A DNA stretch of 62,507 nucleotides, counting the filler, from Hausera hauseri (lineage: Eukaryota), in NCBI GenBank assembly GCA_046269625.1. It is 12 parts of 12 records of this genome, joined end to end, with 100 filler letters (N's around TTAATTAATTAA, not from the genome) between each part and the next. Parts side by side here need not be neighbours in the genome. Positions count along the whole stretch, not along the records: positions 24,600 to 29,364 come from JBJURY010444580.1; 11 more parts are not named here. The stretch is one strand, 5' to 3'. The notes beneath the pieces were generated by a model. It was not told the origin of the DNA and did no database searches. It saw only the letters and a list, made by a program, of their open reading frames with translations. Of the stretch, positions 1 through 62,507 are shown one piece after another. The translations under genes were made by a program, and so were the position numbers. Every line of letters begins with the position of its first letter. The stretch's first letter is position 1.

Positions 1-1586
1 ATTCTTCTAGCAACCCTATACAATAAACTCGCAACTCAGAATGAAGGTTGAAGTCATACTTTACTAATATTGGAAACAAACTTGGTACGTTGTAATCATT
101 TATCACTATTCCCGAGGAAGGATTATTAAGGAGACAATATAAGAAATTAATCAAAAGCCGCTACAAACGTCGCTTACAATCCAACATATTCGTTATCATT
201 ATCCACGTTCTAGCATTTACCAGGATGAGCCGAAATGAAGATGACAGAAATGGAACTCAAGAAGAACAACACGGTAAATTCTTACTCAAATTTATGTATA
301 GATATTATGACTTAATTAAACTTATAATTAAATGACCATGGCCGCCAATAAGTATGTATATTTGTGATGAAATAAATGTTAATTTTTATAAATAACAACG
401 GTGAATTGTCCCGTCGAAATTATCTCTATCGGGGAATTTGCTAAATTGTTGACATTATCATTCATACACCTGTGTGGTATGATCTGACTAAACAGAAAAA
501 TCGCCGTGTACGTGTAGTTTGGTCGAGCGAAAATGAGTTATTGTAGCTGTGACAGTAATCAATTAAGATGTGGTGATGCTCAGTGCAGATTAATGCTGAA
601 ATATCGATAAATAATGGAACTACGAATTGGAGGGTCAATGACGTCAAATCATAGGAAAACACTCGGAATAGAGAGCGATTATTTACTACGTCAGCTCCCC
701 AGTTGCTTTCACGAGATACGATACCGACCACATAACGAATTCGATAGATAACAGCTGTCATATCACTTTGACGCAGTGAGGTGAATTCGTCAGGATTGTA
801 AAAGTCAATGCGATAAAATTCAAAGTGGACCCATCGTGGATTGTTGGGTGACTAGTTTGGCATTTATCGTTCGGTGTAAAGGGAAAGATCGGCACGAATA
901 TCTGCAGTGAAATGTCATTTAGGCGGCATGAATCACAACTAATTCATGTGTGATTGCGATTACTGGCTTATATTGTCTTAGGCGGTTGTGAGGACATATT
1001 AGAGTTCTATAACGACTGAACTGATAGATAAAAGGTGAACGATGGAATAAAGCCGGTAAAAATCCATAGAAGGTAGAATAAAGTTGCGTTAATATCCATA
1101 GAATGTAGAATAATGTTGCGTTAATATCGTTATGGGATAATGGTTCTGTAATTGCATAGTCTTTATCGTCAATGTATGATTGGACTGTTGTCTATCTGTG
1201 ATGTTTTTCCCCCTTTTAGTTCTTACCCCTTTATTTTTGTGATCTAAAATGATGTTATACCGTTGTATACTCTATAGAATCGATGTGTTGTCATCTGAGG
1301 CCACGCGGTAATAAAGGTGTTTTATTATACACGTAATAAAGGTGTTTTGTTGTTGCAGAATACGAATGCTATTACATTTAGATAAATTCAGCACGAAATT
1401 TGGTTTTGCCCAGCGGATAGAAATTTGTCGATTGCCTAAGTCAAAAAATAATCAACCCTTTATTACTGGATGAAATACCACTATACTTCATTACGGGATG
1501 AAATACCACTATACTGAAAACTGGTTGTGCTTAAATAAATATATTTCGATTATTGAATAAAATTTTTGATATCAACATGGTTAACA

Positions 1587-1886
1587 TGTTATGGGAACTG
1601 GAAACATTAAGGTTAGTATACTACACAAGAGGAAGTATCATTGTAGCCGAAGAGTGATAGGGAATTGTACTAACCTAGGAATATTTGAGTATCCCATACG
1701 ATCCACGCAAAATTATAAGCGCAGGCAAGTCACTGCTGCCGAACCGCCATCGAACTCACGGCTCGCCTAAACCTAGAAGTGATGCGAGCCATTTATATAC
1801 TTTATGTTGACGGATACCGTTAATCATACTGAAATACCAATCCCGAACATGTTTATTACAAATTAATTTTTTATAACGAGATTACA
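1587..1886 (-). repeat. LTR-like segment related to the LTR at 50350-50660
   Basis: Shares TGTTATGG(G)AACT and GCGCAGG...CCGAACCGCCA.CG.ACTCAC with 50350-50480. Minus-strand TATATAAA near 1793-1800. The right boundary is uncertain. Confidence 0.4.
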
Positions 1887-2029
1887 CGTTAAATCAGCGT
1901 AATATTTCCATCTTTTGCACATCACTACACTTTATTTTATACCACGGTTATCATGCACAATAAAGTTATCAGTGTGCTAATCTACCAATGACATGCACGC
2001 AAAGTATTTCATAAATCTACTTATATTGA

Positions 2030-2425
2030 TTTTTAACGATTATAAATACCATTTCAAATTTCAAGTTCCCGGTGAGTTCGAAAGTGTCGTTTGTTTCGTG
2101 CTTTAGCTTTTTCCCACATAGATTCAACTGTCTGAGTGTGAACACCAGTTAATGGGTCAATAAAGTTGGTTGAATGATTAACTGTTATGTGATTGTAGCC
2201 AACAGCATTAATTCCATTATATGATGTCCATAAATCTGAACAAATTATGGTAGAGTCAAGGCCGTTCGATCTGGTTACGTATATAGGAAAAATTCGCCCG
2301 TTTCCCTACATATACCTCCAAATAACTCTTGAGGCAGTAATATTCGTCCTACATTATTTCTAAGACGTGGAAACTGACTTTCATCAATTTCAACTGTCAT
2401 CCCGTGTCCTCTAATTCGTGGTGGA
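2030..2425 (-). pseudogene. Merlin / IS1595 (ISXO2-like) DDE transposase fragment
   Basis: Motifs [56 protein letters not shown]. Contains a stop and frameshift, and the 5' part ends at the mariner. Confidence 0.82.
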
Positions 2426-2427
2426 TA

Positions 2428-3670
2428 CATGGTGCGTTCAATAAGTACCCGACCTGAGACAGAAAGCAATTTTAGGAACACGTAATTTGTATTACACAAA
2501 AAGACAAACATATATAGCTATCATTTCTCAACATAAGTCCCATTTCTCAACACCTATGTCAACGAGCCACCAGTTCGTCAAATGCTTGTTTGAAGAAGTC
2601 CGGAGGACAGTCATCAAAGAAAGCCTCCACAGCAACCCTCAAGTCGTCGTTGGACTGAAAGTTTTTCCCTCGCAAATGCTTCTTGAGGTGTCTAAAGAGC
2701 CCAGTCGGTCGGTGTCAAATGTGGAATGTATGGCCTGCAGCTTCAATTGTGGCCCGAGAAACACATGCCGTATGCACTGGCGCATTACCTCGCAGGAACC
2801 ATAGTGACATGGTCCTTTGCTTTCTTTTATGCCTGGTGTTGCAACGAGCTGACTGTAATATCCGGAATTGATTTTGACGCCGTTATCCTCAAAGTCCGTG
2901 TGGATGATATCCTTTTGATTCCAGAACACGGAAAGCATTATCGCCCGTTTGTGGCTGGTCCTTGTTCGCATCTTCAAAGACGGCTTCTCTCCAGGCAATT
3001 TTCACTCCACCGACTCACATTTGGTTTCAGACAAGTATATGCTAAGCGGGGTTTCATCCTCCTTAATTAAAATTGCCAGTAAAGTCTCCTGATGTTCATA
3101 AAGAGCCAAGTTGTTTTGACAGCTTTCCATTCGGTTTTGCATCATTTCACCAGAAAAGATCGGGGGACAAATCTGGAATATAGGTTTCTGATGCCCAACG
3201 CATTTAATTTTGCAGAGGCCGTACCGACGCTGATGTTCAATCGGGTTGCCAGCGATCTCGTGGTTATTCGACGCTCTTGCATGACTTTCTGCAATTTTCC
3301 ATCCACGGAGTTAAGTTTCTCTCGGAAGGCTAGTCTTTCTTCATCAAATACTGAGGTGCGTTCATCTTTAAAGTCCCTCACCCAATATTTCACAGTTGAT
3401 AGTGATGGGGCATCGTTGGGTATGTCGACTACAGAAGCTAAAGATTTCGCTGCATGTTTTACTCTGTAATACGATAAACTTCATTGCACTGCGGTATTCG
3501 ACGTCTGAAATCATGACTAAGACGAAAATTCAAATTCCACTGAAATACTTTTGCTACATACTGATAAACCAATATTGCAAACCTAGACATATAGCTGTTC
3601 TTGCAAATAGTGTCTGGTTCTTAGCCACATTCTTTCCTTGTTAGGTCGGATACTTATTGGACACACCACG
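2428..3670 (-). mobile_element. Full-length degenerate mariner (Tc1/mariner) element
   Basis: 28-bp imperfect TIRs (2428-2455 and 3643-3670), each flanked by TA. Transposase fragments include WVRDFKDERTSVFDEER and IMLSVFWNQKDIIHTDF...INSGYY. Several stops and frameshifts. Confidence 0.9.
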
Positions 3671-3832
3671 TACTTTGTTTTTTTATTTGCTGATTAATTT
3701 CTAGTGGTTCCTTTTTTAATCTTCTAGTCTCAGAATTAATAAGGTCGTTGATATTATTTATCCAAATAACAATTATTGTATTTTATCATGAAATTATTGT
3801 TTTATTGGTATGGTATATTTTTTACAAACAAA

Positions 3833-4060
3833 AGTAGGGGAAAATACGGGTTCTCCCTCACTCCGGGGGGTTAATCGATAAATGAATTTTGCACATCGGT
3901 GGTGTGCTAGGCGACGATGCCGTTAGGCATTGTTGCTAAGCACATTTTTGCACATTTGACAAATCGATCGCTGTACATTGCACAATTGATTGAATCGATC
4001 GGGACAAACTGCTAATCGATAGTGCACATTAGTGCAAACAACGGCAATCGATTCCTCATA
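3833..4060 (+). repeat. Probable Polinton terminal inverted repeat (starts AGTAGGGG)
   Basis: Homologous to 9312-9573. Starts with AGTAG, matching Polinton 5'-AG termini, and lies ~1.3 kb upstream of a pPolB N-terminal region. Confidence 0.6.
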
Positions 4061-5139
4061 TGAAAACCCCTTTATACATAAAAATTATTCCATGAAAATG
4101 TGCTATATAGATACAAAATCAATATTTCGAATTAAGCAAAACGTGCATTTAAAGTCCAGTGAAGCGGAAACCGATAAATCTAATAGTGGAACTGAATAGG
4201 AAGCCATGTATGTCGAATCGGAATATGACATCAGATATTCGAATTCCAGCTCACAATTCGAATATTTAGCTATTCGAACTCGAAAACTCGGTCAAGCATG
4301 CACTATTCGAAGAATCTAATGACGCCATTCGAATCCCCATGGTCGAAAACCGTAATTTTGGCACCCGCATGAATTTAATATAATTGATGCATTAAAACCA
4401 ATCAATAATCGGGGCAGTACATGGTTATATGGCTATATTTTTCATTATTTCCAAAATCACTTCAACGAATGGTTAGTTTTTAATTGTGTTCCTCAAATAA
4501 TTGGTTGATTTTTAGAAGTGCAAACTTTACAGAGAAGGCTTGGCTCAAATCCATGAGCTTCAAAATTGCCACAGTATTATGAAAAAGTACTTTAGCCATA
4601 TTTACAACAGTGTTTAGTATTATATATGCCCTACATTTGAGGTAGTGTCAAACCAATTATGAAGACTTTTACAATGTCTATAAACAGCACTTGATTTCCT
4701 TCACCAAGTCGAAGAAACAAATATTCAGTACCAGTATGCCAATAACAACTTTCGTGCCAAAGGAAAATCAAAGATTCAGTTAGTATGTGTATTGCACACG
4801 TGCAATACACAACCCTCAGAATTACCACAATGCCATAAGGAGCTATTATTGACACATTCAACATGATCATTTATTATATCTCTCCAGGATGTGAGGCTGT
4901 ATGTGATGGAGATTACATACAGTTTTATGATGATCACAAACATCATTTGACAGACTTCGCATAAAAGTCAAAGAAAATCATCTTTAATGAACATGAGCCA
5001 GTTGCACAGCCTGCAGTACCAAGGCTTGTAGTACCATGGCCTGTAGTACCACAGCCTGCAGTACAGTTAGATGCAGGACTAAAACACGCATCGGACGCAT
5101 CAGGCGTAGCGGCTCCAACAAAATGTCAGACAGCGGCCA

Positions 5140-5497
5140 GTTAATGTAGCTGCACTTAAGAGCAAAGTGCGGCGATACTTTATGGCAGAAGTGAGGCAGA
5201 TATCTCTCCATGAATTCCTGGAATATTCAAAGTAGGAGGCAGCAAGAATTCTTGTAAGACAACTTGTTGGAGCTGAATACCTTTAAGGTGAACTTAAAAT
5301 TGGAAGCCACTTTCACTAGTGTCAAAGGAAAGCTGTCTAGTACAGCCTTCAGGACACTATTGAAGAACAGGACATTATTTAAATCCTTTAACATTAAGGA
5401 TTTCGTTACTGAGGACTGTGCAAGGCTCATCCGCGAAGCCGAAGAAAGCCAGGACAAGAAGAGTGGTTGGACTTTAGCAACAATAAAGGGGTTACTT
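5140..5497 (+). pseudogene. Polinton protein-primed DNA polymerase B, N-terminal region
   Basis: ALKSKVRRY...LHEFLEYSK / FKVNLKLEATF...EESQDKKSGWTL resembles the KVN...(G)SGW region of the Polinton pPolB N-terminus. Cut by the contig end. Confidence 0.7.
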
Positions 5498-5597
5498 NNN
5501 NNNNNNNNNNNNNNNNNNNNNNNNNNNNNNNNNNNNNNNNNTTAATTAATTAANNNNNNNNNNNNNNNNNNNNNNNNNNNNNNNNNNNNNNNNNNNN
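5498..5597. other. Artificial contig linker N44-TTAATTAATTAA-N44 (first of 11)
   Basis: Identical 100-bp spacers at 5498, 9574, 14554, 19722, 24500, 29365, 35513, 40019, 47461, 52070 and 56455. The core has stops in all six frames and the flanking sequences are unrelated. Confidence 0.98.
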
Positions 5598-6124
5598 TTC
5601 TGTGACTGACACTTGCCCTTAAAGTAATTTCACTTTTCTTGGATGGATCCCTTGTGTATATTCTTCGACCACTAGCCTAATTTCCCTTTTGTTAAAACCT
5701 GCAGTTCATAGAACTCTGTCTTTTCGGCACAACCAATCTCCTTTCTTATCTGTTACATCAAACATCTTAGTAAAATCATTGTTTGCAGGTCTTCGATTAT
5801 GTCTTTCACACTTCTTTATATCATTTTCAATTTTTCTCTCAACTATTAATTTACCTTGTTGAATTGGCAAATTCAGCTATTTCCATAAGTGTTTTACTTT
5901 ACTTTAGTGTTTTCCCTCTCTTTTCTGTTCTTTACATCAAAAGCCAAAGTTTTATATCTGTCTAAGATATCCTGTTCCATTGGAATTTTTCTCATTTGAT
6001 CAAGACTGTCAACCGTAATATGTTTTCTTGACGTCTTGCCTTTTTGGAACAGCATCGAATTTGAAGACCAAATTTCCTTGTTTTTCTTTGAAGGGAGAGG
6101 GTTTTTCAACATATCACCTCTCAA
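5598..6124 (-). pseudogene. hAT-like (hATm-type) transposase N-terminal fragment
   Basis: Frameshifted continuation VKHLWK*LNLP...MFDVTDKKGDWLCRKD..FYELQV..KG...IHPRK resembles hATm-type transposase N-termini. Confidence 0.45.
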
Positions 6125-6699
6125 CTTTTAATTCTCAAGACTAGACACTCAATTCAATAAATAATATAAAACAACAAAAATCAAAGTTAGTTGGATAACA
6201 ATGTGTTCAGTTTCCGCTAATTTAAATGGAAGAGCGTATATTTAATTTGATTATCATAAAATTAGTAAATCAACAGATGAACAATATGTAATCGTTCATG
6301 TGTAAAGTTAATATTTAAAGAAAATGAAAAATATTAATGACGTAACGGATAATTAGACGAATGCATTAAACTTTGACATTACATGAACGGCAAACTGGAA
6401 ATCCTACATTAGTAAAATGTAGATTGAAAAAAGAATGGAAAATTTAATGAAAATTCAAAACTCCTCTGTATTATTGGGAAAATTGAAGAATGACAAAATG
6501 ACGTAACATTAAAAAGCCCATATTGCATAATATTTTTTATATTATTAATCAGCATAAACTTTTGCACTTGTTGAACCTGCAGAACTTGTAAAACTCCGGC
6601 TAGCAATAAGGTGCTCTTCCTCATTAGTGTACAGAATACGGATGTCCGTATATGGATTTCGGGAAACTTTTCCATTTCATAGTATAGCACTTTTCAACC

Positions 6700-6771
6700 G
6701 ACTATTGTAAGAGGTTCGGGAACCAGGTGGTACGGTTTTTAGAGGTGTACGGAAGTAGAGGTTCTACTGTA
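6700..6771 (-). repeat. pogo/Tigger-type TIR end (TA-CAGTAGAACCTC)
   Basis: Minus strand reads TACAGTAGAACCTCTACTTCCGTACACCTC. Similar ends occur near 18050-18078 (TACAGTCAACCCTC) and 35401-35470. Confidence 0.35.
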
Positions 6772-7091
6772 CCAAGTCAATTCTTTCATATCCTAGGTTA
6801 AATGCAACTCGTTCTTCGCTTTAATGAACAGTTCGTATAACCACATAGTATCCGTATTGTCTAAAAATACTTCCGAGATAACGAATCACGAACTTATACC
6901 AATACCCTCAGTCAACAGGAATTATCATTTTTTGACAAACTAAATATATTTTCATGTAATGTTGCTTACTTAATATTATATTACAGCGATATTAAATGCT
7001 TTTTACCTGACGTGAAATAGAATTTCACAGTACTGAACTGCACAGAAAACAGTATTAAAAACAGTATTATGTAAATATAACTTGTCTCTCA

Positions 7092-8260
7092 TTGTCTGAA
7101 ACAAATTTGACTGATATATGTTTAACTGTTACTGAGCAACCTAAAGAATTTAAAATTCCGGATAGGAAAAATAAATCTCGAAATATAAATAAGGCAGACT
7201 TAAATAACGTAAATAATACTGACAGAAAATCCAACAGTAGATCGAAGCTACATATTTTTACATTTGATACTTTGAATCTACCGGCGTATAATGATAACCC
7301 GGACGGATTAAATGAGTTTCTGAGAACATCAGTTGCATGCAGAAGGTGCCGAGCTTGCACCTGAAGTAATGATTAATTGACCATCATTATACTTGAAAAA
7401 TTTGGCTGCCGATGCCTATAACGAAAATTGCCACCAACTGTGACTCCACAAGAGAAACGTTTGGCTTTCCAGAATAGATTTCAACAGAAGGGTGAATCGG
7501 TAATCCAGTTTGTATTTGCATTAAACAAACTTGCGAATAGTTATGTAAGTACTCTAAGAATAGCTCATGTACATAAAGCCAAAACGGACGCAGAAAGCGA
7601 CTCCGCAGAAAAGGGAACTCCTTCCGATTTAGGCGTTATGATGATGACTCAATTAATATATGGTATCACGTCTAGATATTTAGTTAAATAGTTAATTTTA
7701 GCTCGACTAGAAAACTTTGACAAAAACCTTGCAGTTAGCTCAAGATCTAGAAATGGCGTTAGATAGCTATACCAGACAAAATGACTGAAACGATAGAAAT
7801 AACGACCGAAATGATCGCAACGATAGGAACAGAAATGATAATCGTAACGGGACGATAGGCGATTAATTAACAGTAATAGAAGCTATGATAATACAAAGCA
7901 GAACGGTAATATCGATAGTAAAAGGAACCGATACGATAATAGAAATTACAGTAATAACCGAAGTACGAATAATTCGGCCATTAAGTCAAGCTATAATGCC
8001 GATAGAAATTAAAATAGTTATAGAGGTTCTGATAATGGAAATCGGTATAATGATAATTGAAATAACTCAAACCGACATAATGGGGATAACAGACAAGGTC
8101 CGTCGGTCAAGAATAATAATAGAAATATGAGTAGATCGAAGTTACCTGTAAATGAAGATGGTCGAAAGAGTTGGCACAAATGGCAATTTAATCTGTTATA
8201 CACGCGGTCAAGGACATATAGCGAGATCATGTCCAAACCCGCGAAGTGTTTCATTTGTTG
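7092..8260 (+). pseudogene. Ty3/Gypsy gag (degenerate)
   Basis: FQNRFQQKGESVIQFVFALNKLANSY is a retrotransposon gag motif. It is followed by an R/N/D-rich linker and a decayed zinc knuckle CYTRGQGHIARSC. Confidence 0.75.
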
Positions 8261-9311
8261 AATCTAGAAAAACTAGTCTAATTAAAACCAATGAAAATTT
8301 AGAAGCAACGTACGGTATCCGTGATGATACAGGTATGGTTATTGAAATACAGGACTTACGACGGTTTATAAAAAGTCAATGTGATACGAACAATCCAAAA
8401 GTCCTAATGACTAGAAAAAAATTGAACAGAAATTACGATTATGAGAAGTTCATCACGGTCTCAAGGAACCGGAAACTTAACAAGAGCACTCAATAGTTCC
8501 GTCAAAACGGATTTATATGGCACGTAAAAAGAATTCCCCGTGGTTAATAAAGTGACGGACAAGATATATAAACCAGAAACCTCTGTCAATGTAGATTTAG
8601 ATGCAGAACCTGAGTATACAGCTGAAAACGTGGAGAAAATAACTGAAGCCGATGTAGTCAAAAAGAGTTCATGAAGCCATTAATTCTAAAAATAACGAAA
8701 AATGAACGTCTAAACCCATCAATAAAACGGAAACGTAAAAACCGTTCACGATCTCCAATGATGAAAGAGAATTTAGAGAAAACGAAGGAGACTGAAATTT
8801 TTATAGAAAATAACGTAGAACGTAGTTTAAATACGCCAATCGTGGTTGAGAAACCAACCGAATCAGCACACGAGATAAACGACATATGCCCATTGACTTC
8901 AAGTGAAGATGAGACGGAACAAACTGAAAAAATCGAGAAAAATATGTGGAAAATCAGAATCATGGAAAAATGATGATGAATTAAAAGAAATCAGAAACGT
9001 CCCGATGAATCCAAAGACACTACGACAAAACATAGAAAAACTTAAAAGGATAACTGAACAAGTAAATATTTCTGGCAAAGAATAGCAGTTCGCTGAAAGA
9101 ATGCACAAGAAGTTAATATCATGCAATGAAGAAAATTGGACGAGTCACTAGATTTAGATGAATCTGAATCAAGACTTGATAGACAAATGGAAAACTGAAT
9201 TAAATTTGTATATAAAAGTGGATTTAATGTTCCAGAATCATGGACCAAAATTGGGATCACATGATGGTTAAAGCTCAATAGTTGATAATTGTGGAAACAT
9301 TGGAGCTGTGG

Positions 9312-9573
9312 AGTAGGAGGAAAATGGGAATTCTGGCCCACCCCGGGGAGAGGGGGTAATTGATAAATCAGTTTTGCACATGTGCCAATCGATAGTGCAC
9401 ACTGTGCGCTATCGATCCATAGAGTGATAGGCGACGGTGCCGCTAGGCACCGTTGCTAAGGGCACTTTTGCACATTTCACAAATCGATCGCTGCATAGTG
9501 CAGTATTGATCGAATCGATCGGGATAAAGTGCTAATCGATAGAGCACATCGAGTTGCACCTTGATTGATTATG
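9312..9573 (+). repeat. Probable Polinton terminal inverted repeat, second copy, abutting the gag-containing element
   Basis: Starts AGTAGGAGGAAAA and is colinear with 3833-4060, including the hairpin and the ATCGAT/TGCACA motifs. Confidence 0.6.
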
Positions 9574-9675
9574 NNNNNNNNNNNNNNNNNNNNNNNNNNN
9601 NNNNNNNNNNNNNNNNNTTAATTAATTAANNNNNNNNNNNNNNNNNNNNNNNNNNNNNNNNNNNNNNNNNNNNTA

Positions 9676-10330
9676 AAACCGATCTTTATACGCGTTTTTG
9701 TTATTCTTGCGCTTCACAAGAAGGTCTAACAGTTCCTGTGTGCCTAAAACTGCTTCTCTAAAATAAGTCATCGAAGCGATAAGAGCAGTATTTCGACAAT
9801 CGCCAGGTCAGCACTTTTTATTGTTATACCCAGTAATGTTTTTATTATCCAGATCCGGATTCTCATTTAAATAACGCTGGATCAAATCCCGAGTCACTTC
9901 AGTCATGAATCTAAAAAATATCCAACTTCTGTCGACAGATCGACAGTACAGTCGTAACAGATGGACCGTCTGTGTTTGAATATATTCGAACTGACAAAAC
10001 GGATTAGGTTCATGAAGCGAACCAGCCATGTCGGTCGAACGTGATAAACAGAGGACCAGAAGATCGAGAATAAGGCCGTAGTATTGAATAATAAACGACG
10101 ATAATTGGAGACCTCTGATTATACCAAAAATATTTGAATGCATCATGTCTTTGTATGAAGCACGAAGGTTATTTTTGGAACTCATGTAATCACCGATATT
10201 GTGATCCATAATCAAACGCAACAAACGATTTAAAAATGTCAAATCGATCTTTTCATACGTTTCCAGCAAAACATTACATTCATCATTAGAAACGATCCAG
10301 ATATTCTCCAGATTATTGATTCTGCGTCAC
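9676..10330 (-). pseudogene. PRPF8: PRP8 (U5 snRNP splicing factor) fragment with internal deletion
   Basis: [12 protein letters not shown]...[29 protein letters not shown]...[18 protein letters not shown]...YNNKKC*P, then a jump to [27 protein letters not shown] and a frameshifted TRIKIG. Confidence 0.93.
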
Positions 10331-10644
10331 CATTTTTTACATGCTGTATCATTTTTCTCCACATAAAGTTTATGAATTTTCGAATCAGTCAATTTCGACG
10401 AACAGTAACCAGAATATATATCATTTGAGTCTCTGAAGAAGAAGAGATTACGCAAATAAAATAATCCAAATTCATTGTTGCTGTAATCAAAATCAGATGA
10501 TCGAAAAAGATCTGAGGTCCCATTGAACTCTTCATTGCCACATCTGTCATAAATTTTGCGTTTATTATCATCTGATAATGTTTTATAAGACCGACTAATC
10601 AGGTTAAAAATTTTTTGTAATCGACGGTTGGAAAATATTAACAT
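10327..10644 (-). pseudogene. Partial J-domain (DnaJ/Hsp40 helices III-IV), in frame with the PRP8 fragment
   Basis: FNLISRSYKTLSDDNKRKIYDRCG matches F..I..AYEVLSD..KR.IYD.YG and is followed by an F/G/S-rich stretch. No HPD motif is visible. Confidence 0.62.
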
Positions 10645-10729
10645 CCAAATTATTACGAATTATTTGTCCAAAAAATGGCGTAATTATGACAATTTCAAAA
10701 ATTCAAAACAAATAACTTTTTATTGCATA

Positions 10730-11700
10730 TTAAAACAAATACATTTGTTTTTCGTTTTTTACAAGGTCAAGCAAAGGTTCATATTTCTCAGCAAACATTT
10801 CAACAACTGACAATGGTTCTCGCCATATGGCATATAAGAAGCAATAAGCCCAAATCTGATTATTATACTGTTTCAAATCTTTTTCCTTTAATGCTTCGAT
10901 CATATCTACAGCTGAATTGACTTTGTACGCTTCAAAGGATGACGATATTCCTCTAGTAACCATAATCGCAGAAAATTTCTTTAAATTCATTTTTGATAGT
11001 AAATTTCTAAATACCACTACAACACTGAAACAAGGATTATTTTCGAGTAAAGCATTTTTGAATAGCTTATCAACAAACAGCGGCAAAAAATTTCCATTAG
11101 AAATCTCCAGAATCTTTCCTGACAATCTCAATGCAAATTTAAATTCACAAACTCCCAATAAGGAGTTCGAAAATATCTTATTATACTCATTCAATATGTT
11201 AAGTGTCACCCTGTGAACAAATGTTCTATATCTTCAAATGGCGCATTACTAGACGCAAATTTCTTTACACACTGAATTTCTTCCGTTCTGGAGAACTAAA
11301 CTGTTTTATGCTTCAATAATAATAAAGCTCCAGCGAACAGACTACGTGAACAAAGTCTTCAAATGCAATCTTTTACTTGCTTTACATCACATAGTTTGTT
11401 GAGAAATTAATCATCTTCAACAGTTGTTCTTAGGATGCTTAATGTTGCACCAATTCCAAATAACAATGGTGAAAGCATTCCGTAGCATTTGGGCCAATGT
11501 CATTGTAAATAATTGGATTATTTAACGCGTTAATACATTCATCAATGTCCAAAACAAATGCATACGATTTGGCAATAAAGCCCAGACAATTGACGAAAAG
11601 GATGTAATTTTGCTTCTCCAACGCTTTGTAAAAATTCATCAATTTTGTTATATTGATTGGAAAGAATTGCACAACCAATTAGCCATGCATATTTAGTAGC
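10730..11700 (-). pseudogene. Unidentified alpha-helical protein remnant
   Basis: Coding-like ORFs of 159 aa and 79 aa separated by stops. No recognisable motif. Confidence 0.3.
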
Positions 11701-11825
11701 ATTATAAATTCCTTATTCTTTCATTTTGTCAATCAAATGTAAAGCCGTGTCAAGATCACCCATGTACAAAATCGTTTTAATAAACTGTCAAACGTAGCAT
11801 TGTTAAACTAAATCCCTCTTTTTGA

Positions 11826-11937
11826 AATTTTGGAGGCGGAAGTCGGGACCCGCCTATGGGCCCGACGCGGCGGCAGTGGAAACCCGGCCGTGTCCAACGA
11901 AATGAGCCAAACGGTAACGGCCGCTGTGGGCACCACA
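11826..11937 (-). repeat. Inverted LTR-like GC-rich segment homologous to 14189-14303
   Basis: The reverse complement starts TGTGGTGCC and aligns with the 3' LTR start over ~110 bp (e.g. cgccgcgtcgg, gggtcc(c)gact, aattt). Confidence 0.55.
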
Positions 11938-11938
11938 A

Positions 11939-14303
11939 GCACCATTTGCACATTTAAGCGGTGGCAAAAACATCAGCCAATCCAGTGGACACCTGAGTTG
12001 GCAGAAAAATTTGATAAATTACGCGAAGTAATTAAGACCGTCGACATTCTCGCTTTTCCAAAGCCTGATGCAGAACTTTTCCTTACTACAGACGCTTCAA
12101 CCACCGCGGTAGGTTCTGTATTGCACCAGATCTATAAAGGAGAAAATCAACAGCTAGAATTTTTCTCTCGCATGCTAACATCCGCTAAAACTAGATATTC
12201 AACGTTTGATCGAGAATTATTGGCCATCGTTCTTGCTTTAAAGCATTTCTCCCACTTAATTGTCGCTCGCCATTTTACTATACGAACTGATCACAAACCC
12301 TTACTTAACATCATAGCTATGAAACATCCTTCCACGTGTCACAAACGACAGACATGATACTTGTCGACATTTAACTTCAACATAAAACATATTAATGGGG
12401 TTAATAATTTAGTTGCCGATTTTTATCTAGGTCGGTTAGTTCGATTAATTTTTCACCGATTTTTACGCAAGCTCAATTTCAACAGAAGCAGTCACCTCAA
12501 GACATGCTTAATTCTTTTAAATCTTGCACAATTGTTTACGGCGTGGCTTTAGACACTTCCAAACTAAGTAATTCCATAATAATTCTCGCACCATCATTTC
12601 AAAGGCAAGCACTTAATAGCGTACATTCGCTACACAACCCTGGTGCTACAGCCAATTTTCGATTACTCCATCGACAAGTAATATGGCCGCCAATGCGTTC
12701 TGATGTGCTGACATGGGTTAAGGAGTGTGTGGCTTGCCAAAAATACAAAACAACTAAGCATTTAAAGCCACCACTGTTCCACTTTCCCTGCACATCGCGT
12801 TTCGAATCCGTTTATATCCAAATTGTCGGCCCTCTTCCTCCAGACAGCGGTCATGAATTCATACTCACCATGATGGACCGTTCCTCGCGACGGCCAGAAG
12901 CCATTCCTCTAGGGAGCACAAATACCGACATTATAGCTGACGTTTTCACTCGTACATTGATTAGCAGGTTTGGATCATCCCGTTTTATCATCACGGATTA
13001 GAGTCCACAGTTTGAATCCAACCTGTTCAAATCCCTTGTTAACCGAATGGGGATCTATCATATACATACTACATCTTACCATCCCCAATCGAATGGCCTC
13101 CAAGAACGCTTCCACCGCACATTGAAAATGTCACTAAGAATCCTTGCAGAGTCCAACATTAGTTGAATAAATCTTCTTCCCTTTGTTCTGCTTGACTGGC
13201 GGAACACTCCGTCCACTTCTATGGGATGCTCACCTACTGAAACCTTATTCGGAGCTCCTGTACGATCACTATTCGAACTAACTGCCCTAGACGACACTCC
13301 TACAGATGAAACGATACGGGCAGAGCCAAATCACTTCGGTACGGTCAGCAAAGATTTGTTCTGCAGGTTACTTCATAGGAAAAAAAACATATTTACCCAA
13401 ATACTTGTATTCGGCAAAATTCGTATGGCTAAAAAATCAAACGCCGTGCAATTTCAAACTTCGGTATCTGGGATCCTATAAACTGATACAATTACATTCA
13501 CACAACGCTATTATTTCTAAAGACGGCAAAGAACTTACAGTGCATATTACCAACTTAAAATCAGCTTTCTTCGTGGACGACACTTCATCAATCGACACGT
13601 CAACCTCTTTTCTTACACCTACACTTCCTGCTGTTCCTATATCTGTTGCTACACCTGTTCCACCTCCTTCTTCTGCTCCTATTTCTGCTTCATCATTTTT
13701 TACACCTTCTACATCTATTCCTATCTCTCATCCTACCTCTACCACTACCCCTGTTTCATTTTCTACTTCTACTCTTTCGCCTAACACAATTCCAATTTCT
13801 ACTTCAATTTTCGTGTTTCCTCCTCCATCCGCCACTACACCTTTTGTCGGTCCATTGTCTTCTAACACTCTCTTGAACACCCCTAACCATCCGTCTCCAA
13901 CAATCTCTCTTCCCCCTGCATCTTCTTCTTCTCTTCATTCTGACTCGTCTTTGCACGATACAACACTTACACCAAAATTCGACATTTTTTCCCAAACTTT
14001 AAACTCAGCAAGCAAACACATCGCATACAAACAATACACTCAGAGTAGCATTCAGTATGTATAGCATAGAAAAATCAGTAGAAGGCACCCAACGTCTTGT
14101 TCACATTAAGCACAAATGACACAGACACTTTTCGTTTGGTAATTTTTTCTTTCTGTCTCTTACTCCTTAACCTTGTCACAGGGGGTGATGTGGTGCCTAC
14201 CACGGCCGGTGCCCTTCGTCTAATCTGGTTGGGCATGGTTGTGCATCCGCTATCGCCGCGTCGGATCAATAGCTGGGTCCGACTCTTCGCTTTAAGAATT
14301 TAA
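11939..14303 (+). mobile_element. Ty3/Gypsy 3' half: RNase H, integrase, S/T/P-rich tail, PPT and start of 3' LTR
   Basis: TDASTTAVGSVL, YSTFDRELLAI, TDHKPL, H-H-C-C zinc-binding motif, YHPQSNGLQERFHRTLK. PPT-like AGGGGGTGA precedes TG at 14189. Closely similar to 59020-61010. Confidence 0.92.
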
Positions 14304-16324
14304 TCCGCGAATATGAATGTAAATGTGTCATTTATATTGGCAAATAATTTGGTACCAGCTTTTCTGTCACAGAAATTGATGACAAATGTCTCAGACAATA
14401 CATTATTGACGAAGTTACTGGATTTGAATATGGAAGATAGATATATAAAGAAGGTTTGATCATAGCTCTTAATTGTAGAAATGTTGTGCTAAAAGGCAAA
14501 TTTTGGATTCTGCATTTAAATATACTGCGTAAAAATCTAAAAATTATCGAAACNNNNNNNNNNNNNNNNNNNNNNNNNNNNNNNNNNNNNNNNNNNNTTA
14601 ATTAATTAANNNNNNNNNNNNNNNNNNNNNNNNNNNNNNNNNNNNNNNNNNNNGTTTGAAGTACAGGCAAAACCGTGTTGTCAGCATCAATTTGTTTACA
14701 GAAATAAATAATTATGAATGCCAGCCCCTTGTCCCAAGGCATGTAGGTCCAAAAGTTGGAGGTGGGCGTTAATCTCAGAAGTCTGATGTGAAAGTTATGC
14801 ATGTTAAATATCCCTTGGCAATTATAAGTCGAAACAAATACGGCTGAAGTGTCGCTACCGAGATAAATTTCAATTGTAAATTTCCTATAAAAAACACGAC
14901 CATTCACTGGTGCTATAGGAATTCATGCTCAATGAGATTGGATCATCTGTGACCTAAAGTAAACATTATATCAGCTGACCGTCATCACCCTACACTTGAA
15001 AAGTGACATGTGGCCCTTTCTAATGGTACAATGAATTAGACTCAGTCTGGTGAGAATCTGTATTAGATAGTATCTTTTACAGCAGAACGTTTTACTGATC
15101 CACAGTTTATAAGCATATATTTTAGTATTTCCCCGACTACCAAGGGATTTTAAACATACGAACCTCTTACAAGTGACACCCTAGTTTATTGTTTGTCGTC
15201 TCTGCTCGACCTGCTTTATAACTTGTGGCCTGTGCCTGGTTTTGTTTAACGCAAAGATGGTGGCTAAACAAATAGTTGAGTGGAGTGGGGAAAAACATTT
15301 TTTAAATCTTGTGCATAAACTTTTATTTCAGTACCGTAGAACATTTTTGTTTAACTTTGATCAGACAGTGGTGTGTTTAGAACTGCAACATTTGTTTAGT
15401 TGTCTTGCAGAAATTCAGATTGCTGTTGTATGCATTTCCTAAACATGTGAATTATCTTGCTTTTTTTTTTTATTTTCTAAATAGTCAGCACCTTTAACTA
15501 GAATTACAATTTTGTAAAACATCATTTATTTGCTGGAAATGATAATAATTTGATGGGAAGTGATTATAGTTTGATGAGATATTTTTTTTTCAATTGGCAT
15601 TGTGATGTTTCTTTGTTTCTTCATCACAAACAAATTCACATTACTTCACGTGTGTAGACCAGTTTTGGTGCACTGAACTCAGAACATTCATTATATGGTG
15701 CACTAACTCAGAACATGCTTTCATTAAAGGGTATATCAGGGGCTGAGTAAATACAGAAATCTACATACAAATGTATACACATATAAACATTTATTTTGTA
15801 ATTTTTCAAAATTACAAGGACCCGGGCCTTACTTTAAAAGTGTGCTTATTACTGTTGCCATTGATTTTTGCTGAGTAGCTGAGATTGAGCTTCATGAGAA
15901 TGTAACTCAAATTATATCCTTTTGGGTGAAAAGTTATCGCTGTATTTACGTTTCTGCCATGACAGAACATTTACTGTGTATGCAGATTGTGACAGCCAAA
16001 TGAATGTTCATTCAAGAAACATGTTTGCTGTTCTTGAAATGGGTTTGTTTCTCGTGTTTTACCACAGTCTGCATTCAAAATCTCCTTGAAGAGGCTAATG
16101 TTACTGCCTTTGAAAATTTAAACTTGTCTTTGTTTTAACTCCATGTCACAAAGTGGTGCACTCTTTTGGGAAAGCCCCATAAAGACTGTTTAAGTCCTGA
16201 AAACGTTTAATGGAGTGTGTACAAAGCTGTCTTGCTATCCTGGTGGTTATTTAAAAGTGTGGAATGAGCCTTGAGGCAGAAGTTCAGTGTTCTCTCCTCA
16301 ATGTAGTAAAGTAGTAAGTAAAGA

Positions 16325-16530
16325 AACCCCATTTACGTCTTAAAGACGTATAAGGGAACGTGGAGTTAGTGCCCACATAATTGGATATGTGGTCAGCATA
16401 ATGCCGGGCCATCTTTACTTTCCCAGAGAATTTCTCTGGTACGCATTTTGATCTGAAACATTCAACTCGCCACAGCTGGGATCGAACCCTGACCAAGTGA
16501 ATACACTAACCACTGTGCTGTCGTGACTCT
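16325..16530 (-). mobile_element. tRNA-derived SINE with Deu/Nin-like central domain
   Basis: Minus strand shows A-box-like AGCACAGTGGTT, B-box GGTTCGATCCC, then GTACCAGAGAAATTCTCTGGGAAAGTAAAG..GGCCCGGC...GCTGACCAC. A partial second copy lies at ~18578-18610. Confidence 0.6.
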
Positions 16531-17054
16531 TTCTCCCCTCATTGTGGTCCACATTTGCTGGGGGCTATCTCATTCATCTCCCAGTTGGCAATCATTCTCC
16601 CCTTCCATTGCCTAGGAGTCATGGCATGGGGCAGAGGCCCTGTTGCTGTATAAAAGGCCGAAAAGATTGTCAAAACACAGGGTTATAGACCTAGTATTAA
16701 TCTCCCTTGGATCTGGCATATCATTTATTGTTTTGTATTTTCAAGTGTTTGACATAATTGTTTTATTGATATGTGCACATAGTCCTTGTTATTCACGGAT
16801 TATGCTTATTCACAAGTGATAAAGTGTAACAGATCTGAGTGATCGTTTGTCTTGTCGTTTCTGTGTTCGGTCTCTGTCGACTATGTTCAGTGACATATTC
16901 AGTCACCCTCCACCTACTTTAAGGCCACGTTATTAATCTGGTTCAAACACAATCTGGCAATGTGACTGTTTTTGTGTTGCCGTCTCCTGCTTTCTGTGTG
17001 TTTATGCTTTGCTTTTGTGAGCATCTTTTAATCATTTTAAATCTGTTTTAAATG

Positions 17055-17335
17055 ATAGTTGCGTAAAGATCTCCTTGTAATGATGAAAGAACGGAAGCTG
17101 AAATGGTATGACCATGTCACAAGATCAAACGGTCTAGCAAAAACTATCCTGCAAGGCGCTTCACCAAGCGGGAGAAAACAGGGTTGACAGAAAAAAAAAT
17201 GGGAGGATAATATCAAAGAATGGACAGGCCTGATGTTCAGGGCATCACAACACAGCAAAGAACCGAGACTAATGGAGAAGGATCATTTGGGGGTCATTGA
17301 ACGATCACTGTAGGTTACAGGACTGATGATGATGA
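17055..17335 (+). mobile_element. RTE-clade LINE 3' end
   Basis: RKLKWYDHVTRSNGLAKTILQG...KKWEDNIKEWTGL followed by a (GAT)n tail. Confidence 0.75.
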
Positions 17336-17489
17336 ATGACAGTTGCATCTTAGTACAATTGTGTTAGTGATGGTACATAAGCGTATGAAGACTGTGATGG
17401 GCCTGATGAGAAAGTAGTTCTGTTAGAATGTTATCCTAGAGTATATCTAGTTTCTCAAAGCCACTAGATATGATGTGAATAATTCTTCT

Positions 17490-17900
17490 TCTTTAGCATT
17501 ACAAGCCTTGTAGGCTTCTTGCTGCATATGATACGATGCTCCTCTAATTCTTCTGTCTTTCTTCTTTTCCTTCCAGTTCTTGACCTTTAGATCTTGAAGG
17601 TCATCCTCCACATTGTCTGTCTATCTTCTTTTTAATCATCCTCTTGGACTTGACCCCATCTCTGTATATACTTGTTTGTTGTCTTCTATTTATTCTACAT
17701 GGTCCAGCATGTTGACTTTGAGGATGTAAGCTCTTGGTGGATTTCTTTGTTATTTCTAATTGTGATATGTTGTGAATCATCCATTATTTTGTAACTTTTG
17801 TAACGTGTGGTGTATGTTGGAGTAGTGATCATATTAGTGAATGGGTGGCGAGAAGGTAGATGCATGCCCAGTGATTTTGTACCATTTCAAAGAAAAAAAT
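17490..17900 (-). mobile_element. Degenerate LINE 3' fragment
   Basis: Minus strand gives decayed W.DH(V)E...PRG..KRR..DNVEDDL motifs and ends in an (AAG)n tail. Confidence 0.45.
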
Positions 17901-19019
17901 ATTCAGTAAAGATAAAAAAAGCTGTTTTTTTCCCATGATGAGTTTATAGTAATTAGTAACAGTTGTGTATGGTGGACAGCATTCTGCAAGAACCTTTATT
18001 TTTCCATTGACTATATGTATAAATGTATGTGGGATTTTTGAGGAACTTAACCCGCACGGATAGTGAGGGTTGACTGTATCATTTTGTAGTTTTTGTTATT
18101 GTTAACACACTTGGGCCATTTTTGCTAACATTGTTCCAGAAACCCAGGGTTTTTTTAAGTCATTTTTTGGGGTATGTTTATGTTTCAATTTTCATAGAAC
18201 ATTCTGAAAGACTCTACATATTGTGTGCTCATTTCATTTCATTTGAAAGTATTCTTGCTGGCATTATTGCCAGGACATCTCCGTGATGTTGCCAGAACAT
18301 ACAGGTGATCACTATTGTGTTGTAAGATCATTGTGTCCTGATCTTGGTGAGAGACTTCAGACTCTATGTAGTAATCTTTGGCATTCTAGACTTTGGTGAA
18401 CGAGTTTGAATATTTTACTTAATACATTATGGACACTTAGTAAGGATAACCACAGATAACGTCTCACTTGGATGCAGTAGGAGCCAACAGTGTCCTATGT
18501 CTTTTATTAATGAGTAACACTAAGTCCACCAGATTTTATGAAGTTAGGGTCGCCTTAACTAACATACCAAGAAGTTGGTACTTTCCCAGAAAATTTCTCT
18601 GGTACCCAGTTTTTAAGGCCGGGTGAATCTTAGAACAGTTTTAGTGGGAGAAAAAAATCAACTTAAAAAGTCCAGAATTCGCTAAAGTGTAAAACTCTGT
18701 GAACAGGATCAGCATGTGTATTCATTTGTGTTTGGATTCTCACTTTCATTATTATTATGACATATCATGGCTGGGTCGATAATGAACCCAGAAATAGGTA
18801 ACAGTGACTTTTTATTAAATGAGAGGCAGATATCAAGAAAGTGGTTGTGATCCATACAGGTTTGAGATTAGAATTACCGTGTTTGTTGTTGTTACATCAT
18901 TTTATTAGCATTATTACGGTAATGCTTACATCACTGCTATAATGGTCATGATTGGTGTATTGTGGTAATTGATAATGTGTATTCAGTGATGTTGATTTTG
19001 GCTTGGAAACTCGGGGAGA

Positions 19020-19721
19020 ACTCAGGGGCTGGTGTGGTGGAACACAAACTGAAAGCATTCATAACCAAATGCCCAAGACAAAAACTTGGCCAAACAATAT
19101 TTCAAATGACGGCCTGCTAGAGCATATGAGACGAGCCCTAGTCGGAATGAGGAACTGAAAGTTGATGGGATGCACATCATGTAAGAGGGGGAAAAACATT
19201 GCCAGATGTGTTTTATAATAGAACCCCCAGGTACAGAGGAGGGTTGGGGGAACAGCCTGGAAAAAGGACTTTAGATAAAGATATTATTGAAGCACTGACA
19301 TTGAATGAGATAAGGATAAATACATTTATGTTAATGTATTAGATATCAGAATTAGACATCAACATTGTGGGTGAGCAACTAATGGAACAAAGGGGAATAA
19401 ACAGAAAAGATAAACAACAGTAGAGACAACTAAGTAATACAATCAGAAAAATATGTAATGCAGCAAAAGAAGACTGACTAACCAAAAGATGGAATGAGAT
19501 TGAAGCACAGCAACAAAAATCCAAGAAATATGCATCAAACAATAAATAATTATACAGGGAAAAGATCAAGTGGTTCAACAGGATGCATCAAATCAAAAGA
19601 GGGTAAAATATTAATGGAAAAAGAGAAGTAATGGCAAGATGGTCAGAATACATAGGGGACCTATATAATGATAATAGACCAGAAATAACTGATAATAACA
19701 ATAACAAGGGGGAAAGCACCA
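19020..19721 (+). mobile_element. Degenerate LINE fragments (RTE-like)
   Basis: AAKED*LTKRWNEIE..., EVMARWSEYIGDLY, typical of the RTE endonuclease-RT linker. Confidence 0.55.
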
Positions 19722-19821
19722 NNNNNNNNNNNNNNNNNNNNNNNNNNNNNNNNNNNNNNNNNNNNTTAATTAATTAANNNNNNNNNNNNNNNNNNNNNNN
19801 NNNNNNNNNNNNNNNNNNNNN

Positions 19822-20828
19822 TTTTGCTCAGCAAACCCATGTTGCTCACGATATATTGCATATATCTGCAAACTTATTCATTAGACTCAGAGTCTTGTTT
19901 GTACTTCTCATCGAAATCTGCATTCCGACCCAAACTGATATAATTCACATTGCTAAGGGTAAACGTTTCCGAATAGGTGGTATAACTCCCGTTTGTTGAA
20001 AAGTCGTTTGAAATGTAACAAGCACAAATTTCGGCAATCGCATGTTGCTAAACAGTGCATCTTTGTAAAACGTAGTTGAACCCTTAAGTATGGTGTAAAA
20101 TACGAGTTCTGTGCGTTTCATCGGGCAACAGGCATTTTGCGTTTCCAAGTACAATGGATGTGCCATGAGCACAGGTGGTTCTATCTTTACTCCATGTACG
20201 TATAATCGTGTCTCGGTAATTTTCAGTATAGGAGTGAGATTTGCAACGGTGGTTTTCAAACAAAAAACATTGTCGGGCGTTTGAGCCGAATCATGGTTTT
20301 AACACCATATAGTAGGTATTTCGGCTGATCGAAAAAGTCAAAGCACAGAGGTCCACACATTGTAGGTGCTTTTGATTCCGCCATCCGTGCCCGACGGTTT
20401 GCTGCAGTGGCGTCATATCCGATGGTTTTCGTCAAATGAGTCGTTTTCGTATCAGTACTGTAATTTAGAGTTGTTACAATGAGTGCTTTGATACTGTATA
20501 GACTGGTGTTGCCTTCAATTTTGACGCTGCTTAGAGTCAGTGAAGCCTTCTGGAACAGTGTAAGGAAAAGGTAATTGGCTGGTGTGACAGTGTCTGTTGC
20601 AGTAAGACCCGTTGATGAATCCTTTTTAACAATGACTTTTACGTAGGATAGCGTATCTTTCAAATCCACGTATTCATTGTCCGATGCCATAATGTTGAAT
20701 TGAAAGTCAATGTTATCGTCCATTGAAACCAAATCAACGGAGTATATTTCTTCAAACGCCGCATTGTCAATAACAACTTGTGGTGCGCCTTTGCCAAATA
20801 TACACAAATAAGATTTTGCAGATACCAT
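19822..20828 (-). pseudogene. Polinton major capsid (double jelly-roll, hexon-like) protein
   Basis: SAKSYLCIF...IDFQFNI...EYVDLKDTLSYVKV, PANYLFLTLF, CFDFFDQPKYLL.GV..IRLKR, RLPKFVLV. Confidence 0.88.
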
Positions 20829-20835
20829 TTGTCTC

Positions 20836-21170
20836 TCAATTGAAAATCATACGACGACGACGTTTGTTTATATTTGATGAGCTTGATGATAATCTACGGC
20901 GTTTTCTCAAGCCACTACAAGCGAATTGTTTTTTGTCTGATTCAACGACTCCCGGTGCACCCTTTTTTATTTCTGACAAGGCGTGTACCATCAATGATGG
21001 TAAAGTCGGTTTGTTTTTATATATTACGTCCTGTGCTGTTTTTGCTGCCACAACTCAAATACGCTTCAATAGCGGAAATATGCAAAGCGCCATTGGACGC
21101 AACCATCCAGAGTTATACTGTTTATAAACGAAATACGGCAGTTTACCGCCCTGTTGGGGTTTAGTGTAAA
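20836..21170 (-). pseudogene. Small Polinton core-like protein (Q-x-G motifs, basic C-terminus)
   Basis: QQGGKLPYF..KQYNSG...FPLLKR...KRRRRMIFN, immediately upstream of the major capsid gene. Confidence 0.65.
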
Positions 21171-21202
21171 TGGAAACTATTTCGGAATCAATCATTTTGG
21201 AT

Positions 21203-22231
21203 TTAAAGGAAATGAAGAGTTAGACTAGTTGTAGTACCGTATGGAATTTCAATAAAGTAGCCCGCGTCGCATCGGATATTCACTTCAACAATGTTTATAG
21301 ATGCGGATACCACAGGTAGGTACGTTGGATTAACGAGCTTGACTGTCACATTGTCTCCCGCAGTATACTTGCAGCTTTTCGGATAAATTGCACAGAGTAG
21401 CGGTACACGTACGGTGCCGATCACTTAAATGTAAGTTTGACTTAGTTCAGTTTTTAGTTTGGGTTTAAATGTTGCAAGGTGTGCCGCCGCCGTCTTCGTA
21501 TTCCATACCTCAAACCACTGTTTTTCAAAACTTAATACTATGGCCAAATTTTTGTCCAATGAAATTTCGATAATATCCTTAGCCACTTGCATCGAATTCG
21601 AAAACTTTAAATTACGCATTGTACTTTTTATTCGAGGAAAAATGTTGACAGAGATGTGCTACAGATTCGCAATAGACATTGTCTCCAATCGATACGTATG
21701 ATGTTGATAGCCTTTCTGCTGTATATGTAAATTTTACCGCTGTCTGATAATATACGGGACTTAATCTCGGACAAACTACATATTCACTTTTAATATGTTT
21801 ACCTTTGTACTCTGTATTTTTGAATACAAATTTCTGCGCCATATCAGAAGACTCAAAGGTAACGGTAAATTCAAAATCTGTCATAAAATGTAAGGTTTGA
21901 TCTGAAATAAAACACCGATTTTGCCGTATAAACCGTAGTTTGCTTCGGTGGTGGAAATGGTCGATTCTCCAACTGTTATTTTATTGTTACTAAATATCAG
22001 AGGACAAGAATGTGTTTTGGTTTCAGTAACAGTTTTGTTGTACGCTATATTTATACTGCATTTCAATGTAACCGGCGCATAGGGAAAGTTAAATTCTGTC
22101 AGTGCAACCTTTAATTTTCCAGATACATCCAAAGGATTGTTCCAATCCACAACGTATTCACTGGCTGAATTGTTCGGACGAGTCGTCTGACAACTGTTGC
22201 TTGGCAACACCACGTAAGTACTCACGTTCAC
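21203..22231 (-). pseudogene. Polinton minor capsid (penton-like) protein, copy 2
   Basis: YVVLPSNS...NNSASEY...PLDVSGKLKVALTEFNFP and VPLL...NPTYLPV...IVEVNIRCDAG...LTLHF. Confidence 0.82.
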
Positions 22232-22269
22232 AGTGATCTCAATAATGATTATGCAGTGCGTTTATTATC

Positions 22270-23255
22270 TACGACGTCGAAAATGTAACGTCAAATGTGT
22301 CGTTGAACCAAATAGAAATTTAATGGGTTCCCAAAATTCATCAAGCATATACACGGAAGTACTGTGCACAATATTGTGAGACAATGACGAGTACATGGGT
22401 CTAAGAATATTAACGCGAACAATTTCACCCGATGTTTTGTACGTGTCAGAATCCAGTTCGATAAAAGCCAGTAGTTATTTACGTTCTTCACCAACGAGTA
22501 CGAATTGTATTTGGCAACAATATGTTGTCCAACAGGGGTTTGTTAGAAATCACGTTTTGGGAAACCCAGATACCGAGCCAATAATTCATCAAAGAAAAAA
22601 TATGTTACATTTTCATGTATTGTAAGCGAAATATGGCCATCTGCGTTTATTTCACATGTCTTTACAGCTAATGTAGCCGTTTTCTTCACGTATTCACACA
22701 ATTCCAGTTCCGTTTCCATTAATGAATCGTGTGGTATAATATGTGAGCGGAAGACTGATTCTGACTTAGTCCACTTTACTATAATATCGGATCCCGCATT
22801 GGATGAAAAGCCCAATTTTTTACCAATTATAACATGTCCACCTAATCGTAGACATTTTGAGTGTACATTGACTGATTGAAAACTCTATGCCTGATTATCA
22901 GCTATAGATTTAAACTGAATTTCAATGGGATTTCGATGCACTAGTTTTATACGGTAGTTTGAAAAATAATCATAAACCGAGAAACGTAATATCGAATTAT
23001 TTTGAAGAGTATATCGGTTATTGTGTTGGATTGTCCGCAAACGACTTGAAATAGGATACGTTTCTTGTCCGCTAAAATAAATACCACTGTTCTGACCTAT
23101 TGTCATTGGTGAAAATGTAAATGTGAATTCCGTTAAAACCACTTCTCACGTCCCGTGACGTAAATCGACCGGTTGATCCAAGTGCATGGTAAATTGTTTA
23201 GCGGTATTGTCATTGTCATCATGTTGTGATAACGATCTGTTACTTTCAAGTACAA
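22270..23255 (-). pseudogene. Polinton minor capsid (penton-like) protein, copy 1
   Basis: N-terminal LVLESN...NTAKQFTMHLDQPVDL...EVVLTEF and C-terminal PMYSSL...EPIKFLFGSTTHLTLHFRR. Confidence 0.75.
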
Positions 23256-23266
23256 GTTAATGCTGC

Positions 23267-24336
23267 TCATTGAATCTGTGATGCAAAAATCCAACTAAGT
23301 GCAGTGTATCCGTACCACTTGACGAGATATTGTTTATTCGAATCTTTGACATATGAACGTCGAATTTCTTGAATACGATATACATCGGGTTTCTCGGGCA
23401 GTACCTGCAGTTCTTGTTTGTAGAATTTACCGCATATTTCCTCACCGTTTTTATCCTCTAAAATGTACATGACAGGTGTTTGTTTTGTGTTGACTGCCGA
23501 AATGCAGAAAACCTCGTCGCTCCAGTTCTGATTAAAATTCTTAATGAACGGTGTCGTAGTTATTTTCGAAATACGTACGTAAGTACAGATTTTACATTTT
23601 TGGCGTTTAATTGCCTGTCACTATGTTCGGTTTGATAAAGCCACATGTCCAAATCGTCGATTACGTCAACCCGGTGCATTCCGTTGATTCCGCAATGTAT
23701 CGAATGATTCTATGCATGGATAACATCTGGCAGTACATCTACCCGGGGTTTTTTGCCTTGCTTCGTAAAGAATTTGTTTAGGTGACCGCAAAATGTTCGA
23801 TTAAATCGTTCAAAGAGTGCAGCCTTGTATTGGAAAAACATCAATTAGTGGTTTACACCAAACCGTTTCAAGACCGCTGCAACATGGGCGTTGTAGAATT
23901 CCTTACCCAAATCCGTTTGTAAATGCTTCGGCAGTTGCTATTGTTGTATCAGTGTCTGAACAGCGTCGGCAATCCATTTACCGGATTTAGATTTCACAGC
24001 AATTGCACGTGAAAAACGACTAAACACATCACTACATGTCAGCATGTACCGATACCCATTGTTGATGCTGGCGTACGGAATTATTTACATGCGATCCATT
24101 TGTCATACATTATTTACACCAGCAGCACAGTATGCAGGAGTTGGAAACCGCCTTCTTATTGATTTATTTAGACTGTATGTTAGCTGTTTCTCCAGCCAAC
24201 GTTGGGTCTGTTGCCAAGTCTGTTTGACAGTCTTTGCCAGTTTGTCGACGCCAGTATACCCGACGGGATGACGCGGGTCAAACCACACGTCGCCTATCGT
24301 CGGTGTTGTCGTCGCCGGTTTTGCTGCTGCTTGCAT
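23267..24336 (-). pseudogene. Polinton retroviral-like integrase with C-terminal chromodomain
   Basis: WFDPRHPVGYTG...WLEKQLTYSLNK..RRRF, NNGYRYMLTCSDVFSRF, LQTDLGKEFYN, KAALFERFNRT, GKFYKQELQ, YLVKWYGY. Confidence 0.92.
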
Positions 24337-24599
24337 TACAATAATTTGAACGAAACGTAAATGAAAGATTCGGTAAACTGGGGCAGAAAGATGAAAACCA
24401 TGTACCCATTTCGCCGAATAACCATATACTTACCGTCATTGTTTATACTATGATGTTGTTGCAGAACCAATGAGTCCACCCAGTAATGACGTGACAATCN
24501 NNNNNNNNNNNNNNNNNNNNNNNNNNNNNNNNNNNNNNNNNNNTTAATTAATTAANNNNNNNNNNNNNNNNNNNNNNNNNNNNNNNNNNNNNNNNNNNN

Positions 24600-25341
24600 T
24601 TCTAGGCGGAATTTTTTCGTCTACTGGAATCCATACTTCTCCGAGCTTTCTTTCCTTATTAATTTTAGTTCCTTTTATTGGTCCGAGTTCGATTACCTTT
24701 GAAGTATTCAAATCTACCGCGACGTTTGGTAGACGTCCCAATATATCACATCCTAGCACTACGTCATCTGTCACGTGTTCCATTATAAAAAATTCATGTT
24801 GGAATGTTTGTCCCATTATCTTAAGATTATGGTTCAACTTAAATTTTAGTCTTGACTCTTGTCCGAAATGTCCTATACTTCAGGGGTCGGTTGCTAGTAA
24901 TAAACGTAGCTGATTCCGTAGTGTTTTTGGTATCGATCCGTCCTTTATAAATGATTTCTCTGATCCGGTATCTACTAGTGCGTATACCTCCCAATCGTCA
25001 ACACTAATTTTGACGAAGGGCCTACCTTCTTTTATCTTAGGTTGTCTAACGGCGGATATTTGGTACCAATTTATACTAATTTCGGGTACTTTATTCTCGA
25101 TTACTTGCCTTAGTTCTTCGATGGGATATAACCCATTAATGACGCCGTTTTCATTGTTTTGTTCTGGTATATTGATTAGTGGTACTTGATTGTTTGGATT
25201 ATAGGAAAATTGCATTCGTGGATTATCCCAAATTGACGATTTAGTTTCTATATTCCGTGAGATCCTTGGTGAGTATATCACACTGTAGTCATCCACCGAT
25301 AATTCAGATTTTTCTTGAATTCGGTACATTTTCCGTAACAC
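24600..25341 (-). pseudogene. Retropepsin (Ty3/Gypsy-type aspartic protease), start of pol
   Basis: RPFVKISVDDWEVYALVDTGSEKSFI, then after a frameshift QHEFFIMEHVTDDVVLGCDIL. Continues to ..KIPPR at the contig end. Confidence 0.88.
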
Positions 25342-25639
25342 GCCGTATTATTTTGTTTCTTTATAAGGATCTTCGTAGCTGAAAGGCCTACGATAGATTT
25401 CCGAACTATAGGAATTAATAGATCTCTTATCGCTGTCTCCGTATTGCGGTGTCGAAGGGCGCAACATTGGCAAAGGCGGCCTAAGCGTATTACGATTGCA
25501 TATCTTAAAGACCGCGTCTCCTCCCTTAGGTTCATCACCATCTGAATTGTATCTTCGGAATTTCATATTTTTTGTCCTTTCGTTTCCGATTATAATAGCC
25601 AATGTGTCTCTCCACGTCGCCTTTCCATTTGTTTTCTTC

Positions 25640-27393
25640 GTAAGCTTTCAAAAATTTTCCAAACGGTGTTATGACTGCAGTTAAAATTTTGCATAAAAAT
25701 CCGGTCAAGGTAAATATTTCATAGACATTTATAATGGGTTGAATTATGGCCTTTATGAGTTGTACCAAGAAGTAGATGGCCAAAAATCCAGATGCAGCTT
25801 GTCAAGAGATTAAAAATCTTCCCCAGATTTTATATAGTATCGCTGTAGTGACTCTTTGATAATGATTAACGCCAAATAGAGATTCCCATTTTGCTTGATA
25901 GCGAGTGTCATCCTTCACCGTCGACATGGATCTATTTAGCTTATGCGTACGCTGTCAAGGGAAAGCTAGAAATTGTCGAAATGCCACAATTTCCTTTGGT
26001 CTGTAAATTCCTTTACTGACGGTGTCGGCGAACTTATCGTCCGTTATACCCTTTAGCAAATTTGTCTCGGTTAATTTGACAGGTGTGGCTGTTATTCATC
26101 CATTTGGTAAACTCACCCAGTCTGTCTCAGTTCTCTTGAACATAGGTTCGCTTAATCCTGCTTTGAATTCTTTAAAAATTGTTGGATGGGTTGAATTTTC
26201 CAATAGAACCCATGTAAGTGACATCACCAATTCTTGAATATAGCGTTTTTTTCTATGTTTATGGATACGTCCCGTTTTTCTAATTCGTAGATTAACAGAA
26301 TTTCTCTAGTAACTCTTCCAAAAATTCCTTCCTTCATTGGAATTACGGGTGATGCTATTTCTGAATTTGCATAGATTAAGGCTATTTTGGTCCTCATAAT
26401 TTCTATATCCAATTTACAGTCATTTGCAATCATTTTATGATATCGTTCTGCTAATCCGATTTGTCCTTTATAATATAAGTAAAATTACGAGTCAAGTAAC
26501 CTTCTATTCTTACGTCTTGTGTTTCCAAAGCAAAAGTAGTTATTGCAGCTTCTGCCACAAAGAACGCTTCATAATTGGTTGCGTACATTACTACATTACA
26601 ACGGGAAAGCACTGCTTTAATCCGTGATCCTTGGAGATCAGTATCATGGGTGTGGATTGTTCGGCTACGTTTTTCCTTGACCTGGCATTGTTGTCAATTA
26701 TGCCCACATATCTTTTTCCTGTGGTTTCATTAAAATTCATTTCTTTTATTTTAATAAAGTTACTATCGTTCATAGGGGGTGGAATCCAAATAACTATCGA
26801 GTTTCGGAAAGCATAGGCACCATTTTGGATACGACACTTCTGATTTTCGGTATATGCTTTTGTAACACTATGGAACATCATCTTTTGGTTCCTCATTTTT
26901 GTCTCACAGAAATCCACTACTACTATTCCTGCTTCCTTTCCTTTTCCTGTATCATATCCGGTGTGCATATCTAATTTCCCAACTGCCACTTTATATACTC
27001 GAATTATCGTTCCTGGTTGGGCTTCTAGCTCCATCCAATCCCATCTTAATCTTCCGGTTTCTTTGGCTTGTTTACACTGTTGTCGATCTAGATCCATAGG
27101 AATTAGTGGAGTCGTTGGTTTTACGATTGATGAATGTCCGTGCATGTTTCCGCAGTGGAAAATTCTTCGCGATCTTCGTAACATACACTCATTCCATCTA
27201 TTGCGATTAGTTCGCCTTTCTGATATAGAAAATACTTTTTCTCAATAGTTACTAACTTGTGAGTTCGGGCGTCTTCACATAATTCCAGATCCATCAGGGA
27301 ATATTTTTGACCTATCTTAAACTTATCACAGTCGCATACCCTGATTACACCGAGTTGTCTTATTAACATCATAAGTGTTATTAGTTTAATCAT
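25640..27393 (-). pseudogene. env: Chuvirus-G-like (class III / gB-type) envelope glycoprotein
   Basis: Signal peptide MIKLITLMMLI; CDC...YSLMDLELC; IFHCGNMHGHSSIV; CKQAKETG; DCKLD...EGIFGRVTREILLIY; GIYRPKE...FLAFP; membrane region IWGRF...ASGFLAIYFLVQLIKAII. The motif order matches chuvirus-type glycoproteins. Frameshifted. Confidence 0.8.
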
Positions 27394-27623
27394 CCAATTT
27401 TATTCGCTATCTCTCGTTGAGTTGGTAGGTATTAAATTTCTTACCACATCCTCAATTCTAGTAGTTGGACTGTTTCCATCTTCGTCGTCAAATAGTTTGG
27501 ACCAATTTCCTTTAAAGGATTTTCTTTAATAGCTAAGTAAAATATCACTTTCCTCAATTCTTCTTTAGTATTTTCTACCATAATTTTCTCGATTACGATT
27601 TCATCCGGTAGATTACTTTTGAA

Positions 27624-28052
27624 TCAAAATATTTTCATTATCTTTGCTGCGTCATATATTGCCTTTTCTTTATGATCTAATATATCTTTCCTTGATCCCG
27701 AATAGTTCACTATTTTTATAGTATTTCTCAACAACTCGTTCAATTCTTCGCTATCGGAATTAATCGTGGACATGGGTAGTTGTCTTAGTTCTCGGATCAG
27801 AGCGGCATTTTCTTCAGTATCATCTCTTATTTTTCTTGGCCTTCCAACTGGTCGTCTCTGTTTCGGCGCAGTCAGTATGGCTCCACTAATCGGTACTAAA
27901 TTCTTATCATAGTGTTCCTTATCTTCTTCACTTTGGAGGTAGTCAAAGTACATGGTAGGCTTTCGAACTCCCATAATGCGTCCTACGCAATGTTCATCTC
28001 TTGCTTTCCTTACAGCCTCGTCTTTTGTCTGTTCATCGGTAATTATAGCCAC
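27624..28052 (-). pseudogene. AT-hook-containing segment, same frame as the Ubl ORF
   Basis: Canonical AT-hook RRPVGRPRK. A single stop separates it from the Ubl ORF. Confidence 0.55.
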
Positions 28053-28064
28053 TATTTTATTTGA

Positions 28065-29364
28065 TTACTCCGGAATAATCCCAACGTCTATTAGTAGCTC
28101 GGGTTCGTCCAGTATCCTACCTCGAAAATATAACCGATAATTTACTTCATCCTTACCACTATTTTGCACTATCCATTGTTTTACTTCTTTAATCGATGTT
28201 ATCGTTGTACATTCACTTTCTCTCTCTTCCATCCAATCAGCTGATATTTTTACCTTAATCACTGTTTCGGGTTTGGCTCTCAAGAAATCGGTGTATTTCT
28301 TTATCAATAGTCTGCGTACTGAGCTATAAACGACATTTTCGCTCGATAGTTTAGTTAATGTAGGGATCAATTGTCTCAGTTTACTTTCTGTCATGTTGAC
28401 GTTAATTTGTTCGATTAAATCTTTCTCGGTCATTGCGGGATCTAAAATCATCTCTAAATTAAATCGTCGGTCTATTGGGAGAGTATCCATTTGTTGAAGT
28501 TGGATGGGCGTTTTTGGGTTTTGGTTGTACACATCGTCCAAATAAGCATCCCATCCTGAGTCGTCTGTAACGTCTGGAAGTCCATAATCTAGCGATACCG
28601 TGGACGCGTTTCGTACACTTTCGCGGGTTTCGTTAAACCTCGGCTGTATTTCTTTCATTAAATTTGTTCGAAACTCTATTTCGTTTCCACATGCAAGTTA
28701 TATCGTTTTTATTGTCGGTCCTAGTTCGTCTGTAAGGAACAATCCTTTTCTTTCGTAATCTGTTAATTCGCTAGTTACATCCGTTAACCATCTTTGTACG
28801 ATTTCTCTTTTATTCATTATTTCCGATTGCGTGATCTTATATTTATTTTTATAAGTCTACAATTCTTTGCCTAATTCATCTAACTTCGTAGCTCTTTGCT
28901 TTGTGCGAATTCGCAATTCTATATTTTTAACTTGAGTCGTCAATTGTCGTGTCTTGTCGTCATCTATTTCTGCCATTGTCGATAGCAGCGATACTAGTCC
29001 GTGCATTTCCTTTAGAGTTTTCGAATCTGGATCTATTTCTTCAATCAGTCTCTTTATGAATTTAGCCTCGTGCGGTGTGAGGTGACAATCTTTCGTTATT
29101 TCTATCAATTCCACGTGGCAATTCTGGTCGGTACCCGATGACCAATCGAGAGGACGATGTAGAAATTTTACTATTCTAATGCAATTCGATGATTTGGACA
29201 AATGTCCAGCGTTGTTAACTGACATATCGATATGTCATCTATTGGCCTTGTTGTCAAGTGTCGTACACCTTCTAGGCGGACACCTTTTAGTCGCATTGAT
29301 AAGGAGATATTTTTTGTTTCGCTTATAATTCCATTTCTTCGACCGTCGTATACAATTCTTCTGA
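28065..29364 (-). pseudogene. Unknown polyprotein segment ending in a ubiquitin-like domain
   Basis: ORFs 28857-29225 and 28065-28658 share a frame. The C-terminus VIKVKI...TSIKEVKQWIVQNSGKDEVNYRLYFRGRILDEPELLIDVGI resembles ubiquitin's TI..VK.KI....G......RLIF.GK.L.....L.DY.I. Confidence 0.6.
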
Positions 29365-29464
29365 NNNNNNNNNNNNNNNNNNNNNNNNNNNNNNNNNNNN
29401 NNNNNNNNTTAATTAATTAANNNNNNNNNNNNNNNNNNNNNNNNNNNNNNNNNNNNNNNNNNNN

Positions 29465-31140
29465 GACAGACAGAACCGTTCGGATTCAACTGTTCATCGG
29501 GAATGTTTTCCAGAATATATGTAACCAACTTCACTAGATCTTCACTTGAATCTTCATTTGCCATATAAAGTCGAAGAATTCTATTTGCTCGGGTCAACCA
29601 TCTTACGTGATGCATAGCACCAGGTTCTGCATGTTTCAAGAATTTCATGTTATCTTGATTTGATAATTCTGATCCTTGCTGCACTATTAATCCTGCCTTT
29701 AGTAAATACATTTGATCCTTGCTTAATTGGCTGACAACTTCTGCTGATGATGCAACTATATTTGTGTATTGCTTTGAAATTGATCATGGATAAATCTTTG
29801 GAATCAAAACTCAATTCTTTGCCAATTATACCCTTGAAACATCCAGGACCTGTAGCTTCACCATCCAAAAGTTTAAACACATCCCGAAACGGAATCTCAT
29901 TGCAATGCAGCAAGCATATGAGCTATTGCACTGGTCTCTTTAATAACACTTCTATCAGTCTTATGATTCCATTTCGTAATCCTGTATTTACATTAGTTCC
30001 ATCAGACACTACAGCGATCAGTGATTTCTCAGAATCTCTTTCCTTCAGAACTGACAGGATTTCATTGGCTACACTATGTGATTTAGCATTCTGTGGCGCA
30101 ACATCATCAACATACACATCACCAGGATAAGATACCAGCACAAAATGATTTTCTTTTTTTCATCTCCTGCTTCTGCGTTTCATCATCTAATTTGGTAATT
30201 AACCGAGTTTCACCAATCCGTCCATCAAATCCTATACATTGCAACTGTCGAATGCTTTCAAAGTGAGATATAGCTTCTTTTTGTCATCCGTAAATCCTCT
30301 GTCTGCGAAACTTAGTAATATCAATAATATTTTCTGAAGAATTTTGATGTAAGTCTTTTAAACAAGCATTGATAATCTGGCAAGCTGCTCGGTTGCTTAT
30401 ACCAGTCCGTCCATTATTTTGGAATGTATTGGATATGAATGTCTGTTCTGTGTATCTTTATTTTCATCACTGAAATCTGATTGGTCAGTGGATTCTTTTG
30501 AATTATCTGAATTATCCTCATCACTATTGGATCTGGGAACTGTCATCTCTTCCTGACCTGTCTCACTATCGCTATCAGGATTGAGATAAACTGGATGAAA
30601 CAGTGTGCGCTTTTTTGTACAATTTAAACCTTTCAACTCTTATCCTTCTCTTCTGTAGTTTGACGGTTTCTTTTCGGTCAATTTTGTCAATATACATTTC
30701 ATGCTTGAACTTGATCTATTCACAAATCCTATTCGTTCAGCGGAGCTTTCGTTACACACGAGCAGACACTTATGGATGTTATTCCTTTCTCCACATATTT
30801 GCATGGACATATGTCAAAGACCTTCTTGAAAGAATCCAGTTCCAATTGAGATTTTGAAGATGTTCGTTTCTCACCTGGATACTTCTGTAATTCTTGTTCT
30901 TTCTTTATTAATCTATTCAAGTTGATTACAATGCTATTATAATCAATTATGGGAAGACTTGCTTTATTCCACACATGATGAACATCATCAGAAATTTTTT
31001 TCACAATTTTACTTGTGTTTGATGCAGATGAATCAGATTCCCGGTGTTAAATATTTCTTCAATACGTCTTCGGCTGTCGGAAGCTGAACGTCCAAAAATT
31101 TACTTGGTTGACCAAGAATTGAATGGCACATCATTCCTCT
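29465..31140 (-). pseudogene. hAT-superfamily (hATx-like) transposase
   Basis: VWNKASLP, VFDICPC, SDGTNVNTG...LICLLHCNE (CxxH), LSKDQMYL, PGAMHHVRWLTRANRILRLY (RW motif). Confidence 0.78.
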
Positions 31141-31684
31141 CGTAGAAATTTATTTCTTACTTGCCGTACTGAAGATACAAAATCAATTTAAATGTCTGAA
31201 AACATTATATTCAACTAGTAGTGCGCATCTATAAGAAAAGTGCAACATTCATGCAAACCATTGCAAGTTGGGACTGGTAAATGCTTTTTAAATATGAATT
31301 TTTATCATTTTTCATTTATTTATATCAGGGAACAACCATTTGGATATGTACAGATATGTAAAATTCGACCCTTTGGCCAGTGAAGATTTAAGTACTAATA
31401 GGACCAAAGTAATCAAATTTTGCATGTTTAAAATATACCATTAAATAATCCTAATAGTAGTACATCACAATATATGCACTCGTCATCGATTATGAAAAAA
31501 CGTTTTGCCAACGAAGTTAAAATAATGCAATGTGACACTTCGCAATTGTACAAATCTCCCACACTACGTTTAGGAATTTTAAACTTTTTTGAACATTTTC
31601 ATTACCTTTCACGAGTTAATGTTCTTCCAATACTCGATTTATCGTGTTTTCATGATTTTCTGTCAATCTGAAATGTATTCCCAT

Positions 31685-32258
31685 TGTTAGGCTCGGGCGC
31701 GTCCAAGCTGTGCACCTCGCCGCCCAGCTTGAGTTGGGTTGAAAAATCCCGGCCCCGTGGTATACCCGCTAAAGCGGAATTTCACCATTTGTAATCACTC
31801 ATTGAAAAGTTAATACGAGTTGTTCAAAATTTTATTATTATCTTAAAACACTCATTTCGAAACACATTTTCTGAAATTCTCAATTTAAAATAAATTTTTC
31901 AGATTAAAATTTTAAATTAATTTCGTGATTTGTTTTTCTCATTTTAAATATGCTTCTAATTTAAATTCAGAATTTCAGTTCTCAATTAGATTCTCACATC
32001 CCCCTTTTTTAAGAATCTTCGTAATATCTCTACATTTCTCTCCATGGTTCAGCCATCTTCATGTCCTAGTACATATCGTCTATCGTGTACTTTCTCAATG
32101 ATCGTGTATGGCCTTAGTATTTGTCTTTCTCCTTTGTTCCGGATGCCTTCCGTACCAGCACCTAATCCCCTTTTAACGTCCTTTTTACCGTGGTTCTTTC
32201 CTGACCCTCTGTATTTTTCGTTTCTGTTGGCTTTTTGTCCATAACATATTTCTCTATA
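31685..32258 (-). mobile_element. Gypsy 3' end: integrase C-terminus, PPT and 314-bp 3' LTR
   Basis: PYTIIEKVHDRRYVL...RNVEILRRF, then AAAAAAGGGGGA PPT, then an LTR reading TGTGAG...CCTAACA (31998 to 31685). Confidence 0.75.
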
Positions 32259-32260
32259 TA

Positions 32261-33553
32261 CTAGATCGTCCAAAAAGTTTCGGGCAGCAAAATTTCGACA
32301 CTTCCATAAACGTTTTATTTACAAAAATACTCCAATTACTAATAACAACATAAATTTATTCAAAGTAAAGTCAATCATTCTCAAAAACATGGTGACATCG
32401 TTGTGCAAGTAATCTGAACTGTTTTAGGTACCAATCACGGTTTTTAGAAGCAAAAAACTCATGACAAGCTTCTTCAACCTCCTCAACTGTTCCAAACCTC
32501 CGACCACGCAAGAAATGCTCCACTGAACGAAACAAGCCATCGTCTGTTGGTGCTATGTCAGGGATATAGGGAGGATGTGGTAATACTTCAAATTCATCTA
32601 ATTCTTTAATTTTTTGTTGGGTTAATTTAGTACGATGTGGCGGAGCATTGCCGTGCTGCAAAAGAGCACGTTTTCGGTTCGAATAATTTTTCTTTCAAAA
32701 TGTTGGAAACACGATCCATCCGTTGGCAGTAAACAACAGAATTAATGGCTTGACCATCTGGAAGAAACTTGAAATACAAAACACATTCAAAGTTCCACGA
32801 AACACTGATCATCATCTTTTTACCAAAGCGGTCTTGCTGAACAACCGATACTGTTTCTTCCACACACTTTACCCACTGCTTCCTTCGATTATTATTTACC
32901 AAAAAAATCCACTTTTCATCAAAAGCTACTATACGCTTCAAAAATCTGTCATCTAATGGATTATTTAGCAATTTCTGGCATATTTCAGCACGTCAAGTCA
33001 TACGGATTAAGAATGTAACCAAGTTGTTTCAAATGGTTATGAATTGTTTGCTTGTATGTACTCAGAGCTAATGCCAAATCGCTTGTGCTTGAGTGAGGTT
33101 GCTCCTGTAACACATCACACAACTCTTGCTTGTTTACTATACATGGCCTTCCTGGTCTAGGTTTGTCTTGGAGGCTGACGTCACTTTCGTTGAAACGTTG
33201 AAACCATTTTGCAGCAGTAGATTTGCTTACTTTCCCTTCAAATTCAATACTGCAAATTTCCATAACAGCGTCTCTAGTAGACAAACCTTTCTTCCAGTGA
33301 TGTCGTAACAATACTCTAATTGCAATTTTTCATCGAACATTTCCCTGATATTTGAAATCTGATGTTTTATTATATGGCACATTACCAAATCTTTAATATC
33401 AACCAATCAGAAACAATTATCACTACTGCACTGAAAATTTCACCAGGTCAATTTCACGCTACATTGTAATTAGTAATTAGAATGTTTTTTGTAAATAAAA
33501 CGTTTTTGGAAGTGTCGCAATTTTGCTGCCCGGAAACTTTTTGGACGACCTAG
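32261..33553 (-). mobile_element. Full-length degenerate mariner with ~80-bp TIRs
   Basis: TIRs CTAG(A/G)TCGTCCAAAAAGTTT... at both ends flanked by TA. Motifs WFQRFNES..LQDKPRPGRP, IVAFDEKW, QHGNAPPH, HPPYIPDIAPTDDGLF. Confidence 0.93.
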
Positions 33554-34509
33554 TAAAACAAAGAATATCAGATTAGTATGTTTGAAAAATCGATCTAATA
33601 TGCCAAATATTTGTCAAAAATGTTTGAGTCATTCTGACCCGTGTAATTATTTTGTCCAAATAGAAATAGTAATTATATTATTCGAAAGTCGAATAATAAG
33701 GAAGTTATTAAGGAACTGTATGAAGATGTAGTTGAACGAACGGAAGGATTAAAGATTTTTGAAAAGACTGTAAAAGGCTGGTATTAGAATAAGTTGAAAA
33801 ATTAATAAAACAGTGAAACATTTTCAATTAAATACTTACACTTTTTCACTTCATCGGCAATTAATTTTGGAATCGTTTCAAGTTTCTTATGGATATTATC
33901 TACATCTTTCCGTATTTCTGCTATTTTGTCTGTGGATAAATAAAATTAAAATACTATGCTACTTTAGTTTACGAGTAAAAAGAATCAGATTCAAAATGCA
34001 TAAAATAATTGTTGACACGACAAAATGTCTACTGGATATTGAATACCATAAATCAGTACTGAATAACTTGGTCTTAATAACATTTTCAATCACCCAATTT
34101 TTCGTAATCCCTAATCCAAAATTAGTTGGACGAATAAAATTCTCTGGTACGTAAATAGTTGAATAAAACAGTTGGATTAGGTGCGAATAGTGCATGATAA
34201 TCTAAGAAAGATTTTGAAACAAAAGACTGGAAGCGTTTGGCATGAAAGTGTCATGAACATGTCATACATCTACAAGAAAAGTAACTTCATACTAGGTTTT
34301 GATATTTAGTGTTTCATATTGAATCCGGATCTGTGATTTAAATTATGTTCCGACCAATTTTTCATAGTAAAATATTGATTTTTCTGAGAGAAAAAAATGT
34401 ACCAAGTTAATTCTAACATTGCTGCTTCGTATTTTCAAGCACCTCTAGCATTATGAAATCATTTGCCATTTATAACTATTTACGATCCATTGTATCGAAT
34501 ACCTCTCAG

Positions 34510-35180
34510 AATGAACACATCAAACATATTACGAAAGATTTCTGTGATTGGGTATCCGGCCTTGGTGGTGATACGAATAATATCGAAGAACCTACAGTAA
34601 CAAGCCTATTCGCCAGTGGTTACGAAACAAAACCGGCTCTTTCTGTTCCAATTCACGTAATCGAACTTACCAATATTCCTCCTGAACTTCGAGGCAATGT
34701 CGCACTACCGAATCAAAGAGAAGAATTCAAAACAGAATCCAATCTATCCGAAAAGGTTTCCAATGTTACCATAATATCATAAATCGGGAATTTCTTTTCC
34801 GCAGATTCTACGAACAACTGGTGGTGATTTTGAAAAATTTCGTTACGGTGCTTGGTACTTACCACAGCGGTTTTGGACAAAGACAAAGGCCAATGAAAAA
34901 TTGATCGATCCGAAATCCCTGTGGAATCCGAAACAAGAAGAACAGAAAGCTAAAATGCAGAATCTCAATACGGATTTAGCTCATCTTGAAAGTCCCGAAT
35001 TATTTGACAAATTCGTCGATAAATACGGCAAAAGGCGACCAAAGGTAGAGTGACAAATTTGTCGAAAATACTATCGGCCCATTTGATATTTTGATTTAGT
35101 TTCTCGTTGAAGTTGCTGCAATTAAGAAGCAGATTGATGAAGAAAAGTTGGCTGCACGAGATGAGGAGAAACAAAAATGA
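34510..35180 (+). CDS. FAM47-like protein, last three exons (34510-34755, 34805-35044, 35100-35180)
   Basis: ITKDFCDWVSGLGG..NNIEE.T..SLFASGYETKPALSVPI, RYGAWYLP..W, FDKFVDKYGKRRPKFL. GT-AG introns of 49 and 55 nt preserve the frame to TGA at 35178-35180. Confidence 0.75.
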
Positions 35181-35612
35181 TTTGGATTGATTTTTTGTAT
35201 CTTTTTTGATCCGAATTATTGATAATATTATTGATATTACAATTTTGTTTTTGATTTGATTATAAAATTCATCCGAGCCTGAAGCAAGGAAGGAAAATGG
35301 GGCATTAAAGAGAGATATTGCAGAACAAGGAAAACAGAGTAGAACAAACAAACTGTTTGACTTTTTTATTGAATAAATTCAAGCACCACAAACAGTAGGA
35401 CGGTAGTCCCTCATTTATTGTGGGAATCCAGACCCTGAAGACCTGCGATAAATGAAAAACCATGAAGTAGGAATAGTAGTACAAGTAGTAAGTAGTAGTC
35501 TATATATATATANNNNNNNNNNNNNNNNNNNNNNNNNNNNNNNNNNNNNNNNNNNNTTAATTAATTAANNNNNNNNNNNNNNNNNNNNNNNNNNNNNNNN
35601 NNNNNNNNNNNN

Positions 35613-36030
35613 AAAGAATATGATTTTCCAAAATTGAAGATCAACTTAATTTTTGTTACAAAATCTAGTATCGGCAGCTTTGTAAACCATAAAGATTGAT
35701 TGGCTGACCCCTTGTGTTCGAGCATAGTTTATAGTTATAGATGTGACGACTGCTCAGCCGTCTTCATAGGGAGCACAACTCGGCAGTTCTATGTACGTGT
35801 GCGCGAGCACAGGGAAGTTTCACCGAGAACAGGTAACGTCATCTCAAACCCGTCTCACTCTAGTATTAGAGCTCATGCTTTCTCCAAACAACACCCAATA
35901 AATAGTGACAGCTTCAAAATTATTTCCCAAGAACAACCAACCAACGAATTTACGTATTTTAGATACCTTATTTATAAAAACACTTCAACCTGGTTTGAAC
36001 ACGGACCTATCATCCGTAAAGCTCTATATG
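35613..36030 (+). mobile_element. Penelope-like element GIY-YIG endonuclease (3' part)
   Basis: SSIVYSYRCDDCSAVFIGSTTRQFYVRVREH..VSPRTG...SSIRAH...FKII, then a frameshifted LRILDTLFIKTLQPGLN. Confidence 0.85.
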
Positions 36031-36109
36031 CTGTGATATTTGTGACTCTTTACTTTCTGTCATCTTGGATCTTGGTATGTTTATGTGTTATATTTTACCA
36101 TTCTATTTA

Positions 36110-36498
36110 TTAATAGTACTAAACATTATTTATATGGCAGGCAATTAACACTAAGGCTAAACCACAAAGCAACTACATTTATGCTCCCGACTACGAAACA
36201 GTTTCAAACCCGGATTGACTTGATACGCAATTTGGACATCCACGTCGAATATAGAAAAGAAGAGTATACATGGACGCACTCCAAAGAAATGCTTGCAATG
36301 AATATTAATTATATCAGGAAAATTCAAATACATATAAACTGAAAACGAAGATTTTTCAGCTTCATGGGGAACAAATACAATTACTTGACAAAACGACAAC
36401 GACCAGATTGAGAAAATAATGAAGAAAAGTGCTGAAGAAGCAAACACTATCTTCAAGTATAAAGATGGATTAATCTTAACAAACGATAATAATATATG
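36110..36498 (+). pseudogene. Gypsy RNase H fragment
   Basis: KHYLYGRQLTLRLNHKA...LDIHVEYRK. Ends at the AGTAGG junction. Confidence 0.6.
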
Positions 36499-37046
36499 AG
36501 TAGGGGGAAGTGCCAGCTCCATCACACTTCTCTGATTGGTCAGTTGACCAGTGAGCACTCTACCGGACTTCTCTAATTGGTCAGTTGATTGGTTTTCCCC
36601 ACCTGATTGGCTATTTATAGCATTTCAAAAATTTTCTCACGACCCCCCCGCGGAACAAGCTTTGGACATCGATCCGACTCAAATCGGTAGCGCTCGACGA
36701 GCTGAGCACTAGAAGAGAAAGAAGCAAAACAGGAAATTCTCCACGTGTAACACGAAACATGTTGCTAGCGCTGAGAAAATGTGTACAAAGGGTAAATCGA
36801 TGTTTGCGAATCCAATGGACATGGTTGCAACTCAAACAGACCATGGGAACATGGGAAAAAATTGATGGGGAAATTTCAAATGGGGAAAATTTCCCCTTAC
36901 ACAAGTCAAGCGACGGTGAAAATGAGTTGAGCATGTAGCCAATCAAAAGTTGAGCCGCCACACGATCAGACAAAAGGATCCTGGTGAAAATGGCAACCGA
37001 ACGAACAAACGAACCGAAAAAACGCATTGTAAAAATTCTATGTCAT
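36499..37046 (+). repeat. Candidate Polinton terminus (starts AGTAGGGGG, CCAAT-box rich)
   Basis: Sharp junction with the gypsy sequence and several (G/A)ATTGG motifs at 36535-36610. Confidence 0.4.
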
Positions 37047-37127
37047 AGTAGGGGAAAAAGAGAGTTCTAGACCAGCGGGGGGGGGAGGTCCACCCACGCA
37101 CCGATTGACTAATCAGAAGCGGCTCGC

Positions 37128-37760
37128 ATGCTGATTGGTCAATTCGACAAGGGTAAGTTCAGTGGTGCGGTCGGATTTTGCGTGTCGCAAAAGACAAAGC
37201 CGGGAAATGCAAAGGAAAAAAGCGAACTGTTTCCAGAAGCAAAATTTGAGCAGGCATGGATAGGAGAAAGTGTAGAGTAGAGTACAGGCGTTCGAATGAT
37301 GTAGGAAACATGGGGTTCGCATGTCTAGGAAAAGCGGGAAAGTCGGTCAAAGAGAAGAAGAAGAAGAAAATGTGGCGCCAATGGAAACGCAGGTGGAACC
37401 ATTGATGTTAGCGCCGGTAAATGAACGGTTTTTGGTCAAATCGACAGCGGTGAGTTTAGTGGTGCGGTCGGTTTTTGCGTGGCGCAAAAGACAAAGGCGG
37501 GAAATGCAAAAGAAAAAAAGAAACAAAATTTGAGCAGGGAAAGTGTGTAGAGTAGAATATGGAGGCGTTTTAATGATGTGGGAAACATGGAGTTTTGGGA
37601 AAGTCCGTCAAGAGGAAAAGGTGACGCCAATGGAAACGCAGGTGAATCCATTGATGTTAACGCCGGTAAATGATCAAATCATCGACAACGGCGAGTTCAG
37701 TGGTGCGGTCAATTTTGCGTGTCGCGTCGCAGAAGACAAAGCCGGGATACGACAAGTTGA
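37128..37760. repeat. Degenerate subterminal tandem repeat (~240-300-bp units, about 2.3 copies)
   Basis: TCGACA..GG.GAGTT.AGTGGTGCGGTC..TTTTGCGTG recurs at ~37140, ~37440 and ~37680. Confidence 0.85.
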
Positions 37761-37934
37761 CACGTTCAATGGTGAGGCGTGACGTGAAACAAGTGTGCAT
37801 TACGCGCCAGACATGCATGGATGCAAAACGGTTGTGATGTGCGTGTAGCAATGGGACGTCAAAGTGATAACGCATATGTAACAAAATACTGTATTTCTCT
37901 CAAAATGAACGCAAAGTACAATAATCAACATTGT

Positions 37935-38297
37935 TCATCCAAGTGTCTGTAACGTTAGCCACAGTAAGCAATAATGTCCACACAATACGGTCAGTGGATG
38001 TTAATAATGACATCGATTGTATTCAACACGATATGACTATGATGATTGTCTTTCAATTTGAGAAACTAACGATGACGGGTAGTAAAGGCTGAGCGGATCG
38101 AATACTCTGACGATGTTGGTCGGATGGTGGACGTACACAGCAATCTAAAGTTCGCCCAGCGACGATGAAGTGTGTGTATTGACAATAAAGTCACCGCGTC
38201 CTAAATCACGCGGCACACCATCCAGTGGAAACAAACCACGAAATTTTGTACCCAAGAGCATTTTTCAGTAGTGATTGAGCTCGGTGGAGCTAAATGT
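37935..38297 (-). pseudogene. Polinton adenain-like cysteine protease (absent from the ORF track)
   Basis: FRGLFPLD...FIVNTHTSSSLGEL*IAV...VFDPL...YNR...LCGHYCL matches the IVNT..GEHW..FDS..CG.YC pattern. Three stops, and the catalytic His is lost. Confidence 0.8.
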
Positions 38298-38382
38298 GAA
38301 TTAAGTATAATAGTAATAGTAGTAGTAATAAATTACATTATAGTACGAAGAAGAAGAAGAAGTGAGACACAGCCGATTTTAT

Positions 38383-39570
38383 TTATACAGCGACGGTTCC
38401 GTTTTTCGTTATTTCAACCTCGGCATCAAATACACCGTAAATGTACATCACGGTAGACAGTTACAATGCTTTGGAAAAGTGAATCTCCAGTCGCAGGTTT
38501 CCTTGCTGACATAGTTGAGTCTGTTCAACGTCACAGTCCGGCGCCTGGACAAAAGTGAAGAATAGATAGGTGGACTTGAACAGATCCATCGATATACCAT
38601 TATTGATATTTTTTTCAGCAAACCCATGTTACGCACAATAGATTGCATATATGTGCAAACAAAATCATTAGACTCAAAGTCCTGCTTGTACGTCTCAACG
38701 AAATCCGCATTCCGACCCAAGCTGATGTAATTCACATTGCTATGGGTAAACGTTTCTGAATCGGTCGTATAACTGCCCATTTGTTGAACAGTCGTTTGAA
38801 ATGTAACGAATATAAATTTCGACAATCGCATGTCGCCAAATAGTGCATCTTTGTAAAATGTCGTTGAACCTTTGGATATGGTGTAAAAGACGAGTCCTGT
38901 GCGTTGTATCGGGTAACAGGCATTTTGTGTTTCCAAGCCCAGTCAATGTCCCATGAGCACAGATGGTTCTACTTTTACTCAACGTACGTATAATCGTGCC
39001 TCGGTTATTTTTAATATGGGTTTGAGATTTGCAACGGCGGTTTTCAACCAAAAAACACAATCGCTTCGTTTGAGCCGAATCATAGCTTTAACACCGGGCA
39101 GTAGGTATTTTGGCTGATCAAAAAAGTCAAAGTACAGCGTTCCACACATTGTCAGTGCTTTTGATTCTGCCACCCATGCCTGACGGTTGGCCGCTGTGAG
39201 TCGTTTTTGTGTCTGTGCTGTAATTCAGTGCCGTTTCAATCAGGCTGGTGTTGCCTTAGATTTTGACGCTGTTCAGAATTAGTGAAGCCTCCTCAAACAG
39301 TGTGAGGAAAAAGTATTTAGCCGGTGTGACAGTATCCGTTGCAGCAAGAATTGTTGACGCGTCCTTTTTAACAATAACTTTTACATAGAGTAGCGTATCG
39401 TTCAAATCTAGGTATTCATTGTCCGATGGTATAATGTTGAATTGAATGTCAATGTTATCATCCGTTGAAACGGAATCAACGGAGTAGATTTCTTCAAATG
39501 CTGCATTGTCAATAACAACTTGTGGTACCGTTTTGTCAAATATACACAACTCAGATTTTGCAGATTCCAT
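38383..39570 (-). pseudogene. Polinton major capsid protein, second copy
   Basis: MESAKSELCIF...EYLDLNDTLLYVKV, FDFFDQPKYLLPGV, ending GNLRLEIHF...YGVFDAEVEITKNG. Confidence 0.9.
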
Positions 39571-39577
39571 TTGTCTG

Positions 39578-39918
39578 TTAATCGAAAATCGTACGACGAC
39601 GCCGTTTGTTTATAGCTGATGAACTCGATGATGCTCTACGGCGATTTCCCGTCATTAAGCCACTGTGAGCCAATTGTTCTTTGACTGATGCAACGACTCC
39701 CGGTGCAGCGCTTTTTATTTCAGACAAGGTGTGTTCCTTCAGTAATGGTAAAATCGATTTGTTTTCATATAGTACGTCCTGTGCTGTTTTTTCTGCCACG
39801 GAACCGACACGCTTCAACACCGGAAATGCTAAGCGTGCCAATGTATGCAAACATCCAGAGCCGTACTGTTTACCGACGAAATACGGCAGTTCACCGTCCT
39901 GCTGCGGTTTACTGTAAA
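39578..39918 (-). CDS. Small Polinton core-like protein, second copy
   Basis: QQDGELPYFVGKQYGSG.LHTLARLAFPVLKR...KRRRRTIFD. Confidence 0.65.
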
Positions 39919-40591
39919 TGGAAACGATTTCAGAATTAATTATATTGTTGTTGTTGTTGTTGTTGGATTCGACGGAAATGAAGTGTTAAACTGGTTGTAG
40001 TACCGTACGGAAATTCAANNNNNNNNNNNNNNNNNNNNNNNNNNNNNNNNNNNNNNNNNNNNTTAATTAATTAANNNNNNNNNNNNNNNNNNNNNNNNNN
40101 NNNNNNNNNNNNNNNNNNACCATCCAGACACTTCATTCTTTGCTGACCACTGCTTCTACTTCCTGGTATTTTGCCTGTGGTGACCAAGTTCTCCAAACCT
40201 TTTCTTAAAATATGGCCAATCATAGATGCTTGTCTCTTTCTGATCTTAGTGATAAGTGTTCAGTAGTATAGGATGCGCAATCGAGGCCGCATTTCTGGTA
40301 CAATGCAATAATAATACTGCTGCTGCTACCATTTTATAATAAATCTATCTATGGAACATAGAGCCCCTTTTATTCATGATGCTTTCTGGAGCACTATATA
40401 CTTTTTTACAAGGAGAAGGTACTGGTCCCTTGCTTAACCCACCTTATTCAATTCTTAAGACAATCATGCACAGGATGAGATGCTGTCCTAATTATCTACT
40501 TCCTTGTTTCCAGGGATCACATTTAGCCTATTAGTGTGTTTAATTTTTCAGTTTGTTTTAAGCTAATACAAAACTATTTTGTCATCCTCAG

Positions 40592-40742
40592 CTGGGGTGA
40601 AAACTGGGGAAAGCAGGGCTATGGATGGATTGCATGTAACAAAGACAGTAATTGTGGAATCACAGATTTAGCTACCTATCCAGTTTTCAGCCAAAATATC
40701 ATTCTACAGAATACTAGAGACTCAGAACTTATTCATCACTAA
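40592..40742 (+). CDS. Cathepsin L-like (papain family C1A) terminal exon
   Basis: Acceptor tcctcag, then (S)WGENWGKQGYGWIACNKDSNCGITDLATYPV. Confidence 0.8.
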
Positions 40743-41769
40743 ACCACAAGACCCAACAAACTGTAATCCAAAGTCAAGACATGACTTCATGAAAAGGATC
40801 ATATACTGCTGATGGGCATTTTATATTAGCACAAAATGGCTGAATAAACAGAATGTTAAAAACAGTAAGAAGTTTATGAAAATACTGACAATATTCAAAT
40901 AAACTTTAAGTCAAACAAGAATGGTGTTAGTCATATTGCCATTTCATGTGCCATATGGCACACACGCACATATTCAATCATGCATACACAAATCATTCAA
41001 TTTCTGCGGTCCGAAAAAAAATATTGGTAAAGACACCCATGTAAATTAACTGTCCACATGAATTGCTTTTCTTCTCTCTCTCACACACATTGACATACAT
41101 ACGCTCCTCCCACACACGTGTGCAAGGCTCTTCGAGGCTTACCGAGAGTTTTGTGTCTAAAGGGAAAATGAAATGTTTGACAAGCACCAAACTATGTCAA
41201 GTGACGACATTGATATTCATCCACGCCACCACACCCTGCATTGACACTCATCAGCTGTGAGAATAACTTAATTGACATGTGCGACTGTGGTTGGAAGAAC
41301 ATGTCCAGACAATTTTGTCTATTGCCAGCTATCACCTTTCACCACATTGGTGACACTATTTGTAAAGTCTTGAGGGTGACATCATTTGTTCCCAATCATG
41401 TGCTTGCAATATTCTCAAAATTTCAGGTGGCTTAATGTTTTTCTTCACAATTTTATTATGCATCGCTGTTACATGGCAACAGATACATCACTTGCCACCA
41501 TGATTGCTGTAACAGCTGCATATCCACAAATGATATCATACAATACCAGTTACACTCAAGAATGAGTTACATCCATTACAAGTTTCATCTTTCTAGCTTT
41601 AGTCAGTGAATTTTTACACACAAAAGTCTCAGCCAGCCTTGAACTGCTCTCTCTTTCTTGAGCATATATATATATATACACACACACACCCTTAAAAATA
41701 CCATGTGCCAGTGGCATATGAAGCAGAACAATTATTTTTATCATGCAGTCATGATTTTATAGGAAAGTG

Positions 41770-42027
41770 GATAAAAACTTTCCAAAATGATTGCAATTGC
41801 ACAGAGAAGTAACTGACTAATGTACAGAGTTTGGACTATGATTGGCCATGTTTTAAGAATAGAAGGTCTGGAGAACTTGGTCAGAGTGGATGAAATATAA
41901 GGATGGTTTGTGTGAATGGCTCAGAAGTAAGTCAGCACCAGAGATGATTGGGGACACCAAGAATCACTGGAAATGGAGATCTATGATAACCTATGCATCA
42001 TAGTTTGGTACCTGATGATGATGATGA
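41770..42027 (+). mobile_element. RTE LINE 3' remnant
   Basis: GHVLRIEGLENL...WRSMITYA followed by a (TGA)n tail. Confidence 0.6.
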
Positions 42028-43560
42028 GTAAATTAAAAAAAAAAAATAGAAGGCAACATTTTCTGACTGCCCCTCAGATAAATGATTCAGGAACCTGCTT
42101 CCTTTCATTCTAGATATATTTATGCTTTTCTCCATTCCCACAAGTAGCAACTTTCATAATGTGCACACAGTCAATCACTAATGGTGGTTAATGTAATTAT
42201 AAAAAAAAGGTACTGGCTCCCAAAATCAATTTCAGCATCAGACCACACCCTAGTTATTGTGGATGAGCTAAAAAACACACACATATACAGACATACATCC
42301 AGTTAAGTAAGATCTTCATCATCTAATCATGCTGCAGTTAAGGAAATAACTTTTATCTTTCCCTATTTTACTTTGGTCTGCTGGGAATTTGAGGTGTTAT
42401 GAGGTCTCTCAATGACCCATAACCAGCCTTCTTTCACAGCACCAGGGATGATGGTCCACAGCGTAGACCTTCCCCACATACAAGACAAGACTCCCCAGGA
42501 CTGGAAGGGAAACTCACAATTAAATAGGAAGAACATCAAAATGGATGATCATTTCTAGGAGATCTTACAATTAAACAAGGATAGGATCAAGATGGTGGAT
42601 CACTTTTAAGAGTCCAAGAACTGGACTTCCACCACAAGGACCCCAGCCCATCTTTCTAGATAGCGATTGGAACAGCAAGAAAGCTTTGTACGACCTCCAA
42701 CATCCCTGAAAAGTATTAGAACAGGCCTCCACCTGTTCTACTTTCTGTTTGATAGATTGATTGATGATCTCCACATCACCAAGTGTCAGCTCTTCTGTTA
42801 AGGGCTGTCATCCTATGGAGGACTATGGAGTAGTGGTGTTGAGCTTTCCTGCTGTCCCAGTGGTGTCTAAGAGGTGGGCCAAGGTCCTTCACCTTTAGTG
42901 CAATGTTTGGCCTCCTAGACACAATCCATCACTCAAATGTAGACCATCTTGAGCCTCCGCAGTTAGCCGGCAGGTTTCCCTACTGTTGCCTGGGACAAGG
43001 ACAGAGAGAAATCTGGCAGAGGATTTTGGCTGACTATGGTTCGTCAGCCCTGGCACTGTGTATTTGGGTCAGCTGCGGGTCAACGCCCATACAGCACATC
43101 CGTCAATACTGCTTACTGTTTAAAATTATATTGCAGATATTCTTAGAACAGGCATACATTAAAACCCTTTGGATGCTCTACAACATTCCATTATGGGCTA
43201 TATAACATTCCATTCTGGATGAAAATTTCCTTTAAAAATAACAATATGCTAATCTGAATGTTACAAAAGGCAAAAAAAACCAAGTCACCAGTCTAAAGTC
43301 TGCACTTTTTATAACAATATTGCATCAGTAGATAAAATTTGTTTAGAATAATGCTACAATTAATGTAGAAAACGCTTTACATCAAAACTTGGGTATACAG
43401 CACTTAAAACAACATAAGATAATGTGGTCCAGCCTAGTGCTAGAACAATTAACACAGAAAACACATATAACAAAACAACAGTTAACATGATCATTAGAAC
43501 TAATCCTCTTTTGTGATACAGATGAATACTTCAGCTACATGCCACATATGTAATAACTTA

Positions 43561-43642
43561 CCTGCTATCTGTGCTGAGGAATCACTATTCTGCTGGGCTT
43601 TCTCCATCAAGTCCTTCTGACAGAGCTCTTGATTTTTCTCCT
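43561..43642 (-). CDS. Isolated candidate exon of an unknown host gene
   Basis: Flanked by ...tttactag and gtaagt, with open frame EKNQELCQKDLMEKAQQNSDSSAQIA. Confidence 0.35.
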
Positions 43643-44269
43643 AGTAAATCACAAATGGTTAAAAGAAAACCCATCCTACAGCATCTGACATTATCTACAG
43701 AGGCAGAGTTACTTAGGGCTAGCAATGCAGCATGACCAGCATCATTGTCCACATGGGTTTACTACTGCATGGGTTCTCTTGTACTGTGTCAGGGCTAATG
43801 GTTCATAGTCTACAATAACCCTTTTCAGGGCTCACCCAGAAGAGCTAATCACTCAGTGATTCAGAGTTATAGCAACAACAACAACATCATCAAAATATAT
43901 GCGGCATATTTTCAGCAAATTAGTACCAACTGGATTGTTCTTTCATATTATTTTCAAAAGTAATTTTGTAAACAAACAAATGAATAACTACCTTTCCCAA
44001 CGAAAGAAGATAACACAAATTTCAGTCAGTGAATTATAACATGTGCAGTACACAATTATCCTGAAAGCCATATGACCGACCATGGTAAACTGAGAAGCAA
44101 ACTCACACTGCCCATTCCCATTAATGACAGCCATTTCCACACATCCTATTAATGACTTTCTACTTCTAGTGACTATCCCTCATGATTTCATTGACTCTTT
44201 GGTGAAGAACGTGGTCATCATCTATTAGATGGACGAACAACATTAATGACTTTGCACTTTCCAATATCC

Positions 44270-47200
44270 TGTTAGTAACACATTTCCAACAACCTGGTAA
44301 CAGTCTCAGCAGGCCAGCTAAACCAAGTTAAGGGTGGCCGGGGGTAATCAGGTCCTTCGGTGAATTGGGAGTAGTCTACCCAGCACGTGAAGTCTGGAAT
44401 CGGCAAACCATGCGGATGAACAACAAATTTCATTGTCAACGGATGGCTTACCAGCAGTGTCGTGAAACGCATAGGGCACTGTGAGACTCGTAGTACACAA
44501 TGGCCATTCACTGCATCCTGTCTCCATACCAGTTGTCAGGCTAAGACCGCCACTGGAGTTGAAGGGGTCTGGAAGAGAGAGTGAGGTTGACGAACGGCGC
44601 TACTCTTCCTCACTTAAATCCAAGTAAAGCATCAGTCATGTCTTCACCATTCACCATCAATCACCCAAAAAGCCCTGTGGCGATGGGGGAGTGGTGAAAC
44701 GGCAGAGTGTGGATTACTCAAGCTGCAGTCACAATCCTGCACACAGGCGGACCAAGGCATAGGGTCGTTCCCCATTAAACTGAGGCAGTGATGGGGTCCG
44801 GCAGCCCTCTTTAGGAAAGCTCTGCTCGCCTCCAAGCATGAGGAAGGGGGCTAGAAAAGGTGCCCTAAAAACAGCCTGCCTCACCACTAACCGGGCCAGC
44901 ATACAGCGGCTGGTAGGATCCCACCCCAGCGGTTGAACAAATAAGAAAAACAAAAAAACATGGGAAATTATTTCTCTTGGCGCGTGGAATGTGCGCACCT
45001 TCACTGACTTATCTGATGCCAGCAGAAAAGAAAGAACTGCATTAATAGCACGAGAATTAGCATGTTATAACTTGGACATTGTAGCCCTCAGCGAAACTAG
45101 GCTTGCAGAGGAGGGGCAACTAACTGAATTAGGTGGCGGATACACCTTCTATTGGCGCGGTCGCAAAAGTAATGAACGTCATGAAGCAGGCATGGGCTTA
45201 GCCATAAAAACGCACCTTGCTCAAAACCTCACCAGCCTGCCGAAAGGAATAAATGATCATTTAATGACTCTTCGCCTCCAACAAATCGATGACATTAATA
45301 AATGTCTACGCCCCCACAATGACAAATCCAGATGATGTGAAGATAAATTTTATTACGATCTTGAGTCAGTAATTTCCTCCATCCCAAAATCTGAAAAATT
45401 AGTATTACTTGGAGATTTTAATGCTAGAGTTGGGGCTGATTATCAGACCTGGAAGGGAGTGCTGGGAGTGCATGGTATTGGAAAAATTAACAGCAATGGC
45501 CTGCTATTACTCAGATTGTGTTCCACCTTTGACCTCACCATAACCAACACTATCTTTTGGCTGCCCACTAGAAACAAGACATTGTGGATGCATCCCCGGT
45601 CAAAGCACTGGCACCTAATTGATTATGTCATCACAAGACAATGAGACATACAAGATGTTCGTGTCACTAAGGCAATGTGTGGCGTGGAATGCTAGACAGA
45701 TCATAGATTGATTGTATCCAAGATTAGGATCCAGATTTTACCTAAGAGGCGCCCTCAAGGCAAAACAGTTGCTAGACGTCTGAATATTTCGTGCCTGAGA
45801 AAGTGCAACGTGACGAACAATCTAGCATCTGACCTCAGTGAAAAACTTAAGAATATTACGTTCGATCATGGCCAAGCTGAAAATAACTGGCAACTCTTTA
45901 AAAGTACTGTTCATTCAGTGGCCTTGGAACAGCTGGGCCAAGCACAAAGGAAACATCAAGATTGGTTTGACGAAAACGATCCTGAAATTAAAAATCTGCT
46001 GGAAGAAAAAGGCAAAACATTCAGAAGCCTACTCAACGATCCCTCTTCCACTTCCAAAAAAGCAGCATTCTCAAAAATACGTAGCACCTGTCAAGCCAAA
46101 CTACGAAAAATGCAGGATAACTGGCTGAGTAAGAAAGCCGATGAGATCCAGGGCTACGCAGACAAGCATGACCATCGACGCTTCTATGAAGCATTACAAT
46201 CTGTATATGGGCCACAACACTCTGGGTTGTCACCTCTTCTTAGCACTGATGGAATGACTCTTTTGACGGACACTGCAGACATCATAAAACGATGGACCAC
46301 TCACTTCAGTGATATACTTAACAGACCATCACAGGTGAATGAAGATGCAATAAATCGCATCCCACAAAGAAAAATTAGATATGAGCTGGACTTTCCACCA
46401 ACACAACAAGAAGTCATCCGAGCAGTCAAACTTCTCTCCTGTGGAAAAGCCCCAGGTTCGGATGCCATCCCAGCCGAAGTGTACAAATATGGAGGCGATG
46501 CCCTGTTACAAAAGCTAACTGATCTGTTCCAGACTTTCTGGTCAGACGGGATACTACCCCAGGACTTTAAAGACGCATCGATAGTACATCTATATAAGCA
46601 CAAAGGTAGCCGTCAACTCTGTGACAACTACAGAGGTATATCTCTCTTGGTTGTTGCCGGAAAAATCTTGGCACGAGTACTACTGAACCGGCTTACTAGT
46701 ATCCTTGAAGGCGAACTACTACCAGAGAGTCAGAGTGGCTTTCGTTCAGGCCGTGGGACTGTTGATATGATCTTTGCAGCACGCCAGTTACAGGAAAAGG
46801 CTCAGGAACAACACAGAGAGCTGTACACCACATTTATTGATTTGACCAAGGCCTTTGACTCAGTTAATCGGGAAGGCCTATGGAAAGTTCTTGGTAAATT
46901 TGGTCTCCCTGATAAGTTCATCAGTATTGTGCGTCAATTTCATGAGGGTATGATGGCCAGCCTCTGTATTAATGGAGAAACCTCTGATAGCTTTCCAGTC
47001 ACAAATGGTGTAAAACAGGGATGTATTCTGGCACCAACATTGTTCAGTCTAATGTTTACGGCTATGTTATCGGATGCTTTCCATGACTGTAGATCTCAAA
47101 TAGGTATCAAAATAAGATATAGATCTGATGCAAAACTGTTTAAAACAGGTCGCTTTAGGGCCCAAAAAAGTGCAAAGAATCAACGATTCTTGATCTTTTG

Positions 47201-47460
47201 TATGCAGATGATTGCGCTTTGTATGCCAGCTCATTGCAAGATATGCAAACAGCCCTCGACAGCTTCTCCGAGGCATGTGAAAATTTTGGACTCACTATTA
47301 ACATCGGTAAAACTGAAATTATGTTTCAGCCTGTGCCGGGGAATCAATACATCGAACCACAGGTAATGATAAAACAGCAGAAACTAAAGGCGGTGGACAA
47401 TTTTACATACCTGGGGAGCACCCTGTCCAGATCAGTAAATATCGATGAAGAGGTAAAAGT
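44270..47460 (+). mobile_element. RTE-clade (BovB-like) LINE: 5' UTR, APE endonuclease, reverse transcriptase
   Basis: WNVRT, DIVALSETR, LLGDFNARVG, WMHPRSKHWHLIDYV, KAPGSDAIPAE, NYRGISLL, FIDLTKAFDSV, GVKQGCILAP, YADD. Few disruptions. The 3' end is cut by the linker. Confidence 0.95.
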
Positions 47461-47954
47461 NNNNNNNNNNNNNNNNNNNNNNNNNNNNNNNNNNNNNNNN
47501 NNNNTTAATTAATTAANNNNNNNNNNNNNNNNNNNNNNNNNNNNNNNNNNNNNNNNNNNNCGATATTTAATCTGTAGCATATGTTATTTTTGCCCTCAAT
47601 TCATTTACTCGTATTTTCATCATCCTAGAAGAGCTCTACTTACTATTACTAATACGCCAATTCCCCAAATACTTCCCACAAGATACTTTCGACTGAAGCA
47701 ACAGTCAACAATCCGAATCGAATTTCCAATTTATTGATTTAATCCTTCTACGATAACTAGATCACCACCAATTATCTTTCAAGTACCTCTACCACATATA
47801 AATGTTATGACTCTTCTACGACAGCCATCTTCAATACCACATCCACGTTACCAACCTGAACAAATCACTAGATCATTGCCTGAATTGCCAGTGCCTGCAC
47901 TTTCAATAATACCTATACCAATCATTTCTTACAGTCCATCACTACCAGTATAAT

Positions 47955-48420
47955 TACAGGAAGATTGGTTCCCTGTCTTCAATAAATGCCCAATTGATCT
48001 TATATCTGATCTAGCTCCTCTTGATTTATGGGCAACATTACAATCTTTCTATTATGATCAACTTCCTACCTATGAATGTACTATATGTCTTACCGAAATG
48101 ATAACAGTAGTTCAATTTCAATGTAACCACAAATTATGTGCAACCTGTTTCAATAAACTTCGATCTCAATCTCTTAAATCAATCAACTTGGAGGATGCTC
48201 TACAAATGCCTTTTCAAAATGGTATTTCATGTCCCTACTGTCGCCAGCCATCAGTCTACTATCACTTCTCCTACACCTACGACAACCGTACCCAGCGATT
48301 GTGTCATTGGATGAATCCTGTAAATGATGCTACCCTGACAATCAGACCCAAAAATCTCAGCTTCATTGATGTTGGTACACAAAGTGATCCGGAGGACCGA
48401 ATCCTGTCAAAGGGGGGAGA
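47955..48420 (+). CDS. C3HC4 RING-finger ORF at the 3' end of an LTR element
   Basis: CTIC-x10-CNH-x2-CATC-...-CPYC. The frame runs through EDRILSKGGE, encoded by the PPT AAAGGGGGGAGAAA, into TGTTGGG at 48423. Confidence 0.75.
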
Positions 48421-48422
48421 AA

Positions 48423-48645
48423 TGTTGGGATTTGTTAGTGACGGATTCGTTAGTGACAGCATTTAAACATGTGGCAACATTTAGACATCATTTAAACGCT
48501 GTATATCAAGATTACTGTACATTTTGATTCCTGAACATTTAAGCATTGTATATTAATTGTTATACAAATACAGCATCTGATAGACAGTTCTTCTTGTTCT
48601 TATTACTTCCCTTTTAAATGCTTGTGAGCCCCTTGGTGGGCATCT
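48423..48645 (+). repeat. Probable 3' LTR
   Basis: Starts TG directly after the PPT. The right end is uncertain. Confidence 0.5.
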
Positions 48646-48744
48646 TTAATTATTCCTGTCATGTGTAGATTTGATGTTAACCAGGATGGGCGATGGTTGA
48701 TGGGTGTGAGAGTAGAGAATATTAAATTGGATTTGTAGATCACA

Positions 48745-48892
48745 CTTCGCAAATCTACATGAAACTAATTGAAAATAGAGTACCATATTTACAAATCTAC
48801 CTGAAACTAATTGAAAATAGAGTGCCATATTTACAAATTTAATTGAAAATAGAGTGCCATATTTACAAATCTACCCGAAACTATTTGAAAAT
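48745..48892. repeat. Tandem ~42-bp minisatellite (about 4 copies, one internally deleted)
   Basis: Units of ATATTTACAAATCTACCTGAAACTAATTGAAAATAGAGTGCC. Confidence 0.9.
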
Positions 48893-50349
48893 GGAAATTC
48901 GAAAATGGAAATGATATTCGCAAAAGTGGAAAATATAATTTAAATCTCAAATGTGAATCACATTAAGCAAATATAAAAATTGCATACAAATAATATCACA
49001 AACCGCTATATAAGCAGTAGAGAATTGCTAACCATTTACCATTTGAACTACAAAAGATTTTACTGATATTCTTGCGATTAGAGGAAAATTTCGCCCGGCA
49101 ATAAAAATCTGGTAAGTGTTGAAATACCGGATTAATCTTTAAAATAAGATTAGCATTTAATAATTAACAGAATAGAAGATAACATGAATGGTCATAGAGA
49201 TTATAGAGCTGATGGTCAAAGTCAATCTGGAGATTCAGAATTGGATGTGAATAATGATATTCGAATCGAAGCAAATTTCCGTCATGACAATGTCCCAGTT
49301 TCAGGATCCGATATAGGAAATGGTAAATAAATATTTGATATTCTTAACCCTGTTGATTGTCGCCCCGTGCATGTATATATTCTTTTATTTCGATTTGGTT
49401 TGTTGTAAAATAAATCTTTGAAAATAGAAATCAATTGAAACCATTTCTCGGTGTAACGGAAGTGAGTAAAAAATGGATATTAAGTCCATGGGAAATCACG
49501 ACGATTATCTACGAAAGGTGGAACGTTCTAATCTGTATATCCTGGTGAATTTACGAGGATGAGTTGATGATATGTCGATACACAAGTGATAAAACGTATT
49601 TTACTGTAATGGTCATTAGCGTCCGGATAATGGATGGTTAAAAGCTAATGAATAATGATGATTGGTTTTATGGGTACAACCATGCGTATAGAGCCATCCG
49701 TCTCGAATATACTCGATGTTGATTTCCCAAATATACTGTTTTCTCTTGGTTAAACATTTAAAGTTGTAGTTGGGGTTACGAAAGAAAATTGTGTAAGGTC
49801 GTATTCAACGATTGTTTGAGTACTATTATAAACCTTCTGTACCCTTAATATGAAAGGTCCCTTTTGATATCATATATGTAGTTTAATAAATTGGACAAGT
49901 ATGTTAACCTGTAACATATTAAAAACAGTATTTGTATTTCTCTGAAGAAGGCATAGAAGAAGGAAAAGTTTAAATACATAATTTCGACAATATCTTAGAA
50001 ATTTAAACGGTAAAATAGTAATTAAAGTTGGATAACAGAGGTAATATTCGGGTATGGGGATTAAAGCAGCGATTGGTTTATTGATGGAATCGAGTATAAC
50101 TTTTTGAGTGAGGTTTTGTATACGGTATCCTTTCCCTCGGTGAATTATTTTGATTATGATATATAGTACTTTATTTAGAGGAGTCGGATTATGGATAAGT
50201 GATTTTATTTCTTAGTATAGAATATTCTAATCGATATCAAGGACTGAAGATTGCATTCCTCAGAGTTATGAATTAAATTATTTAAAAAGATAGTAACATA
50301 TAGGAATACATAGGAACTGTAAAAGGTAGGAAATCTAACGAAATTAAAA

Positions 50350-50660
50350 TGTTATGGAACTCCGGTAAACGCCCTTAATGAGGCAGAGAAGTAATAAATA
50401 ATATGAGAATTCTTATTGAGTCTTAAATGATCATAGGCGCAGGTATATTCTTTCAATACCGAACCGCCACCGGACTCACCCTTTAGATCAATTGCAAATA
50501 TTTATATGTTACTATAATTCAGAGTAGATTGTAACAAATAGTTATATATACAAAGATAGTAACACGAATTCACAACACAAATAGGTCTACTTTCTTCAAA
50601 TATTGTTATTGCTTCCCTTTCTTGTCCGCTCAACCCACTTACATAGGTTATCATTAAACA
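50350..50660 (-). repeat. Probable 3' LTR (TGTTTAATG...CCATAACA)
   Basis: Preceded by purine run AAGAGAAAA, with a CATATAAA TATA-like box and homology to 1587-1800. Confidence 0.5.
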
Positions 50661-52061
50661 TTTTCTCTTGGAATTATAATAAATTAAAAAAACCTTGAAC
50701 ACAAATCGACGATTATTATTCAAATCTAGACGTGCATTTTCTAATAATTTTGAATAATCTCGATATACCGTATGCAACTCCCGCTCCTGGTCAGAGTTTG
50801 AGATTAGGGTTTGATTTAAATGAGGTGCAGCAGTTGTTCGTGCCAAAACATTAGTCATGCATAATGCTAATATACATGAAAATAAGGTCATTCTTCCAAA
50901 CTGAGGTTGTATATTCTGATATTGTTGATTTACTGAACCACTATCGACATATTGTTGGTTAACTGGTTCAAAGATATTTTTACTCGAGATGGGTTCTGTA
51001 TATACTGTAGAATTTATATACTGACTAATTTCAACGAGCTGAACATCTACCGCAAGATTTGAGTTATTCAATTCATTGTGATTTACGTCGATGGTAGAGT
51101 TTTCTTCTTCTTCTAATACTGGTTTTAGACCAACTTTATTCTCTACGGTAGGTTTTGGTAGGAGTTCAAGTAATTTATCAATATTCTCTTCCATTCTATT
51201 CCAAGCATTTTTATCTCTGGTAGGTCCTCTGAATTTCTTTTTCTTTCTTAAGTAATGCTTTATATTAATCATATGCATCGCCATTTCTATCAAGTACCAT
51301 TGGTAAGGCAATTTGGTCGATAATGCTGCTCTTTGTGGTATTTTAGCCAAATATTTTATTAAATATGCCTCTTCTCCCGGTAATAAATCCACTTGGGTTA
51401 GTCCTAAATAAGCCATCACCCTATTAATCCATCTGGTGTCAAAGACCACTTTACTATCTATCCCGTATTTTTGGGCAAGCAAGTCTATTCTCTCATCATG
51501 TATTTGTACTGAACGATAGTAAATTTCCAGCGTGCTGGCTTGTGTTAAATTGATTATTTCTTTATCGGTTATTCTTATTTCCTTAGGTTGATCCTTGTTT
51601 CTGTTGAAACTATAGAAAAGAATCTTTATCATGTATTGTCGAACTTCTTCTGTATCTAAATCAGGTGTCAGTATAAAGTTATTGACATAGAAATAATCCA
51701 CAATTCGTTGTAATATACTCTGTTGGTGATATTCATTATCACGATAAAAGGAAGTGACATATTGACTTTTAATCCATGCTACAACACTATGGGATATGTT
51801 AAGGTGGTCTACCCCTAATTCCCATAACACTTGGTATACCCATCTATCCATTTCTGGAGTTGGTTCAGATAGGGCCTCTAGACTCTTGTATAAAAGTCTA
51901 GTACAAGTAAATCTACTGTGAGTTATCTTGCTTGCTGGCGTCAAAGTATCTAATAATTTAATCTTACAACACCTTAGATTTGGCGTATTAGGATTTTCTT
52001 CAGCACTGATTCCTCTGTTAACCAAGATATCTGAGTAATTATCGAAACATCTTCTCATCAT
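50502..52061 (-). CDS. Orphan ORF of at least 519 aa, open to the contig edge
   Basis: Uninterrupted ORF in ~30% GC DNA. Contains basic YLRKKKKFR, an N/Q-rich spacer and hydrophobic MTLFSCILALCMTNVLA. No family recognised. Confidence 0.7.
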   Translation of the reverse strand: MMRRCFDNYSDILVNRGISAEENPNTPNLRCCKIKLLDTLTPASKITHSRFTCTRLLYKSLEALSEPTPEMDRWVYQVLWELGVDHLNISHSVVAWIKSQYVTSFYRDNEYHQQSILQRIVDYFYVNNFILTPDLDTEEVRQYMIKILFYSFNRNKDQPKEIRITDKEIINLTQASTLEIYYRSVQIHDERIDLLAQKYGIDSKVVFDTRWINRVMAYLGLTQVDLLPGEEAYLIKYLAKIPQRAALSTKLPYQWYLIEMAMHMINIKHYLRKKKKFRGPTRDKNAWNRMEENIDKLLELLPKPTVENKVGLKPVLEEEENSTIDVNHNELNNSNLAVDVQLVEISQYINSTVYTEPISSKNIFEPVNQQYVDSGSVNQQYQNIQPQFGRMTLFSCILALCMTNVLARTTAAPHLNQTLISNSDQERELHTVYRDYSKLLENARLDLNNNRRFVFKVFLIYYNSKRKCLMITYVSGLSGQEREAITIFEESRPICVVNSCYYLCIYNYLLQSTLNYSNI

Positions 52062-52239
52062 GTCGTAATNNNNNNNNNNNNNNNNNNNNNNNNNNNNNNN
52101 NNNNNNNNNNNNNTTAATTAATTAANNNNNNNNNNNNNNNNNNNNNNNNNNNNNNNNNNNNNNNNNNNNGTAAACTCGTACGGGATCAACATAATGCTTC
52201 ACGAGCTTGGCTATATAAGGATGGGCAGCACAACTGTGA

Positions 52240-53470
52240 CTGCCAATGTATCATGTTCCCACCATCCATAGATAAAATCAAAAAATTCGGGCGACTTAAC
52301 AAAATATCAGTTAGTATCTTCGGATTGGATGAGGAGGACAAATTATATCCGTTACAAGTGTGTGATGAGGAATTGGAAGATCATAGGGATCTACTCCTGC
52401 TAGACTATGGAGAAAAGAAGCATTATGTTTGGATAAAGAATTTCGATCGTCTTGTCAGATCCCAAATAACAAAGAATGAGCACGGAATCAAAATATGCAG
52501 AAGATGTTTGTACAATTTCAGCGGTAAGTTAGCTCTTGAGAAACTGAAGGAGCATAAAATGTACTGCAACAACAATTATTGTATCAGGACAGAACTTCCC
52601 AAGGAGGTCCATATAGAATTCAAAGAATTTGAAAAGAAGCTCAAAGTTTTAATAGTCATCTATTGCTACTTCGAAGCCATATTGAGTCCAGTTCAGAGCT
52701 TTAGCCCCAATCCACAACAAAGCAACACAACAGCATACCAATATCACGAGCTGTCATCATCTTGTATGTATGCCCATGGACTGAACACGGAACCATTTCT
52801 ATTCAGAGGCCCCAATGCAGCAGCACATTTCATGAAGCGATTAGAAGACACTGCTCATAGGTTTGAAAGCATGTTGCAGCAACATAAGGATGCAATGAAC
52901 ATATCGAAGAATCAAGAAGAATGGTGTCGCGCAGCAACGTGTTACTTGTGCGACACGTCCTTCACCATGGAGAATTGGAAAGTCAGGAATCATTGTCATT
53001 TTACAGAAAAATATCGAGGCACAGCCTGCAAAAATTGCAATATACGTTGCAAAAACATGTACATATGTGCCTGTAGTGTTCCATAACCTCAGTGGATATG
53101 ATTCCCATTTCATAGTCCGAGAGTTTGGAAAGACTGAGGGGAACACTGATGTGATTCCAAACAGCGAAGAAAAATATATAACTTTTACAAAACATTTTTG
53201 AAAAAATGCCAACAATTTATATGAATAGGCAGTGAGCCTCCCATTGTCTTATGATAACTTTAAATGGGTGAATCACCCGGAAGCCATCCCTGTTGCAGAT
53301 GTAGATCCAAATGGAGATACGGGCTACATACTGGAGGTGGGTGTTGAATATCCACATAGCATCTACACAAGGCATGAACAGCTGACGTTTCTCCATTAGA
53401 ACAAGCAGCCGCCCCGTGGGAAACATCGAAAGCTGATCTGGCATCTGGATAGTTGGAAGAGGTATGTAAT
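52240..53470 (+). pseudogene. Polinton pPolB with endonuclease-VII-like zinc domain, internally deleted
   Basis: HYVWIKNFDRL, CRRCL, CYLC...KVRNHCHFTEKYRGTACKNCN, HNLSGYDSHFI, IPNSEEKYITF, then a jump to ANNLY and GYILEV.VEYP. Confidence 0.92.
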
Positions 53471-53689
53471 CTGATGTAATTCTTTGTTGGAAATAAATTA
53501 ATTTGTAATTAATTCCATGGCTATAGTAGTATTTTTTGGAGCATAAATCTATTAAAAATACTGCGGATGAAAAGGTCTGACAATAATGAATTTATTTGAT
53601 TTAAATTTCAAAAATTAACAAATCTATTTACAAAATCTTTTTTACCATTTTACAAAAGTCAATCGCAATCGTCAATAGCTGAATAGTCA

Positions 53690-54420
53690 AAATCGGTGAC
53701 AATTTTAACTGACAGATGGCACTGGTCCTTAATCTTTTTAGTTAATTCTGTTATGGTGTTCAAGCTTTCTTGCAAAAGCCCAAGTTTCTTCGTAATATTT
53801 AAATTTTCTATCGGTTATTCGTTTTGTTTTTTATGCATTAGAGACAAACATGCTTCGATATTATTAAGCCATTTATACAACCTTTCTTTATAAACCTTGA
53901 AATTACTTAATTGAGAATCAAAGATGTCTCCTTCCTGATCAGACAGGTTTATTGAATTTCGCAAGGAAACCATAATTGCGTAGAACGACACTAGGTTAAA
54001 ATACGTATTTTCGTGGAAACAATCATGTAATGAATGAGGCTGGTGCAGCGCAATAACTGACGACTCTGATTATCTGTTGCTCGCCAAAATACCAATAAAT
54101 CACGGATTTCTTCAACAAGTTGTTCTTGATCTTTATTTTCTTCAGCTTAAAGTTACCAAAAAGAGTAAGATGGAAATCGACAATGTTTGCAGCGCATATT
54201 GCTGTTATTCGTCGAAACTAATGCAGTTTATTCATGAGATCAGCATTCTGATCTTAGTTCATCAATAAGGGACCAAAGTAATCACTTTGCACCGGCTGAT
54301 TTGAAAGACGAATAGCGTAGAAGAGGTTCTGTAATACAGAATCAGTCATTGCACATCGCTGTCGAAGAGACGAAACAGAAAAATTCATTTGACTAATCGC
54401 TGATGATTTCTAGTCAAAAA
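53690..54420 (-). pseudogene. Possible spectrin-repeat-like host gene remnant
   Basis: Helical heptad-like frame FKVYKERLYKWLNNIEACL with in-frame stops. Confidence 0.25.
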
Positions 54421-57099
54421 TAACACTTATTCCATTTAACTGTTGCTTCGTTTGAATTAAAAACTTTTGAATCAGTTTTATAGTAATGTCTATCCGTTTT
54501 TAAACGTCAATGAAATCACTTATCGTATGGTTTGGACGGTAAATTTTTATTATCACCTGAATCATAAAGGATATTGTCATATTCTGGTTCTTCAAAATTG
54601 TCTTGGGGACAAGAAGCGAAAAACCCAGTGTCGAACACTATGGCCTATAAGAGTCGGGTAGTGAACAATTTTCAGTGGAATTGTGGTGTTGTCCAAGTCT
54701 ACGGCACCACAGCACGCATTTTTCTAGGTCTACACCAATTACGAGTCTGACCGATGCTCTTTGATCACCGCTCGGCGGTATTTAACCGATCAATCGTTGC
54801 ATATTACACACCAATGCCATTAAATCCAAAATATCAACCAAATGTGATTTCGTTTCATATAACCTCGGCGTAAGTTAATTCACAAACCGTCAAAATGGCA
54901 GGCCATCAAAAAATAAAACAAAAATTCACCAGCTCGATTGTTGACTCAAATTACTCACTTTACACCAGCTGTAAATAAGATTTTCACTTTTTTATTTTTC
55001 ATTTTATATCTTTTATTTTCATTTTTGATTTTTCTTGTTTTTTAATTCATTTAAAAAATTCGAACAAATGTCGTGAACACTGTCTGGTGGAATTACCCGT
55101 CTTTTTTCATTTTTACAGAAAGTACCAGAAAATCAACACATCCGGTGTTTAAAACGATTAGTCACTATCAATTCAAAAAGAAAACCGACATTTTGATATT
55201 AAAAAAATTTTGTTAATTTTATCACCGTTTGTGACCTGGTAACATTTATCAATTCAACTCAGAATACTCCAACCTTTTCTTCAGTGAGCCAAAATCGTTG
55301 CATTCTAACTGCTAACGCAGGCTATTTGGCTTTTGTGATTTGTTTGGTGTATAATCAGTTGAGCTAAACTGACCACTCCTATCACAAAAGAAAAAGGAAG
55401 TAACCGTAATTCGAGAATTCGTTAATCGTTATTGAAACCCTGAGAGGGACAAAATTTATGCAATTTTAAGAGTTCATCGTTATTGATATTTCAAACTAAC
55501 AGACATTAAACGTAAAACTTTGCGAAATTGATTTTCACTTGAAATTCCAGAGTTGTTTCAATTGTCCGACTAATTTCTGATGAGTTATACCAAGTATATA
55601 CATCATAAACAAAGAATTTGCAATATTTATACACAAACTTTGTAATTTTAGTTTTGTTAAATTTTGTCGAGTTTTTTATTAATTGCGGTTTCATCAGATT
55701 GTTCTTTTTAGTGGTATTTTGATCTGTACGGTTATTCTTTATATTAAATTATTTTCGTTTTCCGAAGTTTTTTTCAGCCATATCGTTGATTTGTGCGATT
55801 ATCTATCAAATTTCAATTACTCCAGTCGTAAATAATAGAATTGGAGATATTTACAAAAAAGTTTGATCGAGAAACATATTACGTCAATTGGAACAGATTC
55901 ATTTACCGGAGAAGAAACATCGGTCAATGATTTATCTGAAGCAAAAATTCCAGCTTTATTGAAAGTACTGCAGGATAAATGGGATGCTGTTATGATACAC
56001 TTCACGTTGGTGGTGCAAGTTAGGACTCCCAAAAATCGAGAGATCACAGAGCAAAAGATTACAGTATTCATGTAAAAGATGGCGGATTTGTGAAAGATTA
56101 AAAAATACATGATTTAATATATATTATAGAGGTATTTTTGGATTGCATTTCTAATATTCTGACATTCTAAATCGCTGATTTCTCGCTTCCGGAGTTTCCC
56201 TTCGTCAAATGCATAGTTTTCAGTGTTTCTGCTTCGGCTATTTCGTTCTTTTGTGTCGTTATTGAAACCTAACTGTTCGGAAATTCGCGCATAGGTTTCG
56301 CTCTTTCGGATTTGTTTAATTTGATCTTTTTGTCTTGGCCTGATATCTCGTTTTAGGGGAAATAATTTCTTATCCGTATCGTCATTTTTGAATAGTTAGA
56401 TCTGTTCTTTTTGTCGCAGTGGAAAACTCGTTTCTTTGGCCTTCGGACTCTATGNNNNNNNNNNNNNNNNNNNNNNNNNNNNNNNNNNNNNNNNNNNNTT
56501 AATTAATTAANNNNNNNNNNNNNNNNNNNNNNNNNNNNNNNNNNNNNNNNNNNNGGGTGAGATTTATCATTGTGTACGATTCGTCTGGCAGATATTTTTT
56601 AATATGCGTTTTATTAACGATTTCAATTTCTCGCCTTTCCCATATATTTTGGTTTATACCATGTCTGCTGTTGACATCACCTTTTTTAATCATTTCCCTC
56701 AGTTGCGGTTGTCATTTCAGGCCCATTTACTTCGATACTTCAGATACTTTAAAACGTTTACGGTTCCCCAATATTGATAACCATCTGGTTTCTGAAGATT
56801 TTGTCCATTCACTTCGTGCATGTTTGCTGACTTATCGTTCATTACCGAGGCCGTGTTTGTCATGTTGCAAATTAACATGCAAAAGCGGATTAGAAATTGC
56901 CGCATACTTCGCTGCTACATTACAGCTCATCAGACAAAGAATACGACATAAAGACAGCAGGCCTTATGGCTATTTCCCACCTTATGAGATTAAATATATG
57001 TCTAACTAAATTTGACATTGTTCCGACCCCTAAACGTAATAGGGGTTATACCAGTTCTTTGTCAAAGATTCTCCACAGTACGTATAACAACGCTGTTGA

Positions 57100-60000
57100 G
57101 TTCCGAGTACATCACAGCGTGACTGACTGCCAAACCGGTTGTTTAATGTCAGTCGGTGCTACGCTACTGTCCGTTGCGTCACCACTAGGGGCAACACCAA
57201 CCCTTTTCTTTTTATTCTTCCTAAATAATCGCATTTTCTTACACTCGATACAACGTGTTTTATAGACACACATCACTTGCACAATTATGTGCTACACTCT
57301 ACTAATTTTCCTGATTTTTACCTGACTTACAACAACTTACCTGTAACTAATGTCAATTTTCGTAACCCTTTTTTCCGTCATCCCATTATGTCATTATTCA
57401 CGTACACATTTGTCCTTGTGGTGGCATGGATTTATCGCCCACCATTGACACTACTGACAAAACTACCTCTAAACCATTACCTTTCACTTTTCACAAAAAA
57501 ATCAACGACTGTTACCACACCATATACCTTTGCCACTTATACACCTTACATCCCGCCATCCAAACACACTTCTTCTCAGTGCACAGAATACTTTATTGAT
57601 CATGAAAAGTCCAGCAAAACCTGGCTTAACTTTCACAAACTCTGGCTGCAGTCTAACAACACTACTGATCCATCTGCCAAAGCTCATAGCTTACTTCGCG
57701 TCTTACCAAACACAGTAAAAACTTCCCTTCGCGATATTTTAGACATATTTCAACAATCCGACCCGTACACCCATCTCTATAATGCAGTTTTAAAACTCAA
57801 GGAACCATCTATGAATTCCATAATCCATAGATTCTTCAATGATAATGCTATGGGTACGCAAAAACCATCCGATTTTCTCAGAATCTCTCTCGCTCAACTG
57901 CAAAGACTCGCAGTTACCAAACAAAATAATCCCGATCTCTTACCACGTTACTTTCTAAACGCATTACCGATCCAGATCAGAGCCCTGCTTACCGTCGTCG
58001 AGGAATCGACGGCGCTGGATAAATTAGCCGAACTTGCGGACAAAAAGTAGGAGATATTACATTTAAACACTCAATCTATCATTTCAGCAGCACCGACAGC
58101 AAATGACAACACATTAGAATATCAAATACAACAGTTGCGGGACGAAAACGCAGCCCTACATAGTACAATAAACAATATCAATGATAGATTGAATGAAATC
58201 TTTTTGTCTCAACGAAAGAGTTCCACCTACGATCGCACACGCTCTGTACCCACAGGTCGGTCGCCGACTCCTGCACGATCGCTGATTTGTTTCTACCATG
58301 ATAGGTTTGCGCGCAAAGCACAAAAATGTCGTCTTGGGTGCCGCTTTTACACCCAAAAGTATCAAGTTAAGAATCTTATTTGCATCTGCCACGCAAAATT
58401 TAAAAGTGTCGTCCAAAATAAGGATGGAACTTTTCAACCGTGTGGTGATTATCGTCACTTGAATATTTTGACAGTAACCGCTACCACTCATTAAGGATAT
58501 ATCACGCAGCCTTAATAACACCATAATTTATTTTACCATTGATTTATCCAAAGCCTATCACCAAATTCCTGTGGCACCTGAATATATCGAATAAACATCC
58601 GTAACTACACATTTTGGACCTTACGAATATCTGTACATGCCTTTTGGCCTACATAATGCTGCGCAGACCTTCCAACGCTACATCGATGCTATACTTTTTG
58701 ATTTTCCATATGCCCATCCCTATATCGATGACATATTAGTTGTTTCCTCTTTTACCCAACAACACGAGGAACACCTAAGATCAATCTTTTAACGTTTACA
58801 CCAGCACAACCTGCAGATAAATTTCGCCAAATGTCGCTTTTTCCCGAAGCGTATAAATTTTCTTGGTCACGTTATTTTTGATGAAGGTCACTCGACTCAG
58901 CCCGATCGAGTTGAAGCCCTAAAAAATGTGCAGCTACCTCGAACAACAACAGAAATGAGGAGCTTTTTGGGAACTTTGCACTTCGTCCACAAGTATGTGC
59001 CGTACTGCTCTAAACTTACCGCACCATTTGCTCACTTCAGCGGCGGCTAAAAACATCAGACAATCCAGTGGACACCTGAATTGGTTGATAAGTTTGATAA
59101 GCTACGCGAAGGAATGAAGACCGTTGACATTCTCGCTTTCCCCAAGCCTGATGCGGAACTCATCCTTACTACAGACGATTCAACCACTGCGGTAGGTGCT
59201 GTGCTTCACCAAATCCACAAAGGTGAAAATCAACCGCCAGAATTTTTCTCTCGTAAGCCAACATCCCCTGAAACTAGATATTCAAGGTTCGATCGAGAAT
59301 GATTGGCCATAGTTCTCGCTTTAAAGCATTTCTCCCATCTACTTGTCGCTCGCCATTTTACCATACAGACCGATCACAAGCCCTTGCTAAACACCATAGC
59401 TATAAAACATCCTTCATCACGCCAAGAAGGACAGATATCATATCGGTCAACATTTAACTTCAACATAAAACATATTAACGGGATCAATAATTTGGTTGCC
59501 GATTTCTTATCTAGAACGGGTGGTTCGATTAATTTTTCACCAATCTTTACTCAAGTACAACTTCAACAGAACCAACCACCTCAGGATATGCTTAATTCTT
59601 TTAAGTCCTGCACAATTGTTGACGGCGTGGCTGTAGGCACTTCCAAACCAGGTCATTCCGTAATAATTCTTGCACCACCTTTACAACGGCAAGCGTTTAA
59701 CAGTGTACATTCGCTACGCCACCCTGGCGCTAAAGCCACTTTTCCTTTACTCCACGGACAAGTAGTTTGGCCGTCAATGTGTTCCGATGCGCAAACTTGG
59801 ATTAAGGAGTGCGTGGCCTGCAAGAAATACAAAACAACTAAACATTTAAAGCCACCACTATTCCACTTTCCATGCACGTCGCGTTTCGAAACTGTTCATA
59901 TTGATATCGTCGGCCCTCTTCCTCTGGACAACGGTCATCAATTCATTCTCACTATGATGGACCTTTCCTCGCGATGGCCAAAAGCCATCCCTCTGCGGAG

Positions 60001-61272
60001 CACAAATACCAACACCGTAGCTGCCGTTTTTATTCGTACATGGATTAGCAGGTTTGGATCACCTCGCTTCATCATCAAGGACCAGGGTCCATAGTTTTAA
60101 TCTAACCTGTTCAAATCCCTTGTTAACCGATTGGGGATCCATCACATACATATTACGCCTTACCATCCCCAATTGAATGGCCTTTTAGAACGTTTCCACC
60201 GAACATTGAAAGCGTCACTAAGAATCCTTGCCGAGTCAAACACTAGTTTGTTCTGCTTGGCTGGCGGAACACTCCGTCTACTTCTACAGGATGCTTACCC
60301 ACTGAAGCTTTATTTGGAGCTCCTGTACGATTATTATTTGAACTTACTGCCCTAGACGACACTCCTACAGACGAAACGATATGCGCAGCACAAAATCACT
60401 TCGTTACAATCAGTAAAGATTCGTTCTGCAGGTTACTTCACAAAGACAAAACATATTTACCGGAAGACTTGTATTTGGCAAAATTCGTCTGGTTAAAAAA
60501 TCAAACGCCGTGCGGTTTCAACAACGGTATTTGGGACATTATAAACTCGTCCAATTACATTCCCACAATGCATTACTTCTAAAGACGGTAAAGAACTAGC
60601 GGTGAATATCAACAACGTCAAGCGTGCTTTTTTCGTAGACGATACCCCTTTCCATTTCGGCCTCTACAACTACTCCTTTACCAGAACCTACTCAAAACTT
60701 CCCCTTCTACTAACCTTGCCACTTTTCTTTTCTTTTCTCCTACATTTTCTCCTCCAGTCACTCTCTCGTCTCTGAACGATAAATCACCTTCAACGACAAA
60801 ATCTGACATTGCTTTACCTCAATCTCCACTACAACCATATTCAAAGACATTGAATAATCGCAAATCAGTCACATTTGGTACCAACAGTAAGGAAATTAAC
60901 AAAGCAGGGATACAACGTCTTATTCACACAAAAACCTCCTAGACAGCCTGCACCGTTTCTACACATTTCCTACTTTCTTACCCCTGTAGCCTTTACTTTG
61001 CCACGAGAGGGGGTGATGTTTTGCCCAACAATGACCGTAAATACAATGTTATTGTTTCCTCTTTCATTGTTATTTGTTTTTGTAATTGCCGACGAGTTGG
61101 TACAATTTTGTAGTTTTATCTCATCGTGCCCGAATTTGGCTAAGTCTAATATGTACAATTCGGTGTTTATAACTGACTCTCAATTTTGAACTATTGGTGT
61201 ATTAAATACTGTCGGTATCTAACATCATACAGTTTTCAGAGTTGTCGAACACGAAGTGGTTACGCCACAACA
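57100..61272 (+). mobile_element. Ty3/Gypsy LTR retrotransposon, protease region deleted
   Basis: gag (MGTQKPSDFLR...FLNALP...LDKLAELADK; CFYHDRFARKAQKC), RT (PCGDYRHLN, IDLSKAYHQIP, MPFGLHNAAQTFQR, YIDDILV), RNase H, integrase (HIDIVGPLP, YHPQLNGLLERFHRTLK). PPT GAGAGGGGGTGA then an LTR at ~61017-61272. Confidence 0.93.
57277..58400 (+). pseudogene. gag: Gypsy gag
   Basis: PY..L...L, KPS..LR and LA.LADK motifs, plus a C-x2-H-x8-C-x3-C box. One stop at 58048-58050. Confidence 0.85.
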
Positions 61273-62507
61273 ATTTAATGAAATGAATATTGGTATTATT
61301 CAATCTCTACTCTCTTAGTTCAGCAGCCGAATAAACGTACTCTCTTTTCCCACCCAGACCACTGTGTTTGATTTGATAAATGAAGTACTGGAAGTTAACA
61401 GGCAAAGGAATAATTGATTCGAGGAATGTATTTTGATACAACCACTTACTATAATAATTAACTTATCAAGGACAACAGTTTAACATTAGCAATGCCAATC
61501 GTGTGACTGCACTACTACTCCCTACAAACGAATCAGAAATGTCAAACGGATTTACTTCGAACGGATATGACAAAGATATGGACACTGTGGAATGCGATTT
61601 ACAGGATTTCAATCCAATGGATTATTTAGAGTATCTTGAAACCAGCATTCCTCAACACGATTCATGCAATATTCTCAACGAGATACCCGGTCGAAACTGT
61701 AAAGAGTTAGACGACGTAATATTCGATTTAAATGATCTAAGTCTCCTGAGTACACCGAATTGGGCGGATATTGATGGCGTACCAACGATATCTGCTGGTG
61801 ATATTGATTAATTCATGGAAGAGTTAAATGTTTATGGTGTACTAACTAATATTGCCCGAAAAAATACGTGCTTTCATTAGACTGCCTACCTATTTCTAAA
61901 AACAGGTTTATCATTTCATTTCAATACTGTCCGGTATCGAAATCTATATAAAATCTATATATTTCTATTTTTGTGTTGTACAGTTTGCACGGATAATATT
62001 TGGAAACTTTCAATGTTGATTTGTGTTATAAACAATAGATGCGTTATAGTTTCAAAAATTAATTAATTATTGAATTAAAAAATTTGAAATAAACATGATA
62101 TTGTTTACGGATTTTGTCCTTTATGATTTACTATGATGTAACCCCTTATAATCCCGTATTTATCACAGAAACTTCACTCAGTCTATCCAACCTTTGTCAG
62201 TCCTGATATTACACCTTCATTGGTGGAATTACTTAAAATACCTGATTTAACGCGAAAACATCACTACCCACTGTGGTGCTCACATTCACCCAAATGGTGA
62301 ACTATATGTGGAATTTCTAATGTAAAATATTATGGTTGTTTTATTAAATACAGTATGCGGATTTCGATTTTTTATTGATATCGGATTTACTATTTTAATG
62401 ATGGCCTCGTGTTTTGAAGACGTTGCTTTATTAAGATACAATGAGGGTTCCAAACTTTTCGATTTAGTTATTGATAATCTTGATCTCAAAATTGATATTT
62501 TACCTCA

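Follow-up and report, generated by a model that had tools for sequence, protein, structure and literature searches.

A decayed, multi-copy retroelement of Hausera hauseri with a class III-type envelope directly before its protease

The contig JBJURY010444580.1 carries one decayed copy of a retroelement that is present in many copies and whose class III-type envelope glycoprotein (env) directly precedes the protease; the contig is probably the middle part of a Ty3/gypsy GAG-ENV-POL element resembling the Burro elements of flatworms. Because the contig lacks a reverse transcriptase (RT), membership in Ty3/gypsy rests on the type of the protease together with the likeness of env. The coding sequence is continuous through the domains in this order, and there are many diverged copies, several of which have the junction between env and the following tail in common. 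The studied stretch is one whole contig (4,765 bases, positions 24600-29364), and thus both ends of the element fragment are assembly ends. The window, by which we mean the whole 62,507-nucleotide stretch of DNA that was analysed, consists of 12 contigs strung together with N spacers. The other 11 contigs hold no relative of the env-protease element, and no tRNA genes were found.

Domain order and coding in the contig

On the minus strand, the contig presents a weak ubiquitin-like (Ubl) domain, then a fusion glycoprotein of the Monjiviricetes type (class III), then a retropepsin (Table 1). Coding extends from end to end along a 1,589-codon path with seven frame switches and 11 stops, as against 116.6 stops expected. 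The fewest stops on any seven-switch path number 10 for the minus strand, 30 for the plus strand and 59-79 for shuffled sequences (n = 30). Four of the seven switches fall within the env ectodomain, which indicates that frame switches in this contig are not gene borders. The six switches other than the one between env and tail look like decay, and the stops and switches of this copy together resemble the neutral decay of a sequence that appears to make nothing.

Table 1. Features of the contig in minus-strand reading order (positions in the window)
Feature	Position	Strand	Remarks
Upstream coding region, family unassigned	28266..29364	-	frames open at 29171-29362, 28857-29234 and further on, isolated stops among them; cut by contig end
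Ubiquitin-like domain (weak)	about 28032..28265	-	PF00240; one stop 28065-28067
AT-hook-like GRPRK motif	27831..27845	-	motif match only
Region between Ubl and env, family unassigned	27441..27830	-	position of the BCL2-like slot of Burro
Hydrophobic stretch	27337..27393	-	hydropathy averages 1.57 across 19 residues; cysteine-bearing ectodomain starts directly after it
Class III-type (chuvirus/HSV gB-like) fusion glycoprotein ectodomain	25802..27336	-	PF24664; four frame switches, three stops
Env membrane region, two hydrophobic stretches	25670..25801	-	hydropathy 1.50 at 25801, 1.68 at 25726; within PF24664 match
Overlap, env frame to tail/protease frame	25535..25647	-	env frame stays open as far as 25538; tail frame opens at 25647
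Polar linker, ~180 residues	25030..25570	-	predicted cytosolic; stop 25348-25350; LYPxxxL at 25131
Retropepsin	24733..25029	-	PF00077; DTGS at 24972; stop 24880-24882
Start of post-protease segment	24600..24732	-	from sequence; contig ends with the four codons for IPPR

Five pieces of env were scanned, and two of them match the glycoprotein family PF24664. Specifically, the piece at 26591-27241 aligns with profile positions 66-120 (E 1.3e-6) and the piece at 25535-26305 with positions 441-601 (E 1.6e-15), in the correct order. The remaining three pieces scanned give no fusion-protein match, and the N-terminal piece has no PDB sequence match. Hydrophobic stretches stand at both ends of env, signal-like at the N-terminal end and forming the membrane region at the C-terminal end.

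The retropepsin matches PF00077 above the cut-off (E 8.8e-7) and PF13975, PF09668 and PF13650 more weakly; its domain is interrupted by its own stop. Only models of retroviral or gypsy type are matched, and no BEL/Pao model is among them. The protease region has no PDB sequence match, positions 24601-24879 have no Pfam match, and no CCHC knuckle occurs within the contig. A first-pass annotation had proposed a class III-type env before the protease in this minus-strand order, and PF24664 followed by PF00077 bears this out, as does the PF24664 match for the grouping of the glycoprotein with class III fusogens; the Ubl is weak and the AT-hook is a motif match only. The same annotation's description of a decayed, enveloped gypsy-like element with its fusogen upstream of the protease also holds, and the element is multi-copy.

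The coding sequence that precedes env in the contig is at least 640 codons long. The open reading frames (ORFs) of 28266-29364, including 28857-29234 and 28266-28856, match no Pfam family at E ≤ 0.001, and this region is likely an accessory part of the polyprotein located behind Gag. Positions 27624-28856 have no relative among 1.84 billion representatives, and a single-sequence AlphaFold model of them (pLDDT 38) is unusable. The Ubl at 28032-28265 matches PF00240 with E 0.0012 and 19 bits, below the Pfam cut-off of 25.4. It also weakly matches many ubiquitin chains as well as ISG15 (E 0.014), and ubiquitin-like clusters at 0.79-0.81 reach the level of a lead only. The GRPRK region has no Pfam AT-hook match. 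Between Ubl and env (27441-27830), a Bcl-2 domain was sought in Pfam and the PDB with the decayed single sequence as query, rather than by profile-profile comparison, and none was found; the region weakly matches Fis1 (E 0.32).

Other copies and the junction between env and tail

Among the contigs of sequencing run X1, which is possibly the contig's own sample, 4,226 align on the stretch, of which 2,404 are less than 90% alike, in 30 of 30 bins. The element is therefore multi-copy, and its copies are diverged. At least five of the seven switch windows show length differences in other copies (four among the 12 of 21 rows listed; the fifth is the env-tail switch). Most covering contigs differ from this copy at the stops at 25348-25350, 25802-25804 and 25955-25957, and the differing places have no third-position bias (10 of 40 among those listed, 185 in all).

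Several diverged contigs align to both sides of the env-tail junction. Among the contigs listed, one spans it (25415-25867), and in three of six joints across the junction the short side measures at least 31 letters. Since the junction is common to several diverged copies, it is not the product of a one-off event, nor is it unique to this contig. Such an event, whether a deletion or a nested insertion, would have fused pol from one element to env from a different one, which might be a BEL/Pao element whose G is chuvirus-like. A chimera of this kind would suit a short, heavily decayed contig whose copy is atypical exactly at the junction, but it is largely refuted by the contigs that align on both sides. 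Together with the lack of any LTR-like or non-coding gap and a protease that matches retroviral or gypsy-type models and no BEL/Pao model, this makes a chimera highly improbable.

The tail ORF (TTG at 25602) and the protease ORF (GTG at 25341) occupy a common frame with one TAA between them, at 25348-25350, as had been claimed. Likewise, the claim that no gag intervenes between env and protease agrees with our finding of no CCHC knuckle, capsid match or non-coding gap in that interval. The linker (25030-25570) is abundant in S, N, P and Y and matches no Pfam family. It does occupy the position expected for Gag in an ENV-GAG-POL element, and elements of this order reported for two mites were found via their short GAG (PMC13524379). 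We nevertheless regard it as very doubtful that the 180-residue linker is itself a short Gag, given its polar composition, its lack of a capsid or zinc-knuckle signal, and the long coding sequence upstream of env.

The env membrane region is in a frame other than that of the tail, and the env frame is closed by two stops (25532-25537). Intact members of the same kind of element might accordingly carry env and pol as separate overlapping ORFs, with pol produced via programmed frameshifting, reinitiation or splicing. Nearly all of the covering depth (61 contigs) has a further stop at the position of the two env stops, and upstream of those two the tail frame is open already, having an ATG near 25566. 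Moreover, PMC13524379 describes three ORFs and allows ENV and POL to be separated by gaps of up to 2,000 bases. However, stops in the env frame are equally expected if the tail frame is the one that the family reads here. The switch also coincides with the point (about 25557-25580) at which this copy diverges from its relatives; depth there is 223, versus 32,467 and 704 in the adjacent bins, and 22 contigs have loose ends. The other six switches of the contig look like decay, and the env of Burro is described as being in frame (PMC6431247). In the spanning contig, the length difference at the junction would by itself place env and tail in one frame, with three further gap positions unplaced. 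We consider separate ORFs unlikely, and favor a single reading frame that was broken in this copy.

Protein searches revealed no intact relative for the C-terminal part of env (proteins of 451-2000 aa), for tail plus protease (612-2000 aa) or for the env region (872-2778 aa), in databases that are possibly poor in eukaryotic transposon proteins and with a Burro-sized protein (~4,900 aa) falling outside all three length windows. Scans of viral and metagenome contigs likewise yielded no intact or longer relative.

A proposed polyprotein and its membrane topology

Intact family members likely make one long polyprotein, although in this copy env ends in a frame other than that of tail and protease. 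The earlier proposal of a fusogen within a polyprotein upstream of pol thus stands as to position, upstream of the protease, whereas the single polyprotein is likely only. Its order would be Gag, accessory domains with the Ubl, env, linker, protease, RT and integrase. Judging from its sequence, the stretch at 27393 is likely an internal signal segment of env that would direct the ectodomain into the ER lumen, with signal peptidase cutting behind it, and a single membrane pass after the ectodomain would bring the chain back into the cytosol. Pol would then be kept attached to the glycoprotein by the linker up to the moment when the retropepsin frees itself, such that enzymes and fusogen would meet at the budding membrane. 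If both stretches at the ectodomain end cross the membrane, this proposed topology would fail. The need for a topology-dependent release of the protease appears to have been overstated, since one signal segment and a single pass would suffice to place the protease in the cytosol.

The LYPxxxL motif of the linker, one of five motifs tried, arises in 0.42% of 20,000 shuffles. YxxPhi motifs are not enriched in the linker (2 versus 2.9 expected), and PTAP and PPxY are both absent from it. LYPxxxL resembles the late domain with which HIV-1 p6 binds ALIX. It is conceivable, if a long shot, that the contig represents a Burro-like lineage outside the free-living planarians, in which the linker is a working budding module whose LYPxxxL recruits ESCRT from the cytosolic tail of env and not from Gag, and in which a Fis1-like piece occupies the BCL2 slot.

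Comparison with known elements

The contig adds one heavily decayed example to the published GAG-ENV-POL class, for which the question is how usable ratios of capsid, fusogen and enzymes arise from one polyprotein, and whether infectious particles form. A truncated, dead copy is no better for testing this than the intact, high-copy Schmidtea elements (PMC13524379). The example would be of modest importance if its host belongs to a flatworm group with no recorded elements of this type.

In the Anakin elements of the BEL/Pao lineage env lies after pol, and some nematode endogenous retroviruses reportedly have one continuous gag-env-pro-pol ORF. Anakin elements carry a chuvirus-like glycoprotein of the same class as that of the contig (Dezordi et al. 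2020, PMC7642597), but the contig has a protease of retroviral or gypsy type, an env before it and no knuckle. The nematode retroviruses resemble the contig in that ENV and POL stand in flipped order (Sacco et al. 2022, as cited in PMC13524379), whereas the 15 nematode C1 env rows seen there do not, by eye, have the motifs that the contig env shares with Schmidtea. Troyka elements were ruled out, as none encodes an envelope according to the available text of PMC12440569.

GAG-ENV-POL elements have been described from Nematoda, Bryozoa and Platyhelminthes (Chary and Hayashi, eLife 2026, PMC13524379). These Ty3/gypsy errantiviruses with an HSV/gB-type ENV include Platyhelminthes_C1a and Smed_errantivirus_1-6, and they share with the contig a gB/chuvirus-type env before pol (here its protease end) and multiple copies. 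By eye, the contig env is like the Platyhelminthes_C1a rows, and it has in common with six Schmidtea rows, again by eye and unscored, the short motifs F-x-E-x-x-G/loop/T-P-x-x-L and C-x4-Y-x-T-N-Y, which are absent from the 15 insect, 15 nematode and 10 bryozoan rows seen. Several ectodomain cysteines of the errantivirus rows are missing from the contig env, also by eye. The genomic copies counted in that paper, up to 215 for intact Schmidtea elements, are intact and >98% identical, whereas the present copy is broken and its relatives are diverged.

The closest layout, compared by description, is that of the planarian Burro/GYPSM1 elements, which are gypsy-like LTR retrotransposons of giant size (Arkhipova and Yushenova 2019, PMC6431247). 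As described there, an N-terminal Gag with CCHC knuckles, MATH, dUTPase-like, RT, RH and IN segments and long LTRs make up 25-30 kb. Env lies in frame between gag and pol, and a ubiquitin/SUMO-like domain, a mononegavirus-like Env and the protease follow one another with no gene border between them. A BCL2-like domain lies between Ubl and env, and a dUTPase-like segment follows the protease. The contig has the same order of Ubl, env and protease, with its Ubl below cut-off; it differs in that the interval separating Ubl from env gave no BCL2-like match. In this copy env and tail lie in different frames, although the continuous coding path and the copy-specific breaks favor one ORF. Decayed Burro fragments with stops and frameshifts are also described from Dugesia japonica (PMC6431247). 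The first-pass annotation regarded the contig as a candidate for an undescribed system. Because this gene order is already published for Burro/GYPSM1 (PMC6431247) and for the GAG-ENV-POL elements (PMC13524379), the contig represents a new example, not a new kind.

Domain order within one contig

The window concatenates 12 short contigs with N spacers between them. The element (window 24600-29364) corresponds exactly to one of these, and thus flanking sequence is unrelated and both of its ends are assembly ends. The feature order described in the first-pass annotation is present, with a Monjiviricetes fusion glycoprotein domain upstream of a retroviral aspartyl protease domain. As expected for a class III, chuvirus-type glycoprotein, the former was matched in two of the five env pieces scanned, rather than no fusogen being matched at all. 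The proposed ubiquitin-like domain was detected, although weakly, as PF00240 (E 0.0012) fell below the cut-off, ISG15 gave E 0.014 and ubiquitin-like clusters reached lead level. The proposed AT-hook is present as a five-residue motif alone. A motif scan found no CCHC knuckle within the contig.

Features of the element, with window coordinates unless profile positions are given
Feature	Position	Strand	Evidence
Ubiquitin-like domain	about 28032-28265	minus	weak, three methods
PF24664 glycoprotein, match 1	profile positions 66-120	minus	Pfam, E 1.3e-6
PF24664 glycoprotein, match 2	profile positions 441-601	minus	Pfam, E 1.6e-15
Hydrophobic stretches	27393, 25801, 25726	minus	hydropathy scan
PF00077 protease	downstream of env	minus	Pfam, E 8.8e-7
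DTGS motif	24972	minus	motif scan

The sequence also bears out a common frame for the tail and protease ORFs, with a single stop between them. Two details are new: the env membrane region occupies a different frame from the tail, and the protease carries its own stop at 24880-24882.

A decayed coding unit and its relatives

A coding path with seven frame switches runs through 1,589 codons with 11 stops, where base composition predicts 116.6. With seven switches allowed, the lowest stop count attainable is 10 for the minus strand and 30 for the plus strand, and across 30 shuffles it ranges from 59 to 79. Along the coding path, env and protease are separated by no non-coding sequence that could hold an LTR or primer site, in agreement with the first reading. 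All switch windows are delimited by stop codons; four of the switches lie inside the ectodomain and therefore cannot be gene borders. A single-sequence AlphaFold model of 27624-28856 was not usable.

Diverged copies are present in sequencing run X1, which contains 0.41 of the element's words and may be the source sample. There, 4,226 contigs align to the element and cover 30 of 30 bins (130 contigs at ≥99%, 2,404 less than 90% alike). Among the 12 of 21 rows listed, length differences fall inside at least four switch windows, with no row for those near 27441 and 26240; a separate X1 comparison around the env-tail junction reveals length differences in that switch window too. At three stop codons of this copy in 25150-26050, most covering contigs differ, and third positions account for 10 of the 40 differing places listed (of 185), which is no bias. 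Both observations are what neutral decay of this copy would produce. Searches of protein databases, representative sequences, and viral and metagenome contigs recovered no intact relative. The element is genuine, decayed and present in many copies, and it belongs to a published kind.

The env-tail junction and a proposed mode of action

At least one X1 contig among those listed (25415-25867) spans the junction, and six joints cross it, three of them with a shorter arm of at least 31 letters. A further joint, the seventh, connects env to tail over a 508-base skip. The junction thus characterizes the family and is not, as might have been the case, unique to this copy; its recurrence argues against a chimera, which we regard as very improbable. 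Depth is 223 at the junction versus 32,467 and 704 in neighbouring bins, and 22 contigs have loose ends there, such that this copy diverges from its relatives exactly at this point.

The element is probably a polyprotein element like Burro (GYPSM1), a planarian gypsy-like retrotransposon with env in frame between gag and pol. Separate env and pol ORFs seem unlikely. In the spanning contig the junction length difference alone would put env and tail in one frame, but three further gap positions in it are unplaced; against a common frame, stops common to the family close the env frame of this copy, which would suit separate ORFs too. That the linker represents a short Gag is scarcely credible.

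Based on the anatomy of the polyprotein element and general knowledge of viral polyproteins, we hypothesize that an intact copy would yield a single polyprotein. The hydrophobic stretch at 27393 would act as an internal signal that sends the ectodomain into the ER lumen, and a single membrane pass would bring the chain back into the cytosol; there, protease and Pol would be carried on a polar linker of ~180 residues. Signal peptidase and retropepsin would then separate the parts. The special topology-dependent protease release suggested earlier would be unnecessary, unless the chain spans the membrane at each of the two C-terminal hydrophobic stretches. Just ahead of the protease, the linker carries an LYPxxxL motif (25111-25131, minus; found in 0.42% of 20,000 shuffles) that resembles an ALIX-binding late domain; as one of five motifs tried, chosen after the sequence was seen, it is a lead only.

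Other window features and published elements

At 9808-11233 (minus) and 11812-13001 (plus), one contig carries a PRP8 spliceosomal fragment (PF10598, E 1.4e-39) and a weakly matched DnaJ segment (E 0.0003) adjoining gypsy RNase H/integrase, which may reflect host-gene capture by an LTR element. One gypsy-type pol family has two copies (11966-13583 and 59049-60645, 77-89% alike), the second sharing its contig with a gag-like ORF (57229-58050; DUF7041, E 0.003). Two related decayed copies (19822-24499 and 38451-40018, 80-86% alike) carry ORFs, with no Pfam match, that we take to resemble Polinton capsid and integrase genes. A RING-finger ORF (47954-48466, plus; PF24921, E 1.6e-8) lies on the opposite strand from an unbroken 521-codon ORF (50502-52067, minus) that has a hydrophobic stretch near its end and no Pfam match. 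Two mariner-type transposase remnants and a LINE endonuclease/RT occupy 2642-3480 (minus), 32374-33329 (minus) and 44937-47363 (plus).

The proposal of an undescribed system is not supported, because Chary and Hayashi (2026; PMC13524379) already describe, in Nematoda, Bryozoa and Platyhelminthes, elements in GAG-ENV-POL order whose ENV is of the HSV/gB type, crediting the nematode case to Sacco et al. (2022). In the env rows of their supplement, compared by eye and with no score, all six Schmidtea sequences share with the element both F-x-E-x-x-G, loop, T-P-x-x-L and C-x4-Y-x-T-N-Y, whereas the bryozoan (10), insect (15) and nematode (15) rows have neither. A 32-residue stretch ahead of env (about 27504-27599, minus) weakly matches the mitochondrial fission protein Fis1 (E 0.32), without Pfam support. 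Burro has a BCL2-like domain, according to PMC6431247, whereas Pfam and PDB sequence searches detected none in the element. The element likely works like Burro and is probably a member of its group, with which it shares three defining features, one of them weakly.
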